Positions 1 through 54,070 of a stretch of DNA of 54,070 nucleotides are shown in pieces. The notes under the pieces were generated by a model, which did not search any database, was not told where the DNA came from, and saw nothing but the letters and a program-made list of their open reading frames with translations. Source of the DNA: Bacillota bacterium (GTDB lineage Bacteria > Bacillota > TC1); assembly GCA_041741995.1 (NCBI GenBank), contig JBGSJN010000004.1:1-54070 (forward strand). Reading direction: 5' to 3'. Within the stretch, counting starts at the first letter, position 1; the number at the start of each line of letters is the position of its first letter. Both the position numbers and the translations under genes were made by a program.

Positions 1-1
1 C

Positions 2-52
2 TGGGCTGATTTAGAACAAAAGAAGCAAAAGGCAATTCAAAAAGCAATGTAA
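2..52 (+). CDS. 3' end of a CDS cut by the window edge (...WADLEQKKQKAIQKAM*), product unknown
   Basis: Open frame from position 2 to TAA at 50-52; no start inside the window; a stem-loop follows. Confidence 0.3.
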   Translation, partial: WADLEQKKQKAIQKAM

Positions 53-55
53 AAA

Positions 56-89
56 AGATAACCAGAAATCATACGAATTCTGGTTATCT
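56..89. terminator. Stem-loop with 12-bp arms (AGATAACCAGAA / TTCTGGTTATCT); orientation ambiguous
   Basis: Perfect arms at 56-67 and 78-89 with a 10-nt loop. An A-run lies on the left and there is no T-run on the right, so it looks more like a minus-strand or bidirectional terminator. Confidence 0.4.
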
Positions 90-113
90 TAACACTTTAA
101 TTTTAACTATTTT

Positions 114-138
114 TCTTGTCTACTTGACAAGGGATGCA
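114..138. repeat. IS-end-like sequence, a diverged inverted copy of the IS3 terminal region at 53940-53963
   Basis: TGTCTACTTGACA (117-129) is the exact reverse complement of 53947-53959. The flanks AGGGATGCA and GGGAGCA are also similar, with weaker similarity about 20 nt further in. Confidence 0.35.
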
Positions 139-280
139 TCAGTTTCTGAGGTGTCTTTTTTTGGGAATTTCATCATAAATTATCAACTTTGGAATTCGAA
201 GCATTTTGTGAGGACAAGAAAAGAAAAAGAGTGGTAATTCAAAACTATATTGACAAAACATTGTTTTGAATATAAAGTTT

Positions 281-289
281 TGATATAAT
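281..289 (+). promoter_or_regulatory. Extended -10 box TGATATAAT upstream of abiEi
   Basis: TGnTATAAT match 58 nt upstream of ATG 347. TTGACA at 250-255 is too far away to be its -35. An 8-bp inverted repeat ATCAAGAC/GTCTTGAT (288-295 / 325-332) lies between the box and the SD. Confidence 0.3.
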
Positions 290-346
290 CAAGACATAAG
301 TAGCAAAAATATTTTGAACATTAAGTCTTGATGAGGAGGTTTAGAT

Positions 347-1135
347 ATGAACAAAGAAAAGAAGAATCTGGATGAGGATTTTCTAAGTAAGCTTTTAAAA
401 CATATGAAAAGTAGTAAAGAAATTAGTCTGAATGAAATATATTCCCTATTTACCGGAGTAAATAGAAAAACAATATCCTGGAGGTTGCATTCATTAGTCC
501 AGCAAAGAAAGTTATATAGAACTGGGCATGGTATATATTCTATGACTGTAAATAGTAAGGTTAATGAATCTGTAGGTTATGAATACCTGCAGAGAAAATC
601 AAAAATAATTTATGACACGTTAATGGAGTATGGATACAATTTTTATATCACAGGTCTGGATTCCTTGATTGGTGAAGTTTTACATATGCCGGAGAATTAT
701 CCGGTGCTTGTAATTATTCAAGAAATAAATATGAAAGTTATTCAAGAAGTATTGAATGATAAAGATCTGATTGTGCTAACCGAAAAAGAGCTTAACTTAT
801 TAGAAAAAACAATATTAAGGGATAAAGTAGATGTTATCTTACTTAAAGGTAAGGACTTTACCCTGGCAACGGATAATATTTCTCAAAAAGAAAAAGGTTT
901 TATTGATTTGTATTATGCAGTTACTAGATTAGATTATATTGTTTCTGTTCCTGAGTTGTCTCGAATATATCAAAGTTTGCGTAGAAATGATTCTATTATT
1001 ATAGGAAAAATGAAGTCGGCAGCTAAAGACAGGAATATAAGCAATGAAATTAACTGGCTTATTGAACTTAAAAAAGCATCGGTTAAAGCTAAAGATTTCA
1101 TGAGCAAACAAATTGAGGAGGCTAAATGGAATTAA
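347..1135 (+). CDS. abiEi: AbiEi-family antitoxin / wHTH regulator of a type IV toxin-antitoxin (abortive infection) system
   Basis: SD GAGGAGG (333-339). The N-terminal segment ...ISWRLHSLVQQRKLYRTGHGIYS resembles the AbiEi wHTH signature (..G.l.r..rG.Y). It overlaps the downstream nucleotidyltransferase gene by 10 nt. Confidence 0.7.
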   Translation: MNKEKKNLDEDFLSKLLKHMKSSKEISLNEIYSLFTGVNRKTISWRLHSLVQQRKLYRTGHGIYSMTVNSKVNESVGYEYLQRKSKIIYDTLMEYGYNFYITGLDSLIGEVLHMPENYPVLVIIQEINMKVIQEVLNDKDLIVLTEKELNLLEKTILRDKVDVILLKGKDFTLATDNISQKEKGFIDLYYAVTRLDYIVSVPELSRIYQSLRRNDSIIIGKMKSAAKDRNISNEINWLIELKKASVKAKDFMSKQIEEAKWN

Positions 1136-2349
1136 TTGACCTAGAAAATTTAATTCTTGAAAAGGGTATTTTCTTAAGAACTGGGATTGAAAAACGTATG
1201 GCAGAGGGTGGTTTTAACTCTTTGTTAAAATTTGAACTTTTCATATGGGATTTGGAAATGTTCTTACAATTACAAAAGAAGTTTGCTGAGAAAATCATTT
1301 TAAAAGGTGGAGCAGCAACGCAGTTTTATGTTCCTATAACTTCACAAAGAACAAGTATTGATATAGATATGATATGTTTGGCTAGTCGTGAAGTTGTTCA
1401 TCAAGCTATTTCTGAAATTGAAAATGAATTTGCTGGTGTTGACGATTACTTTAAGTTTAGATTATATGCACCTAAAAATCCTAAGTTGGGCTTGGATGCT
1501 TTAGAAACATACTTTTTGACAGTTCCTAGCATATGTAATGAAAAAGAACTGTTTGCTACTCAAGGTAAACAGGAATTGAAAATTGAATTTATTTTTTCTG
1601 ACAATGAGTATGGAATAAATAGAATAAAAAATCCTAAGCTGTTTGCCTTGGAAACTGAGAGGGAATTTGGTGTCTTGGATTTTGAGAGCTTGTTTGCTGA
1701 TAAGTTAACTACTCTAGGACCTAATACTATAGGAATTTCTGATGATAGATCAGATGAGCAGGTGAAGCAAATCTATGATGTGATTACCCTTTTTACATCT
1801 AATCTAGATTTGGTTTTAAGGAATAAAGAGCTAATCAAATGGAATTATGAAAAAGTGGCTCAAGTTGAATGTTTGATTCATGATTTGAAATATGATAGTC
1901 AATTGCTGTTTAAAGATATGAAATTATTGGTTAGTGGGTTAAAAAATATCGAGAGTGATAGTAATTTTCTTCAATTAGCTAATGATTTTCAGGCATTGTA
2001 TTTAAGAAAGTCTGTTAATAGAGACAAAGCACAATGGGCGATAGTTGGGTTTCAGTTGGACTTGTTGGTGGACTTTATTTTTATGGATAATGTGAAAATT
2101 CTATTGTTTAGAGAGATTGAAGAGTTTATTGAAAAGTTGAAGTTTGAACATATTCAGGGTCCTGATCGTGGCAAACTGATTAGGGAAGTTAGGACATTAT
2201 TAGAAAATAATTTTAATGATTTGACTGGCTTGAGTCAAGATTTATTTAAAAAGCGGATGGATAGGATTATTTGGGAGTTGGCTATTTTTGTTGATTTTCA
2301 TATTATTCAAGAGGTTCTAATAGAAATTATAGAAGAGAATAGGTTTTAA
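1126..2349 (+). CDS. abiEii: AbiEii/AbiGii-family nucleotidyltransferase toxin
   Basis: ILKGGAATQFYVPITSQRTSIDIDM matches the AbiEii NTase motif (KGGtA...R.S.D[IL]D). SD GAGGAGG lies upstream and the gene overlaps abiEi. Confidence 0.7.
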   Translation: MELIDLENLILEKGIFLRTGIEKRMAEGGFNSLLKFELFIWDLEMFLQLQKKFAEKIILKGGAATQFYVPITSQRTSIDIDMICLASREVVHQAISEIENEFAGVDDYFKFRLYAPKNPKLGLDALETYFLTVPSICNEKELFATQGKQELKIEFIFSDNEYGINRIKNPKLFALETEREFGVLDFESLFADKLTTLGPNTIGISDDRSDEQVKQIYDVITLFTSNLDLVLRNKELIKWNYEKVAQVECLIHDLKYDSQLLFKDMKLLVSGLKNIESDSNFLQLANDFQALYLRKSVNRDKAQWAIVGFQLDLLVDFIFMDNVKILLFREIEEFIEKLKFEHIQGPDRGKLIREVRTLLENNFNDLTGLSQDLFKKRMDRIIWELAIFVDFHIIQEVLIEIIEENRF

Positions 2350-2358
2350 TATATAATA

Positions 2359-2396
2359 AAGAAATCCCTGATAATTAATTTTGTCAGGGATTTCTT
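2359..2396 (+). terminator. Intrinsic terminator-like hairpin after abiEii
   Basis: 13-bp perfect arms AAGAAATCCCTGA (2359-2371) / TCAGGGATTTCTT (2384-2396); the T-tail is weak. Confidence 0.5.
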
Positions 2397-2472
2397 ACTT
2401 TCTAATTAAAAAATCACGAGTAAACATGAGCATTATTTGGATTAAAGGTTATAATGAACATAAGAACAAGTT

Positions 2473-2898
2473 TTGAAAGGATGTGTTGATATGAAAGATA
2501 TAAATATGACCAAAGAAAACCCTTTAGTATTGAAAACACCACCATTAACTTCAGAATTTAGTATGTACAAGGATGAGAAAAATGGAATAGATGTACTAGT
2601 TTGTACAGTAGGAAGTACAGTTTTGTATTATGATTACAGATGTATTGAAGATCTGCATAATATGTTATTAAAACACGGAGATTGGATGGAGTTAGGAAGT
2701 GCTGATGAACAAAAGACCCCAAAAGAAGGAACAGTAGAAGCCTGGGGAAGATCAGAAACTAATCCAATTGGCGGCTGGTACGGTATAAAAAAAGGATTGC
2801 GTGGAAGATTTGGTATGTATGTACCACCTCTAATGGAAGCCTTAGGTTTAGCTGAAGTTACACATGAAGCTAGAGGGAATAAAATGAAAGCTATATAA
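2473..2898 (+). CDS. Small hypothetical protein (start more likely ATG 2491)
   Basis: ORF with AAAGGA 9 nt before ATG 2491. The sequence is globular-looking and I recognise no motif. Confidence 0.5.
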   Translation: MKGCVDMKDINMTKENPLVLKTPPLTSEFSMYKDEKNGIDVLVCTVGSTVLYYDYRCIEDLHNMLLKHGDWMELGSADEQKTPKEGTVEAWGRSETNPIGGWYGIKKGLRGRFGMYVPPLMEALGLAEVTHEARGNKMKAI

Positions 2899-2933
2899 TA
2901 AAAGCAAGGCAGTAATAAAAAGATGGAGGATAA

Positions 2934-3554
2934 ATGAAATATAGCAAAAATATTCCCAAAGCAGATACAAAAGTAAGTGGGGAACTACTAAAGCAAGGCT
3001 GGACAAAGATTAAAGAACCCAAAAGTTTAACTATAGCTACATTATCTTCAATACCCTTTATGATCATAAATGGGAGTCTAGTTTTAATGCTAATATTTTT
3101 ACTTGATCCAGAAATCTTCAGATCAATTTTTATAACATCTGGATTTGAAATTAATATTGTAATTAACTTTAAATCCTTATTCTATGTATTTGGTCTTATA
3201 GTGTATTTAATATTTCATGAAATTATTCATGCATCACTTATTCCGAATTTTCTTCAATCTAGTAATAGCAGGTGGGGCTTTAATGGGTTTGCGATGTTTG
3301 TTTATTCTACCCAAAAGTTGAAAAAATCACGATTTATTTTAGTTTCAATTGCTCCATTTTTAGTCTTGTCTATTCTATTTCCAATAGTCTTGTCATTTAT
3401 GGGGTGGTTGAATTTATATACTATAATCCTATGCCTAATCAATGCATTAGGGTCTAGTGTTGATTTTATGAATGTTTTTAATATTGTTACACAAGTACCA
3501 AATAAATCATTACTAGTATTAAATGGTATGGAAACTTATCATCATAAATATTAA
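2934..3554 (+). CDS. Polytopic membrane protein with an HExxH motif (DUF3267-like putative zinc metallopeptidase)
   Basis: HEIIH at 3216-3230 (aa 95-99) sits within a protein with several hydrophobic helices. SD GGAGG lies before the ATG. Confidence 0.55.
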   Translation: MKYSKNIPKADTKVSGELLKQGWTKIKEPKSLTIATLSSIPFMIINGSLVLMLIFLLDPEIFRSIFITSGFEINIVINFKSLFYVFGLIVYLIFHEIIHASLIPNFLQSSNSRWGFNGFAMFVYSTQKLKKSRFILVSIAPFLVLSILFPIVLSFMGWLNLYTIILCLINALGSSVDFMNVFNIVTQVPNKSLLVLNGMETYHHKY

Positions 3555-3600
3555 ATATAAGTGGTGATCTGTACTTAAGATAACAAAAGTTAAATATCTG

Positions 3601-4578
3601 TTGGTAGAAATGTGGGTGTTGATATTGAATATAGAACAACTGATAAATAAAGATGCAGAAAAAAACTCTCCATATATGGGAGGTTTTATAAACCACCTGC
3701 CAATGGTTTTATTTGCACTTTTTAGTATCACCAATGATATAGATAAAGTTGAGAATTATGTGGAATATTATTTGAATAAATATAAGATAGATAAGGTGAA
3801 AACAAACTATGAAAAGGTTAATTCCCTGGAGGAGTGTTTAGGGAATAACGAATTATATGAATCCTGCCTAGATTATATAAGAAATAATATTGGGGAAGAG
3901 ACTATAGAGGAACTGGTAAGAGCAACCTTAAGAAAATATCCCTTAGGTCTGTCTTCAGGACTATTTCATACTACAATAAGACTTGCTTATGCTATGGAAG
4001 GATATGAAAGAGATAAAAAATTTAAACCAGAAGTGGAAAGGGCATTAGCCTTTTATATAACAGCCTATCGTGAAGGAAGTTTGTTTAACAGGAAAATCAA
4101 TAAAGAAGATGTAATGGCTGAAATGAATGAGTTGATGGTCGTTAAATTATATAATGATGAAAGTTACCTGAAGCGAGGTTTTATTATCGAAGGGCAGGAA
4201 GAAGATAAGGTAAAGGGTATTTTGGAAATATTGATGCCAGCTTTCTATAATAGTGATAATATAGTGATGCTTCATTGTATAACTGGTCTTCAGGCTGTGA
4301 TTACTTTAAAAGATTATTTTGAGGATTATGATGTGGTTTTAGATATTTTTACAACTGCAGCCTTAATTCATCTTCTAACACAAACAGACTTAAATATTAA
4401 AAAACATCATACAAATCTAGAAGAATCCTGGAATGAGATATTAAGAAAAGCATCAGAATCAACAAATATACATACAATCAAGTTGGCCTATACTTGTAGG
4501 AAACTAGATGATTTATTCAAGGTTAAGGATCTGAAATATACAATTAATAGGAGAATAGAGCTTGAACTAAATAGATGA
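3601..4578 (+). CDS. Questin-oxidase-like / DUF4243-family protein (start uncertain: 3601, 3610 or a nearby TTG)
   Basis: The N-terminal ...FINHLPMVLFAL... resembles the HLPM motif of DUF4243 proteins. Family assignment is from memory only. Confidence 0.4.
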   Translation: MVEMWVLILNIEQLINKDAEKNSPYMGGFINHLPMVLFALFSITNDIDKVENYVEYYLNKYKIDKVKTNYEKVNSLEECLGNNELYESCLDYIRNNIGEETIEELVRATLRKYPLGLSSGLFHTTIRLAYAMEGYERDKKFKPEVERALAFYITAYREGSLFNRKINKEDVMAEMNELMVVKLYNDESYLKRGFIIEGQEEDKVKGILEILMPAFYNSDNIVMLHCITGLQAVITLKDYFEDYDVVLDIFTTAALIHLLTQTDLNIKKHHTNLEESWNEILRKASESTNIHTIKLAYTCRKLDDLFKVKDLKYTINRRIELELNR

Positions 4579-4602
4579 AATATAGCTGAATGCTATATTT
4601 CA
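4576..4602. terminator. Bidirectional hairpin overlapping the stop codons of two convergent genes
   Basis: TGAAATATAGC (4576-4586) / GCTATATTTCA (4592-4602) with a 5-nt loop. It contains the TGA of the + gene and the TAG (complement) of the - gene. Confidence 0.45.
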
Positions 4603-5186
4603 TCGTCATTGTAGAAGTATTCGTATTCGATGTTTTGTAGTCTTTTGAAGTGTTTAATTTTGTTGCGGTATTTGTTTACCTGGAAAAACCAGGTTGAGAA
4701 CATTTCCCACATCATTACCCAGCCTCCTATGTATAGTCCTTCAATTAGTACCTGGCTAAATATGCTTATGTTAGTGGCGTTGTTGAGGATTGTGCTGATT
4801 GTTATCATAATACTGCCAAATAGGAAGAAGATTACAGTATCTCGTAGTACTCTGATCATGTTTTTTTTATTGCGGTTAAATTGGTAAGCAAAGAAATGGC
4901 GAATTCCTGTTGTGCTTTTTATTTCTTTGTTTTCGTCTTTGATTAGTTTTGGTAAATGGAATACAACTTTCATTTTGTATCTATATCCGATTTCATAGGA
5001 ACATTCCAGCAGGTATTCTACGAAGTCATCATCTAAGTCTCGGTTCTGAAATGGGGAATAGTCCCAGTCACTGTAGACATCTCGGTAACCGTCGAGTTGT
5101 ATGTCTATGATGATAACATCTTTGCTGTTACTTGAGTATATGGCTTTTAGTTCTTTAAATCGACTTAGGTACATATTAATCACCAT
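4593..5186 (-). CDS. Hypothetical membrane protein (soluble acidic N-terminal domain plus two C-terminal TM helices)
   Basis: A 197-aa ORF and the only plausible minus-strand gene in the left half. The second ATG (5174) has GGTGA upstream. Confidence 0.55.
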   Translation of the reverse strand: MVINMYLSRFKELKAIYSSNSKDVIIIDIQLDGYRDVYSDWDYSPFQNRDLDDDFVEYLLECSYEIGYRYKMKVVFHLPKLIKDENKEIKSTTGIRHFFAYQFNRNKKNMIRVLRDTVIFFLFGSIMITISTILNNATNISIFSQVLIEGLYIGGWVMMWEMFSTWFFQVNKYRNKIKHFKRLQNIEYEYFYNDDEI

Positions 5187-5485
5187 TCTTTTCTTTTAAG
5201 TTTATTTATATTTTCATTATATCAATTTAATAGTTTATTTAACATATTTTGTTTTCTTCGAAGTACCACTTCTTACCTTTTATTTCCCCTTTATTCTGTG
5301 ATTATTGTATAGGTAAATATGTAATTACTGTAACAATTATTGGACTGATATATAACCTTCCTTTTTTAAGATAGTAGATGTGTAGAAACTTATGGTTTTA
5401 TAGGATATAGTATTATTAGTGAAATATAATGATATGTGGTAATTCTCGTATTGAATTTAAATAATAGAATTGGGGAGGTATAGAT

Positions 5486-6679
5486 ATGCACGAAATAAAG
5501 TGTCCTAGTTGTGGTAAAACATTTAATCTTGATGAGGCTGGTTATGCAGACATACTAAATCAAGTTCGCAATGAGGCTTTTGATAAAGCTCTAAATGATA
5601 GACTGGTCCTTGCTGAGCAAGATAAAAAGAATGCCATTGAACTAGCAGAAACAAAAATCGCAAGCGAAATGGAAAAGAAAGCTACTATGAAAGATGTTGA
5701 GATTGAACGTTTGAAGGAAGAGTTGAAGTCTGTAGATATTGCTAAGCAGTTGGCTCTTAAGGAGGCACTGGGTACGATAGAAAAGGAACGTGATGATCTA
5801 AAACGAGACCTTGAAGCTAAGGAGACTGAAAAGAAGTTGCTGGAATCATCACTTAAAGAAAAATATGAAACACAGATAAAAGATCGTGATGATGCCATAG
5901 AACGTTTGAAGGATATGAAAGCAAAATTGTCGACAAAAATGGTTGGTGAAACTCTTGAGCAACATTGTGAAATAGAATTTTCCAGAATTCGTTCCGCTGC
6001 ATTTCCTATAGCTTATTTCGAGAAGGATAATGATTCAAAGACTGGCAGTAAAGGGGACTTCATATTCCGTGAGTCTGATGATGCTGGAACAGAGTTCATC
6101 TCAATTATGTTTGAGATGAAAAACGAATGCGATGAGACTGCAACTAAAAAGAAGAATGAGGACTTTTTCAAGGAGCTTGATAAGGATCGTAATGAAAAGG
6201 GATGTGAGTATGCGATACTTGTTTCTTTGTTAGAACCATGTAATGAACTTTATAATGGTGGTATTGTTGATGTTTCTCATCGTTATCCTAAAATGTATGT
6301 TATCCGTCCGCAGTTTTTTATTCCAATGATTACCTTACTTCGTAATGCAGCCCAGAATACTCTGAAGTATAAGACTGAACTTGCGTTAATGAAGGCGCAA
6401 AATATTGATATCTCTAATTTTGAGGATGAGTTGAATATATTCAAGGATGCCTTCGGTAAGAATTATGATATTGCTTCTAAAAAGTTCCAATTAGCGATTG
6501 ATGAGATTGATAAGTCTATTGATCATTTACAGAAGACGAAGGAAGCTTTGTTAGGAACAGATCGTAATCTTCGTCTTGCTAATGACAAGGCTCAGGATGT
6601 TACTATCAAGAAGCTGACTAGGGGTAATCCAACAATGGCGGAAAAGTTTGAAGAGCTAAAGAAATCAGATTCTGATTAA
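5486..6679 (+). CDS. DUF2130-family protein: N-terminal CxxC zinc ribbon, long coiled coil, C-terminal PD-(D/E)xK-like nuclease fold
   Basis: [28 protein letters not shown] is a typical DUF2130 N-terminus. A Lys/Glu-rich coiled coil spans aa 40-150. GDFIF (D191, 6056-6058) ... FEMK (E210/K212) gives a D...ExK arrangement. Confidence 0.75.
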
Positions 6680-6683
6680 TATT

Positions 6684-6926
6684 TTGGAAGAATTAATAAT
6701 GTTTGATTTAGAAAGTCACATGATAGAAGCTCTTGAACAGGGAAACAACAAGGAATATGAGCGAATTCAGAAAGAATATGTTAAAACTAATAGTCCTTGT
6801 CATTTAATACTGGCTAATGGAGAACGCGTCAATGTTAAAGAATTTAAGAGTATTTCGAATAATTCTATTAGTATTAAAGTTAGTGGCGAAGAAGTAGAAC
6901 GCACTATATTAGAAGAAGATATTTAG
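6684..6926 (+). CDS. Small hypothetical protein (probable start ATG 6699, 75 aa)
   Basis: Begins 5-20 nt after the DUF2130 stop and shares the terminator at 6975-7000. Confidence 0.45.
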   Translation: MEELIMFDLESHMIEALEQGNNKEYERIQKEYVKTNSPCHLILANGERVNVKEFKSISNNSISIKVSGEEVERTILEEDI

Positions 6927-6974
6927 GATATTGTTAAAATAAATGATAACAAATAGAAATTATAATAATAATCG

Positions 6975-7000
6975 AAAGACACCTTACGGTGTCTTTTTTT
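6975..7000 (+). terminator. Rho-independent terminator
   Basis: AAAGACACC (6975-6983) / GGTGTCTTT (6988-6996), loop TTAC, followed by a T-run. Confidence 0.75.
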
Positions 7001-7163
7001 ATGAAAAAAATGACGTAGGAATCTAATTTAAAGAAATATGATGAATATAATTGATACTAGAGTTCCATATTCACTCAATTACTATTTTATTGATTTTTTA
7101 GTTATCTGGATTGATTGAAGACATATGTTGTAGATAATATAGAAGATTATTTTTTACTAAATA

Positions 7164-7172
7164 TGATATAAT
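7164..7172 (+). promoter_or_regulatory. Extended -10 box TGATATAAT upstream of the helicase gene
   Basis: TGnTATAAT lies 25-40 nt upstream of the candidate starts 7197/7212. Confidence 0.3.
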
Positions 7173-7196
7173 AATTCGTGAGAATATTCGTGTTGG

Positions 7197-9947
7197 GTGG
7201 AGATGAATTCAATGGATATAAATAAATATCTCATTATTGTTAAAGATGAGGATAAGACTGAAGATATACATTCATATAAATATAAAAATGGTAAATGTTA
7301 TTTAACTTACAAGGGCAGCAGAGAATATGCATACAGCGATTATAATGTTGAAATATATCAGATTATTAATTGTTTTAATGAATCTAATTACGAATCATGG
7401 ACTTCAATATCTTCTTCAGAAGAAATAGAGAAGATTCAGGAATTTGCTGAACATTACAGAGTGTGGCTGAAAAATGGATATAGGCAGTTATTTCCAAGAG
7501 GTAAATTTGATTTTAGTAACATTTGTGTTAAGAAACCAAATCATCAAAAACATGAAACAAAAGATATTATTAATTCACGTTTTTCATATTTCAAAGCATT
7601 GGCTTATATAGATCCATTGGTAAACATAAAAGGTAAAAGTATTCTAGGTAATAGTTATGATTTTATCAAGAAAGTTCATGAGGTTAGTATTTTAAAAATA
7701 TATCTACAAGGGACGCCTTTCATTAACCAATTCAAAAAGAAGTCTAAAGATAATATTTATCCGTTCAGCTTTAATTTAAGTCAAATACAAGCAATTGAAA
7801 ATGCTTTATGTAATAGAGTTAGTGTGATTGAAGGGCCGCCAGGCACAGGGAAGACACAAACTATATTAAATATAATCGCTTATTTGGTAAGTGAGGGGAA
7901 AAGTATAGCTGTAGTTTCCAATAATAATTCTGCAACAAAGAATATATTAGACAAGTTAGAGAAATATGACTTGGGATTCATAGCAGCGTATCTTGGAAAT
8001 GTTGAAAATAAGGATATTTTCATTAGTGAACAAAAAGATATTCCATCTATTGTCAAAACATGGAAATTAGAAAATATAGTAATTAAAAACATAAAAACAA
8101 AACAAAAAAGAATGAAAAATATTTTGATTAATAAACTTGAAAATTTTAACCAACTTTCAAGATATAGGCAGGAATTGGACAAATTAAAAACGGAACAGAA
8201 ACATTTTATTGATTATTACAATACAGAAGTAAAATCTGATATTAATAATAAATTTCTATCAAAATTATCTTCTAAAGACATATTAAAGTTGATAGTAAGA
8301 TGCGATCAAATAGAAGATAGACGATATAGGTTGAAGGAAAAGATTTATAACTTTTTAAGGTACCAAATATATTCGAGAAAATTATACAAAATGAATATAT
8401 ATCTGATAAGCCTTACATTTCAAAAAAGCTTTTATGAAATTAAGGCAAAAGAACTATTGTCATTAATACATAAATTAGAAAAAACATTAGTTGACTTTGA
8501 AGAACAAATGAAAGAATTTACTGATCTTAGCATGAAACTATTCCGTTCAAAAATTTCTGATAAATACAATTATGAAAATCGAAAGAAATTTGATGCAAAA
8601 ACTTTGAAGAGTGAATCAAAAGTCTTCATAAAAGAGTATCCTGTTATATTGAGTACAACACATTCTCTTCGTAATAGTTTGGATGAAAATTTTATATATG
8701 ACTATATTATTATTGATGAGGCATCACAAGTTAATTTGACAACTTCTTCATTAGCGTTTTCTTGTGCAAAAAATGCTGTAATTGTCGGAGATTCTAAACA
8801 GTTGCCTAATGTTGTAGATGCTGAAATGAAAAAACGAACTGACTCAATCTACAATCTATATACTGTTCCTGAGCAGTATTGTTATTCCAAACACAGTATC
8901 TTATCCTCTCTGAATGATTTGTTTCCTCAATTGCCGAAGGTAATGCTTAGAGAGCATTATCGTTGTAGTCCTAAGATTATCGAATTCTGTAATAAAAGAT
9001 ACTATAACGAAGAACTAATTATATTGACAAAAGAAGAAAGTGATAAAAAGAATATATATATTTATGAAACTGCTGCTGGAAATCATGCAAGAGATCGGAT
9101 GAATATACGTCAGATTGATGTTATCAGAGAAGAAATAATTCCGCAGTTGAAGCTTAATCCTCAAATTGATTCAATTGGTATTGTTACTCCTTATCGCAGA
9201 CAGACTGAAGAGTTGCAGAAGGAGTTTAAAGGCACCTTGATTGAGGCTGACACAGTTGATAGATTTCAAGGGAGAGAGAAGGATACCATAATTATTTCTA
9301 CTGTTGATAATGAAATAAGCGAATTTGCTTCAGATGACAATCGGTTAAATGTTGCGGTTTCTCGTGCTGTTAAAAATTTAGTCTTGCTTGTAAATAAAGA
9401 TATACCTAATAAGAAGTCTGGGATTCATGATTTGATGAACTACATAAGATATAACAATGGTGAGGTTTTTGAGAGTAAACTTAGATCAATTTTTGATATT
9501 CTATATAAAAGTTGTCGTGAAGAAAAATTAAAAGCCAGAAAGCGTTTTAAAAGAATATCAGAATTTGATAGTGAGAATATTTTTTTTGATCTGATATCTT
9601 CTATTTTGTTAGATGACGAGTTTAAAGGTTATGTGGTAAATCATCATGTTAGTCTAAAATCTTTGATTAAGGATTATTCTATACTGGATAATGGCAGGGA
9701 ATGGCAATATGCTATGAATGACAATACTCATGTGGATTTTGTCATTTCTGATAAATTTAGTCATCTTCCCTTATTATTGTTTGAAGTTCAAGGTTATATG
9801 TATCATAAGGAAGGTACGGATCAGCATGAAAATGACAAAATCAAGAAGGGTATTTGCGAGAAGTATAATTTAAAACTTGTTGAGGTATGGACAAATGAAC
9901 TTGTGAATCGGGAAAAGGTAATTGATTATTTACGAATGATCAACTAG
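7197..9947 (+). CDS. SF1 (Upf1/DNA2-like, COG1112-type) helicase with an unknown ~200-aa N-terminal domain and a C-terminal restriction-endonuclease-like (DUF2726/DUF559-type) module
   Basis: GPPGTGKT (7833-7856), IIIDEASQ (D507 at 8715), VIVGDSKQLPNV, REHYRCSPKIIEF, VDRFQGREKD and LNVAVSRA are present. The C-terminus reads HVDFVISDK...LLLFEVQGYMYH (9729-9800). The start may be ATG 7212 (SD GGTGGAG). Confidence 0.8.
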   Translation: MEMNSMDINKYLIIVKDEDKTEDIHSYKYKNGKCYLTYKGSREYAYSDYNVEIYQIINCFNESNYESWTSISSSEEIEKIQEFAEHYRVWLKNGYRQLFPRGKFDFSNICVKKPNHQKHETKDIINSRFSYFKALAYIDPLVNIKGKSILGNSYDFIKKVHEVSILKIYLQGTPFINQFKKKSKDNIYPFSFNLSQIQAIENALCNRVSVIEGPPGTGKTQTILNIIAYLVSEGKSIAVVSNNNSATKNILDKLEKYDLGFIAAYLGNVENKDIFISEQKDIPSIVKTWKLENIVIKNIKTKQKRMKNILINKLENFNQLSRYRQELDKLKTEQKHFIDYYNTEVKSDINNKFLSKLSSKDILKLIVRCDQIEDRRYRLKEKIYNFLRYQIYSRKLYKMNIYLISLTFQKSFYEIKAKELLSLIHKLEKTLVDFEEQMKEFTDLSMKLFRSKISDKYNYENRKKFDAKTLKSESKVFIKEYPVILSTTHSLRNSLDENFIYDYIIIDEASQVNLTTSSLAFSCAKNAVIVGDSKQLPNVVDAEMKKRTDSIYNLYTVPEQYCYSKHSILSSLNDLFPQLPKVMLREHYRCSPKIIEFCNKRYYNEELIILTKEESDKKNIYIYETAAGNHARDRMNIRQIDVIREEIIPQLKLNPQIDSIGIVTPYRRQTEELQKEFKGTLIEADTVDRFQGREKDTIIISTVDNEISEFASDDNRLNVAVSRAVKNLVLLVNKDIPNKKSGIHDLMNYIRYNNGEVFESKLRSIFDILYKSCREEKLKARKRFKRISEFDSENIFFDLISSILLDDEFKGYVVNHHVSLKSLIKDYSILDNGREWQYAMNDNTHVDFVISDKFSHLPLLLFEVQGYMYHKEGTDQHENDKIKKGICEKYNLKLVEVWTNELVNREKVIDYLRMIN

Positions 9948-10091
9948 AAAACTATTTATTACAATAATATTCAAAAACAATTTTAATAAAAGTTATTATT
10001 AAATTAAATATGTTGTAGTGAACAATAAACTTCCCAGTAAACTATAAATAATTATTATTTACAGATAATATGTAAAATAAGCGTAAAATTA

Positions 10092-10100
10092 TGATAAAAT
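10092..10100 (+). promoter_or_regulatory. Possible extended -10 (TGATAAAAT) for the two-gene helicase module
   Basis: TGnTAAAAT lies in the AT-rich 232-nt gap upstream of TTG 10180. Confidence 0.2.
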
Positions 10101-10179
10101 TTATCCAAGTTTGTTTATCAAATTTCTATTCATGAAATATATATTTTACTTTTAAAAATAGCTGAAGGGAGTATTTAAT

Positions 10180-13100
10180 TTGCGTAATATTAATGAACTT
10201 ATAGGAATAATACAGGGTATTAACTTCGATGGTGTAATCAACGAAAAGGAAACAATGCGTCTTAAATCTTGGGTTGATATAAATCGCGATCTAGCAATTG
10301 AACATCAGCATAAGGAACTAATAAAGTTAGTAGATGATATTTTAGAAGATAAAATAATAACTAATGAAGAACGTGAAATACTCATTGAATATTCTGAAAA
10401 ATTTCAAAAAGAAAATAGTGATAAAAATTCAAGACTTTATGAATTGAACGGAATTATTGAAGGGATTATTTGTGACGGTGAAATTAACGATTCAGAAATT
10501 TATCGCCTAAAGGAGTGGATGGATATCTATGGAGGATCAATAAGAAAACATAAAATTATGGAAGGATTATCTGAAATTATTGATGAGATTCTTGAAGATG
10601 GGATAATTACTTTTGATGAACAACAAAAACTTCTAAATATGCTCTCAGCAAAAATTGGTGAATCACAGATAAAAATTAAGTTAGATTATCTACGTAAACA
10701 GGTTAAAGAAAAGAAAAATATTGGGATTGATTTAATAGATATTTTGGATAATGAAAATACATTAAAAGAAATACATTTCAGGGCAGAATCGCAACTTGCA
10801 TCGGTCTTGAATTCATATAGCGGAGGATATCCAAAAGATTCTGAAATAGTTGTTATTTCTTTAGTTTTAATTGCTATGCTTGATTATAATGGAAATTATT
10901 ATGGCAACGTGGAAAAAACATATGTTGAATTGTATAATAAATTTTCTAATCAGAAAATTGAGGGAATGATAAGATCAATACTAAACAGATATAGAACAAA
11001 TGAAGAAATTGCGAGCAGAAATAGAATCATTGATGTTGTTTTATCAAATTCAATAGTACCAAGAAATTTTCTAGGTGCTTTTTTTGAATTTATATATGAT
11101 ATCTATAAATTAAACTTTGATTATGATCTACCAGAAGATCCATACGATGATTTTAAGTTTGTTTATGAGGGACTTCGTAATAAAATGTCATCAGATGGTG
11201 ATGATATTCAGCTGAATGTTACACAAAAGACCTACAAATTAATTCAGTCAACAAAAAAACTAATTGCGGAAGCAAAATATCTTGATTCAGTTATTCAATT
11301 AAGTACAATTGTAGCTAAACTAATAGATAATAGAATTTGGAATAAAAATCTAATAACTAATAATTCTTATTTAGCTAAAGGTTTTGAAAGATGGGCAAGT
11401 ACAATTGAAGCTGATGATAAAAGAGATGGCAGTTTGCGTTCCAAATCACAGATGCGTTCTCGTTGGGAACCAAAATTAATTCTTGATGGAAACCAAGTTT
11501 ATTTGTTACCACCAATTCATAAAATTAAGTCTCGATATAACTATTGGGATATTCGTGTGGTTGTAACTAATGGAGACCAAATAATCTATGAAAATAGTCA
11601 ACCTGATATACGTGAGATTATTGGGGGTTATCAGGTCAGTTTTGAAAAAATTAAATTAGTAAAGCCTCTTAGCCAATTAAATTACAGATTAATGGCTGGG
11701 GATGAAACTATATATGATAGTAAAGACAAATTATACAGAAATCTAATAGTATTCAATTCAGATAGATATGAGATTAAGAATAATACAGATTATGAGGGTA
11801 TGGTTATTTTTTGTTACTATAACAACCATGAGAAAATAACTCCATTTTATGAAAGCGAGAATTACAAACTTGCTAATCAGAATATTAAATATGAAGATGT
11901 TTATTTCATAGAAGAAACAATATTTAATTTTTCATCCCTCGAAAAACCAGGAGTTTTTGGTGAAAAATTTGAAGGTCATTACTTAGTTCGTCAGGATGAT
12001 GGTTTGAAAATTAATATATATAAAAGTTTAAGTTTTTTAGTATTCGAGAGTACTAATTGTTCTGCACAACATGATATTGAAATAAATGGTATTAAAAAAA
12101 AGCTTACAGATTTCCATAATACTGTTATTGAAAAAACAGGTGTCTTAAAATATATTGTTGATTTTGATATTAAAGATGCTGGAATATATTTTATTTCTGT
12201 TAACCAGATTATTGATGGTAAGAACAGTAGATTATTTAATTTTGAAGTAGCTTATGATCCAGGTCTAAAAATAGATGAATTAAAATTAGATGATAAGACA
12301 TACATGGTTTCAGTTAAGACAGATTTGAATGTCAATCCTTTAAACCATGATATAAATATTTATGATTTTAATGAAAATGATATAAAGTTTGAATATAAAA
12401 GAAGTGTTTATTCATATTGTATTCCATTTTCATTTGATATTTATAGAATAAATAATGGCAATTGGATACCAATGTCAGATGATATCTGGATTGATGATAT
12501 CTCAAATGATTCGGTTCTTGATATATATGGAAAAGGTATTGATGGCCTAGTGATATATTCAAATAAAGGAAACATTTTGCAAGATGAGATAAAACTGAAA
12601 AATTATGATGTTTTTTCAAAAGTAGCTATAGGCTTTATAGCATCATATAAAACATCTTATGACTATTTAATGTTAGTCTTAACTAGTAATGGCAGAGTAC
12701 ATAAAACTATATTTTGTTATAACAAATGTATACTAAATGAAGATGAGACAGAATTGTTTTTTGATTCTCACAGTTCCTCATTAGTTGTAACAGCAAAATT
12801 TCATGGCAAAGGCAATGTGTTTTTCGAAGTCACAAATATTGATGATGAAACTTTATATAAGAGTGGATTCCTACAAAATGGGGACACAGAAAAAGTATCT
12901 AATCTCTCCTCATTCCAAAAATATAATATTTGTTTTTATGAGAAACCAAAAGGTCTGTCTTTAAATAAATATAATTTTCTAAAAAAATATGAAAAAGTTT
13001 TATATGCACGAGATGAGTTCATTAACCGTTCTTTTAAAATAGATGAAGTTTATTTTAATCAAACAATTAGGGGTGATTTTGTTGAAAAATCATATAGATT

Positions 13101-13389
13101 TAATAAAATGTTTGTAAACTTTTCTGAGAAATTGTCAGATGATTTATTTCTTGGAGAGATAATAGTAAAATCTGAAAGCGGTAACTTTAAGTTGGAAAAT
13201 ATTAATCCTGTTGAAATAGAGATTTGCAGTGAAGTTATTGATAATACTATGGATTTATATATAACAAATGAAAGAGATGGATTGTTAATGGATTTTGAAC
13301 ATCATGGAATTATGAACACTCTTGATGATAAAAAGGCACCGGATATATTTTTATACACTATTGATATGAATGGAGTGAAGATATCTTGA
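10180..13389 (+). CDS. Large (1069 aa) uncharacterised protein with a duplicated TerB-like N-terminal module; candidate DruH-like partner of the downstream DUF1998 helicase
   Basis: TTG start with SD GAAGGGAG 8 nt upstream. I recognise no enzymatic motif, and the C-terminal two-thirds look beta-rich. Its stop overlaps the next gene's start (TTGA). Confidence 0.6.
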   Translation: MRNINELIGIIQGINFDGVINEKETMRLKSWVDINRDLAIEHQHKELIKLVDDILEDKIITNEEREILIEYSEKFQKENSDKNSRLYELNGIIEGIICDGEINDSEIYRLKEWMDIYGGSIRKHKIMEGLSEIIDEILEDGIITFDEQQKLLNMLSAKIGESQIKIKLDYLRKQVKEKKNIGIDLIDILDNENTLKEIHFRAESQLASVLNSYSGGYPKDSEIVVISLVLIAMLDYNGNYYGNVEKTYVELYNKFSNQKIEGMIRSILNRYRTNEEIASRNRIIDVVLSNSIVPRNFLGAFFEFIYDIYKLNFDYDLPEDPYDDFKFVYEGLRNKMSSDGDDIQLNVTQKTYKLIQSTKKLIAEAKYLDSVIQLSTIVAKLIDNRIWNKNLITNNSYLAKGFERWASTIEADDKRDGSLRSKSQMRSRWEPKLILDGNQVYLLPPIHKIKSRYNYWDIRVVVTNGDQIIYENSQPDIREIIGGYQVSFEKIKLVKPLSQLNYRLMAGDETIYDSKDKLYRNLIVFNSDRYEIKNNTDYEGMVIFCYYNNHEKITPFYESENYKLANQNIKYEDVYFIEETIFNFSSLEKPGVFGEKFEGHYLVRQDDGLKINIYKSLSFLVFESTNCSAQHDIEINGIKKKLTDFHNTVIEKTGVLKYIVDFDIKDAGIYFISVNQIIDGKNSRLFNFEVAYDPGLKIDELKLDDKTYMVSVKTDLNVNPLNHDINIYDFNENDIKFEYKRSVYSYCIPFSFDIYRINNGNWIPMSDDIWIDDISNDSVLDIYGKGIDGLVIYSNKGNILQDEIKLKNYDVFSKVAIGFIASYKTSYDYLMLVLTSNGRVHKTIFCYNKCILNEDETELFFDSHSSSLVVTAKFHGKGNVFFEVTNIDDETLYKSGFLQNGDTEKVSNLSSFQKYNICFYEKPKGLSLNKYNFLKKYEKVLYARDEFINRSFKIDEVYFNQTIRGDFVEKSYRFNKMFVNFSEKLSDDLFLGEIIVKSESGNFKLENINPVEIEICSEVIDNTMDLYITNERDGLLMDFEHHGIMNTLDDKKAPDIFLYTIDMNGVKIS
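10189..10653 (+). repeat. Intragenic tandem duplication of a ~72-aa helical module (aa 4-75 and 86-158)
   Basis: INELIGIIQGINFDGVINEKETMRLKSWVD...LVDDILEDKIITNEEREIL aligns with LYELNGIIEGIICDGEINDSEIYRLKEWMD...IIDEILEDGIITFDEQQKL. Confidence 0.8.
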
Positions 13390-16300
13390 AAAAATTGAAT
13401 CCAATAGAAAGATCACAATATATTAATAACCGCTTTAAGGAATATTTACGTTCATCCTTTCAATTTGGTAAAGGTAAACTACAGAAGTTATTTGAAAATC
13501 AATTGGATCAAGAAGAGCTTTTTAAGGGGCCTTACGTTGATCTTAATTTACCTTTTAAAAGAGGTAAGTCTTTAGATGGTTTGATGAATGAAGGTTTAGT
13601 ATGCAAATCATTTTCAAAATTAAGTGATATAAATTTTGAAAGACCATTATATTCACATCAGGAAGAATCGTTGAGAAATATTGGTAGTGGCAGAAGTGCT
13701 ATCATCACAACAGGTACTGGTTCAGGTAAAACTGAAAGTTTCTTATACCCAATATTAAATGATCTTTTGTCAGAAATTGAAAAGGGGAATAAAGATGTTG
13801 GTATAAGAGCAATTTTCCTTTATCCGATGAACGCATTGGTAAACGATCAAATGGACAGATTGCGAAAAATCCTATTAGATTGTCCAGAAATAAAATATGG
13901 TTTTTTTACAGGAGATACAAAAGAAAGTGTACCAGCCAATTACAGAAAAAAATATGGCGAAGATAATGGATTAGTAATTCCAGACAATGAATTAGTATCA
14001 AGGGAGGAGATTAGAGAAAATCCTCCTCATCTTTTGTTTACAAATTATTCAATGCTGGAATACTTATTAATTAGACCTAATGATTATGCGATTTTTGTTC
14101 CTGCTCGTCTTAAAAACTGGAAATATGTCGTTCTTGATGAGGCTCATACATATAGTGGTGCAAAGGGAATTGAGTTATCTATGCTTATGAGGCGATTGAC
14201 CGGACTTGCTCCAGAAAAACCAAGCTTTATTTTAACTAGTGCAACTTTAGGAGAAAAAGGCAAATCTGAAAATGAGATTATTGAATTTGCAAAAAATCTT
14301 ACTTCCGCTAGTTTTGATGTACAGGATATTATTTTCTCGAAAAGAATTCCTTTAAAAAAAGATGATTTGGATTACAGAATTACTGGTAGTGATTATATAA
14401 GAATTAAAGAAAATATAAAGGATTATGGGGTAGTTAAGTCTATTGGTGATAGTTACAAGAAAATAGAATTTGAAGATTTTAAAGAATATTTATTTGAATT
14501 ACTATCTAGTGATAATAATGTCTATGATATCTACAGTATATTGAAAGATGGATGTAAGACAATCGGTACAATACTTGATGGCTTGAATTCGTATGTTTCT
14601 GATTTAGAGTTAATTGCCCTTATTGATTTAATTAATCTGGCAGAGAAGAATAATATTGGTTTATTCGATTTGAAATATCATTCTTTTGTTCGTCCGTTGT
14701 CAGGTGCATATATTAATTTAAGTGAAGATCCTAAAATAATGCTAACAAAAACTAATTATATCGATGGGCTTAAAGCCTTTGAAATAGGAAACTGTAGATT
14801 TTGCGGCTCCCCATATATTGTAGGTAAAATCCAACACAATGATACGGATCAATTAGACTATTTGTTTCAGAATCAAGAGGTCGATATATATGAAAATTAT
14901 GGAAATAATGAATATATAAAACTTGATTTTTTTCTAATGGAAAATGCTGTTAATGAAGATGAGTATGATAAATCAAATCTTGAGGAGTATGTTATTTGTG
15001 TTAAGTGTGGTTCATTACACCATTCAAAAAATTTAAATTCTAGAAAATGTACGTGTGACACATCCTTTCATAAAATAATTTATAGGGTAGGTCAATCAAA
15101 TACTGATGATAAAGAGAATTTGAATAATATTACTCAATGTCCATGTTGTGGAGATAAAGGTAGATCAGGGGTAGTAAAAACAGTTAACTTAGGAAAAGAT
15201 GAAGGTACAGCAATAGTAGCACAGACATTGTTTGAAGCTATTGGTGATGATTCTGAAAAAACAGAAAAAACAGGTAAATTATCTTTAAAATTAAAAGATA
15301 AGAATGAAAGTATAAAATTACAGGATAAAGTAAAACAATTTCTAGCTTTCTCAGATAGCAGGCAACAGGCAAGTTTTGCTGCTGTTTTTTTGGATTCAAA
15401 TCATGTTAGAATGCTTCGCAAAAGATTGATCTGGAATGTTATAGAAGACCAGAATTATCGAGATATAGCTGTAGATGAGTTAGCATCATATTTATCTTCA
15501 ACCATAAAAACAAAAGATCTATTTTCAAATGATTTGACAGCCCATAAAAATGCCTGGGTAACAATATTAATAGATTTATTAAGAGTAGATGGTGCGTATG
15601 ATGGAGAAGGATTAGGATTGTTCTATTTTGCTATCGACCTAAGGGATATATTGGATAGAATTGATGATGAAGATATCCATGAAACATTTGGTAGATATAA
15701 TATTGATAAAAATGACTTAGCAACAATAATACAAGTTGCATTCAATATTTTCAAAACTACTCCTGCAGTAAGTTATATAAAATCTACACTAACTCCTGAT
15801 GAGAAAAAGGAGTACATGGAATATAGAAGATTTGATAATTATGTAATGTACAATTGCCAAAAGTCTATAAAAGGAATAAGAAGTCTGCTACCTATTAAGG
15901 GCGGTGAAAATAAAATTATTAGATATTTAAAAAAGGTTTGTAAATGTAGCAATGAAGAAGCTGCTGAAATTTTGGATATTATATTTAATAGCTTGGCCGT
16001 TGGTATATCGGGAATAGAGGGAACCGAAAGGTTAATGATAAAACATGATAAAGAAGAGGCATACCAGATTGATAGCAGTAAATACATTTTAAAGAATTAT
16101 AAAAATTCGAATTATTATCAGTGTTCTAAATGTGGAAAGCTAACACCTCATAATGTTCATGATGTGTGCACACAGGACAAGTGTGACGGAATGCTTGTTG
16201 AGATAGATCCAGATCAGGTTTTAGGTCATAATTACTACAGAAGTCAGTATAAAACAAAAAAGATAGAACGGATTGTAATTAAGGAACATACAGCACAACT

Positions 16301-18110
16301 CAACCGTTCAACTGCAAAAGAATATCAAATGGACTTTAAAAGTAAAAAAATTAATATTCTTAGTAGTTCTACGACCTTTGAAATGGGAATTGATATAGGT
16401 GATCTTGAAAATGTATATATGAGAAATATTCCGCCATCACCTGCAAATTATGTTCAAAGAGCTGGACGAGCAGGGAGAAGCAAGGATACTGCAGCATATA
16501 TATTGACATATTGCAGTAATAGTTCTCATGATTATACATATTTTAGCGATCCTGAAAAAATGATAAAGGGAGTAATTAGACCTCCATATTTTAATGTATT
16601 TAATGATAAAATAGTAGTTCGACATTTGATGGCTACATGTCTTGGTTCTTTCTTCAGAACTTATCCAGTATATTTTAATACAATAGATGGCTTAGTATTT
16701 AAAGATGGATATAAGGTTTTAAAAGATTATATAAATAGTCATCCAGATGATTTAAATAAATATATTAATGAAAAGATTATACCTGAGGAAATATATTTAG
16801 GGTATCATAATTTCAAATGGTTTGATGAAATGAACGGTGATGATGAAAAGATGAGCTATTTTATTGATACTATTCAACAAATGGCCACTGAATACGAAGA
16901 AGCTAAAAATAATGCAATATCTGAAGAGAATTATTCTGAAGCTGATTATTATAAAAAGCAGATTGAAAATTTACATAAATTAGGTGTTATTGAATCGCTT
17001 TCAGATTATAGCATAATTCCAAAGTATGGTTTTCCAGTAAATGTTGTCGATCTTCAAATATATCAGGATGGTAAAATTGTTAAAGTTTATAAAAATGGTA
17101 GAGTAGACGAAAAATATAATTTGAGTCGAGATCTTAAGATCGCAATTTCAGAGTATGCGCCAGATTCTGAAGTAATAACAGATGGCAATAAGTATACCTC
17201 TAAGTATATTTCATTACCAAAGGCTACTGAATTTCCTAAAAGATATTTTTCAACATGCACGAACTGCAAGAAGGTTAATGTCTATATAAGTAGTAGTGTA
17301 ACTATTAATTGTAAATATTGTGGTGAAAAATTAGATACCAATAATGCTGAGTACTATATTGAACCGAAAAATGGATTCAAGACTGGTTTAACAAAAGAAA
17401 GTTCTCGAATGAAACCAAAAAAGTCTTACTCCGGTGAAGTCTCATATCTTGGTGGGGGAATCAAGGATGAGGATTGTATGGATATAGGAAAAACTATCAA
17501 GTTAGAGAGCAGCAGGAATGATAATCTTTTGATCTTAAATAAGTCAAATTTCCACATGTGCCCTATTTGTGGCTATAGTGATGTAGCTAAAGGGAAAAAT
17601 ATCTACCCTCAAATTTTTAAAAAGCATAAGAACTTTAGGGCATATGATTGTCCAAATGAAACTCTAGATAAATTGAGATTAGGTCATCAGTTTCAAACAG
17701 ATGTAGTAAGGTTTACTATTCCTTTGCTAGGTTCAGGTGAAAAGACCAGTTATTCAATTGCTTTGTCTTTCTTGTATGCATTTTTGGAGGGTGTAAGTAA
17801 TGCACTTGATATAGAAAGAAATGATATTAATGGTATTCTTGAACTGAATTTAGAAAAAAATAGTTATGATATCTTATTGTATGACAATGTACCTGGTGGA
17901 GCAGGGCATGTTAAAAGTCTGATGAATTCTAAAGCTGTAGTTGATTCACTCAGATGGTCATTGAAAAAGGTTTCTCAAAAATGTTGTGATGAAAATACTT
18001 CATGTTATAACTGTTTAAGAAACTATAACAATCAGTCTCATCATAGTCGCTTACAAAGAATATATGCAAAAAACGTCATAGAACAATTATTAACTGATAT
18101 TGCTGATTGA
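13386..18110 (+). CDS. Giant DEAD/DEAH-box SF2 helicase with inserted zinc ribbons and a C-terminal DUF1998 (MZB) Cys-cluster domain; DruE-like
   Basis: GTGSGKT (13713-13733), DEAH (14136-14147), SAT and QRAGRAGR (16455-16478) are present. The C-terminus carries GGAGH and CC..(5)..CxxC (17982-18014). The TTG start overlaps the upstream stop. Confidence 0.85.
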   Translation: MKKLNPIERSQYINNRFKEYLRSSFQFGKGKLQKLFENQLDQEELFKGPYVDLNLPFKRGKSLDGLMNEGLVCKSFSKLSDINFERPLYSHQEESLRNIGSGRSAIITTGTGSGKTESFLYPILNDLLSEIEKGNKDVGIRAIFLYPMNALVNDQMDRLRKILLDCPEIKYGFFTGDTKESVPANYRKKYGEDNGLVIPDNELVSREEIRENPPHLLFTNYSMLEYLLIRPNDYAIFVPARLKNWKYVVLDEAHTYSGAKGIELSMLMRRLTGLAPEKPSFILTSATLGEKGKSENEIIEFAKNLTSASFDVQDIIFSKRIPLKKDDLDYRITGSDYIRIKENIKDYGVVKSIGDSYKKIEFEDFKEYLFELLSSDNNVYDIYSILKDGCKTIGTILDGLNSYVSDLELIALIDLINLAEKNNIGLFDLKYHSFVRPLSGAYINLSEDPKIMLTKTNYIDGLKAFEIGNCRFCGSPYIVGKIQHNDTDQLDYLFQNQEVDIYENYGNNEYIKLDFFLMENAVNEDEYDKSNLEEYVICVKCGSLHHSKNLNSRKCTCDTSFHKIIYRVGQSNTDDKENLNNITQCPCCGDKGRSGVVKTVNLGKDEGTAIVAQTLFEAIGDDSEKTEKTGKLSLKLKDKNESIKLQDKVKQFLAFSDSRQQASFAAVFLDSNHVRMLRKRLIWNVIEDQNYRDIAVDELASYLSSTIKTKDLFSNDLTAHKNAWVTILIDLLRVDGAYDGEGLGLFYFAIDLRDILDRIDDEDIHETFGRYNIDKNDLATIIQVAFNIFKTTPAVSYIKSTLTPDEKKEYMEYRRFDNYVMYNCQKSIKGIRSLLPIKGGENKIIRYLKKVCKCSNEEAAEILDIIFNSLAVGISGIEGTERLMIKHDKEEAYQIDSSKYILKNYKNSNYYQCSKCGKLTPHNVHDVCTQDKCDGMLVEIDPDQVLGHNYYRSQYKTKKIERIVIKEHTAQLNRSTAKEYQMDFKSKKINILSSSTTFEMGIDIGDLENVYMRNIPPSPANYVQRAGRAGRSKDTAAYILTYCSNSSHDYTYFSDPEKMIKGVIRPPYFNVFNDKIVVRHLMATCLGSFFRTYPVYFNTIDGLVFKDGYKVLKDYINSHPDDLNKYINEKIIPEEIYLGYHNFKWFDEMNGDDEKMSYFIDTIQQMATEYEEAKNNAISEENYSEADYYKKQIENLHKLGVIESLSDYSIIPKYGFPVNVVDLQIYQDGKIVKVYKNGRVDEKYNLSRDLKIAISEYAPDSEVITDGNKYTSKYISLPKATEFPKRYFSTCTNCKKVNVYISSSVTINCKYCGEKLDTNNAEYYIEPKNGFKTGLTKESSRMKPKKSYSGEVSYLGGGIKDEDCMDIGKTIKLESSRNDNLLILNKSNFHMCPICGYSDVAKGKNIYPQIFKKHKNFRAYDCPNETLDKLRLGHQFQTDVVRFTIPLLGSGEKTSYSIALSFLYAFLEGVSNALDIERNDINGILELNLEKNSYDILLYDNVPGGAGHVKSLMNSKAVVDSLRWSLKKVSQKCCDENTSCYNCLRNYNNQSHHSRLQRIYAKNVIEQLLTDIAD

Positions 18111-18150
18111 TATTAAATGTAAAAAATACTATATCGGTAATCTGAGAAAA

Positions 18151-18159
18151 TGATATAAT
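18151..18159 (+). promoter_or_regulatory. Extended -10 box TGATATAAT upstream of hsdM
   Basis: TGnTATAAT lies 47 nt upstream of ATG 18206. Confidence 0.3.
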
Positions 18160-18205
18160 TAAAATAATGTGTTAATAAAACGTAATATTGAGGAGTAAAT
18201 GAATA

Positions 18206-19924
18206 ATGGGATTAAGTTCAAACATACAAGAAAAAGCAAATCTAATCTGGGCGATAGCTGATAAATTGACTGGAGTATACAAACCACACGAGTATGGTGA
18301 AGTTATACTACCACTAACAGTAATAAGAAGGTTTGACTGTATACTAGAAGAGACAAAAGACAAGGTGCTCGCAAAAAACGAAAAAATAGGATCAGTAGCA
18401 ATGAAAGATACCTTTTTATGCAAAGAATCAGGTTATGCATTCTATAACACAAGTAAATATGATTTCAGAAAACTATTAGATGCACCAGACAATATAGAAG
18501 CTAACTTTAGATCATATCTTAATTCATTTTCAGAAAATGTAAGGAATATTATTGAGAAGTTCGATTTTGATAAGCAAATAACAAGACTAGCAAATAATAA
18601 TCTTCTATATATTGTTATACAAGAGTTTGTTACTCCAAAGGCTGATCTTCATCCAGATAAGATATCTAATCTTGAGATGGGATATATCTTTGAGGAGATT
18701 ATTCGTAAGTTTTCCGAGGCTCATAATGAAGATGCTGGACAACACTATACTCCTAGAGAAGTAATTGAACTAATGGTTAATATTTTATTTTATGAGGATA
18801 GTGAGCTGTTATCCACTAATATTGCAAAGACTATATATGATCCCGCTTGTGGAACAGGGGGCATGCTTTCTGTTGCTTCTGATTATTTGACTCGTATGAA
18901 TAGTGGTGCAGAGTTAATATCTTTTGGTCAAGAAATAAATGAGCAGACGTATGCTATTTGTAAGGCTGATATGTTAATTAAGTGTGCAGCAGCAGATAAT
19001 ATTAAGAATGGTAATACTCTTTCTGATGATAAGTTTCCAGGTGAGCATTTTGACTATATATTGTCTAATCCTCCATTTGGAAGAGAATGGAAGAATGATA
19101 AACAAAAAGTTGAAGCGGAAGCTAAGTTAGGCTTTGGTGGTAGATTTGGTGCTGGTCTTCCTGCTATTGGCGATGGTCAGTTATTGTTCATGCAAACTGC
19201 TTTAGCAAAAATGAAACCTCAAGGTAGTAGGATAGCTATTATTCATAATGGTTCTCCTTTGTTTACAGGTGATGCTGGTAGTGGTCCTTCTGAGATTAGA
19301 AGGTATATTCTAGAGAATGATTTATTGGAGGCTATTGTAGCTTTACCAAATGATATATTCTATAATACTGGGATTGCTACATATATATGGGTTCTTTCAA
19401 ATAAGAAGAAGAATCATAGAAAAGGTAAAGTTCAACTTATTAATGCTAATGAGTTATATGAGAAGAGGAGAAAGTCTTTGGGTAGTAAGCGTAATGATAT
19501 TCCTGAAAAGTATATTGAGTTGATTACTAATGTTTATGCTGATTTCAAGGAGTCTGATATTAGTAAGATTTTTGATAATGAGGATTTCGGTTATTCTAAG
19601 ATAGTGGTCGAAAGACCTTTGTTGGATGATAAGGGTAATAAGGTTCTTAAGAATGGTAAGCCTGTTGCTGATTCTTCATTGCGTGATTCTGAGAATGTTC
19701 CTTTGAAGGAGGATATTAGGGAGTATTTTAATAGGGAAGTTATTCCTTTTGCTCCTGATGCTTGGATTGATAAGAGTAAGACTAAGGTTGGCTATGAGAT
19801 TCCTTTTACTAGGTATTTTTATAGGTATGAGGCTCCTAGACCTTCTAGGGAAATAATGGCTGAGATTCTTGAGTTAGAGAAAGAATTGAATGGTGTATTA
19901 TCTGAGGTGTTTGATGTTAGATGA
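18206..19924 (+). CDS. hsdM: Type I restriction-modification system, DNA methyltransferase subunit M (N6-adenine)
   Basis: Motif I DPACGTGGML and motif IV NPPFG are present. It is 572 aa, has SD AGGAG 10 nt upstream, and is followed by hsdS and hsdR. Confidence 0.9.
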   Translation: MGLSSNIQEKANLIWAIADKLTGVYKPHEYGEVILPLTVIRRFDCILEETKDKVLAKNEKIGSVAMKDTFLCKESGYAFYNTSKYDFRKLLDAPDNIEANFRSYLNSFSENVRNIIEKFDFDKQITRLANNNLLYIVIQEFVTPKADLHPDKISNLEMGYIFEEIIRKFSEAHNEDAGQHYTPREVIELMVNILFYEDSELLSTNIAKTIYDPACGTGGMLSVASDYLTRMNSGAELISFGQEINEQTYAICKADMLIKCAAADNIKNGNTLSDDKFPGEHFDYILSNPPFGREWKNDKQKVEAEAKLGFGGRFGAGLPAIGDGQLLFMQTALAKMKPQGSRIAIIHNGSPLFTGDAGSGPSEIRRYILENDLLEAIVALPNDIFYNTGIATYIWVLSNKKKNHRKGKVQLINANELYEKRRKSLGSKRNDIPEKYIELITNVYADFKESDISKIFDNEDFGYSKIVVERPLLDDKGNKVLKNGKPVADSSLRDSENVPLKEDIREYFNREVIPFAPDAWIDKSKTKVGYEIPFTRYFYRYEAPRPSREIMAEILELEKELNGVLSEVFDVR

Positions 19925-20582
19925 TCAGAAAGCTAAATTCTATGTACGATTATTTACAAAAGAAAATCATTTTAAAGACTTTTTAAATAACTATTTATAT
20001 ATGAATGAAGCAATATTTTTTTCTAAATATGACGATGAATTAATTGGTGATATAACAGAAGGAAAAATATTCAATGGTTGTGATGAAGCAAAATTAATTA
20101 TTGGGAAGGACAATCCAATAGTAATTGATAAAGTTGAAATGCCATTATACAACTGGTACATATATTGTCTATTTGAATTATTTGATAATGAAGTTAATCT
20201 TAAAATGGATAGTTTAGAAATAACAAGTATAAAATTTCAAAATTTTATTAATCAATATTTAATAAGTAATAAACAAGTATTTATTGTTCTAATTGATTCA
20301 GAAAAATTTGATCAAGTTATTAAAAAGTATCTTGTAGGCAAAGAATATTTTTATGACGATATAACATTCTCAGACTTAACCCCTTCTGAAAGATTTATGG
20401 CTTACATGACGAATGGAGTAAAATCAATATTATATAATAAAAAATTAAAATATGCGAAGTATTTTTCTGAAAAGCGATTATCAGTTTTTCATGATGAAAA
20501 AAAAGATAAAATCATATTGAAAATAGAAGGTATAAAAGATTCTATTATTAATATATATACTAAAAAGGCTGGTGAAATTTAA
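19914..20582 (+). CDS. Uncharacterised protein embedded between hsdM and hsdS (ORF track 19890-20582; ATG 19914 preferred, 222 aa)
   Basis: SD GAGGTG (19904-19909) precedes ATG 19914. It overlaps the hsdM stop, and its TAA overlaps the hsdS ATG (TAATG at 20580-20584). It is very AT-rich and I recognise no motif. Confidence 0.6.
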   Translation: MLDDQKAKFYVRLFTKENHFKDFLNNYLYMNEAIFFSKYDDELIGDITEGKIFNGCDEAKLIIGKDNPIVIDKVEMPLYNWYIYCLFELFDNEVNLKMDSLEITSIKFQNFINQYLISNKQVFIVLIDSEKFDQVIKKYLVGKEYFYDDITFSDLTPSERFMAYMTNGVKSILYNKKLKYAKYFSEKRLSVFHDEKKDKIILKIEGIKDSIINIYTKKAGEI

Positions 20583-21865
20583 TGAGCATTTACGAATATA
20601 TGGATAGTGGAATTGAGTGGATAGGTGTAATTCCAAAAAGTTGGAAATTAAAAAAAATAGGTAACATATATATTGAAAGAAATGAAAAGGTTAGCGATAA
20701 AGATTATGCGCCATTATCTGTTACAAAAAAAGGTATTGTTTCACAATTAGATTCAGCTGCAAAAAGTAATGATGGAGATAACAGAAAATTAGTTAAGTTA
20801 AATGATTTTGTAATTAATAGTCGTTCTGATAGAAGAGGTTCATGTGGAATTTCTTCATTAAATGGTTCTGTATCTTTAATTAATACAGTGTTGAAACCTA
20901 GAGAAGATATCAATAATTTGTTTTATAATTATGTTTTCAAATCTGAAGGATTTGCAGATGAATTTTACAGGTGGGGAAATGGTATTGTAAATGATTTATG
21001 GTCAACTAAATATTCCAATATGAAAAAAATCTATATACCTTATCCTGATATAAAAATACAAGAGCGGATAGCCAATTATTTGAATTCACGTTGTACTTTA
21101 ATTGATCAAACTATAGAAAAACAAAAACTAATAATTGAAAAACTTAAAGCTTATAAGCAATCGGTAATTACAGAAGCAGTTACTAAAGGGTTAAATCCGA
21201 ATGTTCCAATGAAAGATAGTGGAATAGAGGTAATTGGTGAAATACCGTCAGGATTCAAAGTAACTAAAATTAAAAAAATTTGTACAATATATGGAAGAAT
21301 AGGATTTAGAGGATATACGCAAGAAGATTTAGTTAGCGAAGGTGAGGGCGCTATTACACTAAGCCCATCTAACATCGATAATATGAAAATTACATATAAT
21401 AAATGTGCATATTTAACATGGGGGAAATATTTCGAAAGTCCAGAAATTCAAATAAATGAAGGTGATATATTATTTGTAAAGACAGGATCCTCATATGGTA
21501 AAGCTGCTATAGTTATTAATCTCCCTATGGAAGCTACAATTAACCCACAGTTAATTGTATTTAAAGATTTTATAATTAATCAAAAGTACTTTATGTATTA
21601 TTTAAATTCATCAATATGTCATTATCAAGTAGAACAATCAATCGTTGGTGGTACTATACCAACACTATCACAAAGTAAAATAAGTAACTTCACAGTTATT
21701 GTACCTAAAGAAAAAGAACTTAATAACATAGTGGAATATTTAGATAGAAAATGTAGTGGAATAGAACAAAACATAAACACGAATAATAGTATAATAGAAA
21801 AATTAGAAAAATATAAAAAATCCCTAATATACGAATGCGTAACAGGAAAACGAGAGGTGAAATAA
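20582..21865 (+). CDS. hsdS: Type I R-M specificity subunit S
   Basis: Two target-recognition halves are each followed by a conserved helical spacer (...LIDQTIEKQKLIIEKLKAYKQSVITEAVTKGL... and ...GIEQNINTNNSIIEKLEKYKKSLIYECVTGK...). Confidence 0.85.
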   Translation: MSIYEYMDSGIEWIGVIPKSWKLKKIGNIYIERNEKVSDKDYAPLSVTKKGIVSQLDSAAKSNDGDNRKLVKLNDFVINSRSDRRGSCGISSLNGSVSLINTVLKPREDINNLFYNYVFKSEGFADEFYRWGNGIVNDLWSTKYSNMKKIYIPYPDIKIQERIANYLNSRCTLIDQTIEKQKLIIEKLKAYKQSVITEAVTKGLNPNVPMKDSGIEVIGEIPSGFKVTKIKKICTIYGRIGFRGYTQEDLVSEGEGAITLSPSNIDNMKITYNKCAYLTWGKYFESPEIQINEGDILFVKTGSSYGKAAIVINLPMEATINPQLIVFKDFIINQKYFMYYLNSSICHYQVEQSIVGGTIPTLSQSKISNFTVIVPKEKELNNIVEYLDRKCSGIEQNINTNNSIIEKLEKYKKSLIYECVTGKREVK

Positions 21866-24800
21866 TGTCTGATGAACTACTAAAAGAACTCAACTTTGAG
21901 CTGGCGATTGAACAATATCTGATAGATGAAGCAGGATACCAAAAAGGTGATCCAACAGCATTTGACAGAGCACTAGCAATAGACAAAGAAACCCTATTGA
22001 CTTTTATTAAGAATACACAACCAAAAAAATGGGAAAAGTATGAGGGAATCTATGGTAGTGAAGCAAGTAGTTCATTAATCAAAAGACTAGACAAAGAAAT
22101 AACCTCAAGAGGACTACTAAGCGTACTAAGAAAAGGTATTGACGACAGAGGGATAAAATTCTATATCGCATACTTCAAACCAGAAACATCAATGAACCAA
22201 GATGCCTTGAATAAGTACGAACAAAACATACTACACTGTACAAGACAACTACACTACTCCATACTAAATGAAAACAGTATAGATATGGTGCTGTTTTTAA
22301 ATGGAATACCAGTAGTCAGCATGGAACTAAAAAGTCAGTTCACTGGCCAGACCGCCATGAATGCTATAAACCAATACAAGTTCGATAGAGCAAGTAAGGA
22401 TAAAATATTCGAATTCAGAAATAGAGTATTAGTTCACTTTGCAGTAGACCTATTCGAAGTATTCATGACAACACAACTAGCAGGAGAAAAAACATACTTT
22501 CTACCCTTCAATAAAGGATCAGGTGGATCCGGGAATGTTGGAGGCAAGGGAAATCCTATGGTAGAGAACGACTATCAAAGCTCATACCTATGGAAAGAAG
22601 TGCTAGTTAAAGATAGCTTGATGGAAATCTTGCAGAAATATATGCACCTGCAAAAAGAAGAAAGAATAAACGACAAAGGTGATAAATACCAGAAAGAAAC
22701 AATGATATTCCCAAGATATCATCAATTCGATGTAGTCACAAAACTATTATCTGATGTTAAGGAAAATGGTTCAGGAAAGAACTACCTAATCCAACACAGT
22801 GCAGGAAGTGGAAAATCAAACTCCATAGCCTGGCTGGCACATCGTTTATCAGGATTACATAGTGAAGATGATGAGAAGATCTTTCAATCAATAATTGTTG
22901 TAACAGATAGAAAAGTTCTAGATAGTCAATTACAACAAACTATATACCAGTTTGACCATGTCCTAGGTGTTGTTGAATGTATAGATAACAAGAAACACTC
23001 AACAGATTTAAGAGATGCAATAAATGCAGGCAAGCAGATTATAATTACTACCTTACAAAAATTCCCAATCATTTTTAAAGAAGTAACAAGTGAAAAAAGA
23101 AAGTTTGCCATAATTGTCGATGAGGCACACTCCAGTCAGACAGGAGAAGCTGCCAAGAAACTTAAAATTGCACTTGGTGATACTGAAGAAATATTAGAAA
23201 AATTTAGAGCAGAAGAAGAAGATGAAGAAAAGAATAATAAGGATTATGAAGACAAAATGATTGAAGCAATGGCATCTCATGGAAAACTTGATAATCTATC
23301 ATTTTTTGCCTTTACTGCCACACCAAAAGAAAAGACACTTCAGATGTTTGGAGAGAAATTACCAAGTGAAATTATTGGTGAAAAACCAAAGTACAGGGCA
23401 TTTCATATCTATTCCATGAGACAGGCAATAGAAGAAGGCTTTATACTTGATGTTTTGAAGAACTATACTACCTACAAGATGTTCTATAAGATAATAAAGA
23501 AAGCCAATGATGATCCTGAAGTTGAAGCTGGAAGAGCAGCAAAGGAAATAGTTAAGTATGAAACTTTGCATCCCCACAATATAGCTCAAAAGACAGCTAT
23601 TATGATTGAACACTTTAGAAATACTACCAAGAACAAGATAAATGGACGTGCTAAAGCAATGGTGGTAACAGGATCAAGATTACATGCTGTTCGCTATTTA
23701 TTAGAGTTTAGACGATATATAAAAGAAGCTGGTTACACCGATATGGATATATTGGTGGCATTTTCTGGTGTTGTTAAGGATGATAATGCTGAATATAGCG
23801 AGGAAAAATTAAATACAACTAAGAATGGTCAAATGATTAAAGAACATCAGTTGAAGGAATATTTCCATACTGATAGCTATAATGTTTTAATAGTTGCGGA
23901 AAAATATCAGACAGGCTTTGATGAACCATTATTACATACAATGTTCGTTGATAAGAAATTATCTGGAGTCAAGGCTGTTCAAACCCTATCTAGATTGAAC
24001 AGAACCATGAAAGGTAAGACTGATACCTTCGTTCTTGATTTTGTGAATACTGCAGATGAAATAAAGGCTTCATTTGAACCATATTATGAAGCTTCTATTC
24101 TTGAGGGTGAAACAGATCCTAATGTTATTTATGATTTGAAGATTAAGCTTGATGATTATCAGGTTTATCAACCAAACGAGATTGAACGTTTTGATGAAGC
24201 TTTATATACAAAGAAAGATAATGATCTACAAGCTATTTTAGTTGCTTGTATTAAACCTGCCAGGGATAGATTTATGGCTATTGAAAAAGTTGAACAGAAA
24301 GATGAGTTTAGGACTATACTTGCCAGGTTTATTCGTATATATTCTTTTGTTACTCAAATAAGTAGAATGTTTGATTTGGAGATGCAGAAATTTTATGAAT
24401 ATTGCAGATTTTTATTAACCTGTATACCAAAGGAAGGTAATGAGAAGATTGATTTATCTGATAATTTGTTATTAGAGTATTATAAGCTACAGGAATCCTT
24501 TAATGGTGATATTGTCTTAGAAGGTGGAGTTGAACTTGAACCAATAACTGGTGAAGCTGGAGCTAAGGAAAAAATTAAGGATCAACTGTCTCTTATTATT
24601 GAAAAGATGAATGAAAGATTTGGAACTCAGTTTACTCAACAGGATAAGGTCCTTGATCAGATGAAGGCTGATTTTGCTGGTGATGAGAAGCTTGTTAATG
24701 CTGCTCAGTCTAGTGATAAGTCTTTGTTTAATCATTTATATAAGCAGAGGTTTAAGGATGTTGCTGTGAATAGGTATGAGGAGAATGATGGTTTCTTTAT

Positions 24801-24885
24801 GGATTTATTTAATGATGAGAATAAGCTTAAGTTTGTGATGAATATGATGGCTGAGGTTGTTTATAATGATTTGAGGAATAGATAA
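21865..24885 (+). CDS. hsdR: Type I R-M restriction endonuclease/translocase subunit R (ORF track start 21835; ATG 21865 preferred)
   Basis: TAATG overlaps the hsdS stop and SD GAGAGGTG lies upstream. The N-terminal nuclease-like segment is IDMVLFLNGIPVVSMELK. Helicase motifs HSAGSGKS, IIVDEAHSSQ and QTLSRLNR are present. Confidence 0.9.
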   Translation: MSDELLKELNFELAIEQYLIDEAGYQKGDPTAFDRALAIDKETLLTFIKNTQPKKWEKYEGIYGSEASSSLIKRLDKEITSRGLLSVLRKGIDDRGIKFYIAYFKPETSMNQDALNKYEQNILHCTRQLHYSILNENSIDMVLFLNGIPVVSMELKSQFTGQTAMNAINQYKFDRASKDKIFEFRNRVLVHFAVDLFEVFMTTQLAGEKTYFLPFNKGSGGSGNVGGKGNPMVENDYQSSYLWKEVLVKDSLMEILQKYMHLQKEERINDKGDKYQKETMIFPRYHQFDVVTKLLSDVKENGSGKNYLIQHSAGSGKSNSIAWLAHRLSGLHSEDDEKIFQSIIVVTDRKVLDSQLQQTIYQFDHVLGVVECIDNKKHSTDLRDAINAGKQIIITTLQKFPIIFKEVTSEKRKFAIIVDEAHSSQTGEAAKKLKIALGDTEEILEKFRAEEEDEEKNNKDYEDKMIEAMASHGKLDNLSFFAFTATPKEKTLQMFGEKLPSEIIGEKPKYRAFHIYSMRQAIEEGFILDVLKNYTTYKMFYKIIKKANDDPEVEAGRAAKEIVKYETLHPHNIAQKTAIMIEHFRNTTKNKINGRAKAMVVTGSRLHAVRYLLEFRRYIKEAGYTDMDILVAFSGVVKDDNAEYSEEKLNTTKNGQMIKEHQLKEYFHTDSYNVLIVAEKYQTGFDEPLLHTMFVDKKLSGVKAVQTLSRLNRTMKGKTDTFVLDFVNTADEIKASFEPYYEASILEGETDPNVIYDLKIKLDDYQVYQPNEIERFDEALYTKKDNDLQAILVACIKPARDRFMAIEKVEQKDEFRTILARFIRIYSFVTQISRMFDLEMQKFYEYCRFLLTCIPKEGNEKIDLSDNLLLEYYKLQESFNGDIVLEGGVELEPITGEAGAKEKIKDQLSLIIEKMNERFGTQFTQQDKVLDQMKADFAGDEKLVNAAQSSDKSLFNHLYKQRFKDVAVNRYEENDGFFMDLFNDENKLKFVMNMMAEVVYNDLRNR

Positions 24886-24911
24886 AATAAGTATTTTTTA
24901 TGGAGTAGTAT

Positions 24912-26708
24912 ATGAAAGCTAATGAATTAAAAGATTTTCTTAAATATGATTTTAGAAAATATTATGACAGTGTATTAATAAATGGTCCTTGGGGAATTGG
25001 CAAAACTTATTACGTCAAAGAATTTTTGAGAGAAGAATCTCCTATTTGTGTTTATATTTCTTTATTTGGTAAAAAGTCCATAGATGACATAAACAATGAT
25101 ATTATTTATCAATTGTCTAAAAAAAACATATTTAAAAGTTTTAGTTTTAAAGCTAAAAAGAAAATTAATCAGTCTGATATAAAACTACAATTAGGGTCAT
25201 TGATTTCTATGCCCTTTAAATTTGTTGAAGATAATATTATTGAATACATTTCTAATCAAAATGGAATAGAAAATAAATTGATTTTTATTTTTGATGATTT
25301 GGAGCGTAAATCACCACTAATGGAAATGCATGAGATTCTAGGTTTAGTTGAAAATATGAAAAATATCAATAATGTAAAAACTTTAATGATTGTAAATGAA
25401 GAGGAACTAATTGATCAAGACATACAAATATTTAAGAGTTTTAAAGAAAAACTTATTGAGAAAGAGTGTTTAATTAAAGCATTTTCTATTGATGCTCCCT
25501 ATATAGTGCTAGACTACGAAAAATTATTCAATAAAGGATTTAAAGATAAAATTTCAGAAGCTGAATTTGAATTATTAGTTAAAAACCTTATAATTGATCA
25601 TAAATTAGATAATTTACGTACATTTAATAAAATTCAATTATTTATTAATAAAATGATGGATTGTATTGAGTTTAGCAAATTAAATTCTAATCAGTCTTTA
25701 GAACTGATTAGAATAATTTTTTCAGTGGTAATAGAAATTGTTGAAAACAAATATTCTGCTGACCCAGACCAAGAAGAAGTAGTGAAAGAGCTTCAAAAAT
25801 ATTTTCCGGGTGAAGAAATTAGAAAAAGTGTAGGATTAATAGTTTTAGAAAAATATTTGAATCTTATGAATGGGCATCAAATTACAGATATTATTAGTAA
25901 TGTAATAAATATATACTTAGATTGCGATATACTATTTAATATACAATGCATAAATGGATATTATGAGAGTATTAACTCGAAATCAAATGATAGAGAGAGT
26001 ATCGATATGTATTTTTTGTCTGAAGAAGAATTAGTATTAAAAATAAAAACATTTAATGAAATAAAGGATGAAAAAATAATTCTATCTGAATGGTTAAAAA
26101 ATTTTAATAGATTATTGGAGTATATAGATGTTCTTGAGTTAGACCATAAGTTAGATTTAGTTAAAATTAATACAACTATTGACACACATATCGAAAACAT
26201 AAGTATAACTAATAAGAGTCTTGTAGATCTATTAGTCGATGATTTTATTTTTTATGGTGTTGATAAACATAAGTTCTTAATTCCAATTATTATAAAAATC
26301 AATAATAAAATAAGTGAAAGATATTATCTATATAAGTTTATTGAATTAGAATCAACAATAAATGACAATTTATTTGATACAGAAGTATTAGAAAGTTTAT
26401 TTCACGATTTATCTTTTAATAGATCAATGTATTTCAGTAATAAAATTATGGATATTATCAAATGCAGAAAATTTTTTATTCAACCTATGGAAGGCGAAAT
26501 AGACGAAAAAATATGGACTTGGAATCACAGAATTTGGAAATCGACTAAAATACATTTCTGTGATAATAAGATGTTTCTTAAGGAATTCATCGATTTTAAC
26601 AATGAAAAAGCACAATTTTCGAATAGAATTGGCAGATACAGGTATGCTCATCTTAACAATTATTATGGTGTAAATGATATGTTAGAGATGGCAAATAATA
26701 ATAGCTAA
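24912..26708 (+). CDS. KAP-family-like P-loop NTPase
   Basis: Walker A is NGPWGIGKTYY and Walker B-like is LIFIFDDLER. It starts 27 nt after hsdR with SD TGGAG and is very AT-rich. Confidence 0.65.
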   Translation: MKANELKDFLKYDFRKYYDSVLINGPWGIGKTYYVKEFLREESPICVYISLFGKKSIDDINNDIIYQLSKKNIFKSFSFKAKKKINQSDIKLQLGSLISMPFKFVEDNIIEYISNQNGIENKLIFIFDDLERKSPLMEMHEILGLVENMKNINNVKTLMIVNEEELIDQDIQIFKSFKEKLIEKECLIKAFSIDAPYIVLDYEKLFNKGFKDKISEAEFELLVKNLIIDHKLDNLRTFNKIQLFINKMMDCIEFSKLNSNQSLELIRIIFSVVIEIVENKYSADPDQEEVVKELQKYFPGEEIRKSVGLIVLEKYLNLMNGHQITDIISNVINIYLDCDILFNIQCINGYYESINSKSNDRESIDMYFLSEEELVLKIKTFNEIKDEKIILSEWLKNFNRLLEYIDVLELDHKLDLVKINTTIDTHIENISITNKSLVDLLVDDFIFYGVDKHKFLIPIIIKINNKISERYYLYKFIELESTINDNLFDTEVLESLFHDLSFNRSMYFSNKIMDIIKCRKFFIQPMEGEIDEKIWTWNHRIWKSTKIHFCDNKMFLKEFIDFNNEKAQFSNRIGRYRYAHLNNYYGVNDMLEMANNNS

Positions 26709-26826
26709 TAATTTTAGCTAAACATAAAATAAATAAAAGTCATAGAGAAAAAGGACAGCATAATAAGAATTATTGTAACAAGAATAATTTGAAAGAAGTT
26801 TTAATTATTAAGGAGTACCAGCGGAT

Positions 26827-27447
26827 ATGGAAAACAAAAAAACATTTGCAGAGAGACACCCAAACATAAATATGATAATTGCAATACTATTTTTTATAAT
26901 AATTGCAGTATTTGCTGGTTGGTTCATCTGGACAGCAATTATTTATCTTGGAGTAGGCATAAAAGCGATAGGTTCATTCCTACAAAATTTCGTTAGCAAT
27001 ACTGATAAGTTTGTCATTGTAGCAATGATATCTGGTACAGTATCAATTATCGGGTTACTAGTTACGAAAATATTAGAATTCAGGTATAACAGAAAAAAAT
27101 ACTTGTTTGATAAGAGAGAAAAACCTTATGAACAGTTTATTTCTATGATTTATAAAATTATGGAAGATACTAAAAAAACTGGTCAACAAAAAATGACAGA
27201 AGATGAGATGATTAAAATGGTTACAGAGTTTTCTAAAGGATTGACTTTATGGGGATCAAATCGTGTAGTAAAAAAGTGGCTAAAATACAGAAGACAATCT
27301 ATTAATCATGGGGGAACTGAAACGCTGATACTACTTGAGGATATTATATATGAAATCCGAAAAGATGTTGGATTAGGAAGAAGACTTAAGCAAGGTGATA
27401 TGCTATCTTTTTTCATTAATGACGTAGAAAATTTGATGAAGAAGTAA
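26827..27447 (+). CDS. Small membrane protein (2-3 N-terminal TM helices plus a helical cytoplasmic tail), function unknown
   Basis: SD AAGGAG is present and no terminator hairpin was seen between it and the KAP NTPase gene. Confidence 0.55.
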   Translation: MENKKTFAERHPNINMIIAILFFIIIAVFAGWFIWTAIIYLGVGIKAIGSFLQNFVSNTDKFVIVAMISGTVSIIGLLVTKILEFRYNRKKYLFDKREKPYEQFISMIYKIMEDTKKTGQQKMTEDEMIKMVTEFSKGLTLWGSNRVVKKWLKYRRQSINHGGTETLILLEDIIYEIRKDVGLGRRLKQGDMLSFFINDVENLMKK

Positions 27448-27480
27448 ATCAACAATTATTTACAACTATACTTAATATAG

Positions 27481-27776
27481 TTTAACAGTTCCATTATAAG
27501 GAAAAGCTTACCAAAGATTAATGCTTTACTCGAATGGGGAGCAGTTAAACCAGGAGACATAATAGTAGCTAAAGGTAAGAATGATGAAGCTACTTTACTA
27601 GAAAAACGTAATGTTAATGTATTCGGTAAAGAATTTTCTCATCAAGTTTGGTTAAAGAATCTTTATGGTTGGTCAAGTATTCAGACTTATGCTTTGCCAT
27701 CCAAAAAGAAAGTGGTAAAACACTTTCTCAAATAAGAGAAGAGTATATGGAAAAACAAATCGGAGAAGGAGTTTAG
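27481..27776 (+). pseudogene. Startless, frameshifted C-terminal gene remnant
   Basis: Frame 1 is open from 27481 to TAA 27733-27735 (...LLEWGAVKPGDIIVAKGKNDEATLLEKRNVNVFGKEFSHQVWLKNLYGWSSIQTYAL...) with no start codon. The sense continues in another frame (...QKESGKTLSQIREEYMEKQIGEGV* ending at 27776) after an indel near 27690-27700. Confidence 0.4.
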
Positions 27777-27853
27777 TATTTGAAAATATAATGAATATTT
27801 ATGTGAAAATACGAAATCTTCAAGTTGTATGAATATCAGAAAGAGGAGTAAAT

Positions 27854-28588
27854 ATGTCAGATCATATACTAGTAACCTTAGGCAAGGAAAGATTTAAAAA
27901 TCCAGAACGTCATTCTGTACATCTTGTAGATGACCAAGTTCAGAACGATTTTCTTAACGATATTGAGAATATTCCTCATGCTTATGTAATGGCTTGCTTA
28001 ATGGATCGTCAGATAAATGCCGAACGAGCCTGGGCGATTCCATATAAGATAAAAACCATTATTGGTAACTTTGATATGACTGAACTAGAAAGAATATCCT
28101 TATATGAATATAAGAATATATTTAATACTAATTCTCTACATAGATTCAATGATACAATGGCTGATATTTTTTATTCAGGTATTCAAGATATTAAGAACAA
28201 ATATGACAGGGATGTTTCCCGCATATGGAGTAATAGCCCAAGTAGTGCCAAGGTAGTTTATGATTTCTTACAGTTTAAGGGCTGTGGTAAGAAAATAGCT
28301 ACAATGTCGGCTAATATACTTGCTCGACAGTTCAAGATACCTTTTTCAGATTATTATTCAATTGATATATCACCTGATGTTCATATCAAGCGTGTGATGA
28401 AAAGGATAGGTCTGGTAAGTGTTGATAGTGGATTGGATTCAGTTATATATAAGGCTAGGGAATTAAATCCTGATTTTCCAGGAATTATTGATTTCTCTTG
28501 TTGGGAAATAGGTCGAACTTGGTGTAAGCCTCAAAACCCGAATTGTAGTGAATGCATAATTAGAAGTGAATGCAAAATGGTATATTAA
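27854..28588 (+). CDS. Divergent endonuclease III-like HhH DNA glycosylase with a [4Fe-4S] cluster loop
   Basis: The HhH-like segment GCGKKIATMSANIL is followed by SPDVHIKRVMKRIGL (compare EndoIII VDTHIFRV). C-x6-C-x2-C-x5-C lies at 28523-28573 (CKPQNPNCSECIIRSEC). SD AGAGGAG is present. Confidence 0.7.
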   Translation: MSDHILVTLGKERFKNPERHSVHLVDDQVQNDFLNDIENIPHAYVMACLMDRQINAERAWAIPYKIKTIIGNFDMTELERISLYEYKNIFNTNSLHRFNDTMADIFYSGIQDIKNKYDRDVSRIWSNSPSSAKVVYDFLQFKGCGKKIATMSANILARQFKIPFSDYYSIDISPDVHIKRVMKRIGLVSVDSGLDSVIYKARELNPDFPGIIDFSCWEIGRTWCKPQNPNCSECIIRSECKMVY

Positions 28589-28606
28589 ACGATAAAAGGA
28601 GTATAT

Positions 28607-28690
28607 ATGAAAAATCAATACTTTGGTGACATTGGTGATTTTAGCAAACTACTTTTTGATAAAGAAAATGTTGGATCACAAGAAGAATAA
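28607..28690 (+). CDS. 27-aa ORF with a strong SD (MKNQYFGDIGDFSKLLFDKENVGSQEE), possibly the N-terminal stub of a lost gene
   Basis: AAAGGAG lies 7 nt before the ATG. It is below the ORF-track length cutoff. Confidence 0.25.
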   Translation: MKNQYFGDIGDFSKLLFDKENVGSQEE

Positions 28691-28737
28691 ATTTGCATAA
28701 TAAGAAATATTAACTTTAGAATAGTCGAGGTGTATGT

Positions 28738-29160
28738 ATGATAAGATTAATTTTGAGACTTATATTAATTTTTATGATTATTGATCTGCTGTTTATGGGT
28801 CCTACTGATTACAAGTTTATACAACCAAGTGATAAAATCGATAAGATAGAATACATTACTTTTGTAAATAAAAATAAGCACATAGTATTTAATGAAATAC
28901 CATCAGATCAAATCAGTACTTTTATTAAAGATCTAAAAAACGTAGAATGCAATAAAATATATACAGATCCAGCAAGTCTATTTCCAAATGCAATGGCCTT
29001 TAAGATAACCTATAAGAATGGTGATTATGAAATAATTAGTGATTATGGATCAGGGTATTACCAGGATGGATGGTATAAGAACACAGGAGATTATGCTTTT
29101 GATGATGAGCAGTTTAATGAATTAATAGAAAAATACACTGATATTTTAATAAGAAAATAA
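28738..29160 (+). CDS. Hypothetical protein with an N-terminal signal/anchor helix
   Basis: SD GAGGTG is present, and the hydrophobic N-terminus is MIRLILRLILIFMIIDLLF. Confidence 0.5.
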   Translation: MIRLILRLILIFMIIDLLFMGPTDYKFIQPSDKIDKIEYITFVNKNKHIVFNEIPSDQISTFIKDLKNVECNKIYTDPASLFPNAMAFKITYKNGDYEIISDYGSGYYQDGWYKNTGDYAFDDEQFNELIEKYTDILIRK

Positions 29161-29272
29161 GATCTGATAAGGATTAGTGCCTCAATAAGTAACTAAATCA
29201 CAGAAAATTAAATCAAAACCGATATACTTAACAACAGATTATGAAATACATTCAATATGAAAGAGGTAAAAC

Positions 29273-29587
29273 ATGTTTGGTTTTGGAACAAAAATAGACA
29301 GCATTAATGTCAATGAAATAGATCCATTGATTGGAAAGTCTAATATCATTGATGTTAGGGAAAAATACGAATGTGATAGAGGAATGTTAAAGTCAACTAA
29401 GAATATACCACTAAATACTTTAACCAGTAACCCTGACAAATATCTAAAAAAAGAAGAAACCTACTATATCATATGCCATACTGGAGCTCGAAGTTCAAGT
29501 GCTTGCAAACACTTAGTCAAATTAGGATATAAGGCTATAAATGTCAAAGGTGGCATGATGAGCTATAAAGGCAACAAGAAAAAGTAG
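29273..29587 (+). CDS. Single-domain rhodanese-like sulfurtransferase
   Basis: The active-site loop CHTGARS is present, and the 104-aa size and layout fit the family. Confidence 0.8.
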   Translation: MFGFGTKIDSINVNEIDPLIGKSNIIDVREKYECDRGMLKSTKNIPLNTLTSNPDKYLKKEETYYIICHTGARSSSACKHLVKLGYKAINVKGGMMSYKGNKKK

Positions 29588-29697
29588 TGCTGTTATATGT
29601 TGCATAGATGACAAGACAATTCTTGAAGTAAAAAAGGAATTGAACAAATAAAGAAAGAAAAAATTGAATCATAAATTCTTTACTGATTATAAAAGTA

Positions 29698-29729
29698 ACA
29701 CCCTGACAAAAAAAATGTCAGGGTGTTTT
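29698..29729 (+). terminator. Rho-independent terminator
   Basis: ACACCCTGACA (29698-29708) / TGTCAGGGTGT (29716-29726), A7 loop, followed by TTTT. Confidence 0.8.
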
Positions 29730-29933
29730 GTATCTAGCGTCCAAAGGATTGTACTTTGGTGAATATGTATAGTGATTGTAGTAAATAATATTGAAATATT
29801 ATAGTTTTATAATAATTTATATAGTATTATTTAAATAATATATAAATTAAAATTAGCATCATATTAATTATACTTCTGAAGCTCTGCGCTTAGTAATGTA
29901 TGAAAAATATATGGATGCTAAAGAGGAGTTCTA

Positions 29934-30761
29934 ATGAAAAACAAGAAAATCTTAATTCTGACCGCAGTTATGGCAGCAATAATAATCATTGGTGTTACTA
30001 TTTGGTACTTTAACTTTCAAAGACCTCGTAACATTGCAATAAAAGAATATAATAGTGCAGTTGAGCTTATTGAAAAGAAAAATACCGAAATTGACAAGAC
30101 AACTTTGAAATTACAAGCACTAATAGATTCTAATGAAAAACCACTGGATGTAAATATTATAGTAACAGCCAAAGATATAATTCAAAAGGCTGAGGTTTCA
30201 AAAATTATAATTAAAAATATGCCGGATAAAACCGATGATATTATCGTTGTAACCAAGGAATTGAGTGATCCGGTAGACAATACAGTTGCTATTAAAGAAT
30301 TGAATGAAATATTTACTGTTTTGGATATGAGTATTAAACAATTTAAACAGTTAAACAATCCTAAAGAAGAATTTGTTATTGAGAGATTGAAAACTATAGA
30401 TGAAATTACATATGTACAAGCGGTGACCGAAGATAATGATCCAAACGGAAAATTAAACAAAGCTGGTGGATATACTGCTACTGTATATTTTGAAAGTAAA
30501 AATATAAATCAAAGTGAAATTTATGGAAGCAATCTTATTGATAAAGGAACTAATGCGGGTGGTTCAATTGAAGTTTATGCAAATGAAGAAGATGCAATAA
30601 AAAGAAATGAATATTTGGCAATATTTGATGGTGGAATATTTAGTTCTGGTTCACATAGGGTGGTAGGAACAATGGTAATTCGCATATCTAATTTATTAAC
30701 AGCTTCACAACAAAAAAATTTAGAAGAGAAAATATTTAATGCTATGATATTACTAAAATAA
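29934..30761 (+). CDS. Membrane-anchored or exported hypothetical protein
   Basis: SD AGAGGAG is present, followed by one N-terminal TM helix (ILILTAVMAAIIIIGVTIWYF) and then a soluble domain. Confidence 0.55.
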   Translation: MKNKKILILTAVMAAIIIIGVTIWYFNFQRPRNIAIKEYNSAVELIEKKNTEIDKTTLKLQALIDSNEKPLDVNIIVTAKDIIQKAEVSKIIIKNMPDKTDDIIVVTKELSDPVDNTVAIKELNEIFTVLDMSIKQFKQLNNPKEEFVIERLKTIDEITYVQAVTEDNDPNGKLNKAGGYTATVYFESKNINQSEIYGSNLIDKGTNAGGSIEVYANEEDAIKRNEYLAIFDGGIFSSGSHRVVGTMVIRISNLLTASQQKNLEEKIFNAMILLK

Positions 30762-30898
30762 TTATAGGCTCTTGAAATAAATACTTAGAAATTAATTATG
30801 AAATATTTAGATATCAAATGCATACAAATTATAGAAAATACAATAATTTCAAGTAGGTTGAATATATCAAGCAAAAAAAGTAGAAAAGGAGATAATTT

Positions 30899-33800
30899 AT
30901 GAATCGGAAAAGTAAAAAAACAAAAATTATTAGCTTATTGCTACTTATAACATTAATATTAGCTATTATGGTAAGCATGCCATTATTTGCTAAAGCAGAG
31001 CCATCAGGACTACAGTTTACAGGATGGGGAAACAATACATCTGGTCAGGCAGAATCACCACCTGAAAATAAAGAGATTATTGAGGTTTCTGCTGGATTAT
31101 ATCATGCTTCTGCATTAAAAAGTGATGGAACAGTAATTTCTTGGGGGTATTCCAGTTCAAACCAGACTGTGGTTCCAGAAAATTTAAGCAATGTAACGGC
31201 TATTTCTTCAGGTTATTACAATACAATAGCTCTGAAAAGTGATGGAACTTTAGTTGCTTGGGGATCTAATGCTTGGGGAGAGTTGACTATCCCAATTGGT
31301 CTATCAAATGTAGTTGCAATTGATGCAGGGGCTACACATACAGTAGCATTAAGAAATGACGGTACTGTAATCGCATGGGGTGATAATGATTTTGGACAAA
31401 CTACAATACCAACCGGCTTAAGTGATGTGACTGCAATATCTGCAGGATATGATTATACAGTAGCACTAAAGAGTGATGGCACAGTTGTTACCTGGGGAGA
31501 TGGCTCATACGGCAAAACAACTGTTCCAGTGGGACTTAGTGGTGTGACAGCAATTTCAGCGGGATATAATCATACAGCTGCTTTAAAAAGTGATGGAACT
31601 GTGGTTACATGGGGATATAATTTATCAAATCAAATAACAGTTCCAGCAGGGCTTAAAGATGTGATCGCGATATCAGCTGGTGCTAATTTTACATTAGCAT
31701 TAAAAATGGATGGTAAGGTCATAGCATGGGGGTCCAATAATAATGGACAAACCACAGTTCCTCCCTTACTCTCAGACGTTTCAGAGATAAGTGCAGGCGG
31801 TGGTTATAATGATGGATTTTCTATTGCACTAAAGAACGATGGCACGGTAGATGCTTGGGGTTTGAATGATAAGGGGCAGACAAATATCCCGAAAGGTTTT
31901 ATAAATACTATAGCTATTAGTGCAGGAGAGGCATTTACTGTAGGATTGAAAAATGATGGGACAGTTGTAGCATGGGGTATAAACGATAGAGGACAGACTT
32001 CTGTACCATCAGGATTAACCGATGTAATAGCTATTTCTACAGGTATTTGGCATACTGTCGCATTGAAAAATGACGGTACAGTATCAGCTTGGGGAAATAA
32101 TTTCTATGGACAGACTTCAGTTTCTGCTTTAACTAATATAATTGCTATAGCTGCCGGTGGTTATCATACTGTCGCATTAAAAAGTGATGGTACAGTTATA
32201 GCAGGTGGTGAAAATGATAAAGGGCAAACAACAGTGCCAGAAGGCTTAAGTGGAATTGAAGCTATTGCAGCAGGCGGTAGCCACACATTAGCATTGAAGA
32301 ATGATGGTACAGTTGTGGCTTGGGGTAATAATAGTAACAAACAATGCAATGTACCAGTAGGGCTTTCCGACGTCATAGCGATTGATGCAGGATATCAGCA
32401 TTCTGTTGCTCTAAAGAGTGATGGAACAGTTGTTGCTTGGGGATATAATTCAGGTGGAATTTCAACAGTTCCTGCTGGGCTAGCAGAGGTGACAGCAATT
32501 GATGCAGGTGGTTGGCATACTGTTGCATTAAGAAGTGATGGAACTATAGTATCATGGGGATTGAATACAATTGGAGGAACAACAGCCCCAACTATACTTT
32601 TTGGAGTAAAGGCCATATCAGCTGGAGGAAGCCATTCAGTAGTTCTATGGAAGACTGAATCAGATGCAAGTTTAAGCAACCTAGAAATTAGTGAAGGTGT
32701 GCTAGGGCCTACATTCACATCTAACAATGAAATTTATAACGTGGAAGTTGGTTTTAATATAAATAATATCTCAGTAACCCCAACTGCTACTCAGGCCGGA
32801 GCTACAGTAAAGATTAATGAAGCTTTGGTTTCTAGCGGGGATGCTTCAGATGGTATCGATTTAAATGTAGGAACTAACAAGATTTCTGTTGTGGTAACAG
32901 CAGAGGATGGAACCACTTTGAAAAAATATACTATTAACGTGACACGAGCAGCAGGATCTTCTGATGCAAAACTGACTAATATATTATTGGATTACGGAAT
33001 TATTTCCCCATCTTTCTATTCGGGAATAACTTTCTACACAGCTAACGTGTCAAATAGTATTAGCAACATTAAAATTACCCCTTACGGCAGCCATACAGAA
33101 GCAACTATAAAGATTAATAATAAAACTGTATCTAGTGGTAGTTCATCTGAAAGCATAGCCTTAAGTGTAGGCATTAACACCATTGAAGTTATAGTTACGG
33201 CTCAGGATGGTACTACTTCATTGACTTATACTATATCAGTGACAAGAGCACCATCTAATGATTCAACACTATTGAACCTTACCCTAAATAATGGAATATT
33301 AAGTCCAGGTTTCTCCACTGATATAATTAGCTACGAGACCCTTGTTGAGAATAATATTGACAATATTAAGGTTACTCCAACACTAAGTCAATCAGATGCA
33401 GTAATTAAAATAAATGGCATTTTAGTGGAAAGTGGAACTGAGTCTGAGATTATTAATCTATCTGTGGGTACTAACATTATTAATATAGAGGTAACAGCTC
33501 AGGATGGAATAACTAAGAAAACTTATACCATTAATATTACTCGTGAACAGAAAGATTATTCTGGTTTATACAATATAAAATCAAAGAAAAGCAATCTACT
33601 AATGGATGTATACAATGCTGGAAAAGAAAAGGGTAACAATGTAATACAATGGCCATCAAATGGTGGTGTTAATCAACAATGGAAATTTGAACGATTAGAA
33701 AATGGTTACTATAAGATAACATCTCAACTATCAGGAATGGCTATGGACGTATACAATGCAGGAGCCAGTAATGGCAATCGGGTGATTCAGTGGCCATATC

Positions 33801-34657
33801 ATGGTGGCAATAACCAACAATGGAAATTAATTGAAAACTCTGATGGAACAATTACTTTCATATCAAGGTTAAGTGTTGAAAATGGTACTAATTACGCATT
33901 GGATGTATTTAATGGTGGTATGACCGAAGGTGTAAATGTAATCCAGTGGACATCCCATGGTATGGATAACCAGAAATGGTACCTACAACCAGTGGAAGAA
34001 CACACATTAAAGTATGAAGTAAATGGTGGAAGCACAATAGCAGATAGCAATCATTTACCAGGAGTACTCCTAACAGAACCAACTATACCTACAAAAGAAG
34101 ACTTAATCTTCGCAGGCTGGTATAAAGATACTGAACTGACACAAAGATGGAATTTCACTAAAGATAAAATGTCAGAAACCGATTTAACCCTATATGCCAA
34201 ATGGGAACAAGATTACAGTGGAGTCTATAATATAAGATCCAAGAACAGTAACCTGGTAATGGACGTATTTAATGGAGGCTCAGACCAAGGGGTAAATATT
34301 ATTCAATGGACTCTTCATGGTGGGATTAATCAACAATGGAAATTTGAAGCCCTAAATAATGGCTACTATAAGATAACGTCAATGCTATCTGGATTGTCCA
34401 TTGATGTCTACAATGGTGGAACAGAAATTGGAAACAGAGTCATCCAATGGCCATACCATGGTGGAATCAACCAACAATGGAAAATAATAGCAAATGATGA
34501 TGGTACTGTATCCTTAATGTCAAGACTTGCTGAAGAGAGCGGGACTAAATTTCTTCTAGATGTCTATGGTGGTGGCAAGGATATGGGAGTCAACGTTATT
34601 CAATGGACTTCCCATTATGGTGACAACCAGAAATGGTATATGGAATCTATAAAATAG
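30899..34657 (+). CDS. Secreted multidomain protein: 14 RCC1-like propeller repeats, 4 cadherin-like beta-sandwich domains and 2 ricin-B lectin modules separated by an InlB-B/Flg_new-type repeat
   Basis: The signal peptide reads KKTKIISLLLLITLILAIMVSMPLFAKA. Repeats follow ALKSDGTVVAWG.N..GQ..VP.GLS.V.AISAG..HT. There are four modules of the form DA.L..L......L.P.F......Y...V......I.V.P....A.VKIN....SG......L.VG.N.I...VTA.DG.T...YTI.VTR. QQW/QKW lectin motifs and FAGWYKD...LYAKW are also present. Confidence 0.85.
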   Translation: MNRKSKKTKIISLLLLITLILAIMVSMPLFAKAEPSGLQFTGWGNNTSGQAESPPENKEIIEVSAGLYHASALKSDGTVISWGYSSSNQTVVPENLSNVTAISSGYYNTIALKSDGTLVAWGSNAWGELTIPIGLSNVVAIDAGATHTVALRNDGTVIAWGDNDFGQTTIPTGLSDVTAISAGYDYTVALKSDGTVVTWGDGSYGKTTVPVGLSGVTAISAGYNHTAALKSDGTVVTWGYNLSNQITVPAGLKDVIAISAGANFTLALKMDGKVIAWGSNNNGQTTVPPLLSDVSEISAGGGYNDGFSIALKNDGTVDAWGLNDKGQTNIPKGFINTIAISAGEAFTVGLKNDGTVVAWGINDRGQTSVPSGLTDVIAISTGIWHTVALKNDGTVSAWGNNFYGQTSVSALTNIIAIAAGGYHTVALKSDGTVIAGGENDKGQTTVPEGLSGIEAIAAGGSHTLALKNDGTVVAWGNNSNKQCNVPVGLSDVIAIDAGYQHSVALKSDGTVVAWGYNSGGISTVPAGLAEVTAIDAGGWHTVALRSDGTIVSWGLNTIGGTTAPTILFGVKAISAGGSHSVVLWKTESDASLSNLEISEGVLGPTFTSNNEIYNVEVGFNINNISVTPTATQAGATVKINEALVSSGDASDGIDLNVGTNKISVVVTAEDGTTLKKYTINVTRAAGSSDAKLTNILLDYGIISPSFYSGITFYTANVSNSISNIKITPYGSHTEATIKINNKTVSSGSSSESIALSVGINTIEVIVTAQDGTTSLTYTISVTRAPSNDSTLLNLTLNNGILSPGFSTDIISYETLVENNIDNIKVTPTLSQSDAVIKINGILVESGTESEIINLSVGTNIINIEVTAQDGITKKTYTINITREQKDYSGLYNIKSKKSNLLMDVYNAGKEKGNNVIQWPSNGGVNQQWKFERLENGYYKITSQLSGMAMDVYNAGASNGNRVIQWPYHGGNNQQWKLIENSDGTITFISRLSVENGTNYALDVFNGGMTEGVNVIQWTSHGMDNQKWYLQPVEEHTLKYEVNGGSTIADSNHLPGVLLTEPTIPTKEDLIFAGWYKDTELTQRWNFTKDKMSETDLTLYAKWEQDYSGVYNIRSKNSNLVMDVFNGGSDQGVNIIQWTLHGGINQQWKFEALNNGYYKITSMLSGLSIDVYNGGTEIGNRVIQWPYHGGINQQWKIIANDDGTVSLMSRLAEESGTKFLLDVYGGGKDMGVNVIQWTSHYGDNQKWYMESIK
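31007..32652 (+). repeat. Coding tandem repeats: 14 RCC1-like blades (enough for two 7-bladed propellers)
   Basis: Counted 13 x (A/G)L(K/R).DG.(V/L/I)..(W/G)G units plus the initial FTGWGNN unit. Confidence 0.8.
32663..33547 (+). repeat. Coding tandem repeats: 4 cadherin-like beta-sandwich modules (~97 aa each)
   Basis: The repeats start at DASLSNLEIS, DAKLTNILLD and DSTLLNLTLN, with one more; each ends in YTI.VTR or YTINITRE. Confidence 0.75.
33554..33993 (+). repeat. Ricin-B lectin module copy 1
   Basis: DYSGLYNIKSKKSNLLMDVYN...NQQWKFE...NQQWKL...NQKWYL is highly similar to copy 2. Confidence 0.8.
34211..34654 (+). repeat. Ricin-B lectin module copy 2
   Basis: DYSGVYNIRSKNSNLVMDVFN...NQQWKFE...NQQWKI...NQKWYM. 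Confidence 0.8.
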
Positions 34658-34792
34658 TAATTGAAGATAGGACATTTTAAGATAAATGAAATAATTGAAT
34701 TATCAAGAGATGAGGTAGAGAGTTAGCTCAGCAACCTCACACCAACCTGCGAAAAAGAAAGGTGGTACAGCTAACAACGATAAGGAGACAAT

Positions 34793-34825
34793 ACACAAAA
34801 AAACTCCTTAGGGAGTTTTTTGTGT
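34793..34825 (+). terminator. A-tract / hairpin / T-tract terminator, possibly the expression platform of a leader RNA
   Basis: ACACAAAAAAACTCC - TTAG - GGAGTTTTTTGTGT. Its 5' arm can alternatively pair with TAAGGAG at 34781-34787. Confidence 0.5.
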
Positions 34826-34862
34826 TATTGTTATATCGTTAAGGAATAAAGGAGGTGTAGTA

Positions 34863-35633
34863 ATGAGTTCTAAAATGCTAATACACATACCCCACAGTTC
34901 AATGAACATTCCAAAAGAATACAAGAACAGCTTTACTGCCGATGCTAAAACAATAAGGAAGAACATCATAGCACTAACAGACTACCAAACCCAGGACCTA
35001 TACGACCACCCAGAACATCAAAACAAAATAATATTCAATGTAAGCAGACTACTTTGTGATGTAGAAAGATATGAAAACGACCAAGACGAAATAATGGCAA
35101 AATACGGCATGGGAGTAGTCTACACAAAAGGACCATATGGTGAGACACTACGATTAGCCAATGAAACACTGCGAGAAGAAATAATAGAAAAATACTACAA
35201 ACCACACCACAAGAAACTACTAGAAGAGGTTATTAGTATAATTGAGAATAAAGGTAACTGCATAATAATAGATGCACACTCATTTCCTTCAATACCATTC
35301 CCAGGTGAACCAGACCAAAATAGGGAAAGACCAGACTTCTGCATAGGTACAGACAATTACCATACACCAGAGCCACTGGTCAATAGTATTACTAACTGCA
35401 TCGAGGAAATAGGCTACACAATAGAACGAAACAAACCATATGCAGGAACCATAGTACCACTAGAACTTTATAGAAAAGATAAAAGAGTAATATCAGTCAT
35501 GATAGAAGTTAATAGAAGACTATACATGAACGAAACTGACCAAAGTATCTCCGATAGGTATGATACTACAAAAGAAGCTATAAACAAGATAATTGATACA
35601 ATAAACAAATGGTCACAGGAAAATAAAGTATAG
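34863..35633 (+). CDS. N-formylglutamate amidohydrolase (FGase) family hydrolase
   Basis: IHIPHSSMNIP and IIIDAHSF match FGase-family motifs. A strong SD AAAGGAGGTG is present. Confidence 0.6.
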   Translation: MSSKMLIHIPHSSMNIPKEYKNSFTADAKTIRKNIIALTDYQTQDLYDHPEHQNKIIFNVSRLLCDVERYENDQDEIMAKYGMGVVYTKGPYGETLRLANETLREEIIEKYYKPHHKKLLEEVISIIENKGNCIIIDAHSFPSIPFPGEPDQNRERPDFCIGTDNYHTPEPLVNSITNCIEEIGYTIERNKPYAGTIVPLELYRKDKRVISVMIEVNRRLYMNETDQSISDRYDTTKEAINKIIDTINKWSQENKV

Positions 35634-35636
35634 TGA

Positions 35637-36311
35637 ATGATTAACTATAAGAAAGAACGGGAACTAATGGGGTTTTTAGATGAAATACTGAAGATTGTTG
35701 TAGTCGATAAGGTATTATCAGTAATTGAAAAAATTGAAATAAAGAACGAAGAAAAAATTAAGAGGGAATTTGATAAAAAATCTGGTATAGAGGTTCTAGT
35801 GATTCGACGAAAACAAATTACATGGAAAGAAAAATTTGATGTTTATGATGAATACCAAAACATAAAATACACAGTTAAAGGAGACCTTATTTCAATTAAG
35901 CCCAACCTTATAATTTTAGATGATAAGGGTAGAAAAATTGCTTCTGTGAAAGAAAAAATCATTTCTTGGCGCTTACCTTTTTCCTTTGAATCGAAACCTG
36001 TAGATTTCATATTAGAAATTGATGGAAAAAAGATTGGAAAAGTAAAATCAAAATGGGCTTTTGCCAAGCAGAAATACGAAGTAGACTTAAATGGATGGCA
36101 AATTGAAGGAAATATTTTAGGATGGAAATACAAAATATGTAATAAGAATGAACAGATAGCAAAAATCTCACAAAGAGTTTTCGATTTTGGGGATACTTAT
36201 GTCATCAACTTTGCTAATCCTAATAATGAACTATTAGTACTCATGCTAGTACTTGCTATGGCAGTCAATACACCTTACAATTACATAAATAAACTAAATA
36301 TAAAGGAATAA
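35637..36311 (+). CDS. LURP-one-related (DUF567, tubby C-terminal-like) family protein with an N-terminal extension
   Basis: ITWKEKFDVYDEYQNIKYTVKGDLISIKPNLIILDDKGRKIASVKEKIISW... and YKICNKNEQIAKISQRVFDFGDTYVINF are typical of bacterial LOR proteins. Confidence 0.65.
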   Translation: MINYKKERELMGFLDEILKIVVVDKVLSVIEKIEIKNEEKIKREFDKKSGIEVLVIRRKQITWKEKFDVYDEYQNIKYTVKGDLISIKPNLIILDDKGRKIASVKEKIISWRLPFSFESKPVDFILEIDGKKIGKVKSKWAFAKQKYEVDLNGWQIEGNILGWKYKICNKNEQIAKISQRVFDFGDTYVINFANPNNELLVLMLVLAMAVNTPYNYINKLNIKE

Positions 36312-36320
36312 AAATACTTA

Positions 36321-36347
36321 AGCAGCCATAATGGCTGCTTTTTGTTT
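36321..36347 (+). terminator. Rho-independent terminator
   Basis: AGCAGCC (36321-36327) / GGCTGCT (36333-36339), loop ATAAT, then TTTTGTTT. Confidence 0.8.
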
Positions 36348-36398
36348 CAATAAAAACAGTTGCGAACGCAACTAATTGTGATATAATGCAGATGAGAG

Positions 36399-36839
36399 GT
36401 GAAAACAATGAAAATAACACACATCGGAGACCTGATATACAAACTAAACAAAGAACTATCAAAACAAATAGATACACTACTAAAAGATGAAAAAATGAGC
36501 AACGGACAACTACAAACCCTAATGACAATCAAAAAACTAGAAACCAACGGCCAAGTAACACAAGAAAAAATAACAAAAGAAATACTACTAGACAAAAGCA
36601 ACATTTGCAGAAGCCTACAAAAACTAAACGAAGAAAAATACATAACAATAGAAATATCAGAAAATGATGCGAGAAAAAATATAATACAACTAACACAACA
36701 TGGCCAACAAGAACTAACAAAACTACAAAAAGACCTCCAATCAATAAACAAACAAATGCTAAAAGACATAAAAATAGAGGAACAAAATATCACAAAAAAC
36801 ACCCTACAAAAGATGATAGAAAACCTTAAAGTAGACTAA
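36399..36839 (+). CDS. MarR-family transcriptional regulator (start more likely ATG 36408)
   Basis: The wHTH pattern is ...NGQVTQEKITKEILLDKSNICRSLQKLNEEKYITIEISENDARKNIIQLTQHGQ. SD GAGGTG lies 6 nt before ATG 36408, and an MFS transporter follows. Confidence 0.75.
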   Translation: MKTMKITHIGDLIYKLNKELSKQIDTLLKDEKMSNGQLQTLMTIKKLETNGQVTQEKITKEILLDKSNICRSLQKLNEEKYITIEISENDARKNIIQLTQHGQQELTKLQKDLQSINKQMLKDIKIEEQNITKNTLQKMIENLKVD

Positions 36840-36900
36840 AAAATTTAAATTAGCATTTAAATAGGAAATAAAATAGAAATAGAGACCAGAAGGAGAAAAA

Positions 36901-38142
36901 ATGAAACAAAAAAACAAATACGCCATACTACCAATATTCTTTACAATATTCCTGGACTTGTTAGGACTCGGTATCGTAATACCAATACTCCCGGCAGTTC
37001 TCCTTGACCCAATGGGGGGAGTACTACCAATACTAACAACATACACCACCAGAACAATAATATATGGCTTTCTAGTTGCCTCATACCCACTAGCACAATT
37101 CTTTAGCGCACCTATACTAGGAGCCTTAGCAGACCAAAAAGGCAGAAAGAAAATACTAATAATATCACTATTTGGAACCTTTATAGGCTATCTGATCTTT
37201 GCTATAGGTATCCTACAAAAAGACATATACTTACTATTTATTGGTCGCTTAATTGATGGCCTGACAGGTGGCAACATTGCCATTGCCCAATCAACAATAG
37301 CAGACATCAGCGATGAGAAAAACAAAGCCAAAAACTTTGGCTTCATAGGAATGGCCTTCGGTCTTGGATTTATTCTAGGACCATACATCGGAGGGAAAAT
37401 ATCCGACCCAGGCATAGTCTCCTGGTTCACTTATGCAACACCCTTCTATTTAGCAATGGCCCTTAGCATACTAAACATCATATTAGTAGTATTAAAATTC
37501 CCAGAAACACTAGCAATAAAAAAACAAATAAAAATAAGCTTACTTACAGGGGCGAGAAATCTAAAAAAAGCTTTCACCAGAAAAGACTTGAAAATAATGT
37601 TCCTTGTAGGTTTTCTCTTAGCTATTGGTTTCAACTTTTTTACCCAGTTCTTCCAGGTGCTTTTGATTGGTAAATTCAATTTTACTCAATCTAATATTGG
37701 TGATTTTTTTGCCTATATGGGCTTATGGATTGCCATCACCCAGGGTTTAATTTTAAGACCACTTTCCAATAAGTTCTCACCAGAGAATATTATGAAATAT
37801 TCCATAATATTGCTAGCTTTAACATTCCCTTTTTTACTAATACCTGACAAAGCGATTTGGCTATTTTTAATAATTCCGTTTATAGCAATATTCCAAGGAT
37901 TGACCCAGCCAAATACTACAACAATTGTTTCCAACTTGGCAAGTGAAAAGGACCAAGGAGAAATCTTGGGAATAAACCAGTCAGTACAATCTATGGCACA
38001 GGCTATACCAGCCATTATTGCAGGTTTCATTACTTCGATTAATATTAATCTACCAACTATACTTGCTGCAATAACAACAATAGTTGCTTGGATTATATTC
38101 AAATTCGTCTTTCTTAAAAAAGATAAGATAGGAGAAAACTAA
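36901..38142 (+). CDS. MFS transporter (drug/H+ antiporter-like, 12 TM)
   Basis: The MFS motif A-like segment GALADQKGRKK is present, with about 12 hydrophobic helices and SD GGAGAAAAAATG. Confidence 0.85.
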   Translation: MKQKNKYAILPIFFTIFLDLLGLGIVIPILPAVLLDPMGGVLPILTTYTTRTIIYGFLVASYPLAQFFSAPILGALADQKGRKKILIISLFGTFIGYLIFAIGILQKDIYLLFIGRLIDGLTGGNIAIAQSTIADISDEKNKAKNFGFIGMAFGLGFILGPYIGGKISDPGIVSWFTYATPFYLAMALSILNIILVVLKFPETLAIKKQIKISLLTGARNLKKAFTRKDLKIMFLVGFLLAIGFNFFTQFFQVLLIGKFNFTQSNIGDFFAYMGLWIAITQGLILRPLSNKFSPENIMKYSIILLALTFPFLLIPDKAIWLFLIIPFIAIFQGLTQPNTTTIVSNLASEKDQGEILGINQSVQSMAQAIPAIIAGFITSININLPTILAAITTIVAWIIFKFVFLKKDKIGEN

Positions 38143-39068
38143 TGAGCAGTTTTAAGAACCTTCGGATAGTAGACAATTTCTATCAGACATCAGCCTTCTT
38201 TCCAATGCCTACAGTCATGATAAGCACACTTACAGCTGAAGGAGAAACCTCTCTTGGACCATATTCATTAATTCAGCCCTATTACATTGCAGGACGGGAT
38301 TATTATGCCATGCTACTATGCACTCGTAATTCCTCAAACACCGCTCAGCACCTATTACAATATGGAAAATGTGCTTTAAACTTCATCACCGATGAAAAAA
38401 AATACTTCAAAGAAACTGTGCGACTTGGCTTTCCTGGAGATAAGCCCGAAGAGAAAATGAAAAACAGCATCTTTACACTCGAAGATGGACAGATGACCAG
38501 CGAACACCCTGGGGAAAAGTTCCCCAAGGTTATCAAAGAAGCCTATCAGGTAATGGAATGTACCTGGATGAGTGAACTTGACAACGCTCAAAACGATAAA
38601 CCAGGTCTCCTTGACGGCTACCCTGGACCATATCATGACTTCAACGGAATAACCAGTCAATATGGAGCTCATTTTATCCTGCGAGTCGACAAGATACTTA
38701 TGAAAGAGCGTTACTATAAGGCTATCATCAATGGAGTAAAGGCATCGGACTTTCCTTCAGTTCCAGTGGACTACGGTTATCGTGATAGCAAGTCCTTCTG
38801 GTATACTCCCTTTAAGCGACCAAGAACAGTGCCTCTAGCCAAGCGAGAGGCGAGTCTGTCATCAGTTAAGTATGCAGCAGATCGAGCTGATGATACTGTA
38901 AAATTTACTGATGAAGCTTGTATGAAACTACTAAAGGTACCTCGCATCTTCCTGCCAACTGCTTTAAAAGGCTGTGTGCAGTGGGCCAAGGCAAATAACG
39001 TAAACCTTATTACCGGAGAACATATGGACATCATTAACGATAAGCGCAGTAAAGAAAAATCCAGATAA
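38142..39068 (+). CDS. Flavin-reductase-like (FMN-binding split-barrel) domain protein with a C-terminal extension
   Basis: The N-terminal PMPTVMISTLTAEGETSLGPYS...NSSNTAQHLLQYGKCALNF resembles the flavin reductase domain. It has a TAATG overlap with the MFS gene, and a flavodoxin gene follows. Confidence 0.4.
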   Translation: MSSFKNLRIVDNFYQTSAFFPMPTVMISTLTAEGETSLGPYSLIQPYYIAGRDYYAMLLCTRNSSNTAQHLLQYGKCALNFITDEKKYFKETVRLGFPGDKPEEKMKNSIFTLEDGQMTSEHPGEKFPKVIKEAYQVMECTWMSELDNAQNDKPGLLDGYPGPYHDFNGITSQYGAHFILRVDKILMKERYYKAIINGVKASDFPSVPVDYGYRDSKSFWYTPFKRPRTVPLAKREASLSSVKYAADRADDTVKFTDEACMKLLKVPRIFLPTALKGCVQWAKANNVNLITGEHMDIINDKRSKEKSR

Positions 39069-39088
39069 CTGGAGAAAAGAGGAAGTAT

Positions 39089-39574
39089 ATGAAAACTGCA
39101 GTAATTTATTTTTCACTTGAAGGTAATACAAAATATATCGCAGAAGAAATTTCCAAAGAACTAGATGCAGATATAATACAATTAATACCAGTAAAAGAAT
39201 ATCCAACAGGCAAAGTAAGCAAGTACTTTTGGGGAGGTAAAAGCACAACTTTTAAGGAGACTCCTAAGCTGGAATCATTTAAGTTTGATCCCGATATTTA
39301 CGATTTAGTTATATTGGGAACACCTATTTGGGCAGGTACATTTACACCACCGCTTCGTTCATTTATAAAGAAAACTAAATTAACAGGTAAAAAAGTAGCC
39401 ATGTTTGCAACATGTTCCGGCGGCTCAACAGAAAAATGCTTTAAACAATTGGAAAAGGAAATATCGGATTGTACTGTTCTTGCAACTATAGGATTCATTG
39501 ATCCTCTTAAGAATGCTAATAGTGAAAATAGTCAAAAAATTATTGATTTCTGCACCAAACTAAAAAAGAATTAG
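39089..39574 (+). CDS. Flavodoxin-family protein
   Basis: MKTAVIYFSLEGNTKYIAEEI is a typical flavodoxin FMN-binding N-terminus, and the 161-aa size fits. Confidence 0.75.
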   Translation: MKTAVIYFSLEGNTKYIAEEISKELDADIIQLIPVKEYPTGKVSKYFWGGKSTTFKETPKLESFKFDPDIYDLVILGTPIWAGTFTPPLRSFIKKTKLTGKKVAMFATCSGGSTEKCFKQLEKEISDCTVLATIGFIDPLKNANSENSQKIIDFCTKLKKN

Positions 39575-39676
39575 GTTCCTTTAAGGTTTTGCTTATTAAT
39601 TGGGTTTTCTAGGTTTCATTAGATAACTAAGGCATCTTAGTGTATTGCCCAATTGTGGAATATTGTTTAGAACGTA

Positions 39677-39685
39677 TGATATAAT
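39677..39685 (+). promoter_or_regulatory. Extended -10 box TGATATAAT
   Basis: TGnTATAAT lies 38 nt upstream of ATG 39723. Confidence 0.3.
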
Positions 39686-39722
39686 TTGACTAAAGATTCA
39701 CAAAATACTACAAAGGAGTATC

Positions 39723-40226
39723 ATGAAAAAATTCAACACAATAATAAAAGCCATCCTATATATAAGTTCAATTATTCTAGCTCTTGTATCGATATACTTG
39801 TTCTTTGGATCCTCAATAAATAAGGGGGGTGGAGGTGAAGACATTGGTGAAACAACCGGCACTATCCTTGCTATTGCTATGGGCTTTGAAATCCTATTGT
39901 TTTTTGGTCTTCAATCACTAAAAAGAAAACTTGTTCCTAAAATTATAAAGAGCTATGTTGTTTTCATCGTTAAGTATCTGCTAGAATATCATCGCTCTGT
40001 TGGTAGTATAGCCATTGGGATTTTACTATTTCATTACTCTCAGACTTTTAATGCCTCAAATCCTTTTGCTATTCAACAAATTACAGGTTATGCCACAACT
40101 GCACTTGTAGTTATATCATTAGGTATCGGCCTAATATATAGACTAAATAAGAAGGAGCTCAATAAACTCCACATCCTGACAGCATTTTTGGCAATAATTC
40201 CTTTTCTAATACATTTAGCAGACTAA
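39723..40226 (+). CDS. Hypothetical integral membrane protein (4-5 TM)
   Basis: SD AAGGAG is present and the protein is hydrophobic throughout. Confidence 0.5.
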   Translation: MKKFNTIIKAILYISSIILALVSIYLFFGSSINKGGGGEDIGETTGTILAIAMGFEILLFFGLQSLKRKLVPKIIKSYVVFIVKYLLEYHRSVGSIAIGILLFHYSQTFNASNPFAIQQITGYATTALVVISLGIGLIYRLNKKELNKLHILTAFLAIIPFLIHLAD

Positions 40227-40310
40227 TATACAGATAGACTCAGATAGAATTTAATTTTAATATCATATTATGTTTGGTATAATTAATTTAACAAATTTTG
40301 GGGGTGGATT

Positions 40311-41576
40311 ATGAAAAACAATATTATAAAAGAAATAACAAACAAACTATCAGAATATGCAATAGAATACAAAGAAGGGGTTGAAACAGACCTAAGTATC
40401 AATAAAGAATTCCTCGACGCCAAATGGAGTACAGGAGACAAAAAAATAAAATACGAAAGCAATATCCTCATCAATGATCAGGAAAAAACAATATACATGT
40501 ACGAAAAGACCACTGAAATTGGTAAGGGAATATCCCTGGGTGGAGGTGTTGATTCTTCATTCCAAAGTGGTACTACACTCTATCGTAAAGTGAAGAGTGT
40601 TCAATATGGACCTGAGGGTAAAGCTTATGATATAGAACTTGATCTTGGTGCAATACCAAAGGCAGTTAAGGAAATAGCCAAGAAATATGACTATAAGTTC
40701 AAGACTGTAATTATGAAGAAAAAGGCTATGTATCCTATTGGAAGTGCAGCAGGTAAAAGTGTTGCAAGTAGTGTTGTAAGTAATGTTGAAGGTGATAGTA
40801 TTAAAAATAGTAAAGTTGTAGAAAAATTTGATATAAATAGTATCCCTAAGGGTTCCATGATAGGTCTTGGAATATTGGGTATAGTTGTGGCTCTACTTTA
40901 TATTTTGATGGAAGTAACTATAATCGGTTGGATTTTAGCTCTTGTTTCATTTGGCTTGTTGTTCTACTATTTTTATTCTCATCCTTTATTGAAGGGTATT
41001 TTCAGTGTAGTTATTTTAGTGGTTTCCTTGATAGTCCTATTTATAGTTGGTGCATTGTCTTCTAATATGGAGACTAATAGTGTATCTGATAAGAACGGAA
41101 ACCAGGTTGTTGAAAAGGCTGATGAAGATACTGAAGAAACTGCTGTGGACAATTCTAAGACAGTTGTTGGGATAACCTTGGCTAAGCCTGCTAATTGGGA
41201 TTTAGTAGGAGAAAATGGGAAGGTTTTATATAGTTATAGGAAGAGCGATTTGAGTACTGTTGTTGTAATGGGTCTGACTTCTGTTGATCAGGAATTCTAC
41301 AAACTAAAAGAAATTTCGAAGGATGATATTGTTGGTACTACTGTTGCTAAGGTTAGTGGTTTTGAGAAGATTAAGATTGGTGATTGGAATGCTGTTAAGA
41401 TTTTAGGTGATGATACAGCTGGTACTGGCGGGGGTTATGTTTATATTTATTATATTGATCTTCCTGGTTATACTGATGTTTCAATTATGGCTTATGGTCG
41501 TACTTTGGAGGAAGCTAAGACTGTTGCTAGTGAGTGGGAAGGTTTTCTTCCAGGTTTGCAGTTGGAGTTTCAATAG
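40311..41576 (+). CDS. Hypothetical protein with two central TM helices separating two soluble domains
   Basis: SD GGGGGTGG is present, and the TM pair is MIGLGILGIVVALLYILMEVTIIGWILALVSFGLLFYYF. Confidence 0.55.
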   Translation: MKNNIIKEITNKLSEYAIEYKEGVETDLSINKEFLDAKWSTGDKKIKYESNILINDQEKTIYMYEKTTEIGKGISLGGGVDSSFQSGTTLYRKVKSVQYGPEGKAYDIELDLGAIPKAVKEIAKKYDYKFKTVIMKKKAMYPIGSAAGKSVASSVVSNVEGDSIKNSKVVEKFDINSIPKGSMIGLGILGIVVALLYILMEVTIIGWILALVSFGLLFYYFYSHPLLKGIFSVVILVVSLIVLFIVGALSSNMETNSVSDKNGNQVVEKADEDTEETAVDNSKTVVGITLAKPANWDLVGENGKVLYSYRKSDLSTVVVMGLTSVDQEFYKLKEISKDDIVGTTVAKVSGFEKIKIGDWNAVKILGDDTAGTGGGYVYIYYIDLPGYTDVSIMAYGRTLEEAKTVASEWEGFLPGLQLEFQ

Positions 41577-41621
41577 TTAAATATGAATTGAATGGTAATT
41601 ATGTAACTTCGTTATAAATTA

Positions 41622-41653
41622 ATCATCTCAGAGATTTCTGGGGTGATTTTTTT
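41622..41653 (+). terminator. Rho-independent terminator
   Basis: ATCATCTCAGA / TCTGGGGTGAT (11 bp including two G.U pairs), loop GATT, followed by T7. Confidence 0.75.
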
Positions 41654-41759
41654 ATGGGTTTTAATATCTTATATATTGCTTATTTTGAATTTAAGTAAAA
41701 ATATAGTAAAATAAAAGGGTTGAAAAAATATTATTGATAGTAAAAAGCGGGAGGATACA

Positions 41760-43343
41760 ATGAAAACAAAAAAACAACACAGCACATATCTGACATTAGG
41801 ACACTGGTATAGTTTTAATACAAAAATAATTGGGGAGAGTATTGTTGTTGGTGCGATTGTAGGTTTTGTTGTAGTTCTATTTAGGTATCTTCTTGAAAAA
41901 GCTGGTGAGTTATCATCAGGTTTTTATTTAACAGTAAGAGAAAATATGAATTTATTACCATTTATGATAATCAGCCTTGTTATTGTTGGGGTAATTATTG
42001 GGTTAATACTAAAATTTGAACCACTAAGTTCAGGTAGCGGGATACCCCAAATAGAGGGACAACTAGCCAGGAAAATTGAAGTTTCCTGGTGGAGAGTGCT
42101 GTTAGCAAAATTTGCAGGTGGAATACTGGCCATTGGCTCAGGAATGTCTCTAGGACGAGAAGGACCTTCAGTACAAATTGGAGCAGCAATAGGACAAGGT
42201 TTTGGGAAAATATTTAAAAGAACCAAAATAGAAGAAAAATTTCTTATAACCAGTGGAGCAAGTGCTGGACTTGCTGCTGCCTTTAATGCACCACTAGCAG
42301 GTTTGATGTTTGCTTTAGAAGAACTTCACAAACACTTTTCAGCTAAAATACTAACCTCTGCCATGGCTGCGGCTATTGTTGCAGATTTAATCTCAAAGTA
42401 TTTTTTCGGCTTACAACCAGCCTTTAATCTAAAAAACGTCCTTGTGCTACCTCACAATTATTTTATAGCTATAATTATATTAGGAGTAATTCTTGGAGTT
42501 TTTGGAACTATATTTAATAAATTTATAATTAAAAGCATGAAGTTTTATGGACGACTTAGTTGGGTGCCTTTTTGGGCTAAGCCGATTATTCCTTTATTAT
42601 TTGTCGGTCTTTTTGCTATAGTATTACCTGAAGTACTAGGTGGGGGTCATAGTCTTATTGAAACCTTGACTCATAACAATATGGGCATAAGGCTATTAGT
42701 AGTTATTCTGGTAGTTAAGTTTTTCTTTACTATGTTAAGTTATGGATCAGGAGCACAGGGTGGTATTTTCCTTCCACTTCTCGTATTGGGTGCACTGGTG
42801 GGTAGTCTTTATGGCAATTTTATCCATATTGCGTTTAATATGGACAGTAGTCTAATATCAAGCTTTATAATTCTTGCAATGGCTGGTACATTTTCTGCCA
42901 TTATTAAGGCACCATTAACTGGTATTATTTTAATTCTGGAAATGACTGGGGGTATTAGTCATCTGTTGGCATTAGCCCTTGTTTCTATAACAGCCTTTAT
43001 AACTTCTGATCTTTTAAGGTCTGCGCCAATATATGAAACGCTACTTGATAGGATTGTAAATAAAACAGATACTAAAAGCTTTGAAGGTGATGCGAGAACT
43101 AAAATGCTTATTGAAAAAGCAGTTGTTTTATCATCTAAAATAGATGGGAAATTAGTTAAAGAAATAGATTGGCCTGCTCATTGTTTATTAATTACTATCA
43201 AAAGATGTGAGAAAGAAATTATACCTAATAGAGATTTTCAGATTTTGAGTGGTGATTTATTAATTATTCTTACAGATGAATTTCATTCAACCGACGTTTT
43301 AAGCAAATTATCAAAAATTACCGAAGTAAGTAGGTTCGATTAG
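41760..43343 (+). CDS. ClC-family chloride/proton exchanger with a C-terminal TrkA-C-like domain
   Basis: GSGIPQ, GREGP and GIFLP selectivity motifs are present in a 527-aa protein. Confidence 0.9.
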   Translation: MKTKKQHSTYLTLGHWYSFNTKIIGESIVVGAIVGFVVVLFRYLLEKAGELSSGFYLTVRENMNLLPFMIISLVIVGVIIGLILKFEPLSSGSGIPQIEGQLARKIEVSWWRVLLAKFAGGILAIGSGMSLGREGPSVQIGAAIGQGFGKIFKRTKIEEKFLITSGASAGLAAAFNAPLAGLMFALEELHKHFSAKILTSAMAAAIVADLISKYFFGLQPAFNLKNVLVLPHNYFIAIIILGVILGVFGTIFNKFIIKSMKFYGRLSWVPFWAKPIIPLLFVGLFAIVLPEVLGGGHSLIETLTHNNMGIRLLVVILVVKFFFTMLSYGSGAQGGIFLPLLVLGALVGSLYGNFIHIAFNMDSSLISSFIILAMAGTFSAIIKAPLTGIILILEMTGGISHLLALALVSITAFITSDLLRSAPIYETLLDRIVNKTDTKSFEGDARTKMLIEKAVVLSSKIDGKLVKEIDWPAHCLLITIKRCEKEIIPNRDFQILSGDLLIILTDEFHSTDVLSKLSKITEVSRFD

Positions 43344-43423
43344 CTATTAGAGGAGTTGCAATGCTCCTTTTAACAATTTGAATAGATATTAGAATGGGAG
43401 TTCAATAGGTGAGTATGAGGTGA

Positions 43424-43978
43424 TTGGTTATTAGTTATTTATATGATTTGGATAAGGGTATTTTGTTCTTTATTAATTATAATTTGCATTTTCCTTTTTT
43501 GGATAAGTTTATGATTCTGGCAACTCATGCAGGTGATAAGGGTTTGATTTGGTTGTTGGTTGTTGGTGTCTTATTGTTTAATAAGAAGTATAGATATGTC
43601 GGGGTTTTGACCTTGGTAGCCTTGGCCTTGAATGCTCTTATTGGGGAACAGTTTTTGAAATATATTTTTCAAAGACCAAGGCCTTATACTGATTTTCCTT
43701 TTGTTGATTTGTTAGTAGGTAAGTATAGGACTTTTTCCTTTCCATCTGGACATACCGCATCTTCTTTTGCTGCAGCCTTTATTTTGAGCAGATACTTGAA
43801 GAATTTTTCTTTGGTTTTCTGGAGTATGGCTGTTGTGATTTCTTTTTCTAGGATGTATCTTTTTATGCATTATCCTAGTGATGTGCTTGGGGGAATTATT
43901 CTTGGATTGTGTTGTGGGGTGTTGGTTTCATATCTTTTTGAACATAAATTCAAGGATAGGCATAAGGTTTTAGAATAA
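43424..43978 (+). CDS. PAP2-family phosphatase (undecaprenyl-diphosphatase/BcrC-like)
   Basis: KYIFQRPRP, PSGH and SRMYLFMHYPSDV make up the tripartite PAP2 motif. The start is TTG with SD GAGGTGA. Confidence 0.85.
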   Translation: MVISYLYDLDKGILFFINYNLHFPFLDKFMILATHAGDKGLIWLLVVGVLLFNKKYRYVGVLTLVALALNALIGEQFLKYIFQRPRPYTDFPFVDLLVGKYRTFSFPSGHTASSFAAAFILSRYLKNFSLVFWSMAVVISFSRMYLFMHYPSDVLGGIILGLCCGVLVSYLFEHKFKDRHKVLE

Positions 43979-44033
43979 ACAAACAAACAAATAAAAAAAT
44001 TAACAAATAAATTAACAAATATATATTAATTGT

Positions 44034-44072
44034 ACAGTAGAGCACCTCAGCTTCTGAGGTGCTCTACTGTTT
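44034..44072 (+). terminator. Strong 16-17-bp hairpin after the PAP2 gene
   Basis: ACAGTAGAGCACCTCAG / CTGAGGTGCTCTACTGT with a tight loop and only a short T-tail (TTT). Confidence 0.6.
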
Positions 44073-44238
44073 AGTTGAAAATATTTTAAAATTATTATTG
44101 TAATTACCTATAGTAAAGTCTATAATAAGGTTAGACGGTGATATGGAAAAATTCCACATATAGATGGAAATATTTAATATAAAAAGTGAATAATATATAC
44201 TATAAGATAATTGTTCAGTAGTAAGGAGTGATGTATTT

Positions 44239-44433
44239 GTGAAGAATAAGAAGATGAAGATTGCGAGGATTGAAAGTGATGTTTCACAAGAGCAGTTGGC
44301 GAATATTGTAGGGGTTACCAGGCAGACTATTAGTCTAATTGAATCTGGAACATATAATCCGTCATTAAAATTGTGTGTTGATATTTGCAAGGCACTTAAT
44401 AAAACTTTAAATGATTTGTTTTGGGAGGTATGA
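44239..44433 (+). CDS. Small XRE-family HTH transcriptional regulator
   Basis: ARIESDVSQEQLANIVGVTRQTISLIESGTYNPSLKLCVDICKAL is the typical 64-aa regulator that precedes a small membrane protein. Confidence 0.75.
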   Translation: MKNKKMKIARIESDVSQEQLANIVGVTRQTISLIESGTYNPSLKLCVDICKALNKTLNDLFWEV

Positions 44434-44435
44434 TT

Positions 44436-44900
44436 ATGAACGTTGATAAAATAGTTAAGGAAGCAAGGGTTATTATGATTGTAGGCTTGGTAATTGGTTT
44501 TCTATTACTTGGTTTAGGTATTGTTTTTAATATTTTGGATGTGGGCTTTATTGGGAATAAGAGAGGTCTGGTGGGCTTATCCTTTATACCTTTTAGTATA
44601 GCTATAATTTATTTTATTAAGCTTTCAGGAATAAGGAAAACTCCAGATAAGATGAAGAATATTATTATTACTGAAAATGATGAAAGGCTTGTGGCTTTAA
44701 AGAATGAAGCTGATGCTGTGGCTTTTAAGATTGTTCAAGGGGCTATTTTTTTAAGTTATATGGGTTATACTTTGTTGGTTCCTGAGGATATTTTTGAATC
44801 TGTGGGTTGGTGGATTTTAATGGGTCTTCTTTTTATTGCCTTCATGTCTCAAGGCATACTAGCTGCAAGGGCCATGAAGAATCCTAAGTCTGAAGAATAG
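44436..44900 (+). CDS. Small membrane protein partner of the XRE regulator (ORF track start 44421; ATG 44436 preferred)
   Basis: SD GGGAGG lies 7 nt before ATG 44436. There are 4 predicted TM helices, and the gene abuts the XRE gene stop. Confidence 0.6.
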   Translation: MNVDKIVKEARVIMIVGLVIGFLLLGLGIVFNILDVGFIGNKRGLVGLSFIPFSIAIIYFIKLSGIRKTPDKMKNIIITENDERLVALKNEADAVAFKIVQGAIFLSYMGYTLLVPEDIFESVGWWILMGLLFIAFMSQGILAARAMKNPKSEE

Positions 44901-45035
44901 TAAACTTTATATAAGATATATTTAATGAACTAATATGAAGTGGTAACAAAAATTGACATTGGCAATAGAAATTCTATATTATAAATACATAATCTTTACA
45001 CAAAATAAAAACAATACCATTAGGAGACAGAATCA

Positions 45036-46604
45036 ATGATACTTTACCAGGAAAAGATTAAAAAAAACAAAACCCTCATATATGCAACATTAGCGTTGAC
45101 AATATATATGGTAATTTATTATATAATGCTTAATGTCCTGAAAAATCAAGCACTCATAATATTCAGTGATACCATGGGAATATTAGGACTAACTCTAAGT
45201 CTCCTTATAATGATATATGCCATCAACAAACACTCCTCCAAAAGCAAAAAAAACATGTGGACTATATTCGCAATTGGCATATTTTTCTATATTCTTGCAG
45301 ATAGCGTCTGGTTTATAAGTGAAACAATGAACAATCTAGAATCATACTTGCTGATTACAGATATTTTATATACAATTCAATCAATATTATTTGTTATAGC
45401 ACTATATAAATTTGCCTTCCGAAAAGGTAATCCAAGAAAAATAATTAAGAGCATCGATATATTAATAGGAGCAATACTAATTATCATGTTAGAGTTGAAG
45501 TATATGATCATACCATTATTATCATTAACTATTGATAATGGATTATCATCATATCTGTCCATTATTTATCCAGTCACAGATATAGTCATGTTTATAATGC
45601 TTATCATGATGATTATGAGACCAACACATCAAAAGATGATAAATGTGACCAGACTTATGGTTATACCAATAATAATAAATATAATTATTGATCAACTTTA
45701 TGTTTTAGAAACAATTAATAATAGCTACAGTTCTGGTAGTTGGTTAGATCCTTTATGGCCACTGGCTACCTGGCTTCTGGCAATAATCGCATTAATTTCA
45801 TTAGAACAAAACACCACAGTTACAGAAAAAGAAGAAGATAATGTAGATATTCTAGGTGTCAGTCAATCAATAAGAAATGCTACTGTAATAATGTTCTATA
45901 TCGCTTTTTTATTATTTGGAGTCTATGTTTTCAGCAGGTATTTGATTATTGATGTTTTATCAGTCGGGTTCCTTCTAATTGTAGCTATATTGATTATTAG
46001 AGATATGTTTTATTCAATCAAAATGGGCAGGTTATTTGAAAAAATTAAAGGAGTAAACAAGGATCTGGAAATTGTTAATGAAAAACTTGATGTTGAGTCA
46101 AAGACAGACTTTATGACAGGACTGAACAATAGAAGACAGATAATGAATTTATACTCTCATCTGAAAAAACACGCATTAAAAGAAAACAAACTGTTATCAG
46201 TTATAATGATTGATATTGATTATTTCAAGAAAATTAATGATCAATATGGACACGAAGCAGGAGATAAGGTGTTAAAAAAAGTATCTGAATTACTTCTAGA
46301 AAATACTAGAGGAAATGATCATGTTGGTCGCTTTGGTGGAGAGGAATTTATGATACTTATGCCTGACTGTAATAGGGATAAGGCTTATGGACTTGCAGAA
46401 AGAATCAGGATGAAAATAGAAGAGACTCCTATTTCAATTGATAACTCAGGAACACAGGTGAATGTTACAATAAGTGTAGGTATATCATGTCTAGATTCAA
46501 GAATTCAGAATAATAACGATACAATAAGCGAAGCAGATAAAGCCTTATATGTTGCTAAGGAAAAGGGTCGTAACCGAGTAATAAATTTCAATGTTTCCAC
46601 TTAA
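45036..46604 (+). CDS. Membrane-bound diguanylate cyclase (multi-TM N-terminal sensor plus GGDEF domain with I-site)
   Basis: GGEEF lies at 46335-46349 and RGND sits five residues upstream (RxxD I-site). About 8-10 TM helices lie N-terminal. Confidence 0.9.
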   Translation: MILYQEKIKKNKTLIYATLALTIYMVIYYIMLNVLKNQALIIFSDTMGILGLTLSLLIMIYAINKHSSKSKKNMWTIFAIGIFFYILADSVWFISETMNNLESYLLITDILYTIQSILFVIALYKFAFRKGNPRKIIKSIDILIGAILIIMLELKYMIIPLLSLTIDNGLSSYLSIIYPVTDIVMFIMLIMMIMRPTHQKMINVTRLMVIPIIINIIIDQLYVLETINNSYSSGSWLDPLWPLATWLLAIIALISLEQNTTVTEKEEDNVDILGVSQSIRNATVIMFYIAFLLFGVYVFSRYLIIDVLSVGFLLIVAILIIRDMFYSIKMGRLFEKIKGVNKDLEIVNEKLDVESKTDFMTGLNNRRQIMNLYSHLKKHALKENKLLSVIMIDIDYFKKINDQYGHEAGDKVLKKVSELLLENTRGNDHVGRFGGEEFMILMPDCNRDKAYGLAERIRMKIEETPISIDNSGTQVNVTISVGISCLDSRIQNNNDTISEADKALYVAKEKGRNRVINFNVST

Positions 46605-46606
46605 GA

Positions 46607-46643
46607 AAATAGCCTCCTATGGTATATACCAAGGAGGCTATTT
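46607..46643. terminator. Bidirectional intrinsic terminator between convergent genes
   Basis: The near-perfect palindrome AAATAGCCTCCT...AGGAGGCTATTT has an A-run on the left and a T-run on the right. Confidence 0.8.
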
Positions 46644-46656
46644 TAATATCCGATAA

Positions 46657-48153
46657 TTATTGTTGTAATTCAAACTTCAACTCATTAATAGTTGATTCAT
46701 ACTCAGCTATTTTTGTCTCTAGATTTTGTATTTTGGCTTCATAATTACTGACAACATTATATTGAATATTTAAGGCTTCGTTATTAGCTTTTAGTTTGTT
46801 AATGTTTTCTTTGGTGGTATAGATTTTAATATCCTTTAATTGACTATTCTGATTTAGTAATTTCTTATCATTTAAGTAGTTAATAGATTCTTTCATCATT
46901 TTGAATATCTCAGGGCTTTCACTAAAAATATATAGTTGTTTGTATTCAGCTTCATCATATATATTGTAAGATGAAGTGCTATACCTATTTAATAGGTATT
47001 CTATTTTAATATTTTGATTGTTAGTTTCAATGTATTCTATTTCATTTCCTGTTGTATTTTTAATGATTAAGTTGTCAATCATATCTACTTCCATTGACTG
47101 GGTTACCATTAACTCTTTACCATCACTCATTTCAAAGTCTAATGATCCAATAAACATTAGTCCGGAACCAACTCCGGCTATCATTAAACTTATAAGGAAG
47201 GTCCAGATCATTATTTTCTTTTTGTTTTGTCTGTTGAAGACGAAGTTAAGTAGTATTAGTTCTATTATTACTGTTATTGCTATGGCAGCGAGTAGGGTTA
47301 TTAAAGTACCGAAGAAGAATAATCCAGTTTTTGCTATTAGGAAGGATAGTACTACACCTACTACTAAGCTAATTAGTATAAATGCTATGAATATTAGTGT
47401 TATAAGAGCCCAGATTTTTATTACGCCTACTATTGTCTTTAGTAGGCCGTTAATGAATTTATATTCACTATGCTTAGGGTCTCTTAGGATTATTTTTTCA
47501 CTTTTTTGTATAGGTTCTTTTACTTTACTATTTGAGTTCTCTATATCTGTTTTAATGATATTCTCATTTTCATTTTCCATTTCAATATTATCTGTAGCAA
47601 TTTCATAATAGTCTATATATCTTGTCTTAAATACATGGAGCCAGACTATAGTACCAAAGACAATAGATATAATTTTGAAAATAGATTCTCCAATACTATA
47701 TAGAACAAGGTAGGCTTGATCTGGTATAAAACTGATCATATTACCAAAAATACCACCTAAAACATTACCAAATATTGAGAAGGCAATCATCAGTATAGTT
47801 ATGATAACTACTTGCTCAAACAGGCATTTTAGCCTGGTCTTTTTGTTGAAGCGCATAAGCATGTTAAAGGTTTTAGTTATGAAGTTTAGGAAGTCATCTA
47901 TGTATTTGTTAATATTGTTTTTTGATTCTTGTTCTGACTTAACTTCTCTGATGTCGTTATTTAACAGGTCGTTAATGTCCAAATTGAATCTGTTACATAT
48001 CTGTAGTATCTTATCCATTTCAGGGTAGGTATTTCCTGATTCCCATTTTGATATAGCCTGACGGGATACTTTTAGGTCTTCTGCTAATTGTTCTTGTGAA
48101 AGATTATGATCTTTTCTTATCTTCTTGAGATTTTCTGCTAGTTTATTATTCAT
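46657..48153 (-). CDS. Membrane-tethered XRE-family HTH protein (N-terminal HTH, multiple TM helices, extracytoplasmic domain, C-terminal coiled coil)
   Basis: The N-terminus is LSQEQLAEDLKVSRQAISKWESGNTYPEMDKILQICNRF. Hydrophobic segments span aa 110-330. The C-terminus is a heptad-like YEAKIQNLETKIAEYESTINELKFEL. Confidence 0.75.
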   Translation of the reverse strand: MNNKLAENLKKIRKDHNLSQEQLAEDLKVSRQAISKWESGNTYPEMDKILQICNRFNLDINDLLNNDIREVKSEQESKNNINKYIDDFLNFITKTFNMLMRFNKKTRLKCLFEQVVIITILMIAFSIFGNVLGGIFGNMISFIPDQAYLVLYSIGESIFKIISIVFGTIVWLHVFKTRYIDYYEIATDNIEMENENENIIKTDIENSNSKVKEPIQKSEKIILRDPKHSEYKFINGLLKTIVGVIKIWALITLIFIAFILISLVVGVVLSFLIAKTGLFFFGTLITLLAAIAITVIIELILLNFVFNRQNKKKIMIWTFLISLMIAGVGSGLMFIGSLDFEMSDGKELMVTQSMEVDMIDNLIIKNTTGNEIEYIETNNQNIKIEYLLNRYSTSSYNIYDEAEYKQLYIFSESPEIFKMMKESINYLNDKKLLNQNSQLKDIKIYTTKENINKLKANNEALNIQYNVVSNYEAKIQNLETKIAEYESTINELKFELQQ

Positions 48154-48324
48154 CTATTTTCTCCTTCTTTGAGTTATCTTTACAAGACAATAGTATAATT
48201 TCTAATGGTTGCAAACTACCAACTTACGGTTGTTTTTTGTATAAACTTGGTTGCATCTCACTAATTATACTATAAATACAACAAAAACAATCATTAACAG
48301 CCACCTATAAATATCCATTTTGAA

Positions 48325-48361
48325 TAAAAAAAGTAAGAGAGGCGATTTTGCCTCTCTTACT
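48325..48361 (-). terminator. Minus-strand Rho-independent terminator with no annotated gene upstream of it
   Basis: AGTAAGAGAGGC (48332-48343) / GCCTCTCTTACT (48350-48361). The A7 on the + strand becomes a T7 tail on the - strand. Confidence 0.6.
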
Positions 48362-48561
48362 CTTAGACCAAAAAAGAACTGAAATATATGATGAAAACAC
48401 GATGGGAACAAATTAATAAATGATACTTATTGAAATCATGATATCATATCTTAATTATTTGTAAATATATATAGTGAAAAATATTGTAAAAAATATCATT
48501 GGTAAGTTGAAGTGACTGGATTCTGCTAATAATATAATAATTATTGCCATTGACATGAAAG

Positions 48562-48819
48562 ATGAGAATAGAAGAAACATTCTCTAATAGAAAGACAGGA
48601 TTTGATGATATAGTAGCATTTGAAAAGGATTTTGTAGAAGATAGACTAAGAAATGAACGGTGGAAAGCCTTAATAAAAAAGAAAAAATCAATGGTTGTAG
48701 TGGATTTTATAAGTGTAATCAATCTTATTAAACTCTTTTTAGAACCAGTTATAGTTAAAATTATTGCAAATGAAGAGATGAATAGCACATGGAATTCAAA
48801 GAAAAATGAATGGGCTTAA
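48562..48819 (+). CDS. Possible small protein (85 aa), weakly supported
   Basis: The translation is more protein-like than the overlapping antisense ORF and a hairpin follows at 48822-48855. No convincing SD was seen. Confidence 0.3.
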   Translation: MRIEETFSNRKTGFDDIVAFEKDFVEDRLRNERWKALIKKKKSMVVVDFISVINLIKLFLEPVIVKIIANEEMNSTWNSKKNEWA

Positions 48820-48821
48820 TT

Positions 48822-48855
48822 CCCAGATAAATATATTATCTGGGTATTTCTTTTG
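48822..48855 (+). terminator. Hairpin plus T-rich tail
   Basis: CCCAGATAA / TTATC(C)TGGG with a 1-nt bulge, followed by TATTTCTTTT. Confidence 0.45.
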
Positions 48856-48867
48856 TAAATAGCATCT

Positions 48868-48896
48868 TGCAATTTGTAAATACATGGGTTAGTATT
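48868..48896 (+). promoter_or_regulatory. Candidate sigma-A promoter of the amidohydrolase-ALDH-LacI-ADH cluster
   Basis: TTGCAA (48868-48873), a 17-nt spacer, then TAGTAT (48891-48896). Confidence 0.35.
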
Positions 48897-48900
48897 AAAT

Positions 48901-48918
48901 TGTGGAACCGGTTCCACA
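48901..48918. promoter_or_regulatory. Perfect 18-bp palindrome TGTGGAACCGGTTCCACA, candidate operator for the LacI-family regulator at 51706-52725
   Basis: It lies immediately downstream of the candidate -10 and 31 nt before ATG 48949. It has the dyad form typical of LacI/GalR operators, centred on CG. Confidence 0.45.
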
Positions 48919-48948
48919 ATTTAAAAAGAAAAGAAGGATATTGGATAA

Positions 48949-50196
48949 ATGATGTATGACCTACTAATCAAAAACGCAACAATAGAAAACATGGAAGAAA
49001 CCAAAGACATAGGAATACTAAATGGGAAAATAACTGAAATAAGCAAGGATATACCTGCAGATGCAGGGAAAGAAACAATATGGGCCAATGGAAGACTAGT
49101 AACTCCAGGCTTTGTGGACAGCCACATGCACTACGACAAAACCCTAACACTAGGGGAAAGAGAAACCAAAACCCTAGACGAAGCTATAGAAGAATTCACC
49201 AAATACTGCACTAGCATGAACTGTAATGAGTGGAAAGCCGATGTAAAAAGAAGAGCCAGAGAAGCAGCCCGCCAATCAGTACAAGCAGGAACCACACACG
49301 CAAGAACCCACGTCAACATAGAAGCAGGAACTGACCTATATGGAATAGAAGCCCTTAATGAAATTAAGCATGAGCTGAAAGATTTTATTGATATAAAAAT
49401 CACCTCACTGCCAGCCTTCTATGATAGCAAAGAAGCACAAGAAAAAAGATTTGAACTATTAGAACATGCCTGTAAGAATAACATGCTCGATTTCTTAGGA
49501 GGATCACTCAACCATTACGACAACTGGGAAGAATTAACCGAAAGAATATTCGCACTGGCAGTTAAATACAATCTGCCATTAGACCTACACGTCGACGAAT
49601 CAGACCAACCAGATGTCAGAAACTTCGAACAAATAGCCGACCTGACAATCAAGTACGGCTACCAGGGAAGAGTAAGCTGCGGACACGTAACAGCCCTAAA
49701 CGCAGTAGATGACGAAACAGCAGCCAGAGTAATTAGAAAAGCAAAAGAAGCGGATCTAAACATCATTACCCTACCCTCCTGTAACCTCTATTTGATGGGA
49801 CGTATCGATAAACAACCAATAAGAAGAGGCACAACCAGAATAAGAGAATTCCTAGAAGCAGGAGTAAACATCTCCTACGCTTCAGATAACATAAGAGACC
49901 AATTTCGCCCAATTGGCAATGGAGATATGCTAGAAGAAGGACTACTAACAGCCCAAGTGGCCCAAATGGTAACCAAAACAGACCTAGAAACCATCTTTAA
50001 AATGGGCACAAACAACCCCGCCAAAGCCCTCCTATTAGAGGACTATGGACTAGAAATAGGCAAACAAGCAGACCTAGTAATCTTTGATGCTACAAATGTA
50101 GCAGAAGCCCTAATAAACCAAGCCACTAGAAACTACGTAATCAAAAAAGGAAAAGTAGTAGCCAAAAATACCAAAATATCAGAAATTGTTTTTTAA
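48949..50196 (+). CDS. Metal-dependent amidohydrolase, cytosine-deaminase-like subfamily
   Basis: PGFVDSHMHYDK (HxH metal site; compare CodA PPFVEPHIHLD), HVDESD and a C-terminal SDN... are present in a 415-aa protein. Confidence 0.7.
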   Translation: MMYDLLIKNATIENMEETKDIGILNGKITEISKDIPADAGKETIWANGRLVTPGFVDSHMHYDKTLTLGERETKTLDEAIEEFTKYCTSMNCNEWKADVKRRAREAARQSVQAGTTHARTHVNIEAGTDLYGIEALNEIKHELKDFIDIKITSLPAFYDSKEAQEKRFELLEHACKNNMLDFLGGSLNHYDNWEELTERIFALAVKYNLPLDLHVDESDQPDVRNFEQIADLTIKYGYQGRVSCGHVTALNAVDDETAARVIRKAKEADLNIITLPSCNLYLMGRIDKQPIRRGTTRIREFLEAGVNISYASDNIRDQFRPIGNGDMLEEGLLTAQVAQMVTKTDLETIFKMGTNNPAKALLLEDYGLEIGKQADLVIFDATNVAEALINQATRNYVIKKGKVVAKNTKISEIVF

Positions 50197-50230
50197 TTAA
50201 TATGACATACGAAAGGAGCCAAAGAAAAAA

Positions 50231-51694
50231 ATGAACTATGCAATCGGAAGTTATCAAAACTATGTAGGCGGAGAATGGACTGAACCAAAAAGTGGAGAAT
50301 ACAAAGAACAACACTCCACCATCGACGGAACAGCAGTATCCAAATGCCCAATGTCAGGAATGAAAGATGTGGAGGAGGCTGTAGGAGTCGCTAAGTCCAC
50401 TTTCGAGATGGCAGACTGGGCCAATAACCCAAGAAAACGCTCCAAAGCCCTATTATGCTGGGCAGCTAAGATTAAGGAGAATATAAACGAACTAGCCACT
50501 GCCCTAAGCTGGCAGGTAGGCAAACCATTTAAGGAAAGCTTCGGAGAAATGATGGGAGCCATCGGTTATTTGGAATATTATGCAGGAGCAACACGTACCC
50601 TCTATGGAGCAACAACCTCAATAGACGAATACACAACCTCCATACTAGCAAGAGAACCAGTAGGAGTAATAGGAGTCATCGTACCATGGAACTATCCCAT
50701 AACCCTCCTTATGAGAGACATGGCCCCAGTTCTAGCTGCAGGCAACACCTGCATAGTAAAACCAGCAGAACAAACCTCAGGCATAACCATGAAAGTAATT
50801 GCTTTATTGGAAGGTATTCCTGAATTCCCAAAAGGAGTAGTCAACGCCATCTGCGGTAAAGGCTCACTTATAGGGAACGCTCTGGTAAAACACCAAGACG
50901 TAGACATGATCGACTTCACCGGAAGTGTAGAAGTCGGCAAAGACATAATGGAACACGCCGCAGCAACCATGAAGAAACTATCCTTAGAACTAGGCGGCAA
51001 ATCAGCCAGCATCATCTTTGCAGACGCTGACTTAGAAAAAGCCCTACCATATGCCATAAAAAGCATCTTCACCAACGCAGGACAACTATGCACCTCAGCC
51101 TCAAGGATACTAGTAGAAGAATCAATAGCCGAGGACTTCATTGCAAGGTTGAAAACAATGGCCGAAGCCTTAGTAGTAGGTAACCCTCTAGATCAAACAA
51201 CAGAAATGGGAGCAATGAACACCCCGGTCCAAATGGAAACTGTCCTTAAATATATTAAACTAGGTAAGAAAGAAGGTAAGTTACTAACTGGGGGTTATCG
51301 ATTAGAAGAAAATGGCTTAGACAAAGGCTACTTTATAGCACCAACCATTTTCTTAGATCTACCATTTGAATCAAAGTTAGTACAAGAAGAAATCTTTGGA
51401 CCAGTACTATGTATCCATACCTTTAGCAATGAGGCAGAGGCAGTAGAGTTGGCTAATGGAACACGCTTTGGACTGGCTGCTGGTGTCTGGACCAAGAATA
51501 TCGATAGAGCCATGAGAGTCAGCAGAAAAATGAGAGCTGGAACTACCTGGGTCAACTGCTATAACCGCCTAATGCCTGAATGTGAAACAGGAGGCTACAA
51601 GGAAAGCGGAATAGACAGAGCCGGTGGTATTGAAGGAATAAATAAGTTTACAGAAGTTAAACATGTGTGCATAGACTATGCCCCAAGTGTTTAA
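50231..51694 (+). CDS. NAD(P)-dependent aldehyde dehydrogenase
   Basis: ELGGKS, the catalytic-Cys region NAGQLCTSASR, and EEIFGPV are present. Confidence 0.9.
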   Translation: MNYAIGSYQNYVGGEWTEPKSGEYKEQHSTIDGTAVSKCPMSGMKDVEEAVGVAKSTFEMADWANNPRKRSKALLCWAAKIKENINELATALSWQVGKPFKESFGEMMGAIGYLEYYAGATRTLYGATTSIDEYTTSILAREPVGVIGVIVPWNYPITLLMRDMAPVLAAGNTCIVKPAEQTSGITMKVIALLEGIPEFPKGVVNAICGKGSLIGNALVKHQDVDMIDFTGSVEVGKDIMEHAAATMKKLSLELGGKSASIIFADADLEKALPYAIKSIFTNAGQLCTSASRILVEESIAEDFIARLKTMAEALVVGNPLDQTTEMGAMNTPVQMETVLKYIKLGKKEGKLLTGGYRLEENGLDKGYFIAPTIFLDLPFESKLVQEEIFGPVLCIHTFSNEAEAVELANGTRFGLAAGVWTKNIDRAMRVSRKMRAGTTWVNCYNRLMPECETGGYKESGIDRAGGIEGINKFTEVKHVCIDYAPSV

Positions 51695-51705
51695 AAGGAG
51701 AATAG

Positions 51706-52725
51706 ATGAATAAAAAAGCTACCATAATGGATGTGGCTAGACTAGCAGGGGTAGGCAAGACTACTGTCTCCAGAGTTTTTAACAAACCGGAGATGGCTGG
51801 CAAGGAAACTGTGGAAAAGGTCATGGCTGCAGCCAAGGAGCTAGGCTATAGGCCAAGTCCTATTGCCAGAGCCTTAAATGATACTAAGTCTAGAACAATC
51901 TCTTTAGTAGTACCAAACGTAGAATCCTCCACCATGGCCGAAATCATTCGTGGAGCCATGCAGTACCTAACAGAAAGAAACTATAGTCTCCTTGTCCTAG
52001 ATTCTAGCGAGAACTATGCTACAGAAAGGGACTATTTCCATCTCCTACAAGAAAGAATGACTGATGGAGTAATTTTTTGTCATGGCAGTGCCAAGGAACG
52101 AATGGAGGAATTACGTGATCTTATGCCAGTAGTTTTTGTAGAAAGCAGTAGCATCAGAGAGGATATAGATAAGGTGCTGGTGGATGGTATTGATGCCTTC
52201 CAGAAGTTGTTTTCCTATCTCCTATCCTCCGGGTTTTTAGATGAGGATATTGCTATTGTCTATGGTAAAGAAGATAATTTCTCCAGACTTCGTATTGGTC
52301 AATGTGAGAAGGTACTAGAGGAAATGGGACTGGAACTAAATCCTGATAATGTCCTCTATAGTAACTGGAGAGCAGAGGATGGTTATGATTCCATGAAAGT
52401 TCTACTTGGTAGGTTGAAGAGGCCAAAGGTGGTTATTTACCTATCTGACGTGATGGCCTTAGGTGGAATGAGAGCAGCTCATGATTTAGGGCTTATTGTA
52501 CCTGATGATGTGAGTGTGGTCGGTTTTAATGATGCTAGGTTTAGCGCCTTTTATCAACCCTCACTTACGACTCTCGACTACAAGCCGGAACAGTTAGGGA
52601 TTGCTGCTGCCAAACAGATTTTAAACAGGTTAAAAAATTCTGAACTACCTGTTCAGATTGATATTTTAACCACAGAATTACTGATTAATGAAAGTGTTAA
52701 GGAATTAAAAGGAAGAAGTAAGTAA
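51706..52725 (+). CDS. LacI-family transcriptional regulator
   Basis: The N-terminal HTH ATIMDVARLAGVGKTTVSRVFN is followed by a periplasmic-binding-protein-like core. Confidence 0.9.
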   Translation: MNKKATIMDVARLAGVGKTTVSRVFNKPEMAGKETVEKVMAAAKELGYRPSPIARALNDTKSRTISLVVPNVESSTMAEIIRGAMQYLTERNYSLLVLDSSENYATERDYFHLLQERMTDGVIFCHGSAKERMEELRDLMPVVFVESSSIREDIDKVLVDGIDAFQKLFSYLLSSGFLDEDIAIVYGKEDNFSRLRIGQCEKVLEEMGLELNPDNVLYSNWRAEDGYDSMKVLLGRLKRPKVVIYLSDVMALGGMRAAHDLGLIVPDDVSVVGFNDARFSAFYQPSLTTLDYKPEQLGIAAAKQILNRLKNSELPVQIDILTTELLINESVKELKGRSK

Positions 52726-52735
52726 GAAAGAGAAG

Positions 52736-53896
52736 GTGTATTTAATGAATAGATTTTTATTGCCAACAGAGGTTATTTCAGGTCCTGGTTGTTTAGTGGA
52801 GTTAAAAAGATTTGTTAAAGCAGGTGACAAGGTTGCCCTAATAACTGATAGCTCATTGGTTAAGTTAGGTCTTGCAACTAAGGTTGTAGAGGTATTAGAG
52901 GGTATTGGTGCCAGTTCACAGATTTTTGATGAAGTGCCAGCTAATCCCCATGCTGAGGTAGTTACTAAGTGTCGTGCTTTTGTAGAAGGAATGGGTGCTA
53001 GTGTTGTGGTGTGTCTTGGTGGTGGTAGTCCTATGGACGTTGCTAAAGTTGTGGCTATGCTTGCAACTAATGAAGGTGAGTGGGAAGATTATCAGTGGAA
53101 CATGAAACAACCATCTAATTCACCACTTCCATATATTGCTATTCCAACTACTGCTGGCACTGGCTCTGAGGTGACTAAGACTTCAGTTATTATTGACCGT
53201 AATACTAAGAAGGGCACTGGTGGGGATTTCTTTTTTGCTAAGGCTGCCCTACTTGATCCAGAACTTATGGTTAGTCTACCTCCTCATTTAACAGCAGCTA
53301 CTGGTATTGATGCCTTGACTCATGCTATTGAAGCATATGTAGGTAAAAACCATCAGGCTTTTACTGATGCTCTTGCTTTAGAAGCTATAGCTATCTTGGC
53401 TGAATATCTGCCTAGGGCTTTTGCTAATGGTGCTGATCTGGTAGCCAGGGAAAAGGTAGCGGTTGCTGCTGCTATGGCTGGTATGGCGATGGATCAAAGT
53501 GGTCTTGGTGTAGTGCATGCTATGAGTGGTCCATTATCAAGTTATTATGATGTACCTCATGGTTTATCTAACGCAGTTGGTCTTCCTTATGGTATGGCCT
53601 ATAACCTGATTGCAGTACCAGAAAGATATGCTCGTATAGCTGAGGCTCTTGGGCTTGATGTTAGTAATTTATCTTTCCGTGAGGCTGCAGAGGCTAGTGT
53701 CCAAATGGTAGAAGAGCTTCTTGATGACTTGCAGATTCCTACTGATCTTAGTGATTATTTCATCAAGTATGGGGCTGATGAGGGGGATATTTTGAAGTTC
53801 GCTGAAGAGTCCTGTAAGATGTTCCTGATGAGGAATAATCCTAGGAATCCTCAGGTGAAGGATATTGAAGAGATATTTGAAGCTATATTTAAGTAG
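52736..53896 (+). CDS. Iron-containing (group III) alcohol dehydrogenase (start 52736 or ATG 52745)
   Basis: GGGSPMDVAK, TTAGTGSE and the His-rich metal site (...THAIEAY..., ...VHAMSGPL...) are present. Confidence 0.9.
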   Translation: MYLMNRFLLPTEVISGPGCLVELKRFVKAGDKVALITDSSLVKLGLATKVVEVLEGIGASSQIFDEVPANPHAEVVTKCRAFVEGMGASVVVCLGGGSPMDVAKVVAMLATNEGEWEDYQWNMKQPSNSPLPYIAIPTTAGTGSEVTKTSVIIDRNTKKGTGGDFFFAKAALLDPELMVSLPPHLTAATGIDALTHAIEAYVGKNHQAFTDALALEAIAILAEYLPRAFANGADLVAREKVAVAAAMAGMAMDQSGLGVVHAMSGPLSSYYDVPHGLSNAVGLPYGMAYNLIAVPERYARIAEALGLDVSNLSFREAAEASVQMVEELLDDLQIPTDLSDYFIKYGADEGDILKFAEESCKMFLMRNNPRNPQVKDIEEIFEAIFK

Positions 53897-53939
53897 AATT
53901 GTATATTAATAAACAAAAAACCAACTCTGAAATATGAAC

Positions 53940-53963
53940 TGCTCCCTGTCAAGTAGACAGTGG
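53940..53963 (-). mobile_element. Terminal inverted repeat (transposase-distal end) of an IS3-family element that continues beyond the window
   Basis: It starts with TG (TGCTCCCTGTCAAGTAGACAGTGG) 17 nt outside the transposase stop codon. A related inverted copy lies at 114-138. Confidence 0.4.
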
Positions 53964-53979
53964 AAATAATAAAACATAA

Positions 53980-54070
53980 CTAAGCGACTAGACTCCGATA
54001 TTCCATTGGGCTCTGGTCGTTTAGTTTTTCTTGTATTCTCTCATAGTTATAGAAATCCATGTACTCTTTA
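53980..54070 (-). CDS. C-terminal fragment of an IS3-family transposase (OrfB, rve integrase domain), truncated by the window edge
   Basis: The reverse-strand translation ...KEYMDFYNYERIQEKLNDQSPMEYRSLVA* matches the conserved IS3/IS150 OrfB C-terminus (Y..FYN.ER.Q..L....P.EYR). Confidence 0.7.
   Translation of the reverse strand, partial: KEYMDFYNYERIQEKLNDQSPMEYRSLVA

Follow-up and report, generated by a model that had tools for sequence, protein, structure and literature searches.

A probable Druantia-like two-gene anti-phage module with an undescribed partner family in a Bacillota defence island

Two very large, overlapping genes in a Bacillota genome (GenBank assembly GCA_041741995.1, contig JBGSJN010000004.1) raise the question of whether they form a Druantia type III system, in which a DruE helicase is preceded by DruH, or whether the helicase has a different partner. 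The window analysed here is a 54,070-nt stretch of that contig. A first-pass annotation of it had proposed a gene content like that of Druantia type III, with the caveat that the upstream protein, here called X, would be a partner new to DUF1998 helicases if it is not DruH.

Layout of the locus and the DruE-clade helicase

The pair and its neighbours are arranged as follows.

347-2349: AbiE pair, which adds to the defence-island context
7197..9947, + strand: SF1 helicase of 916 aa (AAA_11/AAA_12) with a C-terminal DUF2726 nuclease-like domain (Pfam); a neighbour, probably independent
10164..10171, + strand: Shine-Dalgarno sequence GAAGGGAG, 8 nt 5' of the TTG start of gene X (read from the sequence)
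10180..13389, + strand: gene X, 1069 aa, TTG start (ORF list)
13386..18110, + strand: DruE-clade helicase gene, 1574 aa, TTG start (ORF list, PADLOC, PDB match)
18206..24885, + strand: type I R-M operon with hsdM, an unassigned 230-aa ORF, hsdS and hsdR (Pfam); a neighbour

The ORFs of X and DruE share a 4-nt stop/start overlap, TTGA, in the context ATATC-TTGA-AAAAAT (13381-13395), and both TTG starts are backed by homologues that align their Met1 there. A 232-nt AT-rich intergenic gap precedes GAAGGGAG and gene X. The first-pass annotation had placed the overlap (13386-13389) correctly to the base, and its description of a separate AT-rich gap and Shine-Dalgarno sequence is borne out, as are the flanks, which it named as a helicase-nuclease gene and a type I R-M operon and on which Pfam agrees. 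The R-M operon starts 95 nt past the end of DruE; no terminator-like site was found in 9800-18400, and so none between the two. The type I R-M operon is separate from the X-DruE module, and the pair sits inside a defence island made up of the AbiE pair, the type I R-M operon and the SF1-DUF2726 gene.

By its sequence, the 1574-aa protein is assigned to the DruE clade of YprA/MrfA-family SF2 helicases; its ATPase motifs are intact, and it has an MZB domain. All features lie on the + strand.

13653..14255: RecA1 (DEAD/DEAH) domain, residues 90-290 (Pfam PF00270, E=5.9e-24)
13713-13733: Walker A motif GTGSGKT, in RecA1
14136-14147: DEAH motif, in RecA1
14238-14246: SAT motif, in RecA1
16260..16481: RecA2 (Helicase_C) domain, residues 959-1032 (Pfam PF00271, E=3e-12)
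16455-16478: motif VI QRAGRAGR, in RecA2
17775..18017: MZB/DUF1998 zinc-binding domain, residues 1464-1544 (Pfam PF09369, E=6.4e-10)
17982-18014: CC...CxxC cluster, in the MZB domain

The coordinates given earlier for GTGSGKT, DEAH, QRAGRAGR and CC...CxxC were all exact. Among the PADLOC DruE models, DruE1 scores best (614.6 bits, E=1.4e-184), and DruE3 reaches 535 bits. Matches in the PDB are far stronger to DruE (9tu7, E=1.7e-79) than to the mitomycin repair helicase MrfA/YprA of Bacillus subtilis (6znp, E=2.3e-19), and the similarity to MrfA is confined to RecA1 (E=2e-19). The helicase thus does not cluster with MrfA/Lhr, and the proposed Druantia type III-like gene content is upheld as far as the helicase is concerned.

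The window DruE ends at the MZB domain. Only 31 residues remain after the last Cys of the cluster, and neither PADLOC alignment reaches the end of its profile, the last aligned position being 1677/1776 for DruE1 and 1677/2055 for DruE3. The druE gene of E. coli extends ∼387 codons past the end of its alignment with the window DruE, which lacks the ∼390-aa PLD nuclease tail of the E. coli protein; the DruE of Druantia type III-A has two PLD domains. An inactivated Vsr domain has been placed at the C-terminus of type I and II DruE (Bell et al.). The window DruE falls ∼100 positions short of the C-terminus of the DruE1 profile, and any correspondence of that stretch to the inactivated Vsr domain is putative.

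The DruE helicase is held in common with Druantia types I (DruABCDE), II (DruMFGE) and IV (DruE-DruF-DruL), but DruA-D, DruM, DruF, DruG and DruL are absent from the window module. DISARM draws its helicase core and MZB domain from the same superfamily and divides the YprA-like helicase between DrmA and DrmB, whereas the window has it as one DruE-type polypeptide, and DrmC, DrmD and a methylase are absent from the module.

Sequence and predicted structure of the partner protein X

X is not detectably DruH by sequence. The PADLOC DruH models, NCBIfam YjiT_fam and Pfam PF27205/PF27201 all recognise genuine DruH and gave no match to X. The PADLOC models also missed nine distant relatives of X, even at E<=1 to 10, and YjiT_fam and the two Pfam families matched all genuine DruH proteins and no X member. 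In a profile-profile comparison (hhalign) of the X family (48 sequences) with DruH (24 sequences), the probability was 0.19%. The PADLOC partner models of Druantia types I, II and IV gave no match to X either. The caveat about a new DUF1998-helicase partner holds, as X fails every DruH sequence test and the positive controls work. In total, 376 homologues of X were found, and the superfamily, which is unannotated, comprises 1544 representative clusters at 50% identity. X is divided into three regions, all on the + strand.

10189..10635: tandemly duplicated helical module, ∼80 aa each, residues 4-69 and 86-152 (BLASTP of the halves)
10705..11469: conserved alpha-helical core, residues ∼176-430 (DSSP on models, alignment A4)
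11470..13386: all-beta array of ∼six Ig/FN3-like sandwich domains, residues 431-1069 (AF2 model)

The first-pass annotation had described a TerB-like duplicated N-terminus. The duplication is real, with 46% identity between the two halves (E=5e-14), but no HMM supports the TerB label, as there was no Pfam match at E<=10, TerB included; the module matches PADLOC PDC-S48 weakly (E=9.5e-5). The duplication is optional. It is missing from X members of ∼900-930 aa, the phage copy included, which begin at about residue 160.

The AlphaFold (AF2) model of X has a pLDDT of 76 and a pTM of 0.44. No PDB neighbour was found for the helical core (best E=0.45), and no nuclease fold. With Foldseek, the beta array matched the ectodomains of PTP-sigma, NCAM2, gp130 and contactin, with E down to 8e-6, as well as phage FN3/Big proteins. 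TM-scores were ∼0.1, and with the pTM of 0.44 the structural match therefore holds at the level of domains only. The count of ∼six domains is an estimate from length and strand pattern. The predicted layout of X is DruH-like, a helical N-terminal part followed by ∼six Ig-like domains, and the C-terminal helical domain is absent from the model.

X evolves faster than its helicase, with mean identities across the same loci of 46% for X and 63% for DruE. Divergence is greatest in the middle beta domains (residues 536-948, 42-46% pairwise identity), compared to 62-66% in the helical part. Five charged residues (R265, R282, D307, K350 and D383) are kept across the superfamily in the 48-sequence alignment A4.

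Distribution of the pair and competing explanations

X is translationally coupled to DruE and co-inherited with it across the Bacillota, two phages and a megaplasmid. A DruE homologue lies directly 3' of X in 30 of the 31 evaluable species-level genomes, answering the earlier question of whether the upstream gene is co-conserved with the helicase. The sole exception (L038) has DrmA and DrmB in place of DruE, directly 3' of its X member, with a C5 methylase nearby. In a distant member (L043/L044) the gene order is reversed and the two genes are still adjacent, and the pair is also present in L045. Ruminococcus phage NatCom_28274 carries the pair between endolysin and replication genes, and an IMG/VR contig is the second phage genome with it. 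On a C. butyricum megaplasmid the pair stands alone among metabolic genes. Its distribution is patchy and its neighbourhoods variable, and pseudogenised copies occur (L019, L026 and L040). We consider it likely that the region encodes a Druantia-type anti-phage system of two genes, self-contained and horizontally mobile, whose partner protein belongs to an undescribed family; defence activity of the family is what we infer from context and from the homology of one of the two components.

It is possible, if on balance doubtful, that X is a genuine DruH orthologue whose sequence has diverged to an extreme degree. The locus would then be a Druantia type III of the Bacillota, for example of the branch that Bell et al. 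name 'III-B' or 'III-like' and whose helicases mostly lack a nuclease domain, and would work as published for DruH-DruE. Type III systems of E. coli (YjiT-YjiV), P. aeruginosa and M. smegmatis share with the window pair a ∼1100-aa partner gene (X 1069 aa, DruH 1096-1119 aa) that lies 5' of and overlaps a giant DruE with DEAH motif and MZB domain. Their partner likewise has a helical N-terminal part and an Ig-like array and outpaces the helicase in evolution, and type III, too, is found both within defence islands and on mobile elements. Moreover, DruH families are very diverse, with 12 PADLOC models scoring the E. coli protein anywhere from E=0 to E=1e-3. All model and profile searches above nevertheless fail to link X to DruH, and X lacks the C-terminal helical domain of DruH and has the optional N-terminal duplication. 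An Ig-like fold is too common to prove ancestry, and X-DruE occurs in Bacillota, Negativicutes and phages, in contrast to type III in Proteobacteria and Actinobacteria.

A three-gene unit in the window, with the upstream SF1-DUF2726 helicase supplying the nuclease absent from DruE, seems unlikely. The idea has parallels: in 11 related loci, about one third, a dedicated NERD-SF1 nuclease-helicase gene lies directly 3' of a longer DruE bearing an extra ∼140-aa tail, L038 has a NERD gene as well as SF1 helicases together with its X member, and the same SF1-DUF2726 family is found directly 5' of the pair in Aminipila (L001). However, this gene adjoins the pair in only those two of ∼38 loci, is just 38% identical between them (X 55%, DruE 68%), and is set apart by the intergenic gap and the separate Shine-Dalgarno sequence. 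Taken by itself, it resembles defence helicases that act as single genes or in other systems (PADLOC MkoC, MkoA and Hhe-like models, and ProA). Phage, megaplasmid and most chromosomal short-DruE copies are without such a neighbour, and no third gene recurring with the short-DruE class was found among the related loci. The helicase-nuclease gene thus flanks the pair here without regularly belonging to the module. Least credible, and very improbable in our view, is a housekeeping DNA-repair module akin to MrfA/YprA. MrfA is a housekeeping protein of ∼750 aa that pairs with the MrfB exonuclease. The window DruE has its SF2 core and MZB domain in common with that family, but is twice as long, is hit far more strongly by DruE models, and has no MrfB-like partner; the patchy distribution, pseudogenised copies, mobile carriers and defence-island setting argue likewise against housekeeping.

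A possible mode of action

For the Druantia-like two-gene system favoured here, published work offers a guide. The first-pass annotation called the mechanism of Druantia type III essentially unknown, which no longer applies because papers from 2026 address it. The roles proposed for DruH disagree: a 3'-5' exonuclease, whose structural matches are of the same Ig-array protein class as those of X (Loeff et al.); an ATP-inhibited ssDNA binder, in which the C-terminal helical domain and Ig5 form the ssDNA/ATP-binding pocket (Hu et al.); or a phage-protein sensor, with a sensor-like evolution that X parallels (Wu et al.). X has neither DruH homology nor that C-terminal helical domain, and the mechanism of DruH therefore may not transfer to X.

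The pair is, in our judgement, a real, unannotated system resembling Druantia III with a new partner family; its mechanism we infer by analogy with published Druantia III, as follows. X may be a sensor or adaptor that docks on helicase and DNA through the conserved helical core and the outermost beta domains, the first and the last. A cue derived from the phage would be read by the middle Ig-like domains, which evolve fast; it could be a phage protein, or else an exposed ssDNA or forked replication intermediate. After licensing, DruE would be loaded onto ssDNA and would unwind the phage DNA in the 3'-to-5' direction. Since the window DruE lacks a nuclease domain, defence could follow one of three routes. 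Unwound DNA may be passed to other nucleases, or the helical core of X may hold an uncharacterised nuclease activity, such as the one claimed for DruH by Loeff et al. Alternatively, replication or circularisation intermediates may be disrupted, as by the 1667-aa M. smegmatis DruE, which is likewise without a canonical nuclease domain and still defends (PMC13316683).

The gene pair and its DruE-type helicase

The genes for the 1069-aa protein X and for the helicase lie in tandem after a 232-nt AT-rich gap:

10164-10171, + strand: Shine-Dalgarno sequence GAAGGGAG, read from the sequence
10180-13389, + strand: X gene, an ORF of 1069 aa with a TTG start
13386-18110, + strand: DruE gene, an ORF of 1574 aa with a TTG start

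The ORFs are joined by the TTGA at 13386-13389, a 4-nt overlap in which the DruE gene starts and the X gene stops. ORF listing and sequence reading confirmed exactly the two ORFs and the overlap described in the first-pass annotation. The AT-rich gap and the Shine-Dalgarno sequence that it had placed upstream of the X gene were also borne out, and its motif coordinates in the helicase gene are all exact: GTGSGKT at 13713-13733, DEAH at 14136-14147, QRAGRAGR at 16455-16478 and CC...CxxC at 17982-18014. The Met1 of homologues aligns at each TTG, which backs both start codons. A search for promoters and terminators between 9800 and 18400 gave no useful signal: 63 promoter-like sites were observed against 59.6 expected, and there were no terminators.

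The pair had been proposed to be either Druantia type III-like or a new DUF1998-helicase system. With PADLOC HMMs, the helicase is recognised as DruE, and X matches no model of DruH, the known partner of DruE in Druantia type III (YjiT in E. coli). The best-scoring models for the helicase were DruE1 (614.6 bits, E=1.4e-184) and DruE3 (535 bits, E=1.3e-160), followed by DruE2 (407 bits, E=4.9e-122) and DruE4 (347 bits, E=6.2e-104). Models outside DruE were far weaker (DpdJ 1e-28, SngC 2e-28, BrxH 3e-25, DrmA 1e-15). Pfam recognised a DEAD domain (E=5.9e-24) as well as Helicase_C (E=3e-12), the SF2 core motifs GTGSGKT, DEAH, SAT and QRAGRAGR are present, and residues 1464-1544 form an MZB/DUF1998 zinc-binding domain (PF09369, E=6.4e-10) that contains the CC...CxxC cluster. 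The best match among PDB sequences was a 2108-aa DEAD/DEAH helicase chain, 9tu7 (E=1.7e-79), presumably a cryo-EM entry for DruE. The PDB sequence of B. subtilis MrfA/YprA aligned in RecA1 only (E=2.3e-19). Because the DruE HMM and PDB scores are far above the MrfA score, the helicase was not grouped with MrfA or Lhr, and the possibility that it would cluster with such housekeeping helicases was not borne out (DruE models 1e-184, 9tu7 1.7e-79, MrfA 2.3e-19). The assignment to DruE was made by HMM and PDB-sequence scores, and it stops above the subtype level.

Druantia type III is the closest known system, and the helicase passes the tests for DruE with the exception of the C-terminal nuclease. 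The protein ends 31 residues past the last MZB cysteine, and its HMM alignments end at position 1677 of 2055 in DruE3 and 1677 of 1776 in DruE1. E. coli druE runs ∼387 codons past the last residue aligned with the window protein, and this C-terminal region contains the two PLD nuclease domains of type III-A DruE (Bell et al., Wu et al.). A nuclease-type domain after MZB, either two PLD domains as in type III-A or an inactivated Vsr domain as in types I and II, is absent from the window DruE. In the ‘Type III-like’ branch, most helicases have no nuclease domain (Bell et al.), so the missing tail is compatible with DruE membership. This branch may include helicases of the window type. The DruE of M. 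smegmatis (1667 aa) is experimentally active, and neither this protein nor its DruH has a canonical nuclease domain (PMC13316683).

The partner protein compared with DruH

X and DruH are alike in size, position and evolutionary behaviour, and as modelled they would share part of their layout, but X failed every sequence-based test for DruH. Its position is that of DruH, directly adjacent to a DruE-type gene in a two-gene operon. Full-length E. coli DruH (YjiT, 1096 aa; L006:10001-13288, a comparison locus) was used as positive control and matched 12 PADLOC DruH3 models, the best with 1828 bits, and the NCBIfam model YjiT_fam with 1258 bits. X did not match the PADLOC DruH3 models at E≤10, either whole or as three segments, and nine distant members of the X superfamily, scanned as a bridge, gave no PADLOC match to DruH at E≤1. 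YjiT_fam (NF038336) matched neither X nor three further members, including a phage copy. Nothing was returned by BLASTP of X against YjiT, and a search of PDB sequences with the X family profile found no DruH homology. Alignment of 48 diverse X sequences (A4, Neff 6) with 24 DruH sequences (A3) in hhalign gave a probability of 0.19% (E=0.31), and a second X family alignment (A1) against the single YjiT sequence gave 0.11%. PF27205 and PF27201 are present in the precomputed annotation of nearly all DruH relatives listed, the exceptions being a few truncated entries, while none of the 120 close X homologues listed has any precomputed Pfam domain. This Pfam test rests on precomputed annotation; the Pfam models that were scanned do not include PF27205 and PF27201, and E. 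coli YjiT itself was unmatched by them. With PADLOC, NCBIfam, Pfam annotation, BLASTP and hhalign all negative and the controls positive, the identification of X as a recognisable DruH was rejected.

Partners known from the other Druantia types (DruA-D of type I; DruM, DruF and DruG of type II; DruF and DruL of type IV) were not matched by PADLOC in X or in the neighbouring ORFs; type IV is composed of DruE, DruF and DruL (PMC8565338). Against Pfam, NCBIfam and PADLOC, the sole match of X was a weak one to the PADLOC candidate PDC-S48, in the N-terminal 200 aa (E=9.5e-5).

An AF2 model of X, built from an MSA of 27 sequences, had a mean pLDDT of 76 and a pTM of 0.44. Residues 1-410 are modelled as helices and residues 431-1069 as all-beta. 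The strands of this second part are arranged as in sandwich domains repeated in tandem, of which, given its length of 640 aa, we estimate that there would be about six. In the PDB, Foldseek matched X only to multi-Ig/FN3 ectodomains (PTP-sigma, gp130, leptin receptor, NCAM2 and contactin, with E down to 8e-6), and TM-scores of ∼0.1 indicate likeness at the level of domains only. Matches in BFVD were phage FN3 and Big-domain proteins, and no DruH chain was among the PDB matches listed. As modelled, X would share with DruH a helical head followed by an Ig array. DruH has a C-terminal helical domain, whereas the X model ends in beta strands and appears to have no such domain. In DruH this domain and Ig5 form an ssDNA/ATP pocket (Hu et al.). 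Residues 1-430 on their own gave a poor AF2 model (pLDDT 63, and <50 after residue 290) for which Foldseek found no neighbour, the best match having E=0.45.

The N-terminus of X had been described as duplicated and TerB-like. The tandem duplication is real (46% identity, E=5e-14); the TerB identity has no HMM support, as Pfam searches at E≤10 with residues 1-175 and with each repeat returned noise. A DG-x5-E-x3-L motif in this region resembles TerB by eye only. The repeat module is optional: many members, including the phage copy, begin at about residue 160, and some bear other N-terminal extensions.

X has diverged more than its helicase, with a mean identity to the window copy of 46% over 30 loci compared to 63% for DruE. 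Within X, pairwise identity is 62-66% in the helical part, 60% in the first and 54% in the last beta domain, and 42-46% in the middle beta region (residues 536-948). Among the residues conserved throughout the superfamily are R265, R282, D307, K350 and D383 of the helical core, joined in the beta array by R520, E531, D693 and D1033. DruH is likewise more divergent than DruE and shows positive selection in its Ig-like domains, from which it has been argued to be a sensor (Wu et al.).

Distribution of the pair and its neighbouring genes

Homologues of X form 376 clusters at 90% identity in a word-indexed database. Exhaustive searching extended the superfamily to 1544 representatives at 50% identity (E≤1e-3), 265 of them with E≤1e-30. 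The species-level genome collection contains 36 X loci, mostly in Lachnospiraceae and other Clostridia, with the remainder in some Erysipelotrichaceae, Bacilli and one Negativicute. It had been considered that X might not be co-conserved with the helicase; in 30 of the 31 loci with enough downstream sequence, however, a DruE homologue (56-69% identical) directly follows X, with the same 4-nt overlap in the loci checked. Among more distant members, the order is reversed in L043/L044, where DruE precedes X and the overlap is retained, and in L045 X is followed by a DruE of 37% identity.

The sole exception of the 31 is a locus in a Succiniclasticum MAG (L038:10001-23187, CADCHY010000012.1), in which the X member is followed by DrmA and DrmB instead of DruE. 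Here the X homologue continues at its C-terminus into a GajB-like UvrD helicase (1716 aa), and downstream are genes for DrmA (1060 aa), DrmB (630 aa), a NERD-SF1 protein (574 aa) and a C5 DNA methylase. The locus is DISARM-like, with an X member immediately upstream of DrmA, and the partner remains an MZB helicase, although a split one.

The pair is also found in mobile elements. The complete 59-kb genome of Ruminococcus phage NatCom_28274 (PV036439.1, Ca. Heliusvirales) carries it between endolysin and replication genes (L046:8857-16280), with both genes annotated as hypothetical; this X has 916 aa and no N-terminal repeat, and the DruE has 1558 aa. A scan of viral contigs with A1 found the pair on one IMG/VR contig. 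On a C. butyricum megaplasmid it stands alone amid metabolic genes, named ‘hypothetical protein’ and ‘DEAD/DEAH box helicase’ in RefSeq. Degraded copies of the module occur in three loci: in L019 (194+1405 aa) and L040 (435+1122 aa) a split or frameshift interrupts DruE, and an internal deletion in L026 has removed the end of the X gene and the first ∼1090 DruE codons.

Two length classes of DruE were distinguished, a short one of 1555-1590 aa that includes the window copy and a long one of 1701-1720 aa. Clustering of all flanking ORFs identified no recurrent neighbour of the short class. The only recurrent flanking ORF, a gene of ∼570 aa with NERD and SF1 (UvrD_C_2) domains, is confined to the long class and directly follows DruE in 11 of its 12 loci (L002 (13207-20072), L004, L009, L011, L020, L023, L024, L027, L031, L037 and L041); these 11 form a three-gene variant, and the twelfth, L012, has only a remnant of the NERD-SF1 gene. 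The ∼140-aa tail of the long DruE had no Pfam match and did not align to the C-terminus of DruE1. In the window, the gene upstream of the pair is the following:

7197-9947: SF1 helicase (AAA_11/AAA_12) with a C-terminal DUF2726 nuclease-like domain, 916 aa

This gene recurs by the pair only in an Aminipila locus, L001 (38% identity). A third gene in the window module was rejected, and since no neighbour recurs with the short class and the SF1-DUF2726 gene is shared with L001 only, the window module is taken to be a two-gene form. The SF1-DUF2726 protein has partial matches to PADLOC models MkoA and MkoC (Mokosh), PDC-S37 and Hhe and to NCBIfam ProA, none of them past the curated cut-off. As a defence gene it appears to stand apart from the pair, and it could be a single-gene defence helicase-nuclease not yet classified.

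Other genes were noted in the same stretch. An AbiE-type pair, a further defence or toxin-antitoxin element of the same island, consists of a DUF6577 protein (347-1135) overlapping the gene for an AbiEii nucleotidyltransferase toxin (1126-2349). A DUF2130 protein (5486-6679, E=1e-89) is also encoded in the island, flanked by a minus-strand ORF and the SF1-DUF2726 gene. In the type I R-M operon, an unannotated ORF of 230 aa (19890-20582) lies between hsdM and hsdS and overlaps both, and an ORF of 598 aa after hsdR (24912-26708) has only a weak AAA_22 match. The 1252-aa protein encoded at 30899-34657 combines 13 RCC1 repeats with cadherin-like, ricin B-lectin and Listeria-Bacteroides repeat domains. 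Unrelated to the X-DruE module, it is probably secreted or exposed on the surface.

Proposed function and significance

On sequence evidence, we rate the locus as a Druantia-III-like module whose partner family is new or has diverged beyond recognition. Its setting in a defence island, its carriage by phage, its patchy distribution and its pseudogenised copies point, by context, to a putative role in anti-phage defence. By analogy to published work on type III, X would most likely be a sensor or adaptor, and DruE would use ATP to translocate 3'-to-5' on phage ssDNA or on forked intermediates. Because the window DruE has no nuclease domain, three candidate killing steps were considered. Replication or circularisation may be disrupted without degradation, as has been reported for M. 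smegmatis (PMC13316683). The helical core of X may instead contain a cryptic nuclease, as Loeff et al. claim for DruH. Finally, other nucleases could be recruited, and the NERD-SF1 partner of the long DruE variants may be a dedicated version of this arrangement.

A further reading goes beyond the rating of the locus as Druantia-III-like, and we put it forward tentatively, as somewhat less probable than even. X would be unrelated to DruH and would have converged independently on a sensor for MZB helicases (DruE, and DrmAB in L038) that consists of a helical head and an Ig array. The locus would then be a new Druantia class that lacks a dedicated nuclease and either dismantles phage replication or recombination intermediates by its helicase or recruits host nucleases. 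If this is true, comparison with DruH-DruE would separate essential from lineage-specific activities of DruH (exonuclease, ATP-gated ssDNA binding and phage-protein sensing).

Druantia ranks with the most widespread of defence systems. The mechanism of type III was not resolved until 2026, and published accounts disagree about the role of DruH and the licensing of the DruE PLD nuclease. The X-DruE family is a natural experiment in which the helicase core is kept and the nuclease tail dropped. In it, DruH is replaced by a protein that is predicted to have the same gross layout, with no recognisable sequence similarity and apparently no C-terminal DNA/ATP-binding domain. Another DruE partner will be no shock to specialists; the family is a useful contrast for the disputed roles of DruH and the DruE nuclease, and it bears on whether nuclease-free Druantia immunity exists.

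Searches by RefSeq and GenBank accessions found no papers mentioning the pair. With 1544 clusters at 50% identity, the X family is abundant among Bacillota of the gut and rumen, and phages carry it as well. No model for it was found in Pfam, NCBIfam or PADLOC v2.0.0, the last of which recognises the helicase alone. Since these resources have no model of the partner and RefSeq gives generic names, censuses of defence systems that use them are likely to miss part of the Druantia-like immunity of Bacillota, an annotation gap that an HMM for the X family would close.

Decay was also seen in E. coli. The yjiT-yjiV region of K-12 MG1655 (L005:6415-10856) is a decayed Druantia III between yjiS and mcrC, with yjiT cut to 505 aa, compared to 1096 aa in ECONIH1, and yjiV a pseudogene. 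The druE gene of ECONIH1 is frameshifted.
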